Positions 1-64,000 are shown, counted from the first letter of the stretch. The stretch: 64,000 nt of DNA from an uncultured Veillonellaceae bacterium (GCA_963805085.1 CAWDTA010000005.1:1-64000), one strand, 5' to 3'. Notes: generated from the letters alone by a model not told the origin. Made by a program: numbers and translations.

Positions 1-35
1 AGCTGACTGGTACTAATAGGTCGAGGGCTTGACTT
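1..35 (+). rRNA. rrl: 23S rRNA, 3' end (partial)
   Basis: GCTGACTGGTACTAATAGGTCGAGGGCTTGACTT matches the conserved 23S 3' terminus; followed by spacer and 5S. Confidence 0.9.
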
Positions 36-143
36 AAAAAAAGCCAGACATGCAAGCATGTCTAGATAAATAAAAGATAACTAAAATGCAAAGAATACAA
101 TAATAAAACTTCTGTTTAGTTTTCAGAGAATATCTCTGAAAGA

Positions 144-259
144 TCCAGTGATGATAGCTATAGGGTACCACCTGTTCCCATACCGAACACAGTAGTTAAG
201 CCTATACACGCCAATGATACTTGGGTGGAAACGCCCTGGGAAAGTAGGTAGTTGCTGGT
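144..259 (+). rRNA. rrf: 5S rRNA
   Basis: CACCTGTTCCCATACCGAACACAGTAGTTAAGC core; terminal CCAGTG/TGCTGG helix. Confidence 0.95.
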
Positions 260-264
260 TATAT

Positions 265-340
265 TCCTTGATAGCTCAGTTGGTAGAGCAATCGGCTGTT
301 AACCGATCGGTCGTAGGTTCGAGTCCTACTCAAGGAGCCA
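265..340 (+). tRNA. tRNA-Asn(GTT)
   Basis: Cloverleaf, anticodon loop CTGTTAA, TTCGAGT T-loop, encoded CCA. Confidence 0.95.
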
Positions 341-343
341 AAT

Positions 344-419
344 TGGGGCGTAGCCAAGTCGGTAAGGCACGGGACTTTGACTCCCGCATGCGTTGGTTCG
401 AGTCCAGCCGCCCCAGCCA
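344..419 (+). tRNA. tRNA-Gln(TTG)
   Basis: Anticodon loop CTTTGAC, encoded CCA. Confidence 0.95.
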
Positions 420-426
420 TTTATAT

Positions 427-502
427 GATCCACTAGCTCAGTTGGTAGAGCACCTGACTTTTAATCAGGGTGTCCCGCGTTCGAGTCGCGGGTGGGTCAC
501 CA
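427..502 (+). tRNA. tRNA-Lys(TTT)
   Basis: Anticodon loop CTTTTAA, encoded CCA. Confidence 0.95.
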
Positions 503-509
503 TTTTTAC

Positions 510-583
510 GGCCCGTTGGTCAAGCGGTTAAGACACCGCCCTTTCACGGCGGTTCACGGGTTCGAATCCCGTACGGGTCACCA
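510..583 (+). tRNA. tRNA-Glu(TTC)
   Basis: Anticodon loop CTTTCAC, encoded CCA; variable region only 3 nt. Confidence 0.9.
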
Positions 584-679
584 AAAGTAGAGAACCAAAA
601 TCTGAAAGGATTTTGTGTGAATTGCTTTGTTCCAAGCGATAGCGAGGAACGTCAGTTTTTCACTTAGTTATTTTTATAC

Positions 680-755
<76 letters not shown>

Positions 756-760
756 TATAT

Positions 761-836
761 GGCCTGGTAGTTTAGTGGTTAGAATGCCGCCCTGTCACGG
801 CGGAGGTCGTGGGTTCAAGTCCCATCCGGGTCGCCA
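761..836 (+). tRNA. tRNA-Asp(GTC)
   Basis: Anticodon loop CTGTCAC, encoded CCA. Confidence 0.95.
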
Positions 837-840
837 TTAT

Positions 841-916
<76 letters not shown>

Positions 917-922
917 TTCTTC

Positions 923-998
<76 letters not shown>

Positions 999-1005
999 TG
1001 TTTAT

Positions 1006-1079
1006 GCGGGTGTAGCTCAATGGTAGAGCCCTAGCCTTCCAAGCTAGCCACGTGAGTTCGATTCTCATCACCCGCTCCA
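1006..1079 (+). tRNA. tRNA-Gly(TCC)
   Basis: Anticodon loop CTTCCAA, encoded CCA. Confidence 0.95.
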
Positions 1080-1089
1080 AAAATGTATT

Positions 1090-1178
1090 GCCGGGGTGGC
1101 GGAACTGGCAGACGCACGGGACTTAAAATCCCGCGGATAGTAATATCCGTACCGGTTCGATTCCGGTCCTCGGCACCA
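1090..1178 (+). tRNA. tRNA-Leu(TAA)
   Basis: Long variable arm, anticodon loop CTTAAAA, encoded CCA. Confidence 0.95.
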
Positions 1179-1230
1179 TTTTAAAAATACGTGGTTGTTT
1201 TTAAAATGGTGTTGTTTTATTTCTTAACAC

Positions 1231-1314
1231 GCGGTTGTGGCGGAACGGCAGACGCGCCATCTTGAGGGGGTGGTAAGGCAACTTGTGTGGGTTCAAATCC
1301 CATCAACCGCACCA
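1231..1314 (+). tRNA. tRNA-Leu(GAG)
   Basis: Anticodon loop TTGAGGG, variable arm, encoded CCA. Confidence 0.93.
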
Positions 1315-1325
1315 TTTAAAAATCA

Positions 1326-1357
1326 GGGTTCTAGCGATTTTAGCTAGAGCTTTTTTG
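1326..1357 (+). terminator. Intrinsic terminator of the rrn/tRNA transcript
   Basis: GGTTCTAGC-GATTTTA-GCTAGAGCT followed by a T tract. Confidence 0.8.
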
Positions 1358-1575
1358 CTTTACAGCAATAAACTGTTGGTTTAATTTAAGACCAACAGTT
1401 TATTTTTTAGATTCTATATTAAATTATGTATTTGAATATATTCAGTAGTCAATTAGTAACTGACAAAGGAATTGCTTAGATCTTGAATGCTTATCTATAT
1501 AAATTTAGCGTTATCAATAAATTGATTTATTGATAGCGCTAAATTATGGAGATGATAAGATTTTAATGCTGAGAG

Positions 1576-1788
1576 CTAAAAGCAAGATGCTTTCTGTAGT
1601 GGGCTATAGCCACAAGAACCACATTGAGGAACTTGTGGAAATGAATTACATGTTTCGCGTTTAAATGTATCAAGAGGCCGTCCTGAATCGCCACTAAAGA
1701 TACCTACTGTTTCAGTGCTTACCGTAACGTCGCTTTTACATTTATCACATGAATATTTCTTATTTGTTTGATTAATTACTGTTTGCAT
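1576..1788 (-). CDS. Small hypothetical protein with CxxC pairs (possible Zn ribbon)
   Basis: AGGAGG RBS upstream; CDKC and CGSC motifs. Confidence 0.6.
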   Translation of the reverse strand: MQTVINQTNKKYSCDKCKSDVTVSTETVGIFSGDSGRPLDTFKRETCNSFPQVPQCGSCGYSPLQKASCF

Positions 1789-2127
1789 GATAGAAACCTC
1801 CTGTTATTTGATACATTGTTGATAGTTCGACAATATGAATAAAATACCTATCAATATTGTCGAATTATACTGTATACATTTAGTAGGTAAAATATGCAAA
1901 ATAGTATCTGTTTTGTAAAGTATTTAATTAAAGTAGTATGTTCTACTATGGAAGAAATTAATTTACTGCTAGATTCTATTATGGAATATGGTACATATCG
2001 ATTGAATCTATCTACTTCGACAATAAAATAAAACTATTTAGTACTAGTATAATAAAAAAACATATTTACATAATCAAGATATGGATGTATAATAAAGCTT
2101 ATGTATTATATTTACATTTAGATTTAA

Positions 2128-2211
2128 GCGGTTGTGGCGGAACGGCAGACGCGCCATCTTCAGGCGGTGGTGAGGCGACTCGTGTGGGTTCAAATCCCAT
2201 CAACCGCACCA
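2128..2211 (+). tRNA. tRNA-Leu(CAG), paralog of the tRNA-Leu(GAG) gene
   Basis: Near-identical to 1231-1314, anticodon loop TTCAGGC, encoded CCA; followed by the same terminator (2229-2260). Confidence 0.92.
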
Positions 2212-2481
2212 GTAAGTAATACTATTAGTGGCTCTAGCGATTTTAGCTAGAGCCTTTTTTGTTATTTCTACAGTAACTGTAAAAATTGATATCGTGCATA
2301 ATAGAGCATCCCATAATGTGTGTGGCTTTTTATATTGGTATCATCCAACGCTGATCCACGTGTAGATTCTAAAATATCTCTTAAATGATATATTTTAGAA
2401 AAAATTTTCTACATATAGCAGGAGATGGAAAATAAATGTGGAAGTGGTTTCCAATACCGATTATAAAAACAGGAGGAAAAT

Positions 2482-3084
2482 ATGATGATTTTTCTTTTTA
2501 TTCTTTTGGTTATTGGTTTGATTGGATTTATTTTTAATAGGAGGCATCGAATGAGCCTGATCGAGAAGCAAAAAAATATTATTGATCAATACTTATATAG
2601 GTTGAGACATTTTATCGCATTTAAACAATATGTAGGAATGGATGGATGCTCTGGTATTGCGATTGATAAAAACCGAAAACAAATTTGTCTTGTTAATAAT
2701 AAAAATGGAATAGTTAAGGGAAAAATAATTGTTTATAAGGATCTTGTATCTTCTGAAATAGTAGAGGATGGTAAAAATATAGCGCTGCATATTGTAACTA
2801 GGGATATAGAGCAGCCTAAACACATTGTTAATTTTATAGATATTCAAATAAAAGAAGATAATTCTTTATACAAAATTGCTATAGCGCAAGCACAATATTG
2901 GTATAATTTAATGAGTACAATAATTAATCAGGTTCAAGAGGATGAAAAACTTTCAAAAAAAAGTATTACTGAAACTCCAGCAGTATCTGTTACCCATTAA
3001 CTTAGTAACTTTGCTCAAATGTTGAAATTTGAGTTAATTACAATGAAGAAATTAATGTATATAAGACTATCTGTTAGATATTTA
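2482..3084 (+). pseudogene. Membrane-anchored protein whose C-terminal SHOCT-like tail is cut by a stop and a frameshift (ORF 2482-3000)
   Basis: N-terminal TM helix; after TAA at 2998-3000 the frame continues LSNFAQMLKFELIT, then NEEINVYKT after a frameshift, resembling a SHOCT domain. Confidence 0.55.
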
Positions 3085-3128
3085 GTCATTACATTTATAT
3101 AGATACAATAGACATTTGTTGAGATTTA

Positions 3129-3186
3129 AAATCCCATCAACTTCACCAGTATAATGGTTCTAGCAATTTTATCTAGAGCCTTTTTT
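3129..3186 (+). repeat. Degenerate 3' fragment of tRNA-Leu plus terminator (att-like scar)
   Basis: AAATCCCATCAACttCACCA followed by GGTTCTAGCAATTTTATCTAGAGCCTTTTTT, matching the ends of both tRNA-Leu paralogs. Confidence 0.75.
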
Positions 3187-3588
3187 ATTGTTTAGCTTAT
3201 CAAGAATGAGACGAACCTGTTTATGTGCTTTAAGGATATCTTCATTTAAGGAGAGTGCGTTATTATTTGGCAAGTCCTTCGCTACGGATAGGTGATGTAA
3301 GGCATTTTCTAAAGCATTCTCTAATTCACTGTTATCGTGCAGTAATACTCCCTCACATTTGATGATATCGTCTAATTGTTTTATCGTAGCGCATTGTAAA
3401 TCTGTAATAAAACTACCGTCTACAGCGTATAAGCCTACATACATTTCTTCATTATCGTTAGGTAACCCCGTGCCGCCTTTGTCGGTTAGCCGTATAGATT
3501 TACCATTTTTGAATGTATAAAAATATGCTTGGCAGTTACCGACAGTATCCATTATTTTAAAACCTTTAGATTTTAGATAGTTATCCAT
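3169..3588 (-). CDS. Hypothetical protein
   Basis: 139-aa ORF with AAGGAGG RBS; no motif recognised. Confidence 0.65.
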   Translation of the reverse strand: MDNYLKSKGFKIMDTVGNCQAYFYTFKNGKSIRLTDKGGTGLPNDNEEMYVGLYAVDGSFITDLQCATIKQLDDIIKCEGVLLHDNSELENALENALHHLSVAKDLPNNNALSLNEDILKAHKQVRLILDKLNNKKGSR

Positions 3589-3613
3589 TATAAATCCTCC
3601 TTAAATTTGTCTG

Positions 3614-3721
3614 GGAATATCAATTGCTCGCGAACTTAATATGCTTACCAAAATGGTGAAATTTGAACTGGTCACTAATGAAGAAGTTAATATATATAAG
3701 GCTAAGGTGTTAAAGAGTTAG
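3614..3721 (+). pseudogene. Orphan SHOCT-like fragment
   Basis: Reads GISIARELNMLTKMVKFELVTNEEVNIYKAKVLKS*; DNA is a diverged repeat of about 2990-3120. Confidence 0.55.
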
Positions 3722-4032
3722 TCTCTACATCTATATATATACAATAGGCACTCTGTTGTGCGGCTGTCAAGCAAAACAAGTAGACATAACTATATATTAC
3801 CATATATTACATCTTTATAGCCCCTTCTATTTATTATAAAATATAAAAAGAGCTATATGATTTAATCCTAGTAATTTAAGATGAATATAGGAGGTTAGTG
3901 ATTGAAAGAAATACTGATTTTAATTATTTTGGATTAAACGGTAAATTATAATCATAAAACTGATAAATTAATAATAACAAAGCTTACAGGCTATTAGTTT
4001 GTAAGCTTTGTTATTGTGCCTAGACAGTTAAT

Positions 4033-4080
4033 AAGGGGCGTCGCCAGCGATAAATTAATATCGCTGGCGACGCCCCTTTC
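4033..4080. terminator. Strong GC-rich hairpin (terminator of the minus-strand gene)
   Basis: AAGGGGCGTCGCCAGCGATA...TATCGCTGGCGACGCCCCTT perfect inverted repeat. Confidence 0.75.
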
Positions 4081-4105
4081 ATTTAAAAAGTGCTATAGGT
4101 GTTTG

Positions 4106-4660
4106 TTATTTGTATAGTTTGAAATTATGATGATCTGGATGCCAACCATTGTCGCCAATGTGGATTTCTCTACGAGGAACTGGACGCCCATCTATAAATA
4201 AATCGAAGTCAACATAGCTTGCATCTTTGATCCGGAAATTAAGTCCATCTGATCCCCCGGAAGTATTAAATTTAAAATGGATCTTATCATTATCTAAGCC
4301 TACTTCACGCCCGCCAAATGAGAAATGCCTGTCACTGTCTCCGTCAGAAAACTTAAACCATGCATTTTCTCGGGTATCGGAGTAGAATTTAAAACTGTCT
4401 CCATCCTCTAAATGATGACCTTTGACACTATAGAGCCTTCCATCTGTATGAATTACGCCACTAAAAACATGTTCTCGACCGAGTGTTGTTGTCCATATGT
4501 GAAAGCCATGGTCATCGTGCCATATGTAGTATCCTTTTGGTCCCCCATTAACAAATTGGTCAGGTTTGCCCTCTATGCTTGGTGACCAAGCAAATGCACT
4601 TCCAGTAAAAGCTATTAAAAACATAGCGAGCAATATACTAATTAATCCTTTTTTCTTCAT
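4106..4660 (-). CDS. Secreted/periplasmic hypothetical protein
   Basis: Sec signal MKKKGLISILLAMFLIAFTGSAFA; beta-rich mature part. Confidence 0.8.
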   Translation of the reverse strand: MKKKGLISILLAMFLIAFTGSAFAWSPSIEGKPDQFVNGGPKGYYIWHDDHGFHIWTTTLGREHVFSGVIHTDGRLYSVKGHHLEDGDSFKFYSDTRENAWFKFSDGDSDRHFSFGGREVGLDNDKIHFKFNTSGGSDGLNFRIKDASYVDFDLFIDGRPVPRREIHIGDNGWHPDHHNFKLYK

Positions 4661-4757
4661 CCTAGGTTACACCACCCTTATTATTGTCATTCTTAATATA
4701 AATTAATACTATGACAAATTTGTGACAATCAAAGTATTATCAAAAATTCGATGTCAA

Positions 4758-5657
4758 TCAAGGGTGTTCTAATTTTTGTATATTCTGCTCGGCTAATGCA
4801 ATAAATTTATGCACAAGTGGAGAGCTCTCATCATTTCGCCATACTAAAGCTGTTTTAAGAGTTGTTCCTGGGTTTTTTAAATGACGATATGTAATACCAT
4901 TTATCCGAAGTGTTTGGATTGAATCAGGCACTAGTGCAATTCCCATTCCAGCGGCAACCAGTGATATAGAGGTATTTAATTCATACACTTCCGGTCCAAT
5001 ATTAGGACTAAATCCAGCGCTGTGGCAAATGTTAATTATGGTATCGTAGTAAACTTGCCCCGCTTTCCTTGGAATCATAATAAATGACTCTTTCGATAAT
5101 TCTTGTACTTCAATAGGATCTGATTTTGACGCTAAGGGATGATTTTTTGGCATAGCAAGGATGAAGGATTGCTGGTGAATGACCTTAAAAATTAATCCAG
5201 AGTTTTCGACTGGGACATAGAGTATGCCAATATCAATTTCTCCATTTAATAATGATTGAATTTGGTCTGTAGTATTCAATTGAAGTACTACTAAGTTAAT
5301 TAACGGAAATTTTGTTCGATAAGGTTGTAATAGATTTGGAAGGATGCCAAAAGTAGCTGCTCCAGTAAATCCCACGACGATCTTGCCTAGTTCTCCCCTA
5401 TGTGTTCTTTGTGCCGCATCACATGCTTTTTCGATGTCATTAAGAATCTTGTAAACACTTTCGAGAAATATCTTCCCAGCGGCTGATAGTTCAACTTGGC
5501 GTTTATTTCTATAAAATAATTGGACACCTAATTCGTCCTCTAATTGGTGAATTTGCTGACTAAGGGGAGGTTGAGCCATGTTTAGACGGTCGGCAGCTCT
5601 AGTAAAATGTAATTCTTCTGCAACAACCACAAAATATTTTAAATGGCGCAACTCCAT
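4758..5657 (-). CDS. LysR-family transcriptional regulator (AlsR/BudR-like)
   Basis: MELRHLKYF...HFTRAADRLNMAQPPLSQQIHQLE HTH; divergent from adc. Confidence 0.95.
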   Translation of the reverse strand: MELRHLKYFVVVAEELHFTRAADRLNMAQPPLSQQIHQLEDELGVQLFYRNKRQVELSAAGKIFLESVYKILNDIEKACDAAQRTHRGELGKIVVGFTGAATFGILPNLLQPYRTKFPLINLVVLQLNTTDQIQSLLNGEIDIGILYVPVENSGLIFKVIHQQSFILAMPKNHPLASKSDPIEVQELSKESFIMIPRKAGQVYYDTIINICHSAGFSPNIGPEVYELNTSISLVAAGMGIALVPDSIQTLRINGITYRHLKNPGTTLKTALVWRNDESSPLVHKFIALAEQNIQKLEHP

Positions 5658-5833
5658 AAAAATTTTCCTCCTTTTGTATTTATTATATTTATTAAGTATG
5701 TATCTATTATAAATTATATATTGGACTCAATCTACCTTTTTTTGTATACTAATTCCATAGATACAATAAAAAACCATATAAAGACAAAAAATAGTATGGT
5801 TAAACTATTTTTGTACCAGAAAGGATGATTCGC

Positions 5834-6577
5834 ATGTTAAAAAGTGAGGTTTCTAAGTGTTTTACAACGCCGTTAACGAGTCCAGCTTTTCCAAAGACTA
5901 CTTATAGGTTTAGCAACCGGGAGTATCTAAATATCATTTATCGTACAGATTTATCGGCGTTGCGTAAGGTAGTTCCAGAACCACTAGAAATTATAGATCC
6001 ATTAGTTCGATTTGAAGTTATGCGTATGCCAGATGTGACCGGACTGGGATCTTATACTGAAAGTGGTCAGGCAATAGCAGTACGTTTTAATGGAGAAGAA
6101 GGTGACTATTTACATGCTATGTATTTAGATAATCTTCCAGCCATTGCATTTGGGCGGGAAGTAAGTGCTTTTCCTAAATTATTAGGAGCACCAAAATTAT
6201 ATGTTGATAATGATACTTTAGTAGGTACGCTTGATTATGGTTCGTTACGTGTAGCGACTGCAACAATGGGGTATAAGCATTTTCCACTTGACCCAACAAA
6301 GGCTTTTGATGAAATTAGCCGACCTACTTTTATGATAAAGATAATGCGAGGGTATACTGGTGAACCAAAAATTTGTGAACTTGTTCGTACACAGACTACG
6401 GATATCACCATACATGGTGCATGGAAAGGTCCTGCACGATTACAATTATTCGCGCATGCTCTTGCGCCATTGTCAGATTTGCCAGTGTTAGAGGTTATTA
6501 GTGCATCTCACATTCTAACGGATTTAACACTAGCGCCTGTAAAAGTGGTCTATGATTACTTGAAAGAAGAACAATAA
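5834..6577 (+). CDS. adc: Acetoacetate decarboxylase
   Basis: FSNREYLNIIYRTD, GLGSYTESGQAI, GREVSAFPK (Schiff-base Lys115), GAWKGPARLQLF as in clostridial Adc. Confidence 0.9.
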   Translation: MLKSEVSKCFTTPLTSPAFPKTTYRFSNREYLNIIYRTDLSALRKVVPEPLEIIDPLVRFEVMRMPDVTGLGSYTESGQAIAVRFNGEEGDYLHAMYLDNLPAIAFGREVSAFPKLLGAPKLYVDNDTLVGTLDYGSLRVATATMGYKHFPLDPTKAFDEISRPTFMIKIMRGYTGEPKICELVRTQTTDITIHGAWKGPARLQLFAHALAPLSDLPVLEVISASHILTDLTLAPVKVVYDYLKEEQ

Positions 6578-6631
6578 ATGTAAAAATGTTAATAAAATCT
6601 TTAGCATTTGTTGAAATCACGGAGGTTAGGT

Positions 6632-7288
6632 ATGAAAAACAAACAATTAAACATTCAACAAGTAGGCGAGTATTTCAAAGATGGTATGACAGTAATGGTT
6701 GGCGGTTTTCTAGGAGTTGGTACACCGGAAAGACTGGTTAATGCTATTATTGACAAAGGGATCAAGGATATTACTTTAATTACAAATGATACGGCTTTGC
6801 CGGATAAAGGGGTGGGAAAGCTCATTGTCAATCGGCATGTGAAAAAAGTTGTTGCTTCTCACATTGGCACTAATCCTGAAACCGGTAAACAAATGATTGC
6901 CAAGGAATTAGATGTGGAACTTGTACCACAAGGAACACTGGCAGAAAGAATTCGCTGTGGAGGGTCAGGATTAGGCGGTGTGCTTACACCAACCGGTGTA
7001 GGAACTATTGTGGAAGAAAATAAACAAAAAATCTGTGTTGATGGTAAGGTGTATCTTTTAGAAAAACCACTACACGCTGATATAGCTTTGATCAAAGCGA
7101 AAAAAGCAGATAAAGCAGGAAATATAATTTATGATAAAGCAGCACGAAATTTCAATCCCATAATGGCAATGGCTGCTGATATTGTGATTGCTGAAGTAAA
7201 TGAATTAGTTGAAATTGGTGAAATTGTGTCAGACGAAGTTATGACTATTGGTGTGTTAGTAGATAAATTTATTTGTGTGGAGGATTGA
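6632..7288 (+). CDS. ctfA: Acetoacetyl-CoA:acetate/butyrate CoA-transferase subunit A
   Basis: [39 protein letters not shown]. Confidence 0.92.
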
Positions 7289-7290
7289 TA

Positions 7291-7947
7291 ATGATGAAAG
7301 CTAAAGAGCGGATTGCAAGACGCGTAGCTATGGAATTAAAGGATGGTGATGTTGTTAATTTGGGAATTGGCCTACCGACAATGGTGGCAAATTATATACC
7401 GAAGGGTATAAATGTAATGTTGGAGTCTGAGAATGGCTTTATCGGTTTGGGAGCTGTCGGAGAAAGTACGGATCCTAATCTTGTCAATGCGGGTGGTCAG
7501 CCGTGTGGTATTATTCCTGGTGGGGCTATGTTTGACAGTGCAATGTCTTTTGCTCTTATTCGCGGCGGACATGTGGATGTTACTGTACTTGGTGGGTTGC
7601 AGATAGATCAGAAGGGGAATCTGGCCAATTGGATGATTCCTGGGAAAATGATACCTGGTATGGGCGGGGCTATGGATTTAGTAATTGGTGCAAAGAAGGT
7701 CATTGTTGCAATGGAACATTGCAGTAAAGATGGTTCTGCAAAAATTTTAAAGTGTTGTAATCTACCACTTACGGGTAAGGGCGTTGTTGATCTAATTGTC
7801 ACTGAACTCGGCGTATTTCGCGTGACTGAAAAAGGAATTTTAATTGAGGAGATTACTCCTGGGGTTACTATTGAAACAGTGAAAAGTAAAACAGAAGCTG
7901 ATTTGATTGTTAGTGATCATTTAATTTATATGAAGGATGTCTCATAA
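7291..7947 (+). CDS. ctfB: CoA-transferase subunit B
   Basis: VNLGIGLPT, catalytic [13 protein letters not shown]. Confidence 0.92.
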
Positions 7948-8200
7948 AATAGAATAAGAAAAACTTAGAACTCAATGTGTTTTGCCATCAAAGTATATCT
8001 GGTAAATACTTAATAAACTTTGTATGCAACAAAGTTTATTAAGTATAAGAATGACCCTCTTTTGATTTCAAACAAGTAGAGGAGGCCATTAGTGCTCGTA
8101 TTAAACTTAAAAAGTGCTTACAAATATTTATTCATTAAACTATTGTTTAATGAAAAGTGAAAAAATTAACATAAATATATATCATATGGAGGTCATTGAA

Positions 8201-9382
8201 ATGAGAGAAGTCGTTATTGCAAGTGCAGTACGTACTGTTATTGGTAATTTTCACGGTGTATTAACATCTTTTTCTGCTAATGAATTGGGGGCAGCGGTAA
8301 TCAAAGAAGCTGTATCCCGTGCCGGTATAAAACCAGAAAATGTCGAAGAGGTGATATTTGGTAACTCAGTGCAGGCTGGCCAAGGTCCAAATCCGGCTCG
8401 TGAGTCAAGCATCAAGGCAGGATTACCAGTAGAAACAACAGCCTTTACGGTAAATAAATTGTGTGGTTCTGGTCTGAAAAGTGTTAACCTTGCAGCGCAG
8501 GCAATTATGGCTGGAGATGCTGATATTATTGTTGCAGGTGGCATGGAAAGTATGACGAATGCACCTTTTCTTTTAAATAACAAAGCTAGATGGGGTTATC
8601 GTATGGGGAATAGTGAAGTACTAGATAGCTTATTTCAAGATGCTTTGTGGTGTGCGTTTACTGACTATCACATGGGTGTAACTGCTGAAAATATTGCGGA
8701 AAAATATGGCATTACGCGTGAGGAACAGGATCAGATGGCTGCTGAATCACAGAAAAAAGCCGTTACCGCAATTGCAAGTGGTGCTTTTAAAAAAGAAATT
8801 TTGCCGCTAATTATAAAATCTAAAAAAGGTGAAACAATTGTCGATACCGATGAATTCCCTCGTCCAGACACTACTGTGGAGAAATTATCAAAACTAATGC
8901 CTGCTTTTAAGAAAAATGGGACTGTTACTGCTGGTAATTCTTCAGGAATCAATGATGGTGCCGCTGCTTTAGTCGTGATGTCAGCCGAAAAAGCCAAAGA
9001 GCTTGGCATTAAACCAATGGCTCGTATTTGTGCCTACGCTTCCGGAGGGGTTGAGCCTAGTCTTATGGGGTTGGGTCCTATACCTGCTACTCGTAAGGCA
9101 TTGGCTAAAGTTGGTCTTACCGTAAATGATATGGATCTGATTGAGGCGAATGAAGCATTTGCAGCACAGTTTCTGGCAGTAGGTAGGGAACTCGGATTTA
9201 GGAAGGAAAATGTAAATATTCATGGTGGTGCAGTTGCTCTTGGGCATCCGCTAGGCGCTAGCGGCGCGCGTATTTTGGTAACACTACTGCATTCTATGGA
9301 ACAAAAAAACGCCAAACTTGGTCTGGCTACTTTGTGCATAGGTGGCGGTCAAGGCGCAGCAACTATTGTTGAAAGAATGTAA
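8201..9382 (+). CDS. thlA: Acetyl-CoA acetyltransferase (thiolase)
   Basis: [27 protein letters not shown]. Confidence 0.95.
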
Positions 9383-9426
9383 CTGTTACCCTATATTAAT
9401 ACGCAGCGATAAAGGGAGGCTTATTT

Positions 9427-10488
9427 ATGAAAGGTTTTGCAATGTTAGGCATCAATAAATTGGGATGGATTGAAAAGGAAAAACCAGTAGCAGGACCATA
9501 TGATGCTATTGTGCGTCCGTTAGCAGTATCTCCTTGCACTTCCGACATACATACTGTTTTCGAAGGGGCAATTGGAGAAAGGCATAATTTGATTTTAGGT
9601 CATGAAGCTGTGGGGGAAATTACTGAAGTTGGCAGTAAGGTTATTGATTTCAAAATAGGTGACCGAGTAGTCATACCAGCCATTACTCCTGAGTGGAGAT
9701 CGATAGAAGTGCAAGGTGGATTCCCACAGCATTCCAAAGGTATGCTTGCAGGGTGGAAATTCTCAAATAGTAAGGATGGCGTATTTAGTGAATACTTTCA
9801 TGTAAATGATGCGGATATGAATTTGGCTCTGCTTCCTGATGAAATTTCTTTGGAAAGTGCTGTAATGATTACTGATATGATGACTACCGGCTTTCATGGC
9901 GCCGAATTGGCAGATATTTCATTGGGATCGAGTGTAGTCGTAATTGGTATCGGAGCAGTTGGATTAATGGCAATAGCAGGTGCAAGATTGCGTGGTGCTG
10001 GTAGAATTATTGGTGTTGGCAGCAGACCGATTTCTGTGGAGGTCGCAAAAGACTATGGTGCAACTGATATTGTCAACTACAAAAATGGAGATATTGTGCA
10101 GCAAATTATGGATTTGACTCATGGCAAAGGCGTGGATCGCATCATTATTGCAGGCGGTAATGTCGATACATTAGCACAAGCCATATCTTTGGTGAAACCT
10201 GGCGGTGTAGTGGCCAATGTCAACTATCATGGCAGTGGAGAGTTTCTCCCCATACCACGTATCGAATGGGGTTGCGGCATGGCGCACAAGACGATCAAAG
10301 GCGGTCTTTGTCCAGGCGGACGTCTTAGAATGGAAAGGTTAATTGATTTGGTAAAATACAATCGCGTTGATGTAAGCAAGTTAGTTACTCATGTCTTCAA
10401 AGGCTTTGAAAGTATAGAGGAAGCTTTGTTATTAATGAAAGAGAAAAACAAAGGTTTAATTAAGCCAGTAGTTATTATGGAAAAATAG
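9427..10488 (+). CDS. adh: NADP-dependent secondary alcohol (isopropanol) dehydrogenase
   Basis: MKGFAMLGINKLGWIEKE, PCTSDIH, GHE, TDMMTTG, GSRP NADP signature; closely resembles the C. beijerinckii secondary ADH. Confidence 0.92.
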   Translation: MKGFAMLGINKLGWIEKEKPVAGPYDAIVRPLAVSPCTSDIHTVFEGAIGERHNLILGHEAVGEITEVGSKVIDFKIGDRVVIPAITPEWRSIEVQGGFPQHSKGMLAGWKFSNSKDGVFSEYFHVNDADMNLALLPDEISLESAVMITDMMTTGFHGAELADISLGSSVVVIGIGAVGLMAIAGARLRGAGRIIGVGSRPISVEVAKDYGATDIVNYKNGDIVQQIMDLTHGKGVDRIIIAGGNVDTLAQAISLVKPGGVVANVNYHGSGEFLPIPRIEWGCGMAHKTIKGGLCPGGRLRMERLIDLVKYNRVDVSKLVTHVFKGFESIEEALLLMKEKNKGLIKPVVIMEK

Positions 10489-10521
10489 TTTAAAAAAATA
10501 TTGCATTATGCAGTAGGTAGA

Positions 10522-10572
10522 ATGATACAAGGCTGTGCAGTTCTTAATAATCGCTGCACAGCCTTGTATCAT
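10522..10572 (+). terminator. Long hairpin downstream of the solvent cluster
   Basis: ATGATACAAGGCTGTGCAG...CTGCACAGCCTTGTATCAT. Confidence 0.65.
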
Positions 10573-10673
10573 TTATCATATATCTAACGTACTAACGGAC
10601 GGTATGATTTCCACCCTTTTCTTTTATTGGATACGAACTTCTTTCTATCCGACAAGCTGGCAATCAGACAAAT

Positions 10674-11095
10674 AGGGACAAGGGGACAGGTTTACTGTCC
10701 CACTGATAAAGAGATGTTATACTAAATATCGAAGTGATACTATGCCAAGAAAAGCTAGGGTAAAAAGTGGAACAGAAATCTATCATCTGATATGAAGGAA
10801 ATCAATAAAAAAAATATATCTGAAGATAAAGAAAACAAAGATTTTTAGTTTATTATTTATATGTTTGGATTGTAGAGAAAAAGCGATTGTATTCGATCAA
10901 GAAATAATGGAATATTTAAGCGAAATGGGATAACAACGGTTAGTCAATTGTAAAGACTAAATAAAGAGCAACGGGATAATGCAATCAGAAAGAAAAGGAT
11001 GGCATTGCGATAAGGCAATTAGTAAGGATAACTGGAATTTCTAAAAGTGTAAGTGATAGATTGTAGAGGAACAGTAAACCTGTCCCCTTGTCCCT
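10674..11095 (+). mobile_element. Decayed RAYT (Y1 transposase) element bounded by inverted REP-like repeats
   Basis: AGGGACAAGGGGACAGGTTTACTGTCCC (10674-10701) and its inverted copy (11068-11095, one mismatch); inside, MPRKARVKSGTEIYHL... and ...IRQLVRITGISKSVSDRL* with stops and a central deletion. Confidence 0.8.
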
Positions 11096-11242
11096 TAGTT
11101 GCTATGGATAGGAATGGTCATACATTAAGCAGGAACGCTGGTATGGGTAGGATAACTGCAAAGGAGATAGATGATGATGTTATAGGAGACTATATATCCC
11201 CTAATTCCTTGAAAATTTATATTTTGTGAAAGGGGTAAATAA

Positions 11243-11776
11243 ATGGATTTTGAACAATTATTCAAGCAAATTTCTCCAGAGGAGATACCTGACGATGTTT
11301 TTACGCTCTTCGGAAAAGATTTTCCTGTTGTTACGGTAAGAACACCTGAAGACTGTAACGCAATGGTAGCCAGTGGTGGTGGTATGGCTGTACATTTCAA
11401 AAAACCAGCCACATGGCTCATTTTTCCTTCAAATCGCTATACACTTGAACTCATAAAAAAAGAACAGGCATATACGCTTTCATATTTTCCAGATAGCCAT
11501 AGGGAGCAATTTATGTTCTTAGGGACGAAATCAGGTAGAGATAGCAATAAAATGGAAGAGGTAGAACTTACTACGATTGAAACACCACTCGGCAATATGG
11601 CTTTTGAGGAGGCTCGGCTTATTATCGAGTGCAAACTAACACAAATTACAACTGCAATTGCAGACGATTTTTATTCAGAGGAAGCCAAAACGTATCTCGC
11701 CAAAGCATACACAGACCCTGGTGAAATTCGCCAATACGTATTTGGTGAAATCACCCATGTTTGGATCAAAAAATAA
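11243..11776 (+). CDS. Flavin reductase-like (FMN-binding split barrel) protein
   Basis: NAMVASGG, RYTLELI, LGTKSGRDSNK, EARLIIECK. Confidence 0.8.
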   Translation: MDFEQLFKQISPEEIPDDVFTLFGKDFPVVTVRTPEDCNAMVASGGGMAVHFKKPATWLIFPSNRYTLELIKKEQAYTLSYFPDSHREQFMFLGTKSGRDSNKMEEVELTTIETPLGNMAFEEARLIIECKLTQITTAIADDFYSEEAKTYLAKAYTDPGEIRQYVFGEITHVWIKK

Positions 11777-12163
11777 GAATAATATGCAGTCTTGATAATT
11801 CACAATTTTTATTTATTCTTCATTAAATTATCTAATTCCATCTTTTAAAAAGATGGTTTTTCATGCTCAATTTTCACCCACAATATTTACGAAAAGAGCC
11901 TTTACATTATAGTTTAGACTTCTTGGAACTTTTTGTTTTGCCTATGCATTGTGATATACTATTACTGTGTATAGGTCTTTTTTTGAACGAAATTAGAAAT
12001 ATGTGTTGTTTTTGCAGAGCTTTTTGCCATGGAGCAGCGGGAAAAAAGGGAAAAGCACTCTCCAGTAGTGTACTGTTAGTGGAGAGCGCTTTTCTTGTAA
12101 AATGCAATATATTTTTTTTATAGTATTTGGAGGGAGAGTTTCGTTCAAATCATATGAGTGATT

Positions 12164-13486
12164 CTAATTGGATACCTTAGAAGGTTTTAAATCGAAGCGT
12201 TTGGAAACAAAGCCATAGAGTGTCCACCCAGCGAAGGTGATGATTGCACCGTAAGTCATGGCGGTAAGTCCGGAAGCGTAGAGGGCGTATAAACTGTACG
12301 CTGAACCGATGAATGCCACGAAGTTTACGAGCTTGGCTTTTTGCGGGAGAATTTTCGCTTCTTCTTGGATGACGGCTAACGCTGCCATTGATAGGAGGTA
12401 GGGAATAATATTCGTTACTACCGCTAGATCAACCAGAACGTTGAATTGCTTATTCAGCGAAGGACTCATCGTCATGAGTGCTAATAAGGTCTGTGTCGAG
12501 GTAATAATCAGCATTGCCGCGATTGGAACATTGGCTTTGGTTACTTTGCTCAAAATCTGAGGGAAGTAACCTTCCTGTGCGGAGCTTTTGAAGACCTGCG
12601 CAATGGTAAATTGCCAGCCTAGTAAAGAACCAAAACAGGATAAAATCATCAGTCCCATAACGATTTTTCCGATTGTATCGTCAAACATGGTCGCAAATAC
12701 CAGACCGAAAGGTGCTGTAGAATTTGCTAGGTCAGCATTTGGAACGATTCCGGCCATTACGTTGGTTGAAATGATATAGACGATACCAGCTCCCAAAGTA
12801 CCGCCTAAAACGGCAATCGGAATGTTCCTTTCTGGATTGTCGACGGCATCGGTATTGGCGCAAGCAGATTCCAAGCCAAGAAATGCCCATAACGTCATGG
12901 AAATGGACATGCCAATCGCTTCAAACTGCGGATAGTCATGTGGGTTCCAAGCGTTTGCGTACATTTCACCGCTGAACCAAAACCAGCCGAAAACACTGAG
13001 GATGACAACGGGAATAATAACGCCGAGAATCGTAAAAGAACTGATTTTCCCCGTGATTCTCGCTCCACCGAAATTTAGAACCGTAGCCAGCCACAACGTG
13101 AAGATCGTCCAAAGACTAACCGCCATTGGTGGCAGCGTTACGCCAAAGAACTCCGAGCCATAGCCTACCGCGGAAATGGCAATCGCAGTATTGGCAATAA
13201 TCAGTGAAACTCCATAGGTATAGTTGGCCATGAAATTGCCGGCCTTACCAAACGAGTATTCTGCATAGCCACCCATACCACCGGATTTTCGGCTGAACAT
13301 GCCACACTTTGCAAAAGCGTAGGCCAGAGCCATCGAACCAGTTGCGGTCACTAGCCACGAAATAATCGAAATCGTTCCGACTTCGGCTAGTTTCGTTGGC
13401 AACATAATGATACCCGAGCCCATCATATTGATGGCTGTTAAAAAAGTAAGTTGCATAACGCTCATTTTATTATTTTTTTCAGACAT
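12164..13486 (-). CDS. potE: Putrescine-ornithine antiporter (APC family)
   Basis: NMMGSGIIMLPTKLA, WAFLGLESAC; multi-TM; adjacent to ornithine decarboxylase. Confidence 0.9.
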   Translation of the reverse strand: MSEKNNKMSVMQLTFLTAINMMGSGIIMLPTKLAEVGTISIISWLVTATGSMALAYAFAKCGMFSRKSGGMGGYAEYSFGKAGNFMANYTYGVSLIIANTAIAISAVGYGSEFFGVTLPPMAVSLWTIFTLWLATVLNFGGARITGKISSFTILGVIIPVVILSVFGWFWFSGEMYANAWNPHDYPQFEAIGMSISMTLWAFLGLESACANTDAVDNPERNIPIAVLGGTLGAGIVYIISTNVMAGIVPNADLANSTAPFGLVFATMFDDTIGKIVMGLMILSCFGSLLGWQFTIAQVFKSSAQEGYFPQILSKVTKANVPIAAMLIITSTQTLLALMTMSPSLNKQFNVLVDLAVVTNIIPYLLSMAALAVIQEEAKILPQKAKLVNFVAFIGSAYSLYALYASGLTAMTYGAIITFAGWTLYGFVSKRFDLKPSKVSN

Positions 13487-13519
13487 AAATAGTTCCCCTT
13501 TCCAATCGGTGTATTGCGA

Positions 13520-15676
13520 TCAAGAGTTTTTTAATACATAACCGTAGCCTCTGATGCGGCTACCATCTTGCTGGAGATAAACACCTTGAATTTCTGGAGA
13601 AAAACCGGGGAACTTATTGATGCCTTCTTCTAAAGTTAAGAAATATTGCTGGGCGGTTTCATTCCACTTTTCTCCCGGTACGACACAAATGATGCCCGGT
13701 GGGTAAGGGAGTGCGCCTTCCAGACCGATTCGTCCGACGATATCCGTCAAAGGAACAAGCTCAGCATCACCGCGAATCAAAGCCCACTGTGCTTCCTGCG
13801 GACTCATGGCATAGCTCGGGAACGTTTTCTTGCGGAATAAATTCTGCTGCAAGCGTTTTACATCATGCTCTTTATAGAAATCATGCATTTCTTGGCATAA
13901 CCTCCGGATTGTATAGCGTTTATAGCGAGCTATATTGTTTTGATAAACTGTTGGCAATACTTCGCTAAGCGGAGCATCTTCCTGAATCGCAAGCTCAAAG
14001 CGGGCAATTTGCGATACTAGATTTTGTAACTTGGCTGGCGTTTCTGCAGGTGTTAATAGGAATAAAATCGAGTTCAGATCACATTTTTCTGGGATAACGC
14101 CATTCTCTCTTAAATAATTGGCTAAAATCGTCGCAGGAATGCCAAAGCTGTCATATTCGCCAGTATCTACATTGATTCCGGGTGTAGTCAGCATCAATTT
14201 GCAAGGATCAACGAAATATTGGTTGTCCGCATAGCCCGGGAAGGAATGCCATTTTTCATTCGGATGGAAGTTAAAAAACTCCAGATTATTTGCCATTTCA
14301 TCCGTAGTATGATCTTCCCACTTCTTACCGTCGATTTGCGTAGGGAGGAATGGCTTGATCAAGGAACAATTTTTAAGGATTGCCTTGCGCGCTTCGATTC
14401 CCATTTTCACGCAGTCCATCCATAGATGGCGACCTGCTTCACCTTCGTGAATTTTCGCATTGACGTCTAGCGCGGCAAATAGCGGATAAAATGGACTGGT
14501 TGAAGCATGGAGCATAAAAGCATTGTTAAAACGTTTATGGTCACAATACCGTTTTTGTCCCTTGATATGGCTGTCCTTTTTATGGATTTGCGAAGTCTGC
14601 GAAAATCCTGCCTGTTGTTTATGTACCGATTGGGTTACAAAGATTCCCGGATCTTTTTCTGTTAGTTCTAGTAATAGTGGCGAGCAGTCTTTCATCATCG
14701 GAATAAACTGCTCATAGCCAACCCAAGCGGAGTCGAATAAAATGTAATCGCATAAATGACCGATTTTATCTACGACTTGACGGGCATTATATATCGTACC
14801 ATCGTACGTGCCAAGCTGGATCACCGCCAGACGGAATGGACGTTTTTCCTTGGCTTTGCCAGGGGCGATTTCCGAAGCTAGACTGCGAAGATAGTTTTCA
14901 TCGAAACAATGGCTGTCAATGCCGCCAATGAATCCAAACGGATTGCGGGCGGTCTCCAGATAAACAGGTGATGCACCTGCTTGTACCAAAGCCCCTTGGT
15001 GAATGGACTTGTGATTGTTTCGATCAAATAGTACTAAATCACCAGGCGCAAGCAAAGCATTCGTCACGACTTTATTTGCAGTGGAGGTTCCGTTTAATAC
15101 AAAGTAAGTTTTGTCGGCATTATATACTTTAGCCGCATGTTTTTGCGCATCGCAGGCAGAACCCTCATGAATGAGTAAGTCGCCTAACTTTACATCGGCA
15201 TTACAGATGTCGGAACGGAAAATATTTTCACCATAAAATTCATAAAGATATCGTCCGGCAGGGTGCTTGCGGAAAAATTGTCCGCCTTGATGCCCCGGGC
15301 AGTCAAACGCTGCATTGCCGGTTTCAACATATTCGCTTAATGATTTAAAAAATGGTGGCAGAGCTTTTTCCTCATACTGGCTAGCGGCCGCTTCGATTTG
15401 CCTACTGTAAAGACGTAAATCGAAATGAACGTTATCCATGATGTGATAGACCTTGCCTACCAATTTTTCATCAAGCTGAGCGTTGTTTACCAAGACAATA
15501 AACAGAGGAATGCCGAACTTTGTTTGCTGAACTTCTAGGGCATAGTCGGCTTCTTCATTGGTCAGTACCACTGCCGCCACATCGGTATAATCCGTGTCTC
15601 CGGCCTGTACTAGATCGCGTTCCGTAGAAAAATACTTTTTTGCTTCAGGTCCATAAGCAATTTTAAAATGTTTCAT
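13520..15676 (-). CDS. speF: Ornithine decarboxylase (fold-type I, PLP)
   Basis: FDCPGHQGG, DRNNHKS, FDSAWVGY, TQSVHKQQAG (PLP Lys), LPYPPG. Confidence 0.88.
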   Translation of the reverse strand: MKHFKIAYGPEAKKYFSTERDLVQAGDTDYTDVAAVVLTNEEADYALEVQQTKFGIPLFIVLVNNAQLDEKLVGKVYHIMDNVHFDLRLYSRQIEAAASQYEEKALPPFFKSLSEYVETGNAAFDCPGHQGGQFFRKHPAGRYLYEFYGENIFRSDICNADVKLGDLLIHEGSACDAQKHAAKVYNADKTYFVLNGTSTANKVVTNALLAPGDLVLFDRNNHKSIHQGALVQAGASPVYLETARNPFGFIGGIDSHCFDENYLRSLASEIAPGKAKEKRPFRLAVIQLGTYDGTIYNARQVVDKIGHLCDYILFDSAWVGYEQFIPMMKDCSPLLLELTEKDPGIFVTQSVHKQQAGFSQTSQIHKKDSHIKGQKRYCDHKRFNNAFMLHASTSPFYPLFAALDVNAKIHEGEAGRHLWMDCVKMGIEARKAILKNCSLIKPFLPTQIDGKKWEDHTTDEMANNLEFFNFHPNEKWHSFPGYADNQYFVDPCKLMLTTPGINVDTGEYDSFGIPATILANYLRENGVIPEKCDLNSILFLLTPAETPAKLQNLVSQIARFELAIQEDAPLSEVLPTVYQNNIARYKRYTIRRLCQEMHDFYKEHDVKRLQQNLFRKKTFPSYAMSPQEAQWALIRGDAELVPLTDIVGRIGLEGALPYPPGIICVVPGEKWNETAQQYFLTLEEGINKFPGFSPEIQGVYLQQDGSRIRGYGYVLKNS

Positions 15677-15900
15677 TTGCTTCCTCCTAATTTTGATTAA
15701 GTGGTTCCTTTTGTAGAAAAAGTATTATGCAGTTTTTGGTAAGCTTTCTAGTTCTCTTCTCCCACCGGCCGGCCAGGTTTGTGTGATTTATTTACGTAAC
15801 TATATAACTTACAATTTCATTATAGACGTATATTTACATCCAAGTCAATACAAAAGTTGTAAATGAGTAACTAAAATTAAAATAAAGGAGGCGTATTTTT

Positions 15901-16260
15901 ATGGAGCTTGATTATTTAAGTATTGGTAAACGATTGCAAGAAGCTAGAAAATCAAATAACCTTACGCAACAAGAACTTGCTGATATTATGGGGTTATCAG
16001 TTTCGTACATAAAAAGTACAGAACGCGGTAACAAGCCAAGTATTCAATATTTATTTACAGTTGTCGATACATGCAAAGTGAGTTTTGATTGGTTGTTAAT
16101 AGGTGACCAAGTTTCTAATAATGATGATGAAACCGAAAAAATATTAGATACTCTTCGCATGATACTAAATGATTCTGATCCAGAAATTCGAGCATGGGCA
16201 AAAGTACAGCTTCGTAAAGCGTTTGCGGATTATTTTCCTGTGAAAGATGGAGAAAAGTAA
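15901..16260 (+). CDS. XRE-family HTH regulator
   Basis: IGKRLQEARKSNNLTQQELAD...ERG.KPS...VSFDWLLIG. Confidence 0.88.
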   Translation: MELDYLSIGKRLQEARKSNNLTQQELADIMGLSVSYIKSTERGNKPSIQYLFTVVDTCKVSFDWLLIGDQVSNNDDETEKILDTLRMILNDSDPEIRAWAKVQLRKAFADYFPVKDGEK

Positions 16261-16634
16261 AACAATAAGGGCTATTATCGTAAGATAATAGCCCTTATTG
16301 TTTTGGGTGAAAAAATGACAGCGTTAAAGATATTGATACGAATATGATTGAATTTATATAGGATGATCTTCATTTGTAGAATGTCTAGCTTTGATATATA
16401 TAGGTTTTTGACAAACAATGTATTAATTTGGCAGGAAGTTTGTTCTTTATAGGGAAGTGTAAATAAGTGATACAAAACAATATCTTTTATATGAAGAAAA
16501 TAGCAATGATGAGAGAAATAAAGATAGGATTTATGGTGTGATAAAATAAATATAAACTTACACAATAACCGTCAATTTGTCTAATAAAACTAATAGTAGA
16601 AATTGAATGATTGAATCATTTTGGAGGAATATAG

Positions 16635-17051
16635 ATGAAAACATATGAGGTAGTTGCTGGTGTAATTATTCATAAAGGAAAATTTTTATGTATGCAACGT
16701 AGTAAAGGAAAATTTGATTATATTTCATATAAGTATGAATTTCCTGGTGGTAAAATTGAAATTGGAGAAAGTCGTGTAGATGCTTTAAAACGAGAGTTAA
16801 TAGAAGAAATGGATATGAAGGTTGAAGTCCATGAAGATAATTTATTTATGACAGTAGAGCATGAATATCCAGATTTTAAAATTATTATGCACAGTTATTT
16901 ATGCGAAATAGAAAAGCCGGAATTTAAGCTGAAAGAGCATATTTCTTTCCAATGGCTAAGAAAAAATGAATTAAGGCAACTTGATTGGGCAGAAGCAGAT
17001 TTGCCAATAGTTTTTAAATTAATTGGAGATCAGCCAAATGGAAATTCTTAA
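16635..17051 (+). CDS. MutT-like NUDIX hydrolase
   Basis: Nudix box GGKIEIGESRVDALKRELIEEM. Confidence 0.9.
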   Translation: MKTYEVVAGVIIHKGKFLCMQRSKGKFDYISYKYEFPGGKIEIGESRVDALKRELIEEMDMKVEVHEDNLFMTVEHEYPDFKIIMHSYLCEIEKPEFKLKEHISFQWLRKNELRQLDWAEADLPIVFKLIGDQPNGNS

Positions 17052-17256
17052 AAATAGCTTGATTACTGGTTTTATTAATGCTGAACAAACTTCATCTGAA
17101 GAATATCAACCTAATTTATTGGTAAATGATTTTAAAGCCGAAAAAAAGGTTCTTTCACATATTATTCGTGAACTAAAAGCATGTGATGAGTTCTATTTTT
17201 CAGTTGCTTTTATTACAAATAGTGGACCTCATTGTTTAATGCTTTGCAAGAAGTAA
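17038..17256 (+). pseudogene. 5' fragment of a PLD-nuclease/SF2 helicase (DUF3427-type)
   Basis: SLITGFIN...YQPNLLVND...KVLSHIIRELKACDEFYFSVAFITNSG is the typical N-terminus; truncated next to a REP/RAYT remnant. Confidence 0.7.
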
Positions 17257-17272
17257 AAGAAAAAAATATAAA

Positions 17273-17756
17273 AGACAAGGTGCCGATTCTTTATGTCTTA
17301 ACTAAATCAAATTGACGTGATAATCTGAGAAAAAAAGAAACAGATTATCATACCAAGACAGCAAAGGGATAAAAGTACTACAGGGTATTATCATATCATG
17401 ATAAGTGGGAATGACCGAAAAGATATATTCCTAGATGAACAAGATAAAATGTACTTTATCGAAATATTAAAAACAAAAAAGGAAAATAACAGATACGGAC
17501 TCATAGCATTTTGCATAATGGATAATCATGCCCATTTGCTATTGCAAGAAAGAGAAGAAGACATAGCGAACATCATGAAACGTGAACTGACCCCCATAAG
17601 TTAGATTTAGGTCTAACTTATGGGGGTCAGTTCAAACGAATCAATGTTAGCTATGTCTTTTACTTTAATAAAAAATATAAAAAGAGTGGACATTTATTTC
17701 AGGATAGATACAAAAGTGAAAAAATAGAAGATGGCAGCTATTTGTTAACAGACTAG
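17273..17756 (+). mobile_element. RAYT transposase pseudogene with upstream REP; start codon mutated; interrupted by a 52-bp element
   Basis: (I)PRQQRDKSTTGYYHIMISGNDRKDIF...MDNHAHLLL (HUH)...INVSYVFYFNKKYKKSGHLFQDRYKSE. Confidence 0.85.
17583..17634. mobile_element. 52-bp miniature inverted-repeat element with IS3-like TG...CA ends
   Basis: 23-bp perfect arms TGAACTGACCCCCATAAGTTAGA; AACG target duplication. Confidence 0.75.
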
Positions 17757-17927
17757 CATCTCTCATACAAGTAGGTATAGCTAAATGGGTTAGTGCTTTT
17801 CAAAAAGGGAATATACAGATAAACTCTATTGATGATCTAAAAAAGTTGATTGAGCTTGATCTATATCTTCAAAGAGAAGAAGTATGTTAATGTTATTAAA
17901 ATAAATATAAAAAATTTGTCTTTATAT

Positions 17928-18022
17928 GTTTAAAAATCCGAGTTCAAAGAATGTGTATAATTGAGAGCCAATATTCAAGACAAACACAATTATTGAATAA
18001 CAGGTCTTTGGCTATATCGGTT
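17928..18022 (+). promoter_or_regulatory. Conserved promoter plus 5'-leader hairpin module (copy 1)
   Basis: GTTTAAAAATC-N10-GAATGTGTATAA then GCCAATAT...ATATCGGT stem; homologous to 42930-43024 and 52888-52980. Confidence 0.6.
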
Positions 18023-18055
18023 TTCAAAGTAGAGGATGTTGAAAGGATGATTTTA

Positions 18056-19255
18056 ATGAGCAAAACAGTTAATTGTACAGAAGACGTTGTAATTATTTCT
18101 AATGGCACAGTAGATAACGGCAAATTGGCAGCTTTAGGTGATGGGGGTAAATTCCATCCTAGCGTGATTCCGGTAATTGATGAGTTACAAGAACAAATAA
18201 CTAAAGAAGTTACGGAACGAACTGAAGGTGATAAGGCACTACAGACAAATATCGATGCAGAAACAAGTGCCAGAATATCAGTCGATCAGCAATTGCAAGG
18301 AAATATTGAAGCGGAATCCTCAGCAAGAGTGAATGGCGATAAAGATTTGGAGGATAAGATTACTGCGGAGGTTACAGCTAGAACTAATGGTGATACTCAG
18401 CTACAAGCTAATCTTGATGCCGAAGCTGATACTAGAAGTATTGCTGACCAAAACTTACAAGATCAAATTTCTAAAGAAATTGTGGAACGTACCGCTGGCG
18501 ATACGGCTTTACAAACTAGTATTGATGTAGAAGTAGCAGCGCGTATTGATGCAGATAGTAAATTGCAAAGTTCTATCGATTTCGAAGTAGATGCTAGAAC
18601 AAAAGCCGATCAAAGTTTACAACAGAAAATTGATGCATTGGAAGGGAAAAACGCTTTTTCAAATGTGGTAGTTAATGGGGAAATCATTAAGGCTGATAGT
18701 CAAGAAGATACTATTGAGTTGGAAGCAGGAACAAATATTGCTTTAACTGCTGATATGGATAGTGATAAGGTTACAATTGCAGTTACTGGGAAGGTAGCAA
18801 GTGCGGAGCAGTCAGATAGTGCAATAAAGTTAGAAACAGCACGAAATATTAATGGTGTGCCTTTTGATGGTTCGAGAGATATTACGATTACACAAGTGAA
18901 TGGGAAAACAATTGCTACGACGGATCAAATATTTGATCAAAAAATATATATTGTAGGCTCAGGTTCGGGGGCAGATTCTTATTGGAGAAAATGGTCAAAT
19001 GGTGATATGGAAATATTCGGATATACTGCGGCGGTCGTAAACACGTCTGGTGCTGTTAGTTTTCCTATTACGTTAAATGAGGTAAAAATGTTTTTACCTA
19101 GTCAAGTTGGAGCAGGTTGGCCAAATGGATGTACTCTCAGACCAATTGATGTTACAACCACTGGCTTTTCATACAATTGGGATGGTTTTAATAAAGAAGG
19201 AATAGGAAAACCGTGTATGATTGCTTATCATGTTCTTGGTACAGTAACGGTTTAA
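18056..19255 (+). CDS. Phage tail fibre-like protein with 18-residue coiled-coil repeats
   Basis: About 8 repeats of E..AR...D..LQ..I; KLETARNINGVPFDGSRDITI fibre repeat; C-terminal YWRKWSNGDMEIFG (gp53-like). Confidence 0.7.
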   Translation: MSKTVNCTEDVVIISNGTVDNGKLAALGDGGKFHPSVIPVIDELQEQITKEVTERTEGDKALQTNIDAETSARISVDQQLQGNIEAESSARVNGDKDLEDKITAEVTARTNGDTQLQANLDAEADTRSIADQNLQDQISKEIVERTAGDTALQTSIDVEVAARIDADSKLQSSIDFEVDARTKADQSLQQKIDALEGKNAFSNVVVNGEIIKADSQEDTIELEAGTNIALTADMDSDKVTIAVTGKVASAEQSDSAIKLETARNINGVPFDGSRDITITQVNGKTIATTDQIFDQKIYIVGSGSGADSYWRKWSNGDMEIFGYTAAVVNTSGAVSFPITLNEVKMFLPSQVGAGWPNGCTLRPIDVTTTGFSYNWDGFNKEGIGKPCMIAYHVLGTVTV

Positions 19256-19447
19256 TAGCTTTTCAGAATAATTTGTGGAAGAAGAATCACAAAATAGACA
19301 AGGTGACGGTTTGCAGTGCTTCAAAAATTCGGACACTGTCCCTATAAGAAAGATAGCATAAAGTGAATTTTCAGCGAGGGATACACATCAGAAGGTTATA
19401 CATAAGTTATTTCGTTGGGGCTATAAATTCGGGAAATTGCTTGCTTA

Positions 19448-20060
19448 TTTACATTACGAATAAAATCGAATATAATAAACATATACTAAATAAACCAAAA
19501 ACGCCCTGCTCGACACAGGACGTTTCGGTTGAATATGAGGCTAGGTTGATAGCACTTTTAAGGACGCAGCCACAAACTGCGTCCTTAATTATTATAGCCT
19601 AATATTACCAGTTATGGCAGCTTATTTTATAAGCTGTCATTTTTGTATAAAAAAACATGATTTCTGCGATGAAAAATCATGTTTCGATTTACTTTTGCTT
19701 GCAATCCCCAAGAAATGGATTATAATAAAAATAGGTGGAAATTAAAAAAGTCGCCGTGTCCCGAAAGTGTTGTAGCACTTTCAGGCACGAGCAGGTGTAC
19801 GAGCACCTACACGTAACAGCTAGCTGTCTACGACGACAATTTATTATACCGTGCTTTTCCCTTGAAAACAAGGGTGATGTGTGTTCGGCATAATACGATT
19901 GAAGTTTTAGCAGAGGCTTAGCGTCTGCATGCAATCAAGATGAAGCATAGCGCATGTGTAGGTTGAATAAAACCTCGCATGTGCTTTTTTGATTTCCCCT
20001 GAAACAAACTGTATGTTGGTTTTTTCTATCTGCTTTAGCGGATAGAAGAAACCTCATACA
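19448..20060. ncRNA. Structured non-coding region with convergent sigmaA-like promoters (candidate sRNA/antisense pair)
   Basis: TTTACA-17-TATAAT and TTGCAA-16-TATAAT on +; TTGTTT...TATAAT on - near 19843-19872; multiple hairpins; terminator-like 19614-19645. Confidence 0.45.
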
Positions 20061-20062
20061 GA

Positions 20063-20230
20063 ATGATGAAGGGGGATATAAATTGGTATCAGTACAAGGT
20101 AGTAAAAAGCTGTGGGCAAGGTATCGCACCAATATGTGGCGAGGAAGCCTCCTCGCCACAACCAAGAGGAGAGGTTCATTCTATTTACAAGGGACAAGAT
20201 ATGTTTTTTGGGGAAATAGAGGTTCTGTAA
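20063..20230 (+). CDS. Possible 55-aa ORF translationally coupled to the next gene
   Basis: Open frame MMKGDINWYQYK...EIEVL ending TAA directly before the ATG at 20231. Confidence 0.3.
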   Translation: MMKGDINWYQYKVVKSCGQGIAPICGEEASSPQPRGEVHSIYKGQDMFFGEIEVL

Positions 20231-20554
20231 ATGTATAGAATCTATAAAACAACAGATGACATAATTATGGCTGAGGAAGTAGATAGCGCTGATATTACAC
20301 TTAAATTGATGACAGATTTTGATAAGAAAAAATATGTCATGGTTAAGCAACAAGAGGGAGTTATGATATATAATCTTTCCCAGTTTGGTCTTCTCACTGA
20401 AATAGCTGACGACATTCCATTCGAAGAGTATAGAGACATTACCTATGCGAAATTAGACAAGGAACTATTAGAGATGGGAATCAAGCCAAAGAGGCGGGAT
20501 TTTCTAAAAATCGATCGAAGATATTTCGATCCAGAAGGCACAACTAGCAGCTGA
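20231..20554 (+). CDS. Hypothetical 107-aa protein; longest intact member of a dispersed repeat family
   Basis: Degenerate copies at 21559, 37055, 42699, 44888 and 53991. Confidence 0.6.
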   Translation: MYRIYKTTDDIIMAEEVDSADITLKLMTDFDKKKYVMVKQQEGVMIYNLSQFGLLTEIADDIPFEEYRDITYAKLDKELLEMGIKPKRRDFLKIDRRYFDPEGTTSS

Positions 20555-20575
20555 TTGATATGCTCTCCTTAAAGA

Positions 20576-21490
20576 TAATGTCATTAAGTTAAGTAATTAA
20601 GAGCAGGTTAATGTATCAAAAAATGGTGAACGCTATGATAAGTGTTCACCATTTTTATGATTTAAACATACCAAAAGCAGATGACGTTATAAGCCATCTG
20701 TACAACATGCAGATATGAAGAGTTGTTGTTAAGAAATTCTATATGCAAACCCGACAGCCTTTTTAATATTTTGATATCTTTCAAATACTCTGCCAGGACG
20801 TATTGGAGACATAAATTTTTGCACAATTTTCAAAAGACTTCTTTCAGAAATTTTGCCTTTAAAATACTGATAACAAAAATGTATCGCTCTAGCGAAATTG
20901 ATTCTTTTATCTTTTGGATGTTCTACTTGATAAGATATTAAAGCTGCAAAATTGTACATAATTAACTTTGAAAAAATTTCTTGAAGTACAAAATCTTGCT
21001 TTTTACTATGAATGCTGGCTAATCCAACATCATATTTTAATTCTTTGAATGAAGTTTCGATCCCCCATCGCATTTTATATAGTTCTTTCAAAACTTCAGC
21101 AGGAAATTCATTCGCAGGTAAATTTGTGAATAACGTTTCATAAGTGGTATCTGAAATTTTAAATCGAACAATTCTAAATTTCAAATCATACATCTCATTT
21201 TCTCTAGGCAGTAAGTAATCAAACGTTGTATGAGGTTGAATCCAACGATATCTATCAGGATTTTCATATTTAATACCGTAGAATTCTTTCGAACGTATAA
21301 TATAATTCCAATTCTTTTCTTGAAAATGAGCAATATTATTAAAAGATTCGTATCCTCTATCAGCTATAACAATAACACTTCCAGTTGCTTCAGATTTTTC
21401 AATCATTGATACCAGAGCCTTATGTTCATTCATACCTTTTTTACTTTGTATTGAAGCATCAACATAATTATGTCGCATCAAATCATACAA
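20576..21490 (-). mobile_element. IS4-family transposase remnant (C-terminal DDE part) with its right inverted repeat
   Basis: IADRGYES, YKMRWGIETSFKELKY (YREK motif); TAATGTCATTAAGTTAAG terminal IR at 20576-20593; N-terminus missing. Confidence 0.85.
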
Positions 21491-21491
21491 A

Positions 21492-21557
21492 AAACATGGG
21501 GACAGGGAGAGTGTTTCATATCTTTTTTAGAAAACACCATCCCTGTCCCCATGTTTT
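21492..21557. repeat. REP-like inverted pair (REPIN-like)
   Basis: AAAACATGGGGACAGGGA...TCCCTGTCCCCATGTTTT. Confidence 0.65.
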
Positions 21558-21558
21558 A

Positions 21559-21759
21559 TTTGGTCATCTCACTGAAATAGCTGACGACATTCCATTCGAA
21601 GAGTATAGAGACATTACCTATGGGAAATTAGACAAGGAATTATTAGAGATGGGAATCAAACCTAGGACGCTGGAGTATCGAAAGTTCGATTGGAAATATA
21701 TCATAGACAAAGGCTCAACTAGCAGTTCATTATGAACTGCCAGTTGAGCCTTTGTCTAT
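21559..21759 (+). repeat. 5'-truncated copy of the 107-aa ORF with full terminal hairpin
   Basis: FGHLTEIADDIPFEEYRDITYGKLDKELLEMGIKP; ATAGACAAAGGCTCAACTAGCAGTTCA/TGAACTGCCAGTTGAGCCTTTGTCTAT. Confidence 0.85.
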
Positions 21760-21956
21760 CAAAATTTCAGATTTACACTCTTTAGTCTGACGTCACTGAA
21801 TGTCCTTGTAAATCGTTGGGAATCTAATTGAACCAACGATTTATTTTTTTATATTAAATCATTCATTTAATTTGTACCTGATTTTCTGCTAGCATAATGG
21901 CAGTAAAAGTACTTCTAGTAGGTTGCGTAAGGTGAGGGGGTTATTTCACTGATCTA

Positions 21957-22952
21957 TTAGCGATTTTGCCGATAGCGTTGTTTCCAAGTTTCAAAATTCC
22001 ATTCCTTTAAAAACTCTTGTGCCGATGTTATTCCATTATTGAATAGTGCTTGGCTTTCTTCCTGAGTGATATCAAAATCTGTAGTATAGATTTTTGTTTT
22101 TGTGTGCTTAATATCCACGGTTGTAGAGATATTAATAGTTCTACTAAAGTCACCAAGAGATTTAGAAATATGATATTTGTCATTTCCACTCATCATTGTA
22201 CCTATAAGGCTTTCTAAAAAAGTGGTAAGACTATCTATGGGTTTGAAATCTTCTGTAGGGAGCTTATGATTGTTAAATTCAGTAAGTTTAAAACCAAAAG
22301 TCGGCCATTCAGGAGTGCTAGTTCCATCATCAAGAAGCCATATTGGGTAATTGCTTAACACGCCGCCATCTACAATATAGTGCGTTTTACCGGTGGAATC
22401 TATAAGTTTAACTGGTTCATAAAACAACGGTAGACTCATACTCATTCTAACTGCTCTAGATATACTGAATTGGTCTGGGTCAATCCCGAAATCCTTAAGA
22501 CTTTCAGGAAGTATAAGCAATTTTTTGTCTGTAATATCTGATGCGATGGCGCAAAATTTATACTTGTATTTTTCCTGTGATGGATTATTTATCTTTATAT
22601 CTCCAAAAGTTGTTTTTCCTTTACTACGTAATAAATTTTCAAGCCAATGCTCAAAATAGTCTCCTTTGTATATCCCGTATTCAATTGCTATATTTAAGGT
22701 CTTTCCAGGTAGCCCGAAGTGATCCATAGCGGTTTCATCTCGGAATTTTTGATAATCGATAGTTTTTAATAGTTTTCCTATCTCATCACCCGTAAAACCA
22801 ACTGCAAGCAATGAGGCTACAATTGCTCCTGCAGAGGTACCGGCCATATTTTGAAATTCATATCCCACATTTTGTATTGCGGAAACTGCTCCTGCTAAAC
22901 CAATTCCTTTCACGCCACCACCTTCGAATACTGCATCACATTTCAAAGGCAT
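21957..22952 (-). CDS. Patatin-like phospholipase
   Basis: EGGGVKG, GTSAG nucleophile, DGG motif. Confidence 0.92.
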   Translation of the reverse strand: MPLKCDAVFEGGGVKGIGLAGAVSAIQNVGYEFQNMAGTSAGAIVASLLAVGFTGDEIGKLLKTIDYQKFRDETAMDHFGLPGKTLNIAIEYGIYKGDYFEHWLENLLRSKGKTTFGDIKINNPSQEKYKYKFCAIASDITDKKLLILPESLKDFGIDPDQFSISRAVRMSMSLPLFYEPVKLIDSTGKTHYIVDGGVLSNYPIWLLDDGTSTPEWPTFGFKLTEFNNHKLPTEDFKPIDSLTTFLESLIGTMMSGNDKYHISKSLGDFSRTINISTTVDIKHTKTKIYTTDFDITQEESQALFNNGITSAQEFLKEWNFETWKQRYRQNR

Positions 22953-23120
22953 AACCTCCTCTGTTCATAAGTTAATCAGTATTTTGTGCTATATTTAACT
23001 ATAGTATACTATACTGTTAAAATTAAATTTGTCGGAAACGATAAGACTGAGGTGTAATCCTAGGGAATTTGGTTGATAAGAGGGGACATTATTGTGAAAA
23101 CATTACTCGAAAAAGGCAAT

Positions 23121-23590
23121 GACGGAGGGGACGCTTCTTTTTGGCTTAACTAAATTAAATGAGCATGATAATCTGAGAGAAAAAGGAGCGGATTATCATG
23201 CCAAGACAGCAAAGGGATAAAAGTAATACAGGGTATTACCATATCATGATAAGAGGCAACGATCGAAAAGATATATTCCTAGACGAACAAGATAAACTGT
23301 ATTTTATCAAAAGACTAAAAGCAAAAAAAGAATTTATCAAATTCACGAATATGGAAGAAGAAGATAAATTTATAGAAATTGATGAAAAACGAAATCGGAT
23401 GGAAGAAGGCGAAGCTATAAAATTATGGGGTGAGATTGCAGTGGGTGAGGAAAGCTTAGATGAAAAGCTGAAAAAATTTAGAGAGAAAGCTAAATTACCA
23501 TTAAGAAAATTAGCAGAGATAACGGGAATTAATAAAGATAAGATAAATAAGATGACCAAACAAGACAAGAAGAACCGTCCCTTTTGTCTT
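23121..23590 (+). mobile_element. RAYT remnant with an in-frame central deletion, flanked by inverted REP-like motifs
   Basis: MPRQQRDKSNTGYYHIMIRGNDRKDIF fused to the C-terminal HTH LRKLAEITGINKDKINKM; HUH motif absent; REPs at 23121-23147 and 23562-23590. Confidence 0.85.
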
Positions 23591-23605
23591 CATTTATCTC
23601 CTGCT

Positions 23606-24970
23606 ATGTGCTCAGGCACACTTTGGATTAATTTCTAGCATAACACTAAAAAATAACTGTCAATTTAGCTAGCGAAATTGACAGTTATTTATGTGCTGCA
23701 AACGATTTCCTGTATTGGATTTTTCTTGAATAAGAGGTGTTGTTGACGAGCACATAGGTGCATGTTATAGTTTATTGAAAAAGTGCTTGTAAAAGAAAAG
23801 AGATGAGATAAATGGCAATAACAATTAAAAAAATAGCAGAAATATGCAATATTTCCCGTGGGACTGTTGATCGTGTCCTGAATAATCGGGGAAAGGTAAA
23901 ACCGGAAACAGAGGTTTTTATAAGAAAAATAGCGGAGCAAATGGGATATGAGCCGAATCCAGCTGGTAAAGCTCTTGCCGCGAAGAAAAAAAAATTAGTT
24001 ATAGGTGTTTTGTTGGTTTCAGAAGGAAATCCTTTTTTTGATGAAGTCATTCGCGGCATTCGAGCCACTGGTATAGAATATGTGGCATATGGCGTAAGGG
24101 TTTCGATCAAGACGATGTGTGGCTATGATGTAAGAAGACAGTGCGAACTTATGGATGAAATGAAATCTGAGGTCAATGCATTGATCATAAATCCAATAAG
24201 TGATATAAGAGTATGTAATAAAATCAATGAATTAGTCGATCATGGTATATTTGTAGTTACAGTCAATACAGACATAGCGAATAGTAAAAGAGCTTGTTTT
24301 GTTGGCAGCGATTATACGAATGGCGGTGAAACCGCTTGTGGGATCATGGGGCTTTTGATGAAAGGGCATGCAAAAGTCGGTGTCGTAACAGGATCGTTCA
24401 AGGTTTCAGGACATAATCAGCGAATTGCTGGTTTTAAAAAAATTATGGAAAAAAAATATCCGGAGTTTCAGCTGCTGGAAATCATGGAATCAGAAGATGA
24501 TGATATAAGGGCTTTTGAAGTAACGACGAAATTATTGCAAAAATATGAAGAAATGGATGCTGTCTTTATTGTTGCAGGTGGTGTATATGGCGTTTGCAGG
24601 GCTTTGATCGGGCAAGCGCGAGACCAAAAAATAACGGTTGTATCTTTTGACAGTGCTCCAACCACGGTTGAGATGATGGAACGGCACGTAGTAGATGTGA
24701 CGATCTATCAGCATCCTTATACACAAGGACGCGATGCTATGCAGGTGGTGTTTGCTTATCTTGTAAATGGGACAACGCCGAAAAAAGAACGTCATATTTT
24801 AAAAAATGAAATAAAAGTTTTGGAAAATCTGTAGACATATGGTTTACAGATTTTTTATTTTATATAAAGCGTGCATCGGTGATTTTTTTTTTGTCATTTA
24901 AATATAAAAAATGTTGACGAGCACATTTTTGAATGATATATTGAAAATATAAAGTGTGCTCAAGCACATA
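23606..24970. promoter_or_regulatory. Repeated ATGTGCTC-type operator sites overlapping the -35 boxes of the LacI gene and xylB
   Basis: TTGACGAGCACAT at 23743 and 24914 (TTGACG-17-TATAGT / TATATT); GTGTGCTCAAGCACAT at 24954; ATGTGCTCAGGCACAC at 23606. Confidence 0.6.
23812..24834 (+). CDS. LacI-family transcriptional regulator
   Basis: ITIKKIAEICNISRGTVDRVLNNRG HTH plus periplasmic-binding-type domain. Confidence 0.93.
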   Translation: MAITIKKIAEICNISRGTVDRVLNNRGKVKPETEVFIRKIAEQMGYEPNPAGKALAAKKKKLVIGVLLVSEGNPFFDEVIRGIRATGIEYVAYGVRVSIKTMCGYDVRRQCELMDEMKSEVNALIINPISDIRVCNKINELVDHGIFVVTVNTDIANSKRACFVGSDYTNGGETACGIMGLLMKGHAKVGVVTGSFKVSGHNQRIAGFKKIMEKKYPEFQLLEIMESEDDDIRAFEVTTKLLQKYEEMDAVFIVAGGVYGVCRALIGQARDQKITVVSFDSAPTTVEMMERHVVDVTIYQHPYTQGRDAMQVVFAYLVNGTTPKKERHILKNEIKVLENL

Positions 24971-24980
24971 AGATTGGGGG

Positions 24981-26513
24981 ATGGATTTTTTGAAATATTT
25001 ACTTGGAATCGACTTGGGAACATCTGCTACAAAGACTGTATTATTTGATGACGAGTGTCAGGTAAAAGCTTCTTCGGTACAATCGTATCCGCTTTATCAG
25101 CCTCAAAATGGCTGGGCAGAGCAAGATCCTAAGGATTGGTACAATGCTGTATTGAAAACGATAAAAGATGTTTTACAGAAGTCGGGAGTCAATGGTCAAG
25201 ATATAAAAGGAATCGGCCTTTCTGGACAAATGCATGGTCTCGTTATGCTGGATAAAGAAAATCAGGTCATTCGACCATCTATTATTTGGTGCGATCAACG
25301 AACAGTAAATGAATGTCAGGAAATTACTGATAAAGTTGGAGCTGAACGTTTGATTGAAATCACATCAAATCCGGCTTTAACGGGGTTTACAGCATCGAAG
25401 ATTCTTTGGGTTCGAAATCATGAACCAAAAAATTATGCAAAGTGCCGTCATATTCTTTTGCCAAAGGATTATATTCGTTTTTGTATGAGCGGAGAATATG
25501 CAACAGAAGTTTCGGATGCAAGCGGCATGCAGCTGCTTGATATAAAGAATCGTTGCTGGTCTGATGAAGTACTTGAAAAATTAAATATTGATAAGGGACT
25601 TTTGGGAAAGGTCTATGAATCACCAGATGTTACCGGGTATATCAGCGGTGAATTTGCAGAAAAATCAGGCCTTTCTGAGTTGAGTGTCATTGTTGGCGGA
25701 GCTGGTGATAATGCAGCTGCAGCAATTGGTACCGGTGTAGTAAAGGATGGAAAGGCCTTTACTACAATTGGAACAAGTGGAGTCGTATTTGCGCATACGA
25801 GTCAGCCTCAAATCGATCCAAACGGTCGAGTACACAGTTTTTGCTGTGCGGTTCCTGGATGTTGGCATGTAATGGGAGTCACTCAGGCTGCGGGTCTGTC
25901 GTTAAAGTGGTTTCGGGATAATTTTGCTGGCGACTATAAAGACAGGGCGGTAGCAGAGCATGCAGAGGTCTATGATCTTATCAATGCAGCGGTCGACAAA
26001 GTTCCGTGCGGAAGTAATCGGCTGATTTATTTACCATATCTCATGGGAGAACGGACGCCTCATTTAAATCCAGACTGTCGGGGCGTTTTCTTTGGTTTAT
26101 CTGCCATGCATACGAAAGAAGATCTGTTTCGAGCTGTGATGGAAGGGGTATCTTATTCGTTGAAGGATTGTAACGACATTTTACGAGAATTGGGGATAAC
26201 GGTACATGAGATGATGGCTTGCGGTGGTGGAAGCAAAAGTCCGGTTTGGCGACAAATGATCGCTGATATGTATGGATGTGAAGTTAAGGTACCGGTATCG
26301 GAGGATGGAGCAGTCTTAGGAGCTGCCATATTGGCAGGTGTTGGGGCCGGCGTTTTTAAAGATATTGAATCTGCTTGTGAGCATTTTGTTTGTACAAAGG
26401 ACTATTGCCAGCCAATCGCACAAAATTATGCATACTATGAGAAGGGGCATAAGCTTTACCAAAAACTATATACAAATTTGAAAGAGTGTTATTCAGAATT
26501 GACTGAGTTATAA
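24981..26513 (+). CDS. xylB: Xylulokinase (FGGY family)
   Basis: LGIDLGTS, LSGQMHGLV, IIWCDQRT, GAGDNAAAA, PYLMGERTPH. Confidence 0.88.
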   Translation: MDFLKYLLGIDLGTSATKTVLFDDECQVKASSVQSYPLYQPQNGWAEQDPKDWYNAVLKTIKDVLQKSGVNGQDIKGIGLSGQMHGLVMLDKENQVIRPSIIWCDQRTVNECQEITDKVGAERLIEITSNPALTGFTASKILWVRNHEPKNYAKCRHILLPKDYIRFCMSGEYATEVSDASGMQLLDIKNRCWSDEVLEKLNIDKGLLGKVYESPDVTGYISGEFAEKSGLSELSVIVGGAGDNAAAAIGTGVVKDGKAFTTIGTSGVVFAHTSQPQIDPNGRVHSFCCAVPGCWHVMGVTQAAGLSLKWFRDNFAGDYKDRAVAEHAEVYDLINAAVDKVPCGSNRLIYLPYLMGERTPHLNPDCRGVFFGLSAMHTKEDLFRAVMEGVSYSLKDCNDILRELGITVHEMMACGGGSKSPVWRQMIADMYGCEVKVPVSEDGAVLGAAILAGVGAGVFKDIESACEHFVCTKDYCQPIAQNYAYYEKGHKLYQKLYTNLKECYSELTEL

Positions 26514-26680
26514 AACTTCTGAGTAAAGAAGTTTTGCTCAAATAGATATTTCAAATGTTTCAAATATTTATCGATTTTGAAAAGAATAATAAATATCTCA
26601 TACTTTTCAAAGTTTTCATACTTTTCATACTTTATCAAAAAATGAGACGAAAATCATTCAATTAGAGGAGCGTTCATAAA

Positions 26681-28108
26681 ATGATAGAAAATGTTGTAGA
26701 AGAAAAATTAAATATGTCAGAGCATGCGAAGGATTATGCGGTGAAACGAATCCGTATATTTATATTTTGTACGGCGGGAATGGCAGGGTTATTGTTTGGT
26801 CTCGATCAAGGCGTAATTTCTGGAGCATTGCCATTTATCACGAAAGAATGGCAATTGAACAGTCAATTACAAGAGTGGGTTGTAAGTTCCATGATGCTGG
26901 GAGCAGCAGCAGGAGCTTTGGTTGCTGCTTTTTTATCAGCGAATCTTGGCAGGAAACGCAGTCTTTTAGTTGGAGCTTTTTTATTTATTGTTGGTTCTTT
27001 GGGATCAGGGCTGGCGATCAATGTAAGTATGCTGGTCGGTTTCCGCTTGCTTTTAGGGATTGCTGTAGGTATTGCATCATATACCGCTCCTTTGTATTTG
27101 GCGGAAATGGCACCGAAAGAATCAAGGGGGAAAGTTATATCTGGTTATCAGCTTATGGTTACGGTAGGCATCTTAGCAGCATTTCTTTCTGATACAGCAT
27201 TCAGCTACAGTGGTTCATGGCGATGGATGCTTGCTATCATTGCTATCCCTGCATTTGTGCTGATATGTACCGTGATTCGGCTGCCAGATAGCCCTCGTTG
27301 GCTGGCATCTAAGGGACGATTAAATGAGGCAGATCGCGTGCTGCAATCGCTGCATACCAATAAAAAAATAGCAGAAGCAGAGTTTTTGGATATACAAGAA
27401 GCCTTAAAAGAAAAACAGGCTGGGTGGGCTTTGTTTAAAGCGAATAAAAATGTACGCAGAGCCGTTTTTTTAGGAGTCATGTTACAAGCTATGCAACAAT
27501 TCACAGGATTGAATATCATTATGTACTATTCACCTAAAATCTTGAGCTTGGCAGGTTTTTCAAGTACGGAAGATCAAATGATAGGAACTGTAATCAATGG
27601 CCTTGTTTTTGTTTTAGCAACATTCATAGCAGTGAACATGGTTGATAAATCTGGTCGTAAACCGGCACTGAAAATTGGTTTTTTTGTTATGGCGGTATCT
27701 ATGTTTATTCTAGGTTTATGTCTTCATACTTTGGAAAGCGGAAATACGATATGGTTTGTCCCATATCTTTCAGCTTCGATGGCGATGCTTTGTATCGCAG
27801 GATTTGCTATAAGTGCTGGTCCTGTTGTGTGGATCCTGTGTTCAGAAATCCAGCCTCTTAAAAGCCGTGATTTTGGAATTGCTTGTTCAACAATGACAAA
27901 TTGGATTTCTTGCGCGATCATAGGAGCAAGTTTTTTAACTTTAGTGGATACGCTAGGTTCATCGGTTACTTTTTGGTTATATGGTGTTTTGGATGTGATT
28001 TTTATCTTTTTAACGATTTATTTTATACCAGAGACAAAAAACGTTTCGTTGGAACAAATAGAAAAAAATTTAATGCGTGGGGAAAAACTAAAAAATATTG
28101 GCTGTTAA
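26681..28108 (+). CDS. Sugar porter MFS (AraE/GalP-like H+ symporter)
   Basis: [42 protein letters not shown]. Confidence 0.92.
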
Positions 28109-28128
28109 CAAAATATAATCTGGGAAAA

Positions 28129-28435
28129 AGACAAAGTGACGGTTTTTTTTGTCTTAACTAAATCAAATTGGCATGATAATCTGGGAGAAAAAGGAGGAGA
28201 CAATCATGCCAATTTGCTATTGCAAGAGAGAAGAAGACATAGCGAACATCATGAAACTGAACTGACCCCTATAAGTTAGATTTAGGTCTAACTTATAGGG
28301 GTCACCTCAAACGAATCAATGTTAGCTATGTCTTTTACTTTAATAAAAAATATAAAAAGAGCGGGCATTTATTTCAAGATAGATACAAAAGTGAAAAAAT
28401 AAAAGATGACAGCTAGTTATTAATGGCAACGAGAT
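28129..28435 (+). mobile_element. RAYT remnant with REP, N-terminal deletion and a second 52-bp element (28258-28309)
   Basis: Same leader as 17273 and 23121; AATCATGCC-mediated deletion; INVSYVFYFNKKYKKSGHLFQDRYKSE. Confidence 0.8.
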
Positions 28436-28527
28436 TGTATTGGTATATAGAGTAAAAAATAGGCCACAGATTTAATCTGAGGCCTTTCAAACGTAAACAT
28501 CAAGAACCTTAAATTTATTTTTATCAA

Positions 28528-28992
28528 TTATTGCCGAAAAAATGGTTTTGTTTTAAGCTTCTGTAATATAATCGGATATATCATAACAATAGTGCCAATT
28601 AAAGTTGAAAATACAATTGTTTGGGTGGAAATAACGTTATCAAGCCAAGCACCATAGTATGTTAAACTGGCGATCGGTAAAAAAAGTACTATACCTGTAA
28701 ACAATCCTGGTGAGAAGCGTTTGCTAACTATAACGGGTAATATGTGAAAGAAAATTGCATTTACTAACATAAAAGCAGGATACGAAAGCGAAATGATCGG
28801 GTATTTCCATCCAATTATTGCAGAAATACATCCATATAAAATTACAAAAGTGTTAAAAACATAAAATTCATTCCATTCCGCGGGGATTTTTAGAAAACCT
28901 CTTGCCCAACCTCTCCAATCAAACAGCATTTCTTCAATAATGTGTATACCATATGCCAAAGTGGCGATCCATAAAAAGTACTCATGAGACAT
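28528..28992 (-). CDS. HXXEE-domain membrane protein
   Basis: HIIEE motif, FSPGLFTG, several TM helices. Confidence 0.85.
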   Translation of the reverse strand: MSHEYFLWIATLAYGIHIIEEMLFDWRGWARGFLKIPAEWNEFYVFNTFVILYGCISAIIGWKYPIISLSYPAFMLVNAIFFHILPVIVSKRFSPGLFTGIVLFLPIASLTYYGAWLDNVISTQTIVFSTLIGTIVMIYPIILQKLKTKPFFRQ

Positions 28993-29007
28993 ATTAATTC
29001 CTCCATA

Positions 29008-29052
29008 AATTAAATCACAATTTAAAACAATGTTTTAAATTGTGATTTAATT
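29008..29052. promoter_or_regulatory. Perfect 45-bp palindrome, probable TetR operator
   Basis: AATTAAATCACAATTTAAAACA-A-TGTTTTAAATTGTGATTTAATT between divergent genes; partial copy near 29134. Confidence 0.6.
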
Positions 29053-29176
29053 ATACATTTGAAGTACCCATTAAGTCAATAACAAGCACGAAAATTATTT
29101 GACAAAATTATACTTTGCTCATAAAATACTAATAAATCAATGTTTTAAACTATATTTAATACAGGAGTAAAATATA

Positions 29177-29797
29177 ATGAAAGAAACTGCAACTAATCTC
29201 ACCACGAAAGATAAAATTTTAGAATCTACCTTGAATATTATTTCTGCCGAAGGTTTTCAAAACGTTACAATTCGAAAAATAGCTACGGTTGCTGGGGTAA
29301 ATGTCGCAGCGATTAACTATCACTTCGGTTCTAAAGATAATGTTATTAATGAAGCCCTTGAATATTTAATGGTTCAGGCAAAAAACATCTTCGAATGCTT
29401 AAAGAGTAATAAAGAAACTCCTGAACTTCGCTTAAAAAATTTTATTGATAAGTACTCTAAAAGTTTGGCTAAATATCCTGACCAAATCAAAAATTTGATT
29501 TACCAAAGCATTTATAAGGAAAATTCTACCAGAAATAACTTTCAGGAATACTTAAAGACGGAGGGCGTGGAGCTAATTAAAACCACGATTCAGCAAATTC
29601 GACCAGATGATAACGATGATACTGCGATGATAAGAACGATACAGTTATTAAGTTGTTTGTCATTTCCTGTCTTGTTAGGAGATCGGTCTATAGAAATCTT
29701 TGGTGTTGATTTAAATGAGTCAAATATGAAAAGTGTTTACATTGAGTTGATTATTAAAAATATTTGCTGTGATTTAGATATCACAAAATGTAGGTAG
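29177..29797 (+). CDS. TetR/AcrR-family regulator
   Basis: GFQNVTIRKIATVAGVNVAAINYHFGSKD. Confidence 0.93.
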   Translation: MKETATNLTTKDKILESTLNIISAEGFQNVTIRKIATVAGVNVAAINYHFGSKDNVINEALEYLMVQAKNIFECLKSNKETPELRLKNFIDKYSKSLAKYPDQIKNLIYQSIYKENSTRNNFQEYLKTEGVELIKTTIQQIRPDDNDDTAMIRTIQLLSCLSFPVLLGDRSIEIFGVDLNESNMKSVYIELIIKNICCDLDITKCR

Positions 29798-29942
29798 TGA
29801 TTTTTATCTTAAAAAACGTCAGATAAAAAGAGAATTAACTACTTTTTAAACATGCAAGTCTTTCATTTCTGCTTGATTTTGTATAATTTGGCAGGAATTT
29901 TATTTTTGTATGAGAAAGTATAAGTATAGGAAGAGGTGTATT

Positions 29943-31328
29943 ATGTTAAAAAAATGTGTGAGTTTAATCGTGTGTATGACCTTATGTTCAATCTTACAAA
30001 TCGGGTTTGCTAAAGAATATTTGCCTGAAATTTTTGAGTATGTGCAAAATGATGGAACTATCATTCTTTATGCGGGTAGAATAGGTGAAGAGCCTGCTGT
30101 TGAATTCAATAAAACATTTAAGAAAGATGGACAGCAATATAGTTCTCTACGGATAGCGGCTGGGCAAGAAAAGGGTGAAATTATAAATGCGAATTTAATT
30201 TTGGATGGAATAAGCTATCCTTTATCAATCATGGAGGAAGCGAGAAAAGACCCTACACCGTATTATTCTCAGCAAAAATGGTATAAGGTTTCAAATGACC
30301 TAGAAGATCATTTACAAAAAGCGCAGACTATATCTGTTTGTATTTATTTGAGTAGTGGAAAAAACTATAGCAAAGATATCAAGCGTACTGCGTTGCAATC
30401 TTTAAAATTTATTGCTTCTGTACATGCAATAGACGATGCAAAGAATTACATCAAAAGAATCGATAAAGCAACTGAATTTAGAATTTTTATACCGAATAAA
30501 AAGCCTGTAGATATTGCACCAGCTTTAATCTATCAAGCGAATTATCCTTCAGGAAAGTTTGAATATAGTGATTATTATGAGTCGAAATTTTCAAATAATT
30601 GGACAACGGGATCGTTTGAAAATATAGATCATATCTATGAAACATATATGTTTCCGTATATATGGTCTGAATTAAAAGAAGAAAAAAATGGCACACTTGT
30701 AAGTTTGAATATATTCAAAAAGATATATCACTATAGTACAAATACTGATAAATATACTGGCGTAAGTTTTACAAAACTGGATTATATTAATTATGAAGCA
30801 ATGAAGCCAGCGGATAAATCACATAGCCAAGGTCAAAGTGAATTAAATATGTGGGCCTATCATTTGAGAAATCTATACACGGATTTATATGGGAGCTATT
30901 CTTACGGATTAAAATGGGATATGATCCCTAAAAAGAATTCTACGCAGCAAGAAGGACGGGACAATTGGAGTATAGCTCCCTACTTTATTTCATTTATTGA
31001 TAAAGATAATTTCAAAGAATTGAGTGATGTATCCATAGGCGATCAGCTTGTTGCAATTAATGGAAAAGCAACAGATATGATGTATTTTTATCAAACCCTT
31101 ATGGATACAGAGTATTCGGGGAATCCGGCTACTTTTACTTTACGTAGTAAAGATGGGAGTGAAAAAAACGTTACTATCACGCCTAAATTCACACCGACAA
31201 CAAAACAGGTAAATTATCTAGAAATCCTTAATAAAGAAAAGCGTCAATTGAAACAGGTAAATTTATATGAAGGCTATCCTTATGAGTATTTCCGAACCTA
31301 CGATCCATTAGGTAACGGTGACTTATAG
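29943..31328 (+). CDS. Exported protein with a C-terminal PDZ-like segment
   Basis: Signal peptide ending GFA; VSIGDQLVAINGK...ATFTLRSKDG...VTITP. Confidence 0.7.
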   Translation: MLKKCVSLIVCMTLCSILQIGFAKEYLPEIFEYVQNDGTIILYAGRIGEEPAVEFNKTFKKDGQQYSSLRIAAGQEKGEIINANLILDGISYPLSIMEEARKDPTPYYSQQKWYKVSNDLEDHLQKAQTISVCIYLSSGKNYSKDIKRTALQSLKFIASVHAIDDAKNYIKRIDKATEFRIFIPNKKPVDIAPALIYQANYPSGKFEYSDYYESKFSNNWTTGSFENIDHIYETYMFPYIWSELKEEKNGTLVSLNIFKKIYHYSTNTDKYTGVSFTKLDYINYEAMKPADKSHSQGQSELNMWAYHLRNLYTDLYGSYSYGLKWDMIPKKNSTQQEGRDNWSIAPYFISFIDKDNFKELSDVSIGDQLVAINGKATDMMYFYQTLMDTEYSGNPATFTLRSKDGSEKNVTITPKFTPTTKQVNYLEILNKEKRQLKQVNLYEGYPYEYFRTYDPLGNGDL

Positions 31329-31342
31329 GTTTATTTTGATCA

Positions 31343-32176
31343 ATGTCTTTGTTTAGAAGGGCGTATGAAGTGAATATTTTTTATAAGATAGTGGAACTAT
31401 TGGTTAAGGTAATTAAATTTATGTTATTTTCACTGCTATTATTGCTGTTATCACCAATAGTTGTATTAAATTATTTTTTTATTTTATATACAGTTATTGG
31501 AGCACCACCAAATGATGAGATACAAGGTTCAAAAGGGCAAGCTCTTCATGAAGCTTTAGAAATGTCTATAAGTTCGATAAGCGTGCTTTATAAACAATTT
31601 ATGAATGAAGAAATAGCAAATAATGAGGCTATTTCTTCAAAATTTGTAAAAAGTTTAATTAGGGGAATTATTTATATTATAGCGTTGATTTTGTCCATAG
31701 GTGCTATTTTGAACATGTGTATCTCAGTGTACTATATTATAAATAAAGACAAGATATTGCAGGAGAATATTGAATTAAAACAGGAGGTTGCAAGCCTCGA
31801 AAAAAATTTTAGAGCTTACGGAAGAATTTATAATTTTAAAAGCGTAATGACTGATAAATATGATCATAAGATAGATAAAATAGAAAAGTTGATGTTTGAA
31901 TATCAAGTTGAGACAAGAAAATCAGAGGTAGTTTGCGTTGAAGTTATGGAGGAAAATAACTTCAAATTTGTAAATGAAATTGAGAAAGGCAAAGCAAAAA
32001 CTTTAGTATTTAAAAGGAATGAATACATAACTGAGATACAATTTTTAGCAGATAAAGATACCAAAATAACATTTAAAAGATATAATTCTTTTCGAGAATC
32101 TAGATTGTATGCATTTTTAAGTCCAATTATCAGGACGTCATCGCTAATGAATCCTTTTAGAAGTTTGGAAGGCTGA
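31343..32176 (+). CDS. Hypothetical membrane protein
   Basis: Two hydrophobic segments plus coiled coil; start uncertain. Confidence 0.6.
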   Translation: MSLFRRAYEVNIFYKIVELLVKVIKFMLFSLLLLLLSPIVVLNYFFILYTVIGAPPNDEIQGSKGQALHEALEMSISSISVLYKQFMNEEIANNEAISSKFVKSLIRGIIYIIALILSIGAILNMCISVYYIINKDKILQENIELKQEVASLEKNFRAYGRIYNFKSVMTDKYDHKIDKIEKLMFEYQVETRKSEVVCVEVMEENNFKFVNEIEKGKAKTLVFKRNEYITEIQFLADKDTKITFKRYNSFRESRLYAFLSPIIRTSSLMNPFRSLEG

Positions 32177-32489
32177 GGGACGGTAGGGTGTGTGAAATTC
32201 GTAAAGGTACGCATGCAGCGCACAGTGTTTAAGTCTTTCCGTATGATTAAAGCGTTTCGCGATACATTAATTCGGTAGGAAACGATAATGAGTAATAGCC
32301 CGGGAGAATACTGTAAATAGTAAAAGGCAAACTCCTGCTAAATTTTGTATGAATTTGGCAGGAGTTTTGAGCTTTTATGAGAATATGGAATTTTAATATG
32401 AAAAAAACTAACAAGACAAAACTACTGTTCCTTAGTCCGACGCAAGAATAGGATGGACTTTGTTTAAAAGTATTTCAAGAGGAGATTAT

Positions 32490-34298
32490 ATGAGTTTTAA
32501 TATCAAAAATGAAGTTTTAGAAGAGATAAGTAACTATTCTAAAATGGAGATGAAGCAAAAAAAGAGAGCAGATATGATTAGCAATGTAAGGCTTACGACC
32601 ATTATTATTGGGCTAAGTCTGGTATTGTGGTTTTGGAAAAATAATCAATCGTTTAACAGTTCATTGACATTCATATCCACCTTTTTAATGTTTAGTTTAT
32701 TTGTTAAAAAACATCAAAAATTAATTCGACAGTTAAAAAGAATAAGGTGTTTAATTGATATAAATCGGAACAATTTAGATAGAATAGGTGTCGGTTGGAG
32801 TAATTTTAGTGATGATGGCAAAGAATTTATGAATTCAAAGCATTCATTTGCGAATGATTTAGATATCTTTGGCCCGAAATCATTATTTCAATGGATTAAT
32901 ATCACCAATACATTTTATGGTAGGCAATTTCTTAGACAAATACTAGAAGAACCAGAAACTGATATCGAAAAAATAAAAATACGGCAAAATATAATCAGAA
33001 AACTAGCGAAAAAGAACGATTTCGTTCAGAGAATACAATGTGAAGGAATACTTGCAAAAGGAAGTGGGATCGATCCAAGTTCACTTGTGAACTATGCTAA
33101 AGATCCTAAATGTTTATTTAAAAAGAAATCGATAAAAGTAAGCTTAACATTAATTGCTGGAATAACCATTATGTCAATCATAGCAATTATATTAAATATT
33201 AACATTCCTATTTATGTACCAGTACTGTTGATATTAGTTCAAATGGCTATTACTTTGCTTGGATATTTAAAAACTTCATCCATATTAAATACGATTCATC
33301 AATTTAAAAAAAATATTAAGGCTTATGAAAAAATAATTAAAATAATTGAAGAAACAGAATTTGATAACTCAAAATTAACGCAAATGAAGCAGACTTTAAT
33401 ACTAAATAAAAATTCTGCATCAGCAGTTATGAAGAAATTAGAGTATATAGCTGAAGCGATTGATATGCGTTATAATTCCATAAGTTACATTATTTTAAAT
33501 TTTTTATTACTTTGGGATTATCATTGTGTTTTTGCCTTAGAAGAATGGAAAAAGAAATATGGAATTGAAATAGAAAAATGGTTTTATACAATTGGCTATT
33601 TTGAGGCTCTTTCAAGCTTATCAATGATTGCTCGATTAAATCCAGAGTGGAATTATCCAATTTTTATTGAGGATGGGATGATCTTTTCAGGAAAAGAGTT
33701 AGGACATCCTTTGATCTCAAAAGGACAACGTATTTGCAATGATATTGATATGAATAACGAAATATGTGTAATTACTGGATCAAATATGTCAGGGAAAACT
33801 ACAATGTTAAGAACGATCGGTATAAATCTTGTATTAGCTTATTCTGGTGCGCCAATTTGCGGAAGCACGTTAAAATGTTCAATTGTGGATATATTTACGT
33901 CAATGAGGATAAATGATGATTTAGGCAATGGAATATCAACTTTTTATGCAGAACTCTTAAGGATAAAAATAATGATTGATCATTTAAATAAAAAACGTAA
34001 AATGATTTTTTTGATTGATGAAATATTTAGAGGGACGAATTCAAATGATAGGATTACTGGAGCAATAAGTGTATTAAATAACCTTAATAAACCTTGGGTT
34101 ATTGGACTAATCTCCACACACGACTTTGAACTATGTAACTTAGCTGACGATCCTCATTTAAAGACTACAAATTATCATTTTAATGAAAGCTATGCAAATG
34201 ATGAGATACTTTTTGATTATAAAATGCGTCCTGGGCGGAGCAATAGTACAAATGCAAAGTACTTAATGAAGATGGTAGGAATTGATTTGATAGAGTGA
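32490..34298 (+). CDS. MutS-related ATPase with N-terminal TM helices (MutS domain V family)
   Basis: DLDIFG, GHPLI, ITGSNMSGKTT, STFYAEL, LIDEIFRGTNS, STHD. Confidence 0.9.
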   Translation: MSFNIKNEVLEEISNYSKMEMKQKKRADMISNVRLTTIIIGLSLVLWFWKNNQSFNSSLTFISTFLMFSLFVKKHQKLIRQLKRIRCLIDINRNNLDRIGVGWSNFSDDGKEFMNSKHSFANDLDIFGPKSLFQWINITNTFYGRQFLRQILEEPETDIEKIKIRQNIIRKLAKKNDFVQRIQCEGILAKGSGIDPSSLVNYAKDPKCLFKKKSIKVSLTLIAGITIMSIIAIILNINIPIYVPVLLILVQMAITLLGYLKTSSILNTIHQFKKNIKAYEKIIKIIEETEFDNSKLTQMKQTLILNKNSASAVMKKLEYIAEAIDMRYNSISYIILNFLLLWDYHCVFALEEWKKKYGIEIEKWFYTIGYFEALSSLSMIARLNPEWNYPIFIEDGMIFSGKELGHPLISKGQRICNDIDMNNEICVITGSNMSGKTTMLRTIGINLVLAYSGAPICGSTLKCSIVDIFTSMRINDDLGNGISTFYAELLRIKIMIDHLNKKRKMIFLIDEIFRGTNSNDRITGAISVLNNLNKPWVIGLISTHDFELCNLADDPHLKTTNYHFNESYANDEILFDYKMRPGRSNSTNAKYLMKMVGIDLIE

Positions 34299-34364
34299 AG
34301 TTTTCTTAACAAAAAATTATAATAATCAATGATAATCAATGATAATAGGTTAGAGGTGGCATGA

Positions 34365-34991
34365 GTGAATAAGGATGAAACAAGAGAGTTTTATGATGCA
34401 ATGGCTGAAAAAATGGCTAAAGAATGGTATGAAAATGATATTTTAAATCCATCCCTTGTAGAATTCATTGGGGTATTTAAAAAGAAGAAACCTAAAATTC
34501 TAGATTTAGGATGTGGAACAGGTCACGAAAGTATGCGAATGGCAAAGCTAGGAGCAGCTGTTTTGGGAATAGATTTCAGCAAAGAAAATATTAAATTAGC
34601 AAACAAAACGTTTAAAGATGGTCAATTTAAGTTAATGGATTTTAGAAACATTGATTCTAATATTGGAATGTTTGACGGTGTATTGGCCTGTGCAGCATTA
34701 GTACATGTAAACAGCGCAGACCTACCGGATCTTTTAAAAAGAATAGCTAATATTCTAAATGACAATGGATATTTAGGAATTATCATCAGAGAAGGAACAG
34801 GTATTGATGAAGAATGGAGTAAAGTAAAACTTGATGAAAAAGAATTTATAAGACCGTTTTATTTACATGAAAAAAATAGTATTGATAAAATTTTATTTGA
34901 GCAAAACGTCTTTTTTTCAAAAGAGGGCTATTTAGCTGAAGACTTTATTAAATATCAATGGAAGTTTTATATATATCATAAACAGAGATGA
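34365..34991 (+). CDS. Class I SAM-dependent methyltransferase
   Basis: ILDLGCGTG, GIDFS, FDGVLACAALVH. Confidence 0.9.
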   Translation: MNKDETREFYDAMAEKMAKEWYENDILNPSLVEFIGVFKKKKPKILDLGCGTGHESMRMAKLGAAVLGIDFSKENIKLANKTFKDGQFKLMDFRNIDSNIGMFDGVLACAALVHVNSADLPDLLKRIANILNDNGYLGIIIREGTGIDEEWSKVKLDEKEFIRPFYLHEKNSIDKILFEQNVFFSKEGYLAEDFIKYQWKFYIYHKQR

Positions 34992-35059
34992 GTATCACAA
35001 AAGCAAAATGAGACGGAAAAGGTGATTCTTTTTAGTGGAATTTTATCTTCTATTTTCAA

Positions 35060-35629
35060 TTGAAAGAAGTGATGAACTTTGCAATCAATAGTGAGTTCAT
35101 CTTGGAAAATATCTTTACGTTAGAACCCAATAAGTTTGAAAAGTGCGATGGAATTTGGATGAGTTTTACGATGGCGTATATGGAAAATCCCAATTTATTT
35201 ATTTCAAATTGGGTAAAGTCTTTAAATTGTAATGGATGGTTTGCTATTGCAGATATTGATGGATTATTTTCTAATCATTTACATAAAAATAGTAAGTATT
35301 TTAATGACATTGAATTGTTTGAAAAAGAATCGGAGTTGAGTTGTTATGACTTCAGAATCGGAAGAAAAATAAGAAACATAATGAAAGACAATGGAATGGA
35401 AATAATAGCTGCTGAAGATGATTGATATGATAGAGAATTAAATTTTAATGGAAAGGCTTCCCCGGATATACTAGAAGCGTGGAGAAGTAGATTAGACTGA
35501 ATGATAAAGTTAAAACAATTTCTTGGGTCAAACTACATTGAATTTAGTAAAGAATTTCTAACGTCAATTCTAGATGAAAAACATAGATCAAATGGTGGAG
35601 TAAAGTTTTATGTAGGTATAAAAAAATAG
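35060..35629 (+). pseudogene. 5'-truncated methyltransferase-like pseudogene
   Basis: DGIWMSFTMAY...GWFAIADID; frame continues through two internal TGA codons to TAG at 35627; SAM-binding motif I missing. Confidence 0.6.
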
Positions 35630-35630
35630 T

Positions 35631-35748
35631 AGACAAAGTGACGGTTCTTCTTGTCTGAAAATTAAATGAGCATGATAATCTGAGAGAAAAAGAAGCGGAT
35701 TATCATGCCAAGACAGCAATGAGATATAAGTAATACTGGGGATTATTT
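35631..35748 (+). mobile_element. REP plus RAYT 5' stub
   Basis: AGACAAAGTGACGGTTCTTCTTGTCT, shared leader, ATGCCAAGACAGCAATGA. Confidence 0.8.
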
Positions 35749-35859
35749 TACAAAAAATAACTAAAATGCTTCCTGATTTTAGGTAATTATGATAAGCTAA
35801 TAGGAGAAGTTTGCATGTAAATACTATTAATAATACAAAAGGAAAAAGGAGCGTGAGTT

Positions 35860-36990
35860 ATGCAGACATTTAAAGATTTACAAAAAAAAATACTGGAAGC
35901 ATCAGCGTCAGACCACGAAAGTGAGACTTCTCTAAAAAACCTATTCGAGGATTTTGATAAAAGCGAATTAAATTGTCTTTTCACTCCCGAAATCCACCCG
36001 GTCTTCTGGAATTTGGAAGCCTGCGTGAACAGAGCAAATGAGAACGATTTGAAAATTTCCAAAGATGTGCTGGCTTGTATGGAATCGTTGCATGGCAAAA
36101 AAAAGCTGGCTTATGCACTCATTGCCCCGGCCTTTATCGGTCAATTTAGCGATCAAGTCACCCCGGGGATGCTTCGCAACGCTTTTAAACAAATGGGCTT
36201 TGACGGCATGGTCGAGGTTGCTGTTTTTGCTGACATTCTAACGCTGAAAGAAGCGCTGGAATTTGATCAAAACATTATTTCAGAAAAAGATTACCAGTTA
36301 ACGAGCTGCTGCTGTCCGATGTGGATTGCAATGATTCGCAAAGTATACAGCGACTTGATGCCTCACGTACCAGCAACCGTATCACCGATGATCGCGGCAG
36401 GACGTACAGTAAAAATCCTTCATCCAGATGCCGTCACAGTTTTCATTGGTCCCTGCGTCGCAAAGAAAGCAGAAGCAAAAGAGGCTGACCTACAGGGAGC
36501 CATCGATCATGTACTGACATTTCAGGAAACCAAGGAGTTATTTGATCTGCTTAAAGTGGATTTAACACTTTTTGCCGCCAACGAAAAAGAAAATTCTTCC
36601 AAAGCCGGACGAATTTACGCCCGGGTGGGCGGTGTCAGTGAAGCCGTAAAAGATACAGTCGAGCGCCTAAATCCAAACAGAAAAATTGCTATCAAAACAC
36701 GTCAAGCCGATGGTGTGCCAGATTGCAAAGCCATGATTAACGAGTTAATAGCCGGTCAGATAACAGACAACTTTTTTGAAGGCATGGGCTGCATAGGCGG
36801 CTGTGTCGGTGGACCCAAATCCATTCTTGACAGAGATACCGCAAAAGAGAACATCAATACTTATGGTGGAAAAGCCCTCTATCCAACTCCGATTGACAAT
36901 CCTTACGTAATTGAACTACTGCACCGACTTGGTTTTGATACACCAGAAAGCCTGATTGAGGATAATAAGTTTTTTACCCGGAAATTTTAA
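35860..36990 (+). CDS. [FeFe]-hydrogenase, H-cluster domain only (TSCCCP type)
   Basis: L1 TSCCCPMW, L2 GPCVAKKAE, L3 EGMGCIGGCVGG; no ferredoxin CxxCxxCxxxC motif. Confidence 0.8.
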   Translation: MQTFKDLQKKILEASASDHESETSLKNLFEDFDKSELNCLFTPEIHPVFWNLEACVNRANENDLKISKDVLACMESLHGKKKLAYALIAPAFIGQFSDQVTPGMLRNAFKQMGFDGMVEVAVFADILTLKEALEFDQNIISEKDYQLTSCCCPMWIAMIRKVYSDLMPHVPATVSPMIAAGRTVKILHPDAVTVFIGPCVAKKAEAKEADLQGAIDHVLTFQETKELFDLLKVDLTLFAANEKENSSKAGRIYARVGGVSEAVKDTVERLNPNRKIAIKTRQADGVPDCKAMINELIAGQITDNFFEGMGCIGGCVGGPKSILDRDTAKENINTYGGKALYPTPIDNPYVIELLHRLGFDTPESLIEDNKFFTRKF

Positions 36991-37054
36991 AAATCTACTG
37001 CACGCCACTCCTTTGTCTTTTAAAAGTGAACGACAAAAGACAAAGTGACGGTTT

Positions 37055-37263
37055 GGAAGTTGCGTTATATAATCTTTCCCTGGTTGGTCATCTCACTGAA
37101 ATAGCTGACGACATTTCATTAGAAGAGTATATAGACATTACCTATGCGAAATTAGACACGGAATTATTAGAGATGGGAATCAAACCTAGGAGACTGGTTT
37201 GTTTAAAGTTCGATTTGAAATATATCATAGACAGAGGCTCGACTAGCAGCTAGTTGAGCCTTT
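37055..37263 (+). repeat. 5'-truncated copy of the 107-aa ORF with shortened hairpin, preceded by a REP half (37038-37054)
   Basis: YNLSLVGHLTEIADDISLEEYIDITYAKLDTELLEMGIKP; GGCTCGACTAGCAGCTAGTTGAGCC. Confidence 0.85.
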
Positions 37264-37599
37264 AAAAAAGTTCTTGCTAAGTTTACATTACTATGTAATT
37301 TAGCAAGAACTTTTTTTATTAATCAATGTTAAACATAACAATTAAAATCACACTTGTTTGTATAGCTCTTAAAATCGACTAACTTCACCGTTTTGTTATT
37401 TTAAGCGGCTACTATAATGGAAGCATATCAATGCCACCGATATCCCTTGGATTAAAATAAAAAAATTTTTTTACAATAAATAGTTGTTTTTTTCCATTGC
37501 TAATGAATGTATATAAATAGAGCCGATATACAGGTTGTTGTAAATGGAAATCACCAGTACATCGGACTATTCAAAATTATTTTTAAGGGGGAATTGTTT

Positions 37600-38529
37600 A
37601 TGAGTACGAGTACAACGTCTAATTTCACGGCGAATTCGTCGCCAACCTGGCATGTTGATGCCAGATGTTTCTTTAGAGAGCGCGGGGTGTCTGGCGCATT
37701 TGATCAAGTCGCCGTCAAAGATCCCAGTATTGTTTACTCTGGCGGGCTATATCATCTCTTCTATACCGGTGCTACCAGTGCTGGTGCCTGGCAGATGGGA
37801 TATGCCTCCGCTGCGACTATCTCGGGATTAAGTAGCGCCAAGCATGTGTTTCTTAGCAAGCTTAGTGAAAGCTATTTTTGTGCTCCCGAAGTATTTTATT
37901 ATCAACCACAAAGTAAATGGTACATGATTTACCAAGACGGTAAAATCGGCGCGGCTTACGCTACCACGACCAATATCGCCGATCCTACCTCTTGGTCCGG
38001 GCCGCATTCACTAGGTGTTTCAGGAAATACAGGGTGGGATTATTATGTTATTTGTGATGACAAATATGCCTACCTTTTCAATACACCATCGGATGATTCC
38101 AAAAAAATCTATTGCCGTAAAACAACTTTGGCTAACTTTCCGAACGGTTGGGGCACGCCTTGGGTTGCGGTTTCCAACGCTTATGAAGGAGCATGCGTTT
38201 ATAAATGTCTGTCGGACAGCCAATATTATTTGCTGGTTGAAAATTATGGGGATAATCGGTTTTACGAATTGTGGACGTCCGGCAGCTTAAGCGGCACTTG
38301 GACCCAAGTCGCCAATAAATGGGCATCCCAACACAATTTGAGTTTCAATTCGGATCACTGGACGGATAATGTTTCCCACGGCGAATTGCTTCGCGCTGGA
38401 ACGAATCAAAAATTAGAGATCAGCAATATTAATCGCGTGGACTTCCTCATACAAGGCGTAGTTAACGGCAACTATGGTGAGTATGTGAACACTCCCTGGG
38501 ATCTGGGCGTCATCCACAATTATAAATAA
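37600..38529 (+). CDS. GH62 alpha-L-arabinofuranosidase, no signal peptide
   Basis: VAVKDPS, WDYYVICD, YEGACVYK, VSHGELLR. Confidence 0.88.
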   Translation: MSTSTTSNFTANSSPTWHVDARCFFRERGVSGAFDQVAVKDPSIVYSGGLYHLFYTGATSAGAWQMGYASAATISGLSSAKHVFLSKLSESYFCAPEVFYYQPQSKWYMIYQDGKIGAAYATTTNIADPTSWSGPHSLGVSGNTGWDYYVICDDKYAYLFNTPSDDSKKIYCRKTTLANFPNGWGTPWVAVSNAYEGACVYKCLSDSQYYLLVENYGDNRFYELWTSGSLSGTWTQVANKWASQHNLSFNSDHWTDNVSHGELLRAGTNQKLEISNINRVDFLIQGVVNGNYGEYVNTPWDLGVIHNYK

Positions 38530-38770
38530 TATATCTTACACTATACAATTATCGGAAGAGTCGTACCGATAGAGAATAGTAGGAGTGAATCCGATATACG
38601 GGAAATACACAATTAAGGTAAATAGAAGAGTTCTTTGGGTATATCGGTTTTAAAAAGTATTAAAAATTGAGGAGAAAATCTGATGGGAACAGATGCCAAT
38701 ATAAATTTGACGTCCCTAAGAAATCGTAAACAGCTTGAATATTGTTACCGATATGAAAGAGGTGAAACTT

Positions 38771-39550
38771 ATGACTATTAAATTAGAAAAGAAATCAAGC
38801 TCTTCAGTCAACGAATTAATGATTAATTCAGCCGCTGAAGTAGAAAATGCTAACGTTTCAGAATCTATTGCCTTGTCAGCAAATAGTAGTTATAAAATTC
38901 CTGTTTTGTGTTATCACACCATTGTTACAACTACAACAGGAACTTACCAAACAGGCTTGACAAGTTTTAAAGAACAAATGGCTTACCTTTATAGCAATAA
39001 CTATACCACACTTTCTCTTGAACAATTCCGAAAAATAATTAACTCCGAGACCACCGTTCCTAGCAAACCAATATTATTGACCTTTGATGATTGTTACTCT
39101 GATTTTTATAGCATTGTATACCCAATATTAAAAAAATATGGCATGAAAGCGACTCAATTTGCGGTAAGTAACTGGGTTGGCGCTTCCGGTCGAATGACAA
39201 AGTCCCAGATTAATGAAATAGCGCAAAATAATATTGATGTTCAAAATCATACTGATAATCATTCATATCTTACTCAACAAACCTATGCCCAACAATACGC
39301 CGCTATCAATAACGCTGCAGTCGCAATTAAATCACTCACAGGTAAATCTGTTACCGCTTTGGCTTACCCTTACGGTGCTTATGATAACAACTCATTAACG
39401 GTTTTGGCAAACTTAAGCTATACAATGGGGTTTACTGTTAGCTCCGGATTGTGTACAAGTTCCAATACAAAATACAAATTGCCGCGGATTTGTATGATTG
39501 ATACCGATACATTAACTACTTTTAAAAGAAAAATTACCAACGGATATTAA
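38771..39550 (+). CDS. CE4 polysaccharide deacetylase
   Basis: IPVLCYH, LTFDD, QNHTDNH, AYPYG, LPRI. Confidence 0.88.
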   Translation: MTIKLEKKSSSSVNELMINSAAEVENANVSESIALSANSSYKIPVLCYHTIVTTTTGTYQTGLTSFKEQMAYLYSNNYTTLSLEQFRKIINSETTVPSKPILLTFDDCYSDFYSIVYPILKKYGMKATQFAVSNWVGASGRMTKSQINEIAQNNIDVQNHTDNHSYLTQQTYAQQYAAINNAAVAIKSLTGKSVTALAYPYGAYDNNSLTVLANLSYTMGFTVSSGLCTSSNTKYKLPRICMIDTDTLTTFKRKITNGY

Positions 39551-39801
39551 TCGCACAACAGGTGCTAGCATCGTAATAATCGCTTCGTATTCTTCAGAAC
39601 GAATCTATAATTTCACATCATTAAGGGCTGTTTTATTTCCACTGCTATACACCCGCCATGTTCACGGGATATGACACAGAATAAGTTATGTACTGCAAGG
39701 AGAAAAAACGACAAAAATGAGAGGGAGAGATTTATAGAAGGCAATATTCAAGTAGTATGTGGGTAATTAGTGACAAATAAAAATATATTAGGAGGTAAAT
39801 C

Positions 39802-40443
39802 ATGTTTAAGTTAAATAAGAAAATCTTGATGGTAGTTATTGCAATTTCAATGGGTTTTACCAGCTTGTTTACAGGAACATCATATGCAGCAACAACAGAC
39901 TACTGGCAAAATTGGACCGATGGTGGTGGGACAGTAAATGCTACCAATGGATCTGGTGGCAATTACAGTGTTTCATGGTCAAATTGCGGGAATTTTGTTG
40001 TCGGTAAAGGCTGGAATGTCGGATCACCATCTAGGGTAATAAACTACAATGCTGGCGCCTTTTCGCCGTCCGGCAATGGGTATTTGGCTCTCTATGGGTG
40101 GACGAGAAACTCACTCATAGAATACTACGTTGTTGATAGCTGGGGTACTTATAGACCTACTGGAACTTATAAGGGCACTGTGACTAGTGATGGGGGGACA
40201 TATGACATATATACGACTACACGAACTAACGCACCTTCCATTGACGGAACTGCAACTTTTACCCAGTTCTGGAGTGTAAGACAGTCGAAGAGACCGACCG
40301 GTACCACCAACACCATTACTTTTAGCAACCACGTTAACGCATGGAAGAGTAAAGGGATGAATCTGGGAAGTAGCTGGTCTTACCAGATATTAGCGACAGA
40401 GGGATATCAAAGTAGTGGGTACTCTAATGTAACGGTCTGGTAA
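39802..40443 (+). CDS. xynA: GH11 endo-1,4-beta-xylanase
   Basis: Signal peptide; [28 protein letters not shown]; Bacillus XynA-like. Confidence 0.95.
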
Positions 40444-40640
40444 CAGGTCACCCGCAAACAGGGCGCCTGACCGTTATCGGAATATTGATTACTGGCAGTT
40501 TACAGCAAATAGTACCTTAAGTTAAAAAATGATTTAAAATCCATAGTAAACAACCTATTATCCCAAAATAAGAAGTAATAGACTTGATTACTAATAGTAG
40601 TAATCAAATCAATAAAAAAATGTAACGGAGGTTTATAAAC

Positions 40641-41534
40641 ATGTTAAATACGAGTAAAAGTAAGACTAAATGGATTGGAAATATATGGTATGATGGGAGT
40701 ACACCTACTCACTTTGCTGACTATTGGAACCAAATAACCCCTGAAAATGCCACTAAGTGGGCGTCATGTGAACCACAGCAGAGTGTATACAATTTCAATA
40801 CAGCCAAAACAATGTACAATTACTGTAAGTCCAATGGAATGCCTTTCAAGTTCCATACATTAATCTGGGGAGGACAGTATCCAGATTGGGTAAACAATCT
40901 CTCCTCCGCAAATAGAAAAATAGAAGTTGAAAATTGGATTAAAAACGCTGGATCAAACTTTCCTAAGGCAGAGTTTGTTGATGTTGTAAACGAAGCTATG
41001 ACAGGGCATAATCCACCTAGCTGGAAAAATGACATCGGTGGTGACAACGGTCTTTATGGCACTGGTTGGGATTGGATAGTGTGGTCATTTGAAAAAGCCC
41101 GCAAATATTTCCCGAATTCTAAGTTATTGATCAATGACTATAACGTTCTTTCAGATTACAGCAGTTGTATTGATACCTATATCACTGTAATCAAAATATT
41201 GAAATCTAGAGGACTGATTGATGGTATCGGCTGTCAATCTCACGGTCTCGAAAATGTAAATGTCGCAAATGTTAAGTCAAAACTGGATAGACTTGCAGCT
41301 ACAGGGTTATCAGTGTATATTTCAGAATTAGATCTCAATATCGCAGATGATACTACCCAGAAAAATAAGATGCAGGAACTTTTCCCTGTACTCTATGAAC
41401 ATTCTGCAGTAAAAGGTGTTACCTTATGGGGTTATGTACAAGGCCATACATGGGTTACAAATAGTTATCTGTTGCGTAGTAACGGTACAGAAAGGCCTGC
41501 TCTTACTTGGTTGAAGCAGTATAATAAAAGCTAA
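40641..41534 (+). CDS. GH10 endo-xylanase, no signal peptide
   Basis: WNQITPENATKW, KFHTLIWG, DVVNEA, YISELD. Confidence 0.9.
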   Translation: MLNTSKSKTKWIGNIWYDGSTPTHFADYWNQITPENATKWASCEPQQSVYNFNTAKTMYNYCKSNGMPFKFHTLIWGGQYPDWVNNLSSANRKIEVENWIKNAGSNFPKAEFVDVVNEAMTGHNPPSWKNDIGGDNGLYGTGWDWIVWSFEKARKYFPNSKLLINDYNVLSDYSSCIDTYITVIKILKSRGLIDGIGCQSHGLENVNVANVKSKLDRLAATGLSVYISELDLNIADDTTQKNKMQELFPVLYEHSAVKGVTLWGYVQGHTWVTNSYLLRSNGTERPALTWLKQYNKS

Positions 41535-41992
41535 TGCATGAGGATAAAAGTGACAGGAAGAGACGTTTCTTTTTTTGATACATATTACCATGAAAGAAGA
41601 TTTGCAGCTGCCTACGAATTAGGAAATATAAAAGCATTTAGCAAAACGAAAAAACTATCTGATTTCGGATTTTTATTTGCTCTTCAATCATTTGTATGTA
41701 TTGATTGATTTTAGCCGCTTGCCAATTAGGTGGGCGGCTTTATTTAGTGACAAGAGGTGATAAAATATGAGTATAATAGAATGAGTTATAGAGAAGTACA
41801 TAAAAAATACTGATGCAGAAATAAATTTTTTCATGGGATAAAAAGTATAGGACAAGTATCTAAGGATCATAAGGAATTTGAAAAGAGCTGTGAATATCTT
41901 ATTTCAATTATTTCTTTAAGTGGAGAGTATCACTAACTGGATAATAAGGGATGTTTTTTTTACAAGATAACCATGTTATGAAAGGATATTTT

Positions 41993-42568
41993 ATGAGCAA
42001 AGAGTTAGCAGAAATGACAAATGAGGAACTTTGGCAGTTATTTCCGATTATTTTAAGTGAACACAACCCTGTTTGGAAAGAAAAATATTTAGAAGAAAAA
42101 GCCTTGTTAGAAAATGTTGTGGGTAAAGAAAATATAGTTAGAGTGAACCATTATGGCAGTACTTCTGTTCCTAACTTAATTGCAAAACCTACAGTTGATA
42201 TTTTACTCGAAATAAAAGAAAACTGTGATATTGAAAAGTTGATTAAAGCTATGACTTCAAAAGGCTACATATACTGTGAGCAACCGGATAATCCTGCTCC
42301 GCACATGATGTTTATGAAAGGGTATACACTGCAAGGTTTTCAAGGACAAGCTTTCCATGTTCATGTAAGGTATCGCGGAGATTGGGATGAACTTTATTTT
42401 CGGGATTATTTAATAGAGCATTCTGAAATTGCCGATAAATATGGCAGGCTTAAAATGGAATTAGGCAAAGAATACGAGCATGATCGAGATGGTTATACGC
42501 AGTCAAAAACTGATTTTATTAAAATGATGACCAAATTAGCACGAGAAGAAATTGGCAGGAAGTACTAA
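41993..42568 (+). CDS. GrpB/UPF0157 nucleotidyltransferase-fold protein
   Basis: HYGSTSVPNLIAKPTVDI, FRDYL, YTQSKTDFI. Confidence 0.88.
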   Translation: MSKELAEMTNEELWQLFPIILSEHNPVWKEKYLEEKALLENVVGKENIVRVNHYGSTSVPNLIAKPTVDILLEIKENCDIEKLIKAMTSKGYIYCEQPDNPAPHMMFMKGYTLQGFQGQAFHVHVRYRGDWDELYFRDYLIEHSEIADKYGRLKMELGKEYEHDRDGYTQSKTDFIKMMTKLAREEIGRKY

Positions 42569-42698
42569 GAATAAATCTGATTAAGTAAAACCAATTTGAG
42601 CTGTCCCCTTGTTTCCTAGTAGGCCAAAACAGGCTAAAGGTCTCATGGAATATAACAATAAAATGTACAATTATTCTTTTGTAGAATGAAATGGAGTT

Positions 42699-42798
42699 AT
42701 TATTAGAGATGGGAATCAAACCTAGGAGGCTGGATTATTTAAAGTTAGATTGGAAATATTTAACAGAAAAAGGCTCAACTAGCTGCTAGTTGAGCCTT
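42699..42798 (+). repeat. 3' stub of the 107-aa ORF with hairpin
   Basis: TTATTAGAGATGGGAATCAAACCTAGG...AAGGCTCAACTAGCTGCTAGTTGAGCCTT. Confidence 0.85.
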
Positions 42799-42929
42799 AA
42801 AGATTTGTTATACCATAAAATAAAAATATTCGATTTCTAAAACCTGTTAAGAAAAGCGTTGATTTTCCATAGCAGGTTTTGATGCCTCTAAATAAAAGTA
42901 TAAAATGAGTAAGAATTTTTTGCTTTATC

Positions 42930-43024
42930 GTTTAAAAATCCAAGTTAAAAGAATGTATATAAGTGAGAGCTGATACCCGGGACAAATATAATAATTAAAT
43001 AAAAGGTCTTCGGCTATATTAGTT
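42930..43024 (+). promoter_or_regulatory. Conserved promoter plus 5'-leader hairpin module
   Basis: GTTTAAAAATC-N10-GAATGTATATAA then GCTGATA...TATTAGT stem. Confidence 0.6.
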
Positions 43025-43209
43025 TTCCAAAATTTACATTAATTTTATGGAGGAATTTGCATGGCTTACAACTCAAGGATCGACCTATTCTAAAACAATG
43101 GGATCGGCTGGCGGCGGAGCAACAACAATATGTCGCCATACTATGCATTAGCTTACATTATGTGTAAGTGCATAGAAATATGAATATTATAATTAAGGAG
43201 GCTTTTAAA

Positions 43210-44814
43210 ATGAGTAAAAAGTATAAAGTAAATGAAAGAACTAAAGTATATTTTATAGGTGCTGGACTTGCTTCCATGTCAGGAGCCTTATTTTTAACTA
43301 GAGATGCTAGAGTGAAAGGAAAAGATATAACAATTTTTGAGGAACTTAATATTGATGGTGGTAGCTGTGATGGATCTGGAGATGCTGAAAATGGATATAT
43401 GATAAGAGGAGGTAGAATGATTAATTATGAACATTATACTGCTATCTTAGATATGTTAAATTCAGTATCTTCTTTGACGGATCCTCAAACAACAGTTAGA
43501 GATGAAATATATAAATTTAGTAATGAAACAAAAACATGTGCACATGCACGGTTAATTGGGAGAGCCCATAATATATTGGATGTTAGTTCATTAGGTTTCA
43601 ATAATAATGATAGAGTTGCTATGGTGAAATTAATGCTTGCTGATGAAGACGAACTTGCCCCAGTTAGAATTGATCAATTATTCTCGCCTCATTTCTTTGA
43701 AACCAATTTCTGGTATATGTGGGCAACAACATTTGCTTTTCAACCTTGGCATAGTGCTTTCGAATTTAAAAGATATGCGCATGCATTTGTAAATGAAATG
43801 CCTCGTATAAATACGCTAAGTGGTGTCCATAGGACTCCTTATAATCAATATGATTCAATTATATTACCAATGCAAAAGCATCTGGAAAAGTTAGGTGTTA
43901 AATTCCAAAACAACGCTAAAGTAGTTGATATTGATTTTAAAGAAGAAAACGGAGAAATGACTGCTAAAGCAATTCATATACTTAGAAATAATAATGAAGA
44001 AGTTATTCAGATCAATGATAATGATCTTGTTTTTATTACAAATGGTACTATGACTGAAAATTCGACTATTGGTGCTATGAACCAGCCTGCTTCTGCTCCA
44101 ACAAAAGAAGGAAATGGATGTTGGGCTTTATGGGAAAAATTAGCTGTTGTAACGCCTGAATTTGGTAACCCAGCTCCGTTTTGTAATAACATTTCTGAAT
44201 CAGTATGGCAATCATTTACAGTAACTTTAAAAGATAAAAAATTCTTAAAGAAATATGTTGAATACTCAAGTAATAAACCTGGAACAGGGGCTTTAATGAC
44301 ATTTAAAGATTCAGGATGGTTTATGAGTATAGTAGTTCCAAAACAACCTCACTTTATCAACCAACCAGAAGATGTTGAAGTATTTTGGGGATATGCACTT
44401 CATCCTGAAAAGCCAGGAGACTATATTAAGAAGCCAATGCTTGAATGTACAGGAGAAGAAATATTCAAAGAACTTTGCTATCAACTTGGATGGATTGATG
44501 AAGTTGATGAATTTATCAAAACAACGATATGTTTACCTTGCATAATGCCATATATTACAGCGCACTTTATGACTCGTAATAAAACAGATCGTCCATTAGT
44601 TATTCCAAAATGCTCAACCAATTTAGCATTCATAGGACAATATGTAGAGTTACCTGATGTTGTATCCTTCACTATGGAGATGTCTGTACGCACAGCTCAA
44701 GAGGCTGTTTATACATTCTACGACCTACATGATACTAAGGCTATTCCACCTTTCTATAAAGGTGAAACAGATATAAGAGTTCTTCTTGGTGCTGCAGCAG
44801 CAATGATGAGTTAG
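43210..44814 (+). CDS. ohyA: Oleate hydratase (MCRA family)
   Basis: IGAGLAS FAD motif, GYMIRGGRM, FWYMWATTFAFQPWHSAFE, YNQYDS. Confidence 0.88.
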   Translation: MSKKYKVNERTKVYFIGAGLASMSGALFLTRDARVKGKDITIFEELNIDGGSCDGSGDAENGYMIRGGRMINYEHYTAILDMLNSVSSLTDPQTTVRDEIYKFSNETKTCAHARLIGRAHNILDVSSLGFNNNDRVAMVKLMLADEDELAPVRIDQLFSPHFFETNFWYMWATTFAFQPWHSAFEFKRYAHAFVNEMPRINTLSGVHRTPYNQYDSIILPMQKHLEKLGVKFQNNAKVVDIDFKEENGEMTAKAIHILRNNNEEVIQINDNDLVFITNGTMTENSTIGAMNQPASAPTKEGNGCWALWEKLAVVTPEFGNPAPFCNNISESVWQSFTVTLKDKKFLKKYVEYSSNKPGTGALMTFKDSGWFMSIVVPKQPHFINQPEDVEVFWGYALHPEKPGDYIKKPMLECTGEEIFKELCYQLGWIDEVDEFIKTTICLPCIMPYITAHFMTRNKTDRPLVIPKCSTNLAFIGQYVELPDVVSFTMEMSVRTAQEAVYTFYDLHDTKAIPPFYKGETDIRVLLGAAAAMMS

Positions 44815-44825
44815 TCAAGCTCCCA

Positions 44826-44890
44826 TAAAAAGCTTCCTGACAGGTAAAATTTAAAATTTAAAATTTTTTACCTGTTAGGAAGCTTTTTTC
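44826..44890 (+). terminator. Intrinsic terminator
   Basis: AAAAAGCTTCCTGACAGGTAAAA...TTTTACCTGTTAGGAAGCTTTTTT. Confidence 0.75.
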
Positions 44891-44963
44891 ATTCGAAGAG
44901 TATAGAGACATTACCTATGCGAGACTAGACAAGGAGCAGTTCAATACCTGCCAGTTGAGCTTT
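44888..44963 (+). repeat. Internally deleted stub of the 107-aa ORF and hairpin
   Basis: TTCATTCGAAGAGTATAGAGACATTACCTATGCG...AGACAAGG joined to AGCAGTTCA...CTGCCAGTTGAGC. Confidence 0.8.
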
Positions 44964-45241
44964 AAAACATAACAATTAAAATCACGCTGTTTGTGTAGTT
45001 CTTAAAATCGATCATCTCCAAAGTTTTGTTATTTTAATCGCCGACTATAATGGGAGCATATCAATGCTGGCGAGACCTCATATATTAATATAATTTCAAT
45101 AAAAAAAGATTTATATGGGATAAGTGGTTGTTTTTTCCTTTTCTAATGAATGTATATAAATAGAGCCGATATACAAGTTATTGTAAATGGAAATCACTGG
45201 CATACCGAACTGTTCAAAATTATTATTAAGGGTAATTGTTT

Positions 45242-45423
45242 ATGAGTACGAGTACAATGTCTTATTCCACGGCGGACTGCTTCGCACCGGAACGAATCAA
45301 AAATTAGAGATTAGCAATATTAATCGCGCGGACTTCCTCATCCAGGGCGTAGTTAACGGCAGTTATGGTGATTACGTGAAAATTTCCTGGGATCTGGGCG
45401 TCTCATCCACAATTATAAATAAT
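45242..45423 (+). pseudogene. GH62 remnant (first ~7 codons joined to the last ~50)
   Basis: ATGAGTACGAGTACA then HGGLLRTGTNQKLEISNINRADFLIQG; paralog of 37600-38529. Confidence 0.85.
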
Positions 45424-45550
45424 ATATCTTTCACTATACAAATATCGAAAAATCTGTACCGATATACGGGAAACACACAATTAAGGTAAATAGAAGAGTT
45501 CTTTGGATATATCGGTTTTAAAAAGTATCAAAAATTGAGGAGAAAATCTG

Positions 45551-46744
45551 ATGAAAACAGTGTCCAGTTCAACAAATTTCACGACATCGACAAGTGATGC
45601 CAATATAAATTTAACGTCTACCCAACAAATTATCAGAGGATTCGGGGCGGCTAGTGTGTGGTGCGGAGCTCTTAGCGATGCACAAATGAATACACTTTTC
45701 ACGGATATGGGACTTAGTCTTTTACGGATACGAATTGCGCCCAATGAGAACTGGAGTGGTGGTAACTATAGCGCTTGGGCTGATGAACTTGCCAATGCAA
45801 AAAAGGCTAAAGCTAGAGGAGCTAACGTGTTTGCCACTCCATGGACGCCTCCAGCTTCCATGAAAAGCAATAGCTCTACTATCGGCGGATATCTGAAATC
45901 TTCATCTTATTCCAGTTATGCGAATTACTTAAAGAGTTTTGCGAGTTACCTTTCTAATAATGGTGCCTCACTTTATGCCATTTCGCTTCAGAATGAGCCA
46001 GATTGGGATCCTGATTATGAAGGATGTACTTGGACAGCTTCTCAATTTTGTGATTTCATCAAGAGTTACGGTTCTATCGTTGCCAGCGCTACCAAAATGA
46101 TTATGCCAGAGTCATTGAATTTTAACCATTCCATGTCGGATCCAACTCTTAAGGATTCTACTGCGGCTTCTTATGTGTCGATTATTGGAGGACATCTTTA
46201 CGGAGGAACAATTCAGGATTACACTTTGGCTCGCACAAAAGGAAAAGAATTATGGATGACCGAACACCTGCTCAATGATCAATCATTAAGCGCCTGCCTG
46301 ACTACAGCCGAAGAGATTCATGACTGTATGACCGTCGCCAACATGAATGCTTATGTTTGGTGGTGGGTCATCAGTGACGCCAATGGTTTTTTTAGTAAGA
46401 CGACCGGTGCTGTTCAAAAGCGCGGATATGTAGTGGGCCAATTCGCCAAATTCGTCCGTCCAGGTTACTACCGTGTTACTGCCACTTCCAATCCCCAGAC
46501 CGGTGTATATGTATCTGCCTACAAGGGTGACGGAAAAGCGGTCATTGTTGCCATTAATCAGGGGACTTCAGGAGTCGCTCAAAGTTTTGTGTTTTCGAAT
46601 GGGTCAGTATCCACAATGTCGAGGTATGTTACCGACTCCAGTCAAAACATCGCCACTTGCACATCATTATCTGTATCAAACGGTTCCTACTGGGCATGGC
46701 TGCCGGCACAAAGTGTGACTACCTTTGTCGGCAATCTTAATTGA
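45551..46744 (+). CDS. GH30_8 glucuronoxylanase, no signal peptide
   Basis: IRGFGAAS, FATPWTPPASMK, QNEPD, WMTEH, AYVWWW. Confidence 0.88.
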   Translation: MKTVSSSTNFTTSTSDANINLTSTQQIIRGFGAASVWCGALSDAQMNTLFTDMGLSLLRIRIAPNENWSGGNYSAWADELANAKKAKARGANVFATPWTPPASMKSNSSTIGGYLKSSSYSSYANYLKSFASYLSNNGASLYAISLQNEPDWDPDYEGCTWTASQFCDFIKSYGSIVASATKMIMPESLNFNHSMSDPTLKDSTAASYVSIIGGHLYGGTIQDYTLARTKGKELWMTEHLLNDQSLSACLTTAEEIHDCMTVANMNAYVWWWVISDANGFFSKTTGAVQKRGYVVGQFAKFVRPGYYRVTATSNPQTGVYVSAYKGDGKAVIVAINQGTSGVAQSFVFSNGSVSTMSRYVTDSSQNIATCTSLSVSNGSYWAWLPAQSVTTFVGNLN

Positions 46745-46849
46745 AACTATAACATCAAGTCCAATCGAACTCAAAGTCGGAGCAAGAGGTTTCCTTAAAA
46801 AATCGTAAACAGCTTGAATATTGTTACCGATATGAGAGAGGTGAAACTT

Positions 46850-47391
46850 ATGACTATTAAATTAGAAAAGAAATCAAGCTCTTCAGTCAACGAATTAATG
46901 ATTAATTCAGCCGCTGAAGTAGAAAATGCTAACGTTTCGAAATCTATTGCCTTGTCAGCAAATAGTAGTTATAAAATTCCTGTTTTGTGTTATCACACCA
47001 TTGTTACAACTACAACAGGAACTTACCAAACAGGCTTGACAAGTTAAATGTAATCAAAATATTGAAATCTAGAGGACTGATTGATGGTATCGGCTGTCAA
47101 TCTCACGGTCTCGAAAATGTAAATGTCGCAAATGTTAAGTCAAAACTGGATAGACTTGCAGCTACAGGGTTATCAGTGTATATTTCAGAATTAGATCTCA
47201 ATATCGCAGATGATACTACCCAGAAAAATAAGATGCAGGAACTTTTTCCTGTAGTCTATGAACATTCTGCAGTAAAAGGTGTTACCTTATGGGGTTATGT
47301 ACAAGGCCATACATGGGTTACAAATAGTTATCTGTTGCGTAGTAACGGTACAGAAAGGCCTGCTCTTACTTGGCTGAAGCAGTATAAATAA
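46850..47391 (+). pseudogene. Fused remnants: CE4 5' end joined to GH10 3' end
   Basis: Near-identical to 38771-38965, then jumps at about 47047 to the equivalent of 41186-41523. Confidence 0.88.
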
Positions 47392-47399
47392 AAGCTTTT

Positions 47400-47585
47400 T
47401 CTAATGCTACACACGTTGAGTGTGAGAATATGACCAACGGTAGACCATATGCAGGAAATGGAACTACTCCTTCAGTACAAAGCTTAAACGTTTCCTTAGG
47501 TGAAGGGACTCAGCAAGTTAAGCTTCAGGTGGATGATGATACAGGGGCTTGGGATGCCTTTGTAGATTATTATCAAGTAAATTAA
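47400..47585 (+). pseudogene. Internally deleted CBM36-like fragment
   Basis: ATHVECENMT...GTTPSVQSLNV...VKLQVDDDTGAWDAFVDYY. Confidence 0.6.
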
Positions 47586-47705
47586 GTTAATCCATTATTC
47601 AAAAATAACAAGCAATAGATACAGTTACTATTGAAAGTAGCTGTATCTACTGAATTATGAAAATCTAGGTGTAGACAAAAATCAATTAGAAGTGGAGGTA
47701 AAACT

Positions 47706-49061
47706 ATGAATAAAGTATATAAGGTACTAAGTCTTTCGTTTGTTTTTGCTCTGTTTTTTTCAACAATGTGTCATGCGGATAACCCAATTGTACAAACTAT
47801 TTACACCGCTGATCCTGCACCTATGGTATATAATGGTACTTGTTATGTATACACTGGACATGACGAAGATGGCTCAACATACTACACCATGAATGAATGG
47901 CGATGCTATTCCTCAACGGACATGGTAAACTGGACAGATTGTGGTTCACCACTAGCCTACACTGCATTTAGTTGGGCAAAAGGCGATGCATGGGCCGGTC
48001 AGTGTATTCCTAGAAATGGTAAATTTTATTACTATGTTCCTATGACCCAAAAAACTGGTGGGATGGCAATAGGTGTTGCAGTATCGAACAGCCCCACCGG
48101 ACCGTTTACTGACGCTCTTGGATATCCGTTAGTTTCTACTGGCACTGGTGATATTGACCCCACAGTATTTATCGACGATGATGGGCAGGCCTATCTATAT
48201 TGGGGAAACCCCAACCTCCATTATGTAAAGTTAAATCAAGATATGATTTCCTATTCAGGAAGCATTGTAGAGGTACCTCTAACTACAGCGGGGTTTGGGG
48301 TACGTACCGGGGATTCTAAAAGGGCGACTTTATATGAAGAGGGTCCGTGGTTTTATAAGCGTAATAAAATATACTACATGGTATATGCAGCTGGAGGTAT
48401 ACCTGAATATATTTGTTATTCCACAAGCACCAGTCCTACTGGACCATGGACCTATAGGGGTGTAATCATGCCTACTCAAGGTGGCAGCTTTACAAACCAT
48501 CCAGGAGTAATCGACTTTAAAGGAAATTCCTACTTCTTCTATCATAATGGCGCTTTACCTGGGGGCGGAGGCTTCACCCGCTCGGTATGCATAGAAAAAT
48601 TTAAATATAATGCCGATGGTACATTCCCTACGATAAATATGACCACAACGGGTGTGCCTAGTGTCGGCAATCTAAATCCATATGTTACAACCGAGGCTGA
48701 AACAATTTGCTGGCAATCAGGTGTTGAAACAGAAAAATGCAGTGAAGGCGGAATGAATGTAGGCTATATCGAAAACGGGGACTGGATAAAGGTAAAGGGT
48801 GTTAATTTTGGTTCTGGCGCAGCATCCTTTGATGCAAGAGTAGCCTCAGCAACCAATGGTGGAAACTTTGAACTCCGCCTTGACAGCCCGACAGGGACTT
48901 TGGTTGGGACTTGTCCTGTTCAGGGTACTGGCGGTTGGCAGTCTTGGGTTACTAAGTCTTGTAATGTAAGCGGTGCAACAGGAGTGCATGACTTGTACTT
49001 GAAATTTACTGGCGGAAGTGGTTATTTGTTTAATTTGAACTGGTGGAAGTTTAATAACTGA
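47706..49061 (+). CDS. GH43 xylosidase/arabinofuranosidase with C-terminal CBM6
   Basis: Signal peptide; YTADPAP, AWAGQC, IDPTVF, YEEGPW; CBM6 IENGDW...DLYLKF. Confidence 0.9.
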   Translation: MNKVYKVLSLSFVFALFFSTMCHADNPIVQTIYTADPAPMVYNGTCYVYTGHDEDGSTYYTMNEWRCYSSTDMVNWTDCGSPLAYTAFSWAKGDAWAGQCIPRNGKFYYYVPMTQKTGGMAIGVAVSNSPTGPFTDALGYPLVSTGTGDIDPTVFIDDDGQAYLYWGNPNLHYVKLNQDMISYSGSIVEVPLTTAGFGVRTGDSKRATLYEEGPWFYKRNKIYYMVYAAGGIPEYICYSTSTSPTGPWTYRGVIMPTQGGSFTNHPGVIDFKGNSYFFYHNGALPGGGGFTRSVCIEKFKYNADGTFPTINMTTTGVPSVGNLNPYVTTEAETICWQSGVETEKCSEGGMNVGYIENGDWIKVKGVNFGSGAASFDARVASATNGGNFELRLDSPTGTLVGTCPVQGTGGWQSWVTKSCNVSGATGVHDLYLKFTGGSGYLFNLNWWKFNN

Positions 49062-49142
49062 AGTGTAATTTTCACACAAATGCGACTCTGTTTTTGTATC
49101 TCGAAGTTTAATTCATGAAAATTGGAAGGAGAGTAGATTATA

Positions 49143-50519
49143 TTGAAAATAGCAAAGAAATTGTTAATTATGCTTGTATTCTGTGTATTAGTTTCTATTT
49201 CAGGCACTGTCACTGTATTTGCAGATTACCCCTTATTTTACCAGAGATATACAGCCGATCCATCTGGCTTGGAGTATAATGGAAGATTATATTTGTATTG
49301 TTCCCATGATGTATACGATCCCAATAACCCGGGTTATATCATGAATGATATTACTTGTATCTCTACTGATGACTTAAAGAATTGGACCGACCATGGTGAA
49401 GTTTTCAAAGCGTCTGGCTGGGCTAATCTATCATGGGCTCCAGTTGTTGTTAATAGAAATAATAAATTCTATATGTATTATGGAAATGGTGCCAGCGGTA
49501 TAGGTGTTGCAGTGAGCAACAGTCCTGCAGGTCCATTTACGGATTCACTTGGAAAAGCATTGGTAAATGGTAGTACCCCCGGTGTAAACGCCCCTAGTGG
49601 TTTTTGGTGCTTTGATCCAGGTGTTTTTGTTGATGATGATGGGCAAGCGCATTTGTATTTTGGAGGAAATGGTGAGGGAAATACACGAGTAATCAAACTC
49701 GGCAGCGATATGATAAGTGTTGTCGGTTCAGCATCGCAGATTGTTGCTCCACGTTTTTTTGAAGATTCATGGATTCACAAATATAATGGGAAATATTACT
49801 ACTCCTATTCTACCGATTTCTCCCAAGGGGCTGCTGCGATAGACTATATGGTGAGTGACAAACCAATGACCGGATTCCAGTACAAAGGTACTGTATTGCC
49901 AAATCCTCCTTCAAATGACGGTAATAATAACCACCATTCAATATTTACATTCAAAGGAAATTGGTATATTGCTTATCATAACAGAGCTCTTGCCATCCAA
50001 AATGGTATTACCGATACGAATGCAAGAGTATACCAAAGAAGTGTTTGCCTAGATCGTTTGTATTATAATACGGATGGTACCATGCAGCAGGTTAAGTGTA
50101 CAACTGACGGCCTGTCCCAGCTTAAGTATGTAAATCCTTATACAACAAATGAAGCTGAAACAATGGACCAAGAATATGGTATCAATACAGAAGCATGTGG
50201 TGAAGGCGGTCGTGATGTAGCCTATATAGAAAACAATGATTGGATAAAAATAAAAGGTGTTAATTTTAGTTCTAATACAGCATCCTTTGATGCAAGAGTA
50301 GCTTCAGCAACCAATGGTGGAAATATTGAGCTTCGTCTTGATAGCCCCACAGGAACGTTAGTAGGAACTTGTGCTGTTCAGGGTACTGGCGGCTGGCAGT
50401 CTTGGGTTACTAAGTCTTGTAATGTAAGCGGTGCAACAGGAGTACATGACTTGTACTTAAAATTTACTGGCGGAAGCGGTTATTTGTTTAATCTGAACTG
50501 GTGGAAGTTTAGCAAGTAG
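49143..50519 (+). CDS. GH43 arabinofuranosidase with C-terminal CBM6
   Basis: Signal peptide (TTG start); YTADPS, SWAP, FDPGVF, FFEDSW; CBM6 nearly identical to that of the preceding gene. Confidence 0.9.
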   Translation: MKIAKKLLIMLVFCVLVSISGTVTVFADYPLFYQRYTADPSGLEYNGRLYLYCSHDVYDPNNPGYIMNDITCISTDDLKNWTDHGEVFKASGWANLSWAPVVVNRNNKFYMYYGNGASGIGVAVSNSPAGPFTDSLGKALVNGSTPGVNAPSGFWCFDPGVFVDDDGQAHLYFGGNGEGNTRVIKLGSDMISVVGSASQIVAPRFFEDSWIHKYNGKYYYSYSTDFSQGAAAIDYMVSDKPMTGFQYKGTVLPNPPSNDGNNNHHSIFTFKGNWYIAYHNRALAIQNGITDTNARVYQRSVCLDRLYYNTDGTMQQVKCTTDGLSQLKYVNPYTTNEAETMDQEYGINTEACGEGGRDVAYIENNDWIKIKGVNFSSNTASFDARVASATNGGNIELRLDSPTGTLVGTCAVQGTGGWQSWVTKSCNVSGATGVHDLYLKFTGGSGYLFNLNWWKFSK

Positions 50520-50606
50520 TTTTATCCCCCTTTCAATACCAGTAGCAAGGCTGCCTGCCTTGTCTACTGTATTGAAAGGGATTTATTATACAAGGAGGTA
50601 AGAGTT

Positions 50607-51427
50607 GTGTTAAAGAGTGTGTTGCCCGTGCCTGCCCTATCATTAACTTTAAATAACAACCTGGCTAAAACACCACCGATGGGGTGGAACAGTTGGAACA
50701 TTTTTCAGGGAAACATTAGTGAAAATCAAATCAAACAGATTGCTGATACAATGGTAAGTTCGGGAATGAAGGATGCAGGTTACGTATATCTAAACCTCGA
50801 CGATAACTGGATGGCAAATCCGGCACGTGATGCCAATGGGAACCTAAAGGCTGATCCTAAGCGTTTCTCGAGCGGTATGAAGGCTTTAGCAGATTATGTA
50901 CATTCCAAGGGTCTTAAGCTCGGAATATATGGATGCCGTGGGACTATGACATATATGGGTATTCCTCAAAGCGGAAGCCATGGGTATGAACAGAAGGATG
51001 CAAACACATTTGCTTCATGGGGTATTGATTATTTAAAATACGACAACTGGATGTACCTAATAGCTCCACTACCGACGGAACCCAGTTGATCCAGTGGGGA
51101 TATAGTGGAGGAAATAACCAAAGGTGGATCATTTCCCAAAACAGTGATGGCACATACAAGCTTAATAGTGCAAGCAGCGGAAAAATGGTGGACCTAGCTG
51201 ATAATTCATATAATGATGGTGCTAAAATTGATCAATGGGGTAACAACGGAAAGGATAATCAGAAGTGGTCAATCCTTAGTGTTGGCAACGGGGATTATAA
51301 GATAATAAATAAAGTTACGGGAAAAGCTCTGGTAGTTGAGGATGCATCAGCTGCCGATGGTGCTAAAATTACACAGTGGCAATATAATGCTTCACAAAAC
51401 GATCAATGGCAGATTGTTACCCCGTAA
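50607..51427 (+). pseudogene. GH27 N-terminal fragment joined out of frame to a ricin-type (CBM13) fragment
   Basis: TPPMGWNSWN, LNLDDNW, IDYLKYDN, then QW...NQRW/NQKW/DQWQ repeats in another frame. Confidence 0.8.
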
Positions 51428-51562
51428 TATTTCAACTGGAGTATGTCAAGCAACAGGTGGATCAACAAGTAACCTTGATGTAACTAATATAAATAATGGA
51501 GACTGGATTGCTGTAGGAAACGCTGACCTCGGTACCAAGGGGGCTAAGACGTTTACAGCAAA
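51428..51562 (+). pseudogene. CBM6 fragment (XynD-like)
   Basis: CQATGGSTSNLDVTNINNGDWIAVGNADLG...AKTFTAN. Confidence 0.6.
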
Positions 51563-51693
51563 TAGTACCTTAAGTTAAAAAATGACTTAAAATCCATGGT
51601 AAACAACCTATTATTCAAAAATAAGAAGTAATAGATTTGATTACTAATAGTAGTAACCAAATCAATAAAAAAATGTAACGAAGGTTTATAAAC

Positions 51694-52584
51694 ATGTTAA
51701 ATACGAGTAAAAGTAAGACTAAATGAATTGGAAATATATGGTACGACGGGAATGCACCTACTCACTTTGCTGACTATTGGAATCAGATAACCCCTGAAAA
51801 TGCCACTAAGTGGGCGTCATGTGAACCATAGCGGAGTGTATACAATTTCAATACAGCCAAAACAATGTACAATTACTGTAAGTCCAATGGAATGCCTTTC
51901 AAGTTCCATACATTAATCTGGGGAGGACAGTATCCAGATTGGGTAAACAATCTCTCCTCTGCAAATAGAAAAATAGAAGTTGAAAATTGGATTAAAAACG
52001 CTGGATCAAACTTTCCTAAGGCAGTTTTTGTTGATGTTGTAAACGAAGCTATGCCAGGGCATAATCCGCCTAGTTGGAAAAATGACATCGGTGGTGACAA
52101 CGGTCTTTATGGCACTGGTTGGGATTGGGTAGTGTGGTCATTTGAAAAAGCCCGCAAATATTTCCCGAATTCTAAGTTATTGATCAATGACTATAATGTT
52201 CTTTCAGATTACGGCAGCTGTATTGATACCTATATCACTGTAATCAATATATTGAAATCCAGAGGCCTAATTGACGGTATCGGCTGTCAATCCCACGGCC
52301 TTGAAACTGTAAATGTCGCAAATGTTAAGGCAAAACTGGATAGACTTGCAGCTACAGGGGTATCAGTGTATATTTCAGAATTAGATCTCAATATCGCAGA
52401 TGATACTACCCAGAAAAATAAGATGCAGGAACTTTTTCCTGTACTCTATGAACATTCTGCAGTAAAAGGCGTTACCTTATGGGGTTATATACAAGGCCAT
52501 ACATGGGTTACAAATAGTTATCTGTTGCGTAGTAACGGTACAAAAAGGCCTGCGCTTACTTGGCTGAAGCAGTATAAAAGCTAG
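51694..52584 (+). pseudogene. GH10 xylanase pseudogene (paralog of 40641-41534)
   Basis: Nonsense changes TGG>TGA (51724) and CAG>TAG (51829); RBS GGAGG>GAAGG. Confidence 0.9.
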
Positions 52585-52887
52585 TGCATGAGGAGAAAAG
52601 TGACAGGAAGAGAAATTTCGAAAAACTTATCTGATTTTGGTGTTTCATTTGCCCCACAATCATTTGTATATATTGATCGATTTTAGCCGCTTGCCAATTA
52701 GGTGGGCGGCTTTATTTAGTGACAAGAGGTGATAAAATACGAGCATAACAGAATGAGTTATAGAGCAGTACATAAAAAATACTGATGCAGAAATAAATTT
52801 TTTCATGGGATAAAAAGTATAGGACAAGTATCTAAAGATCATAAGAAATTTGAAAAGAGTTGTGAATATCTTATTTTGTCCTAGTCC

Positions 52888-52980
52888 ATTTAAAAAATCA
52901 ATTTTAATGAATGTATATAATTAGAAGCTAGTATACAAGAAAAAAATAATGAAAGGAGTTCTCTGAAATATTGGCTTCTA
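52888..52980 (+). promoter_or_regulatory. Conserved promoter plus 5'-leader hairpin module
   Basis: ATTTAAAAAATC...GAATGTATATAA then 13-bp stem TAGAAGCTAGTAT/ATATTGGCTTCTA. Confidence 0.6.
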
Positions 52981-53012
52981 AAAACCAAATAATTAAAATA
53001 GGAGGTAAAATT

Positions 53013-53972
53013 ATGTTAAACCTTAAAAGGAAAATTAAGTTTCTTTCTATGGCCACTTTGTTAATTTCATTGCTAGTTGTTAAGCCGGTTTCTGCTGCTT
53101 TTTGGGAACTCTCAGGTGATTTGAATTCGCACGATCCTAGTCTGATAAAAGATGGTAGTACATGGTGGTCTCCGAGTACGGGTACTGGATTGGCAATGAA
53201 ATATTCATCTGACGGTCTCGTTTGGCATCAAGGTACAAAGATATTTTCATCGGAACTTTCATGGTGGAGAACTTATGCTCCCAAAATGAGTACAAATGAT
53301 GTATGGGCTCCAGATATCAAATATTTCAATGGAAGATATTGGATGTATTATTCTGTATCGGAATTTGGTAAGAATAATTCAGCTATCGGTCTTACATCCT
53401 GTACAAGTGTCAATAAAGGGGATTGGAGGGACGACGGTATGGTTATATATTCAAAGTCAGGCTCTACCTCTTATAATGCTATTGATCCAAATCTTATAAT
53501 TGATGCCTCAAATATTCCCTGGTTAGTCTTTGGATCTTGGTTTGATGGTATTCATATCGTAAAGCTTGATTCTTCTACGATGAAACCTACAGGAAGTATA
53601 TATTCAATTGCAAAAAGAACTAATGGTATCGAAGGAGCGTGTATGATTTATACAAACGGCTATTACTACCTTTTTGCTTCAATTGACAAGTGTTGTGCAG
53701 GTGTTAACAGTACTTATAAAATTGTATATGGACGTTCAAAAAGTATTACTGGACCATATCTTGATAAAAATGGTGTAGATATGAAAAGTGGCGGAGGTAC
53801 TATTTTGGATTCAGGTAATAGCAGGTGGATAGGACCTGGTGGGCAATATGTATATAAAAATCGAAGTTCATGGGTAATAGCACGTCATGCTTATGATGCA
53901 AACAACGATGGCACAGCAACACTCTTGATTAGTGACCTTTCTTTTGATTCAAATAAGTGGCCAACTTATTAG
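53013..53972 (+). CDS. abnA: GH43 endo-1,5-alpha-L-arabinanase
   Basis: Signal peptide ending PVSA; SHDPS, VWAPD, NAIDP, FGSWFDGI, GIEGA; Bacillus AbnA-like. Confidence 0.88.
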   Translation: MLNLKRKIKFLSMATLLISLLVVKPVSAAFWELSGDLNSHDPSLIKDGSTWWSPSTGTGLAMKYSSDGLVWHQGTKIFSSELSWWRTYAPKMSTNDVWAPDIKYFNGRYWMYYSVSEFGKNNSAIGLTSCTSVNKGDWRDDGMVIYSKSGSTSYNAIDPNLIIDASNIPWLVFGSWFDGIHIVKLDSSTMKPTGSIYSIAKRTNGIEGACMIYTNGYYYLFASIDKCCAGVNSTYKIVYGRSKSITGPYLDKNGVDMKSGGGTILDSGNSRWIGPGGQYVYKNRSSWVIARHAYDANNDGTATLLISDLSFDSNKWPTY

Positions 53973-53990
53973 GAAGCTATAAAAATTGAA

Positions 53991-54325
53991 ATGTGTAGAA
54001 TCTATAAAGCAACAGAAGACATAATTATGGCTGAGGAAGTAGAGCACGCTGATATTAACAGATTTGGATAAGAAAAAATATGTCATGGTTAAGCAACAAG
54101 AGGAAGTCACGATATATAATCTTTCCCTGTTTGATCATCTCAATGAAATAGCTGACGACATTTCATTCGAAGAGTATAGAGACACATTACCTATGCGAAA
54201 TTAGACAAGGAATTATTAGAGATGGGAATCAAACCTAGGAGGATGGATTATTTAAAGTTTGATTGGAAATATATCATAGACAAAGGCTCAACTAGCAGCT
54301 CAAATTGAACTGCCAGTTGAGCCTT
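53991..54325 (+). pseudogene. Near full-length frameshifted copy of the 107-aa ORF with hairpin
   Basis: MCRIYKATEDIIMAEEVEHADI...ELLEMGIKPRRMDYLKFDWKYIIDKGSTSS; indels. Confidence 0.85.
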
Positions 54326-54524
54326 GATTTTTTTATCTTAGCTTAGGAACATCAATTATTGATAAAATTTTATGACAATATTAATATGGGAGCGTGAGCT
54401 TAATGTCAAAAAGAAAATGCCGTAATTGAATTATTTTATCACAAACTTGTATGGAGGTATTCACAAGTAAATTTAGTAAATCGTTGTTAATGATATGAGC
54501 AAAAAAAACGAATTTGACCAAATC

Positions 54525-54541
54525 TTGGCATGGAAAATGCA
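54525..54541 (+). promoter_or_regulatory. Sigma54 (-24/-12) promoter of the PTS operon
   Basis: TTGGCATGGAAAATGCA (GG-N10-GC); a GAFTGA activator is encoded downstream. Confidence 0.75.
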
Positions 54542-54591
54542 TTAATAAATGGTTAGAAGTGCACTGGATTTATAAAGAAAGGAGGGATTGG

Positions 54592-55062
54592 ATGTTAAAT
54601 GTAAAGTTGCTAGACCCTGCGTTAATAGTAATTAATATGGATAAGAAAAGCAAGTATGATGTCATGAGAGAGTTGGCGAAATTATTGGTAGAGCAAGAGG
54701 CCGTGAAACCAAGTTACTTGCAGGCACTTGTTGAAAGAGAGGACATATATCCAACGGGATTACAAACTAAAGACATTGGCGTTGCTATACCGCATGCTGA
54801 TGTAAAACATGTATTGAAGCCAAGTATTGCAATTGCTACTATGAAAAATTCAGTGCAGTTTAATTCAATGGCTAATCCTAGTGATACACTTGATGTTAAA
54901 ATGGTATTTATGCTTGCACTAAAAGAACCAAAAAAACAATTGCAACTTCTTCAAGATTTAGTAGTATTGTTTCAATCGTCTGAACTAATAGAAAAAATGC
55001 TTAGGAGTGATGATGCACAAACATTTATTAATGTGGTAAATCAAATAGAACAAAACGGATAA
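54592..55062 (+). CDS. PTS EIIA, galactitol (Gat) family
   Basis: ERE..YPTGL...VAIPHAD. Confidence 0.9.
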   Translation: MLNVKLLDPALIVINMDKKSKYDVMRELAKLLVEQEAVKPSYLQALVEREDIYPTGLQTKDIGVAIPHADVKHVLKPSIAIATMKNSVQFNSMANPSDTLDVKMVFMLALKEPKKQLQLLQDLVVLFQSSELIEKMLRSDDAQTFINVVNQIEQNG

Positions 55063-55113
55063 AGAGTAAAACTAAAAAATTATATTAATTAGAAATAGGG
55101 AGGTGCTAGCGAC

Positions 55114-55419
55114 ATGGGAAAAGTAAAAATTATGTGTGTATGCGGAACTGGAATAGCTACGTCTACTGTTGTTAATAATGGAGTGTCTAATATTTGTAAA
55201 AAAAATGATTTCGCATATGATATTATGCAATGCAAAACTCTTGAGGTAAAGTCTAAATTAAATAGTTTTCGTCCAGATTTAATTGTTTCAACTACTCCAA
55301 TTTCTGCTGAGACCAACGTACCTATTATAAATGGAATTGCATTTTTATCTGGTGTAGGTTTGGACAATATTGAACAACAAATTGTTTCTGCATTAAAACA
55401 AACTCTGGGGGTGAAATAA
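55114..55419 (+). CDS. PTS EIIB, Gat family
   Basis: CVCGTGIATST phosphocysteine loop. Confidence 0.9.
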   Translation: MGKVKIMCVCGTGIATSTVVNNGVSNICKKNDFAYDIMQCKTLEVKSKLNSFRPDLIVSTTPISAETNVPIINGIAFLSGVGLDNIEQQIVSALKQTLGVK

Positions 55420-55420
55420 A

Positions 55421-56683
55421 ATGTTAGATATAATCCAATTTATCCTTGGATTAGGTCCGGCTGTTATGATGCCAATTATTATCACTATCTTGGGATTGGT
55501 TTTAGGACAAAGCTTTAGCAAAGCATTTAGAGCGGGTCTTATTATCGGTGTTGGTTTTGTTGGAATAAATATGGTTATTGGGCTGTTAATTAACACATTA
55601 GGTCCAGTAACACAAGCTATGGTTAAAAATCTTGGGGTCGAACTAGATATACTTGATGTTGGTTGGCCTATATCAGCTGCTGTAAGTTTTGGATCGGTAA
55701 TTGTACCAGTAATTATGCCGCTAATACTTTTATTTAATGTATTTTTGTTGGCAATCAATCAAACAAAAACAGCAAATGTTGATATCTGGAATTACTGGCA
55801 AATGCTGTTTTGTGGCGCAATAGTATATCATTCTACAAACCAAAACTGGTATTTAACTATCGCTGCAGTGTTAATTTGTGAGTTTGTAACTTTAAAACTT
55901 GCAGATATAACAGCACCTATGGTAGAAAAATATTTTGGGTTACCCGGTATTTCATTACCACATGTAGGGACCGTTGGGTGGTATCCCGTTGCCTATATCT
56001 TTAATAAGATTTTGGATAAAGTTCCGGGGATAAATAGTGTATATATTGATCAAAAAAAGGTACAAGAAAAATTCGGAATATTCGGAGAACCATTGTTTAT
56101 AGGCCTAGTTCTTGGATCTATATTAGCGATATTGGCTAAATATGATGCAGGGAAAATTTTGACTACTGGCGTTACTTTGGGTGCAGTAATGGTCATTTTA
56201 CCAAGAATGGTAGCAATCTTAATGGAAGGATTAATTCCATTATCTGAGGGGGCAAGAGAATTTTTGAAAAAAAGATTTCCGGGAAGAGAGTTCTACATTG
56301 GCTTAGATACGGCTATTGTAATAGGAAATCCGGCAGTTATGTCGACTGCTATCATAATGATTCCAGTTGCAGTATTATTGTCGTTGGTAGTTCCAGGAAA
56401 TCATTTTCTCCCATTTACAGATCTTGTTATGTTAACATTTATTTTAAGTTTTCCTGTTGCGGTAACGAATGGGAATATATTTAGGTCTATAATTATTAGT
56501 CTGTTAATTGTTCCGCTATGCTTATTAATTGCAACAGATTTTGGACCGGTTCATACAATAATGGGACATGCTGTTGGATTTCAGTTTCCTGAAGGAACGA
56601 CAACGATTAGTAGTTTATATGGAGGTACATTACAAATTCCATGGCTTATTTGGAAACCATTATCAATATTCTTTGGACACTAA
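55421..56683 (+). CDS. PTS EIIC, GatC family
   Basis: DILDVGWP, NVDIWNYW, LPRMVAILMEGLIPLSE. Confidence 0.92.
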   Translation: MLDIIQFILGLGPAVMMPIIITILGLVLGQSFSKAFRAGLIIGVGFVGINMVIGLLINTLGPVTQAMVKNLGVELDILDVGWPISAAVSFGSVIVPVIMPLILLFNVFLLAINQTKTANVDIWNYWQMLFCGAIVYHSTNQNWYLTIAAVLICEFVTLKLADITAPMVEKYFGLPGISLPHVGTVGWYPVAYIFNKILDKVPGINSVYIDQKKVQEKFGIFGEPLFIGLVLGSILAILAKYDAGKILTTGVTLGAVMVILPRMVAILMEGLIPLSEGAREFLKKRFPGREFYIGLDTAIVIGNPAVMSTAIIMIPVAVLLSLVVPGNHFLPFTDLVMLTFILSFPVAVTNGNIFRSIIISLLIVPLCLLIATDFGPVHTIMGHAVGFQFPEGTTTISSLYGGTLQIPWLIWKPLSIFFGH

Positions 56684-56779
56684 TATGTGAGAATTTTATA
56701 TGAGAAGACGGAGGTGTATCCTCGTCGCATTGATAATAAATGGATACACCTTACTAATTTTAGAAAAGAGGAATAAATT

Positions 56780-57826
56780 ATGCAAGCAATAGTATTTAAA
56801 GGACCTAAAGATTTTGAAATGCAAGAGATTCCGATTCCAGTATGTCCTACGGAAGGCATTTTAGTAAAGATTATAGCGGTGGGGCTGTGTGGATCTGATA
56901 TTCGAACTTTTGATGTTGGACATGGGAAAGTTACTCCTCCACAGGTAATAGGTCATGAAGTTGCTGGGGTAATAGAAGAAATAGGGAAGGGTGTTTCTGG
57001 TTTTTCAGTAGGGGACAAAGTCGCAATCAATCCGATTATTCCTTGTGGTCATTGTGAATATTGCAAAATGGGCTATGGAAACCATTGTAGAACTCTTGAG
57101 TTTTTAGGAACGACTATACCTGGTGGATATGCTCAATATGTGGCAATTCCAAAAGTGGCTTTGGTCAATAATTGTGTAATTAAAATAACTAGCGATTTAC
57201 CACTTGAATATGTTCCATTGGCAGAAACCACAGCTTCTGTAATTTGCGCGCAAAAAAATATGAATGTAACAAAGGGTGATACAGTTGTAATTTTTGGGGC
57301 AGGACCTATTGGTTGTTTGCATGCAGCTATTGCTAAAGCACGTGGAGCAAAAAAAGTAATTATGTCAGAAATCAATGAAACTAGATTGAATATTGTAAGA
57401 AAATTTAAAAGTATTGATGTTTTTGTAAATTCATCACAGAAAGATATTAATGAAGTCATATTGAGTGAAACCGGAAACTTAGGAGCGGATGTTGCTATTG
57501 TTGCTTGTCCGGTAGGAGCAGTCCAAGTACAAGCCATTAATGTGGTGAGAAAAAGAGGTAGAGTATGTTTCTTTGGTGGATTACCAATCAACAATTGTCA
57601 TATTAATCTCAATAGTAATAAAATTCATTATGATGAAATTGCTATTTTTGGTGCATTTGCGTATGATCCGAAGGAATTTATTGAAGCTTTTCATTTAATT
57701 TCAGAAGGAAAGGTACCAGCGGATCAGTTTGTTACGGATATATTGCCACTCAAGGACATTGCTAAAGGAATAGATATTATTAAAAATGGACTGGGTGTTA
57801 AAGTGGTTTTAAAACCTTGGGACTGA
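56780..57826 (+). CDS. Zn-dependent (MDR) polyol/sugar-phosphate dehydrogenase
   Basis: GLCGSD, GHE, CGHCEYC...C, GAGPIG. Confidence 0.9.
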   Translation: MQAIVFKGPKDFEMQEIPIPVCPTEGILVKIIAVGLCGSDIRTFDVGHGKVTPPQVIGHEVAGVIEEIGKGVSGFSVGDKVAINPIIPCGHCEYCKMGYGNHCRTLEFLGTTIPGGYAQYVAIPKVALVNNCVIKITSDLPLEYVPLAETTASVICAQKNMNVTKGDTVVIFGAGPIGCLHAAIAKARGAKKVIMSEINETRLNIVRKFKSIDVFVNSSQKDINEVILSETGNLGADVAIVACPVGAVQVQAINVVRKRGRVCFFGGLPINNCHINLNSNKIHYDEIAIFGAFAYDPKEFIEAFHLISEGKVPADQFVTDILPLKDIAKGIDIIKNGLGVKVVLKPWD

Positions 57827-57876
57827 GATCTTAACTTTAGGGTTAATTTTTATCAGTAATGAAGGGGGAATGGAAG

Positions 57877-58740
57877 ATGGCAGTTGATTTACACGTGCAT
57901 ACTATAGCGAGTAGTGACGGTGAATTTTCACCTTTAGAGATAGTTAAACTTGCACATGAATATCAACTTCAAGCAATTGCTATAACAGATCATGATACTA
58001 TTGACAGTGTTGATGAGGCTATTTATTTGGGAAAAGAATATAACGTAGAAATTATACCCGGCTGTGAATTTTCTTCGATATATAAAAATAGGTGGCTTCA
58101 TATTTTAGGATATTATATTGATTATCATAATAGCGATCTTATTAGCTTATGTAAAAAAGTAGAGACAGCAAGAGCAAATAATGTTGATGCGCAAATAGTT
58201 AAATTGCGTCAAGCTGGTTTCTATTTGGAAAAGGAAGAAGTTTTAGAGGATAGTTCAATTCCGTTGCCAATTTCTTTTGGAAAAGCTATATTTTTAGATT
58301 CAAGAAATAATGGTAACCAACTTATAGAAAAATATCGGCAAGAGAAAAACGGCATACTTACGTTTTGCCAAGAGTGGTTGATTTATGGACGACCATATAA
58401 TGCTATGCAATATTTTCCGAAGACCGAAGAGGTTATTAAGCTTATATTGCAATGTGGTGGTGTTCCTATTTTGGCACATCCTGGAGCTAGCTTACAAGAA
58501 GGTGAGGATGAATTAATTGTTGGTTTAATAAAGGAAGGGCTTGCTGGAATTGAAGTGTTTACAAATTGGCATAATGAAAATCAAGAAAAGCATTACCACC
58601 GTTTTTGTCGAGATACAGACATGATTGCTACTGCTGGCAGTGATTTTCATGGGAAAATTAAACCCAATATTTCATTTGGGCAGATAAAAAACAATGGGTA
58701 TGATATTGTTGAACTTTTGAAGTCCAAAATACTATTGTGA
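57877..58740 (+). CDS. PHP-family phosphoesterase
   Basis: DLHVHT..SDG, ITDHD, HILGY, LAHP, GSDFHG. Confidence 0.9.
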   Translation: MAVDLHVHTIASSDGEFSPLEIVKLAHEYQLQAIAITDHDTIDSVDEAIYLGKEYNVEIIPGCEFSSIYKNRWLHILGYYIDYHNSDLISLCKKVETARANNVDAQIVKLRQAGFYLEKEEVLEDSSIPLPISFGKAIFLDSRNNGNQLIEKYRQEKNGILTFCQEWLIYGRPYNAMQYFPKTEEVIKLILQCGGVPILAHPGASLQEGEDELIVGLIKEGLAGIEVFTNWHNENQEKHYHRFCRDTDMIATAGSDFHGKIKPNISFGQIKNNGYDIVELLKSKILL

Positions 58741-58869
58741 TTAAAATAATCTGTACAATATCTCCTCAAATATAATTTCGCTATTGAAAATATTTTCTAT
58801 ATTGATGTTATTTTCTTTTAATGTAAAATAAAAATTGAAGGGACCTTCAATAAGAGGAGCGGTCTACAA

Positions 58870-59847
58870 ATGCAGTCGTCGGTATACGATCAATCTACGT
58901 TTCTAGTATTTAAAGCCGCATATCTTTATTATTTTCAGGATAAACCACAAAATGAAATTGCTGATATATTGAATATATCTATATCAACAGTATCTCGTTT
59001 AATTAGAAAAGCTAAGCAAGATGGGATTGTAGAATTTGTAATTCGGAATCCATATATGGATTGTCTCGAAACAGAAGATCAAATCAAAAATAAGTTTAAT
59101 TTAAGGGATGTAATAGTCGTACCACCGATTAAAGAAATTGGGAACCATTTAGAAACCAAAGCTAATGCAAGAAAACTTGTAGCACTTGAAGGCGCACGAT
59201 ATGTTCAGCGAATTATTACCGAGAATGATGTTTTAGGACTTAGTTGGGGAAAAACAATGTATGATTTAATTCATTACTTAAATCCTTGTCAAAAAGTCAA
59301 TGCCAGTTTTGTTACAATGCATGGAAGTATTTCAGGGTGTCATCCAGATTTAGATGTGCTGGCATTAGGATCGCGGATATCTATGGCTTTTGGTGGACAG
59401 AATTATTCACTTTTAGCAGAAGGGTTAATGAGTAATGAAAAAATAGTGGCTTCTGTAAAAAACGAAAAATATGTCAATAAAATATTTGAAATATTCAAAC
59501 ACATAAGTATATCTTTGACAAGTGTAGGTGCTTTTTTCCCCAATGTAGATTCATTACTTTATAAACAAGGAGGATATCTTCTTGATAGTGAAATTCGTGA
59601 ATTGAAACAGAAAGGTGCAGTAGGTGATATAAGCCTTAGATTTGTTAATAGCCAAGGGAATGAATGCGATACATCCTTTAGAAATCGTACCATTGGAATA
59701 GAGTTAGACCTATTTAAAAAAATCAGAACAAAAATCATGGTTGCTTCTGGAGAATCCAAAGTCCATGCTCTAAAAGGAGTTTTGGCAGGTGGTTTAACTG
59801 ATATATTGATTATTGATTATGCTTTAGGAAAAGCAGTGTTAAATTAG
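58870..59847 (+). CDS. SorC/DeoR-family sugar-binding regulator
   Basis: AAYLYYFQDKPQNEIA HTH, GLSWGKTM, GAVGDI. Confidence 0.92.
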   Translation: MQSSVYDQSTFLVFKAAYLYYFQDKPQNEIADILNISISTVSRLIRKAKQDGIVEFVIRNPYMDCLETEDQIKNKFNLRDVIVVPPIKEIGNHLETKANARKLVALEGARYVQRIITENDVLGLSWGKTMYDLIHYLNPCQKVNASFVTMHGSISGCHPDLDVLALGSRISMAFGGQNYSLLAEGLMSNEKIVASVKNEKYVNKIFEIFKHISISLTSVGAFFPNVDSLLYKQGGYLLDSEIRELKQKGAVGDISLRFVNSQGNECDTSFRNRTIGIELDLFKKIRTKIMVASGESKVHALKGVLAGGLTDILIIDYALGKAVLN

Positions 59848-59927
59848 GTAAGGGATAGTAGTTAGTTTCGTGATGGGCCCGTCAAAAAACTAACTATTGT
59901 TTCAAAATATAAAAGGGGGTATTCACA

Positions 59928-61247
59928 ATGTATATTGATCCTTTATTTATGCAATTTTCTGATGGTATAGAGGAAGACAAATATGTAATTGCAACTTACT
60001 ATGTGGCAAATGCCAAATCAATGGAAGCTGTTAAATATGCTGCAGCATTAGCTGTTGAACAAACCACAGGTACGTGGATTTCAGTACCTGGCGAAACTCA
60101 TGAGGTAAGAGAAAAACATCTTGGACGTGTAGTTGGTATTTATGAAGTTCCTGCATACTCTGATTCATATCCTGCAGATCTTACTGAAAGACACTTTGTT
60201 TTACGATTGGCATTCCCAGCACATAATTTTGGCGCTCAATTTGCTATGATGTTTACAGCGGTAATTGGAAACATTTCGAGTATGGGAAAATTAAAATTGC
60301 TAGATCTTGAATTTCCTCGTAAATTTTTGAAGGAATTCAAGGGTGCTAAGTTTGGTGTAGAAGGAATACGGAAGCTGTTAGGCGTTTACGACAGACCTTT
60401 AGTAAATACTATGATAAAACCATGTATTGGTTTAAATCCTAAACAAACTGCTGAACTTGCCCATAAAATAGCACTTGGCGGGGTAGATATCATAAAAGAT
60501 GATGAATTAACAGCTAGTCCAGATCATTGTCCTTTGGTAGATAGAGTTAAAGCTGTTATGGCAGCTTTGAAATCTGCTGATGCAGAAAAAGGTGAAAAAA
60601 CGCTTTATACTTTTAATATTACAGATAGAACAGAAAAATTAAGAGAAAATGCTCTTCGCGCAATTGATGCTGGTGCAAATGCTTTAATGGTCAATGCTTG
60701 GCCGATTGGAATGGATGCTTGTAGAATGCTTGCTGAAGATCCTGAAATTAATGTACCTATTCTGTCTCATTGTGATATGCAAGGGGCATTATATGAATCA
60801 CCATGGTCTGGGATGTCTGCTAGTTTGGTTTGTTCGAAGTTACCTCGTCTTGCTGGTCTTGATATGGGGATTGTCTTAAGTCCTTATGGAAAATTCCCAC
60901 TTACAATGGATACATTTATTCAAGCAGGATATGCTTGTTTGACCCCATGGCAGCATATTAAACCAATGATGCCAATGCCTGGTGGCGGGACAACGCAAGG
61001 TCATATTGAAGAGCTTATAAACAAATTTGGCAAGGATGTTATTATAGCTGCTGGTGGTGCAGTAGTAGGACATCCTCAAGGAACTACTGCTGGTGGTAAG
61101 GCATTTAGGCAAGGTATTGATGCGGTAATGAAAGGGCAATCTTTAAAAGATGCTTGTCTAGATAGTAAAAATAAAGAACTCAAATCCGCTATTGATGCTT
61201 GGGGCGTTTACGGAGAAAAGAAAATCTTTGATCTTAAGGCCAAATAA
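59928..61247 (+). CDS. RuBisCO-like protein (Form IV)
   Basis: EQTTGTW, KPCIGL, GGVDIIKDDE, ILSHCD, PYGKF, PGGG, GGAVVGHPQG. Confidence 0.92.
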   Translation: MYIDPLFMQFSDGIEEDKYVIATYYVANAKSMEAVKYAAALAVEQTTGTWISVPGETHEVREKHLGRVVGIYEVPAYSDSYPADLTERHFVLRLAFPAHNFGAQFAMMFTAVIGNISSMGKLKLLDLEFPRKFLKEFKGAKFGVEGIRKLLGVYDRPLVNTMIKPCIGLNPKQTAELAHKIALGGVDIIKDDELTASPDHCPLVDRVKAVMAALKSADAEKGEKTLYTFNITDRTEKLRENALRAIDAGANALMVNAWPIGMDACRMLAEDPEINVPILSHCDMQGALYESPWSGMSASLVCSKLPRLAGLDMGIVLSPYGKFPLTMDTFIQAGYACLTPWQHIKPMMPMPGGGTTQGHIEELINKFGKDVIIAAGGAVVGHPQGTTAGGKAFRQGIDAVMKGQSLKDACLDSKNKELKSAIDAWGVYGEKKIFDLKAK

Positions 61248-61259
61248 AATTATAAAAAA

Positions 61260-61306
61260 TAGACAAGGAGAGCCTGGGTCATATACTCAGGCTCTCCTTT
61301 GTCTAT
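61260..61306 (+). terminator. Hairpin after the RLP gene
   Basis: TAGACAAGGAGAGCCTGGGT...ACTCAGGCTCTCCTTTGTCTA. Confidence 0.7.
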
Positions 61307-61689
61307 ACTAATATTAATAAATGTTTATATATGTAGAAATATGTCGAATTTTATTACTTATAATGTTATTATATATATGATAGAAGTACTTAGACAAGAG
61401 GAGCTATAAGGAATAAATAGGTTGTATTTAAATATCGCATAAAAAGATAGAAAATTTTGAATTTATAATAAAATTCAAAAGTGGACAATTATTTGAATAA
61501 AAAATTGCAAGAAGGTTTCATGGCTTTTTACATAGTATAGATGTAAAATTTTTAGTTAAAAACGTTAAATAATAGCAGTATGCTAACCTCAGAATAACCT
61601 CTTTTTCAGTCATTAAAAATGGAATGCAGTTCAATCAAGGTATTCATATTAAATTTGACTATAAGTAATAATTAGGGGGAGAATAAGTC

Positions 61690-64000
61690 ATGGAGAAAAA
61701 AATATCCCAAGTTATAAGTGAGGAAGATAAAAAAAATCCAATGACTGACCAAGAAATTTCTAACAAGTTATATATTAGTCGAAGTAAAGTAAGCAAAATT
61801 AGAAATGCTTTAGAAATACCTGAGGCACAGGAAAGAAGAGAAAATTTACTGCGTGAAGAAATAACAAAAATTATAAATGCAAATTCGGGTATTTCTGAAC
61901 GGCGTTTAACAGTGGAATTAAATAAAGCAGGTTTTCATATATCTAGAAATACTATAGCATCTATAGTAAATAGTATTTCTGATACTTTAGACCTTGCTAA
62001 ATATAAAAAATCAGATTTAGAAGAAAAGTCTAATAATGATTTACATAAGGATATTCAATCAATAGATGCGTTTGCCTCAATGATTGGTTGTAACAAAAGT
62101 TTACGAACAAAAATTGAACAGGCTAAAGCTGCGATTCTTTATCCACCCAATGGGTTACATACCTTAATTATTGGCTCACCAGGAGTTGGAAAAACAGAAT
62201 TGGCCGAAGCAATGTATAAATTTTCTTTAACTTATCAAGAATTAAGTTCAGATAACTATCCGTTTATCACTTTTAATTGCGCTGATTATGCTGAGAATCC
62301 ACAATTGCTTCTAGCACAGCTTTTTGGATATCGTAAAGGTGCATTTACTGGCGCTGAAAGCGATCAAGATGGTTTGGTAACAAAGGCTGATGGAGGTATT
62401 TTATTTCTTGATGAAGTCCATCGTTTGACTTCAAATGGCCAAGAAATGTTGTTTCAACTTATTGATAAGGGCCATTATAGGCGATTAGGAGAAACAAATA
62501 CAGTTCATAAGGCTAAAGTTATGATTATTGCTGCAACGTCTGAAGACATAGAAAAAAGTCTTTTGCTTACTTTTAGACGAAGAATACCAATGGTAATAGA
62601 ACTTCCATTATTGGCTGTACGAACTTTAGAAGAAAGATTAGATATGATTAGGAAGTTTTTTTTTCAAGAAACAAATGTGCTTAATAAAAAAATTATAGTG
62701 ACTACGCATGCTTTACGTATTTTATTGAGTTATAATTGTGTAGGGAATATAGGACAATTACGTTCAGATATTCAATTGTCCTGTGCAAAAGGTTTTTTAG
62801 AATATGTAGCTAGATGTGGTGAAGACGATTCTATCATTATTGATGTTCCAACACTACCTATTCATATTTCAAAAAGTTTATATAATATAGTTTGGGATAG
62901 AGAAAAAGTTAAAAAAATTATTTCAGATGATTTAGTTTTTCTACCTGGTGCTATAATTCCTGAAAAAATAAAAAAAAGCATTTATACATTTTCTAATGAA
63001 ATTTATAAAAATATTGAGGAAGAATACCAAGAATTACAAAAGCAAGGTCTATCTGATGAAATAATCAATCGTATTATTATGGATGCTTTAGAAACTAAAG
63101 TGAAAAAAATAATCAACCAGATTGGAGCAAATAAATATAATTTAGTCACACAAGATTTTAAGGCGATAGTGCGTCCCGAGGTTATTTTGTTAGTAGAAAA
63201 GATGCTTAACATAGTGAAAGCGAAACTAGGAGACTTCGATAATACATTGTTTTATTGTTTAGCAACGCACTTAAATATTTCAATTAATAGAATAAAAAGT
63301 GGTAAGTACAGTTCAACTCTTTGTCTTAATAATGTAAAACAGTATTGTACGCAGGAATATGAAGTAGCTATAGAAATGGCATCTCTGACAAAGCAGTATA
63401 TGGGTATTGATCTACCAGAGGAAGAAATCGGATTTATTGCAATGTATCTGAAAGCTAGTATCAGTAAAGATGTATGCTCTCAGAATACGATTGGAATAGT
63501 TGTTATATCTCATGGGCACGTTGCTCAAGGAATGGTTAGCGTAGCTAATCGATTTTTAGGTGTTGACTTAGTGCAAGCTGTTGAAATGTCACTTGATGAA
63601 AAAACAGAAGATGCTCTTGTAAGAACGATGGAAGTTGTAGCTAAAGTTGATCAAGGAAAAGGTGTTTTATTATTGGTTGATATGGGATCCTTAGATACAT
63701 TTGGAAATCAAATTACATTACAGACAGGAATAGCTACAAGAACTGTTACTAGGACGGATACTTTAATGGTTATTGATGCTATTAGAAAAGTTTTGTTACC
63801 AGAAAATGATCTTGATATGGTTGCTGATTCTTTGATAAAAGAAAAAAGTTTAAAAACATCTCAGTTTGAAGAAAGCAATAGAAGTACAGCAAAAGGATAT
63901 GCCGTAATTTGTTTTTGTTTAACTGGTCAAGGTACTGCCAATTATGTTGCTGATATAATAAGAAAAGAAATTCTTCAAATAGATAAAAATATAAATATTA
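61690..64000 (+). CDS. LevR/DgaR-type sigma54 activator with PRD and PTS domains (runs off the window; absent from the ORF track)
   Basis: MEKKISQVISEEDKKNPMTDQEIS; IIGSPGVGKTE, GAFTGA, LFLDEVH; PRD LATHL; EIIA-man ISHGHVAQGM. Confidence 0.9.
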   Translation, partial: MEKKISQVISEEDKKNPMTDQEISNKLYISRSKVSKIRNALEIPEAQERRENLLREEITKIINANSGISERRLTVELNKAGFHISRNTIASIVNSISDTLDLAKYKKSDLEEKSNNDLHKDIQSIDAFASMIGCNKSLRTKIEQAKAAILYPPNGLHTLIIGSPGVGKTELAEAMYKFSLTYQELSSDNYPFITFNCADYAENPQLLLAQLFGYRKGAFTGAESDQDGLVTKADGGILFLDEVHRLTSNGQEMLFQLIDKGHYRRLGETNTVHKAKVMIIAATSEDIEKSLLLTFRRRIPMVIELPLLAVRTLEERLDMIRKFFFQETNVLNKKIIVTTHALRILLSYNCVGNIGQLRSDIQLSCAKGFLEYVARCGEDDSIIIDVPTLPIHISKSLYNIVWDREKVKKIISDDLVFLPGAIIPEKIKKSIYTFSNEIYKNIEEEYQELQKQGLSDEIINRIIMDALETKVKKIINQIGANKYNLVTQDFKAIVRPEVILLVEKMLNIVKAKLGDFDNTLFYCLATHLNISINRIKSGKYSSTLCLNNVKQYCTQEYEVAIEMASLTKQYMGIDLPEEEIGFIAMYLKASISKDVCSQNTIGIVVISHGHVAQGMVSVANRFLGVDLVQAVEMSLDEKTEDALVRTMEVVAKVDQGKGVLLLVDMGSLDTFGNQITLQTGIATRTVTRTDTLMVIDAIRKVLLPENDLDMVADSLIKEKSLKTSQFEESNRSTAKGYAVICFCLTGQGTANYVADIIRKEILQIDKNINI

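Follow-up and report, generated by a model that had tools for sequence, protein, structure and literature searches.

A RuBisCO-like protein closing a PTS operon of a Veillonellaceae bacterium points to an undescribed step in sugar-alcohol or sugar-acid breakdown

The 64-kb window analysed here (the whole stretch of 64,000 nucleotides from an uncultured Veillonellaceae bacterium) contains an intact phosphotransferase system (PTS) operon that includes a RuBisCO-like protein (RLP), which points to a step in sugar-alcohol or sugar-acid breakdown that is so far undescribed. The locus is probably a substrate-inducible catabolic operon for such a compound, with a proposed route that would lead from the PTS through a Zn-dependent medium-chain dehydrogenase (MDR) to the RLP. 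To our knowledge, few RLP reactions have been established, namely the MtnW enolase, the methylthioribulose-1-phosphate isomerase, and the apionate decarboxylase and transcarboxylase, and most of the diversity within Form IV has no assigned function. An oxygenase of the hamamelose route is a further RLP reaction.

Between 54526 and 61306 of the + strand, a sigma-54 element is followed by the genes for EIIA, EIIB, EIIC, the Zn-MDR, a PHP phosphoesterase, a SorC regulator and the RLP, and then by a hairpin (Table 1). Gene calling and domain searches place all eight genes, including the LevR-type activator, on the + strand with intact reading frames, in agreement with the gene content and order given by the first-pass annotation of this DNA. 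The intergenic gaps within the operon are 1 to 129 bp, with all genes in the same direction, and no convincing internal terminator was found on the + strand inside the operon, including before sorC, where the 129-bp gap holds a weak sigma-70-like match (9/12). Domain and NCBIfam model searches also agree with the earlier reading that there is no kinase, mtn or PRK gene within the operon.

Table 1. Features of the operon and its neighbouring activator gene, in window coordinates.
Feature	Coordinates	Strand	Basis
Sigma-54 type -24/-12 promoter element TGGCATGGAAAATGCA	54526..54541	+	Consensus scan
PTS EIIA (Fru/Mtl/Gat class)	54593..55062	+	PF00359, E 2.6e-32; GatA model 75 bits vs cut-off 139
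PTS EIIB (Lac/Cel/Gat class)	55114..55419	+	PF02302; GatB model 61 bits vs cut-off 95
PTS EIIC, Gat/Ula superfamily permease	55421..56683	+	PF03611, E 4.7e-93; TIGR00827 443 bits vs cut-off 542
Zn-dependent medium-chain dehydrogenase (MDR)	56780..57826	+	PF08240 + PF00107
PHP-family metal phosphoesterase	57859..58740	+	PF02811; HxH motif
SorC/DeoR(Bsu)-type sugar-phosphate regulator	58870..59847	+	PF04198 + HTH
RuBisCO-like protein (RLP), Form IV	59928..61247	+	PF02788 42.5 bits, PF00016 169 bits, both above cut-off
Terminator-like hairpin closing the operon	61259..61306	+	-34.2 kcal/mol
LevR-type sigma-54 enhancer-binding activator	61690..64000 (to 64635 past the 64-kb window)	+	Sigma54_activat, PRD, EIIA-man

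The promoter element is one of 19 one-mismatch matches to the sigma-54 consensus in the window, where 10 are expected. Counting the window, 10 of the 11 PTS-type loci described below have a sigma-54-like element ahead of their first operon gene (the equivalents of the window's element lie in L002, L003, L004, L005, L012, L017, L037, L044 and L052/L018), which supports the promoter assigned at first. The likely EIIA start is the ATG at 54593, with AGGAGG just upstream; an alternative TTG at 54514 was rejected, as it would overlap the promoter element. The hairpin has a z of -7.8, with 0/200 shuffles as good, and is without a clean U tract. The LevR-type protein is 981 amino acids at full length and contains AAA+ sigma-54 interaction, PRD and EIIA-Man domains, which fit this class together with the predicted -24/-12 promoter and the presence of rpoN in the genome. 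The second regulator has N-terminal HTH hits and a C-terminal PF04198 match of 178.9 bits, as in SorC/DeoR(Bsu)/CggR-type proteins, and scores 219 against a cut-off of 420 on the Bsu DeoR model.

The EIIA_2, PTS_IIB and EIIC-GAT domains (PF00359, PF02302 and PF03611) are all present and define a galactitol-type PTS class, while the equivalog models for galactitol specificity stay below their cut-offs for GatA, GatB and EIIC-GAT (Table 1) as well as GatD (128 against 550 bits). General ptsH-ptsI genes were found elsewhere in the genome. The MDR has the catalytic residues C37/H59/E60 and a structural site of four Cys (C89/C92/C95/C103). Its top models are Tdh (179 bits) and IolM (171 bits), every one under its cut-off, and a PDB search yielded no specific assignment. 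The PHP protein scores 124 bits on the nucleoside-bisphosphate phosphatase model, against a cut-off of 400. Every curated equivalog cut-off was missed by the MDR, the PHP protein and EIIC.

We read the RLP residues from an alignment to Geobacillus kaustophilus MtnW and 119 family members. The RLP family exceeds 120 clusters at at least 62% identity, is common in anaerobic Bacillota, gut and digester organisms among them, and has an essentially invariant signature, N115, K164-P-C166, K190-D-D-E193, H281 and loop-6 K322. As first described, the window RLP keeps the KDDE motif (K190, D192, E193) and the equivalents of K175 (K164), H294 (H281) and loop-6 K334 (K322). K190, D192 and E193 are invariant in 119/119 members, and position 115 is Asn in 118 of them. 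The two cysteines reported at the K177 and R295 positions are both present in the window RLP, but only the first is a family trait: C166, at the K177 position, is Cys in 119/119, while the column of C282, at the R295 position, is Cys in 7, Ser in 87, Pro in 22 and Thr in 3. The H327 position is, on our reading of the sequence, presumably Ile. The form III-like RuBisCO rows (n = 5 in the tree) read N K K K D E H R K in the nine columns, which we take to agree with RuBisCO residue numbering. By these sequence features, the RLP belongs to Form IV of the RuBisCO large-subunit superfamily, with the K177, R295 and H327 residues replaced, and its subfamily appears as a large, tightly conserved and uncharacterised one. 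A bona fide RuBisCO of forms I-III was rejected (rubisco_III 247.5 against 497; K177 and R295 replaced; no PRK in the operon).

Eleven distinct PTS-type loci were compared: the window, L037, L002, L003, L004 (the same as L016), L005, L012, L014, L017, L018 with L052, and L044. By record title, their hosts belong to several Bacillota lineages, namely Negativicutes, Peptococcaceae, Anaerovoracaceae and other Clostridia. All 11 loci contain EIIA-EIIB-EIIC, SorC and the RLP. A dehydrogenase is likewise present in 11/11; the MDR (5 loci) is one of three interchangeable types, next to 2-hydroxyacid dehydrogenases (5) and a GlpA-type protein (1). A PHP homologue lies in or beside 8/11 loci and has its own sigma-54 element in three (L012, L017 and L018/L052). 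LevR is found downstream of the RLP in 7/11 (L003, L012, L017, L018, L037 and L044, besides the window), and the contig end comes first in three of the remaining four. This same operon, with RLPs of 92% identity, is also found in the type strains Propionispira arboris DSM 2179 and P. raffinosivorans DSM 20765, both of which are cultured. In the tree, eight PTS-linked rows (seven loci and one family protein of unexamined context) form one subclade (SH-like 97 in FastTree, SH-aLRT 90 in IQ-TREE), nested in an RLP family supported at 99-100. The PTS linkage is evidently conserved rather than accidental and, as the tree reads, is a derived minority state in the family. Of the genes whose recurrence had been suggested as a check, the PTS is present in all 11 of these loci, the MDR in 5 and PHP in 8, and most of the RLP family is without a PTS.

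Two EIIC/dehydrogenase pairs, ~30% identical, accompany the same RLP: a 420-aa EIIC with the MDR, and a 480-aa EIIC with a 2-hydroxyacid or GlpA-type dehydrogenase. This suggests either more than one substrate, or an RLP substrate further downstream than assumed. Individual loci hold additional genes. In L005, a FadX-like CoA-transferase is the first gene of the operon. In L004, the RLP lies directly 3′ of EIIC-HPr with sorC divergent, and is followed by GlpA, a GlpC-like protein and enolase. L012 and L017 have a class II aldolase-family gene 3′ of the RLP, which scores 87-100 bits against an OtnC cut-off of 250 and is closer to FucA/AraD.

The rest of the RLP family adjoins PF09370-UPF0261-PF09370. 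In these clusters of anaerobes, the RLP is of the same family (64-68% identity), keeps the invariant residues and often has SorC next to it. They also contain a UPF0261 protein, of a kinase family, and two TIM barrels that resemble PEP hydrolases; the PTS is absent, and no obvious dehydrogenase or nearby transporter was seen in them. One UPF0261 protein, MarK, is a demonstrated ATP-dependent kinase (PMC12624787). FGGY kinases adjoin more distant RLP relatives, G1P-dehydrogenase-like, GlpA-type and GFO/IDH/MocA dehydrogenases adjoin related RLPs, and L031 has a TIM paralogue. A SorC homologue occurs in 24/27 RLP-family loci and adjoins the RLP in most. Since the PTS is found in one subclade and UPF0261 elsewhere, the phosphate donor would alternate while SorC-RLP stays constant, and the earlier proposal of a phosphate supply by the PTS is in line with this alternation with UPF0261 or FGGY kinases. 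The PTS-linked subclade thus offers an experimental handle, because its substrate has to be a carbohydrate from outside the cell; the route would have three enzymes only, and the two cultured Propionispira strains are part of that handle. Solving it would also shed the first light on the UPF0261/PF09370 clusters in which this enzyme is found in other genomes.

The chemical steps that we infer are as follows. LevR and sigma-54 would turn the operon on, with SorC adding control by a sugar-phosphate intermediate. The Gat/Ula-family PTS would take up the compound and phosphorylate it at a primary hydroxyl, drawing on general EI/HPr proteins whose genes lie elsewhere in the genome, and the Zn-MDR would oxidise a secondary hydroxyl of the phosphate ester to a ketone. 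The RLP is then predicted to bind this keto-phosphate with the P1 phosphate site that it has kept and with its Mg2+/carbamate centre (K190, D192, E193), and to form an enediolate with K164 and H281. We tentatively favour decarboxylation of a β-keto-acid phosphate as the outcome, for example of a 3-oxo-tetronate-4-phosphate-like compound to a triose or ketose phosphate. The PHP phosphoesterase, in the same predicted regulon, may act on one of the route's phosphate esters.

A carboxylate substrate is suggested by the 2-hydroxyacid dehydrogenases of five loci and the FadX-like CoA-transferase of L005. It is also suggested by the retention of Asn115 and the loop-6 Lys, as in the true RuBisCO-like rows and the OiaX-like clade, while the loop-6 Lys is missing from two clades, MtnW (K...S) and 3qfw-like (N...R), an argument that spans these four clades only. 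In RuBisCO, the carboxylate that stems from CO2 is presumably held by N123, K334 and the carbamate/Mg site. A triose-level product is suggested by the GlpA/GlpC-like/enolase genes of L004, the class II aldolase genes of L012 and L017, and the TIM paralogue of L031. A wider generalisation, which we regard as speculative and rather unlikely, is that the whole clade carries out C-C carboxylation or decarboxylation of a monophosphorylated C4-C6 keto compound, fed by the PTS or by a UPF0261-family kinase. This would be genuine carboxylation/decarboxylation chemistry because the N123-position Asn, the loop-6 Lys and the carbamate/Mg centre are kept and the second phosphate site is lost. If true, anaerobes would have a widespread and so far undescribed route for sugar acids of plant origin, and the clade would be a living intermediate between RLP and RuBisCO chemistry.

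OiaX-type enzymes (3-oxo-isoapionate-4-phosphate decarboxylase and the related transcarboxylase/hydrolase) are likewise RLPs of a sugar-acid catabolic route. The OiaX-like clade (P0183, 524 bits; N K S K D E H R K) shares with the present RLP an Asn in the N123 column and the Lys of loop 6. However, it lies on the opposite side of the tree, and its R295 column is Arg, in contrast to Cys, Ser, Pro or Thr in the RLP family. The window RLP scores 213.5 bits on the OiaX model NF042437, against a cut-off of 700, and we found no pointer to the branched substrates first suggested (apionate, hamamelonate or carboxyarabinitol). The OiaX-route kinase belongs to the DUF1537 family. In that route, a kinase gives the phosphate and a dehydrogenase the ketone (PMC6302742, citing Carter et al. 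2018), whereas here the PTS would supply the phosphate.

Gat/Ula PTS operons have the same EIIA/EIIB/EIIC classes, and the Gat operon encodes GatD, a Zn-MDR that acts on the phosphorylated product, as is proposed for the MDR here. The Ula route employs a keto-acid phosphate decarboxylase and a class II aldolase-family epimerase, and by analogy a similar decarboxylase/epimerase logic is plausible here. In contrast, none of the three PTS components reaches its Gat equivalog cut-off, nor does the MDR, tagatose-bisphosphate aldolase and UlaD/E/G homologues are absent with the RLP replacing the downstream enzyme, and control is by LevR/sigma-54 and SorC.

Alternatively, though somewhat doubtfully, the RLP could catalyse a 1,2- or 1,3-proton shift that isomerises or epimerises a ketose phosphate derived from a pentitol or tetritol, with no CO2 released. 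The PTS would then form a polyol phosphate, the dehydrogenase a ketose-1-phosphate, and the RLP would shift the carbonyl or invert C3. RLPs of the Rhodospirillum rubrum type isomerise methylthioribulose-1-phosphate, and all characterised RLP substrates that we know of have a ketone beside CH2-O-phosphate. The FucA/AraD-resembling aldolase genes also fit this scheme, as do the GlpA-type, G1P-dehydrogenase-like, GFO/IDH/MocA, FGGY and TIM genes by related RLPs, which resemble the Brucella erythritol route, whose regulator EryD is of the SorC type. Control of pentitol PTS operons by clostridial PRD-containing sigma-54 activators, reported with reference to earlier work (PMC6615313), points the same way. 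Against it, the 2-hydroxyacid dehydrogenases and the CoA-transferase point to a carboxylic acid, and the loop-6 Lys kept in the RLP family is absent from both isomerase/enolase-type clades; decarboxylation remains our preferred outcome.

It is improbable that SorC-RLP is an independent two-gene module for an endogenous metabolite that landed in a PTS operon, with PTS, MDR and PHP complete without the RLP. SorC-RLP is the only pair common to all context types, the 129-bp gap with its weak sigma-70-like match precedes sorC, and the UPF0261-type clusters have no nearby transporter. However, the pair lies inside or ends PTS operons in 11 loci from several Bacillota lineages, keeps its place with two EIIC types and three dehydrogenase types, and has no + strand terminator ahead of sorC; the PTS-linked RLPs form one subclade, and in L004 the RLP directly follows EIIC-HPr with sorC divergent.

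MtnW/YkrW (2,3-diketo-5-methylthiopentyl-1-phosphate enolase; PDB 2oek, 2zvi) has the same fold and domain pair as the RLP and gives its best sequence matches (2oek, E 4e-79; ~38% identity to the representative P0149). Both have the KDDE carbamate/Mg motif and the K175 and H294 equivalents, and both lack the second phosphate site. They differ in residues (Lys98 and loop-6 Ser in MtnW, Asn and loop-6 Lys here), in motif (K-G-x-I-G against K-P-C-x-G-L) and in context (mtnKABXD against PTS, dehydrogenase and SorC). Lys98 of G. kaustophilus MtnW, which we take to be the catalytic base, aligns with Asn115. The RLP scores 372.3 against a cut-off of 409 on NF007095 and 321.1 against 513.6 on TIGR03332, where the control P0149 reaches 677 and 705. 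The MtnW clade (K K x K D E H P S) stands apart from the RLP family (support 95 in FastTree, 98 in IQ-TREE), and no match to MtnK (TIGR01767) or MtnA (TIGR00512) was found in the 83%-complete genome or the operon. By the sub-cut-off scores, the catalytic residue, the tree and the genome search, the RLP is not MtnW, the grouping that the first-pass annotation had named as a counter-case. A role as DK-MTP-1-P enolase in methionine salvage can thus be set aside as highly improbable, despite top PDB and NCBIfam matches to MtnW and the use of that name by JGI for several family members, which NCBI calls RuBisCO large-subunit domain proteins.

In the MtnW pathway, a separate phosphatase, MtnX, acts after the RLP, a likeness to the PHP phosphoesterase here, which is predicted to be co-regulated. 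A phosphatase inside a PTS route is energetically odd.

Eight intact ORFs occupy the + strand from position 54514 to the end of the window, with intergenic gaps of 1–129 bp; an AT-rich spacer of 442 bp comes after these gaps. Identification of these ORFs with Pfam and NCBIfam models (see table) confirmed all eight as intact and bore out the first-pass annotation, which had described a PTS operon encoding a RuBisCO-like protein (RLP) and a LevR-type activator. The operon is real, intact and conserved. None of the PTS components, the Zn-dependent dehydrogenase (MDR), the PHP phosphoesterase or the regulators reaches a curated NCBIfam equivalog cut-off, and the substrate therefore cannot be read from the gene names. 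Sequence searches of the PDB returned only generic relatives for the MDR (threonine, sorbitol, and xylitol dehydrogenases) and only generic PHP phosphoesterases for the PHP protein, and specificity is not readable from either. The RLP is the sole RuBisCO-family gene found in the genome of the window, and ptsH-ptsI are located elsewhere in that genome, outside the RLP operon. Just 5′ of ptsH-ptsI, an HPr-like domain lies within a 673-aa ORF (G000:C2:1033171-1033425, L051). The genome also holds a second long ORF of 996 aa with a LevR-like N-terminal segment resembling a sigma-54 DBD (G000:C2:518919-519077, L035).

Genes and signals of the RLP operon in the window
Feature	Position	Strand	Models and visible features
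Sigma-54-type element TGGCATGGAAAATGCA	54526-54541		52 nt ahead of the likely EIIA ATG
EIIA	likely ATG start 54593	+	PF00359; AGGAGG in front of start
EIIB		+	PF02302
EIIC	55421-56683	+	PF03611
Zn-MDR dehydrogenase		+	PF08240 and PF00107; catalytic and structural Zn ligands visible in sequence
PHP phosphoesterase		+	PF02811; HxH motif
SorC/DeoR-type regulator		+	PF04198
RuBisCO-like protein	59928-61247	+	PF02788 and PF00016
Terminator-like hairpin	61259-61306		21 pairs, 3′ of the RLP stop codon
LevR-type activator	from 61690, extends in the genome as far as 64635 (981 aa)	+	Sigma54_activat, PRD and EIIA-Man domains

The promoter case rests on conservation across loci and on the presence of rpoN in the genome, because one-mismatch sigma-54 matches in the window (19, vs 10 in shuffles) are only about twice as frequent as expected. 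In 10 of 11 PTS-type loci a sigma-54-like element stands ahead of the operon's first gene; the 800 bp available upstream in L014 contain none. At the other end, the hairpin after the RLP was spotted by eye and then by folding (−34.2 kcal/mol, z −7.8, with 0 of 200 shuffles as stable), and was missed by a simple terminator scan because it has no U tract. The same scan detected no convincing + strand terminator within the operon unit. Between 53000 and 64000 no Rfam family reached its gathering score, so that neither a riboswitch nor a leader was identified. A search of sequencing runs gave no RNA run carrying the stretch, each of the nine runs listed matching at most 0.10 of the sampled words.

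The RLP belongs to an uncharacterized subfamily. A word-indexed protein search gave 1514 matches among 8000 scored candidates, and all 120 clusters listed share 62–92% identity with the RLP at a length of ∼438 aa. Named sources among these clusters are mostly Clostridia and related MAGs, and include Lactonifactor longoviformis, Caproiciproducens faecalis and Ca. Formimonas warabiya. NCBI names the members [quoted passage not shown], JGI labels several of them MtnW, and a protein atlas search with the RLP returned only generic RuBisCO or MtnW-named clusters. Residue conservation was counted in 119 of 121 family proteins, leaving out two of 482 and 533 aa. Invariant positions are K164, P165, C166, K190, D192, E193, H281, G321 and G352-G354, while Asn115 is kept in 118 of the 119 and the G-K-F around K322 in at least 98%. 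The first-pass annotation had pointed to Cys at the positions of RuBisCO K177 and R295; the former, the invariant C166, is a family hallmark, but the latter is not a family trait, as position 282 holds Ser in 87 proteins, Pro in 22, Cys in 7 and Thr in 3.

We compared 13 genome loci, 18 regions around matches in a 401-genome phylum sample, and 12 metagenome loci, assigning neighboring genes to families through BLAST searches of a panel that carried Pfam and NCBIfam annotation. Eleven distinct loci are of the PTS type (the window, L037, L002, L003, L004, which equals L016, L005, L012, L014, L017, L018 with L052, and L044), and EIIA-EIIB-EIIC, SorC and the RLP are present in all of them. RLP identity to the window is 98% in L037 and 92% in the Propionispira loci L002 and L003. 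The EIIC comes in two types that are ∼30% identical (window 55421-56683 vs L012:5327-6772) and that co-vary strictly with the type of dehydrogenase beside the same SorC-RLP pair. The 420-aa EIIC of the window type is paired with an MDR in 5/5 loci, and the 480-aa EIIC with a 2-hydroxyacid dehydrogenase in five, usually plus a GCAxxG protein; in L004 the 480-aa EIIC occurs with GlpA, a GlpC-like protein and enolase. Eight loci were scored as having their own PtsI and HPr, with no HPr match in the L017 operon and L014 cut before ptsI; the window, L037, L002 and L003 lack both at the locus. The window-type PHP is found in 8/11 loci, and it has its own sigma-54-like element in L012, L017 and L018/L052. 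L044 has no such PHP within ±10 kb, and L005 and L014 are truncated. LevR lies 3′ of the RLP in 7/11 loci; the contigs of L002, L005 and L014 stop before that point, and no LevR is present on the L004 contig. L012 and L017 carry a class II aldolase-family gene 3′ of the RLP (FucA/AraD-like, 188–192 bits; OtnC model, 87–100 vs 250). The L005 operon has a FadX-like CoA-transferase as its first gene, and L044 has an ORF in the same place with a similar promoter in front. Three loci share a block 3′ of LevR that comprises a DUF2148 ferredoxin-domain protein, a second HPr, and TadZ-like, T2SSE and T2SSF pilus-type genes (L012:15374-19919, L017:1-3698, L018:14680-19000); the window has a D-Ala-D-Ala carboxypeptidase there instead.

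The remaining genome loci (L006-L011 and L013) all show the order RLP, PF09370, UPF0261, PF09370 (7/7), and the same trio follows in 8/8 metagenome loci with sequence beyond the RLP (L038-L043, L045, L047), as far as the contigs reach. SorC and a HisJ-type PHP are often upstream. A clade at 53–56% identity (L019-L028) carries this trio as well, with a ComB-like phosphatase (PF04029) in 8/10 loci and a GlpP-like antiterminator (PF04309) in 7/10. The order there is GlpP-like antiterminator, RLP, PF09370, ComB-like 2-phosphosulfolactate phosphatase, UPF0261 and PF09370 (e.g., L022:9334-14519, L023:5495-11975). Good sigma-54-type elements TGGCACCGTTATTGCG (L019:4924) and TGGCACGGTATTTGCA (L020:3655) lie a few kb from such clusters, ahead of unannotated opposite-strand genes. 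RLPs of a more distant N-K-C type sit in polyol-like clusters in L031-L033. In L033:3787-15050 these genes are an ABC transporter, a xylose-isomerase-like TIM barrel, an FGGY kinase, the RLP, a GFO/IDH/MocA oxidoreductase, Fe-ADH_2 (G1P-dehydrogenase-like) and a GlpA-like protein; in L032:7635-10607 an FGGY kinase is directly 5′ of the RLP; and L031:4831-10593 holds a triosephosphate-isomerase paralogue, PF09370, UPF0261, amidohydrolase_2 and the RLP. Of the 401 genomes sampled from the phylum, 29, counting that of the window, have a match at E ≤ 1e-60, and none of 12 genomes of the window's own class does; the distribution is therefore patchy.

SorC plus the RLP is what stays constant across these loci. 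The source of the phosphate ester varies, being a PTS in some loci and a UPF0261-family protein or FGGY kinase in others. One activity has been published for UPF0261, that of the ATP-dependent kinase MarK (PMC12624787). The PTS loci also hold an oxidoreductase, and most loci hold a phosphoesterase. This gene set fits the logic of known RLP routes, in which a phosphate ester with an adjacent carbonyl is enolized on a Mg/carbamate center, and the pattern of SorC-RLP, phosphate-ester device and oxidoreductase supports the core of the first-pass proposal, that the PTS supplies the phosphate and the dehydrogenase the keto group on which the RLP acts. Its suggestion of a branched substrate found nothing in its favor. 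From sequence, we lean toward carboxylate handling as the RLP reaction, i.e., decarboxylation of a β-keto-acid phosphate, because a 2-hydroxyacid dehydrogenase occurs in half of the PTS loci, because the L005 operon begins with a CoA-transferase, and because the family keeps Asn115 and the loop-6 Lys322. The Asn115 equivalent and the loop-6 Lys are likewise kept in the RuBisCO-like and OiaX-like clades, whereas the loop-6 Lys is absent from the MtnW and 3qfw-like clades. Nearly as likely, the RLP would isomerize or epimerize a ketose phosphate derived from a pentitol or tetritol, and pentitol PTS operons of clostridia have been reported to be under PRD-type sigma-54 activators (PMC6615313). 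The neighboring GlpABC and enolase, class II aldolase-family and TIM genes suggest a triose-level or ketose-phosphate product.

Although MtnW models and structures match it best, the RLP is distinct from MtnW. It scores below both curated MtnW cut-offs (372 vs 409 and 321 vs 514), on models where the true MtnW representative P0149 reaches 677 and 705. Lys98 of Geobacillus kaustophilus MtnW, which is the base, aligns with Asn115 of the RLP. The K-G-M-I-G motif of MtnW is replaced by K164-P-C166-I-G-L, and the loop-6 Ser by Lys322. The genome, which is 83% complete, gave no match to MtnK or MtnA. These sub-cut-off scores, Asn115, the lack of partner matches in that genome and a separate position in trees led us to reject a methionine-salvage role.

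For the trees, an exhaustive search with 50% clustering collected 415 proteins at E ≤ 1e-30, in which the whole RLP family falls under one representative. The FastTree alignment had 140 rows: representatives of 380–500 aa among the 150 listed, nine family members from the 120, and locus RLPs of at least 380 aa, leaving out L016 (a duplicate of L004), L030 (307 aa) and L014 (cut). A quick IQ-TREE run used 74 of these rows, with near-duplicates dropped and the root on five form III-like rows. Both trees agree that the family is one clade (support 100 in FastTree/99 in IQ-TREE), split into a PTS-linked subclade (97/90) and a UPF0261-linked subclade (99/99). Checked for grouping with MtnW, the family stays apart from the MtnW sequences, whose signature is K K x K D E H P S and which form a separate clade at 95/98. 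The OiaX-like clade lies outside, and its representative P0183 scores 524 bits, below the cut-off of 700, with 3nwr as best PDB match. A short clade with best PDB match 3qfw (N K - K D H H P R), which we take to be DeepYkr-type, falls inside a larger radiation also holding the RLP family and MtnW, at a place that the trees leave inexact; neither tree resolves deep branching within the N-K-C radiation. True carboxylase activity was considered and rejected. Chance adjacency of the RLP to PTS genes has a low probability, with the linkage conserved in 11 distinct loci and one PTS-linked subclade in the trees.

Within the library and terms that it covered, a literature search returned no paper linking an RLP to PTS, SorC, UPF0261 or PF09370, and recent RuBisCO surveys collapse or exclude RLPs (PMC13454268, PMC12999727). 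Coupling to a PTS marks a new form of RLP-containing carbohydrate catabolism, one that is directly testable in cultured Propionispira strains.

Upstream of the operon, at 44002-53972, runs a series of hemicellulase genes: a GH30, a pair of GH43+CBM6 genes and a GH43 AbnA-like arabinanase. Many ORFs near it are family fragments, including GH10 pieces (46987-47391 and 51865-52584), a melibiase N-terminal piece (50607-51089), a ricin-lectin piece (51086-51427) and an MCRA C-terminal piece (44002-44814). This region is either a decaying glycoside-hydrolase island or the product of assembly frameshift errors; the RLP operon beside it is intact.
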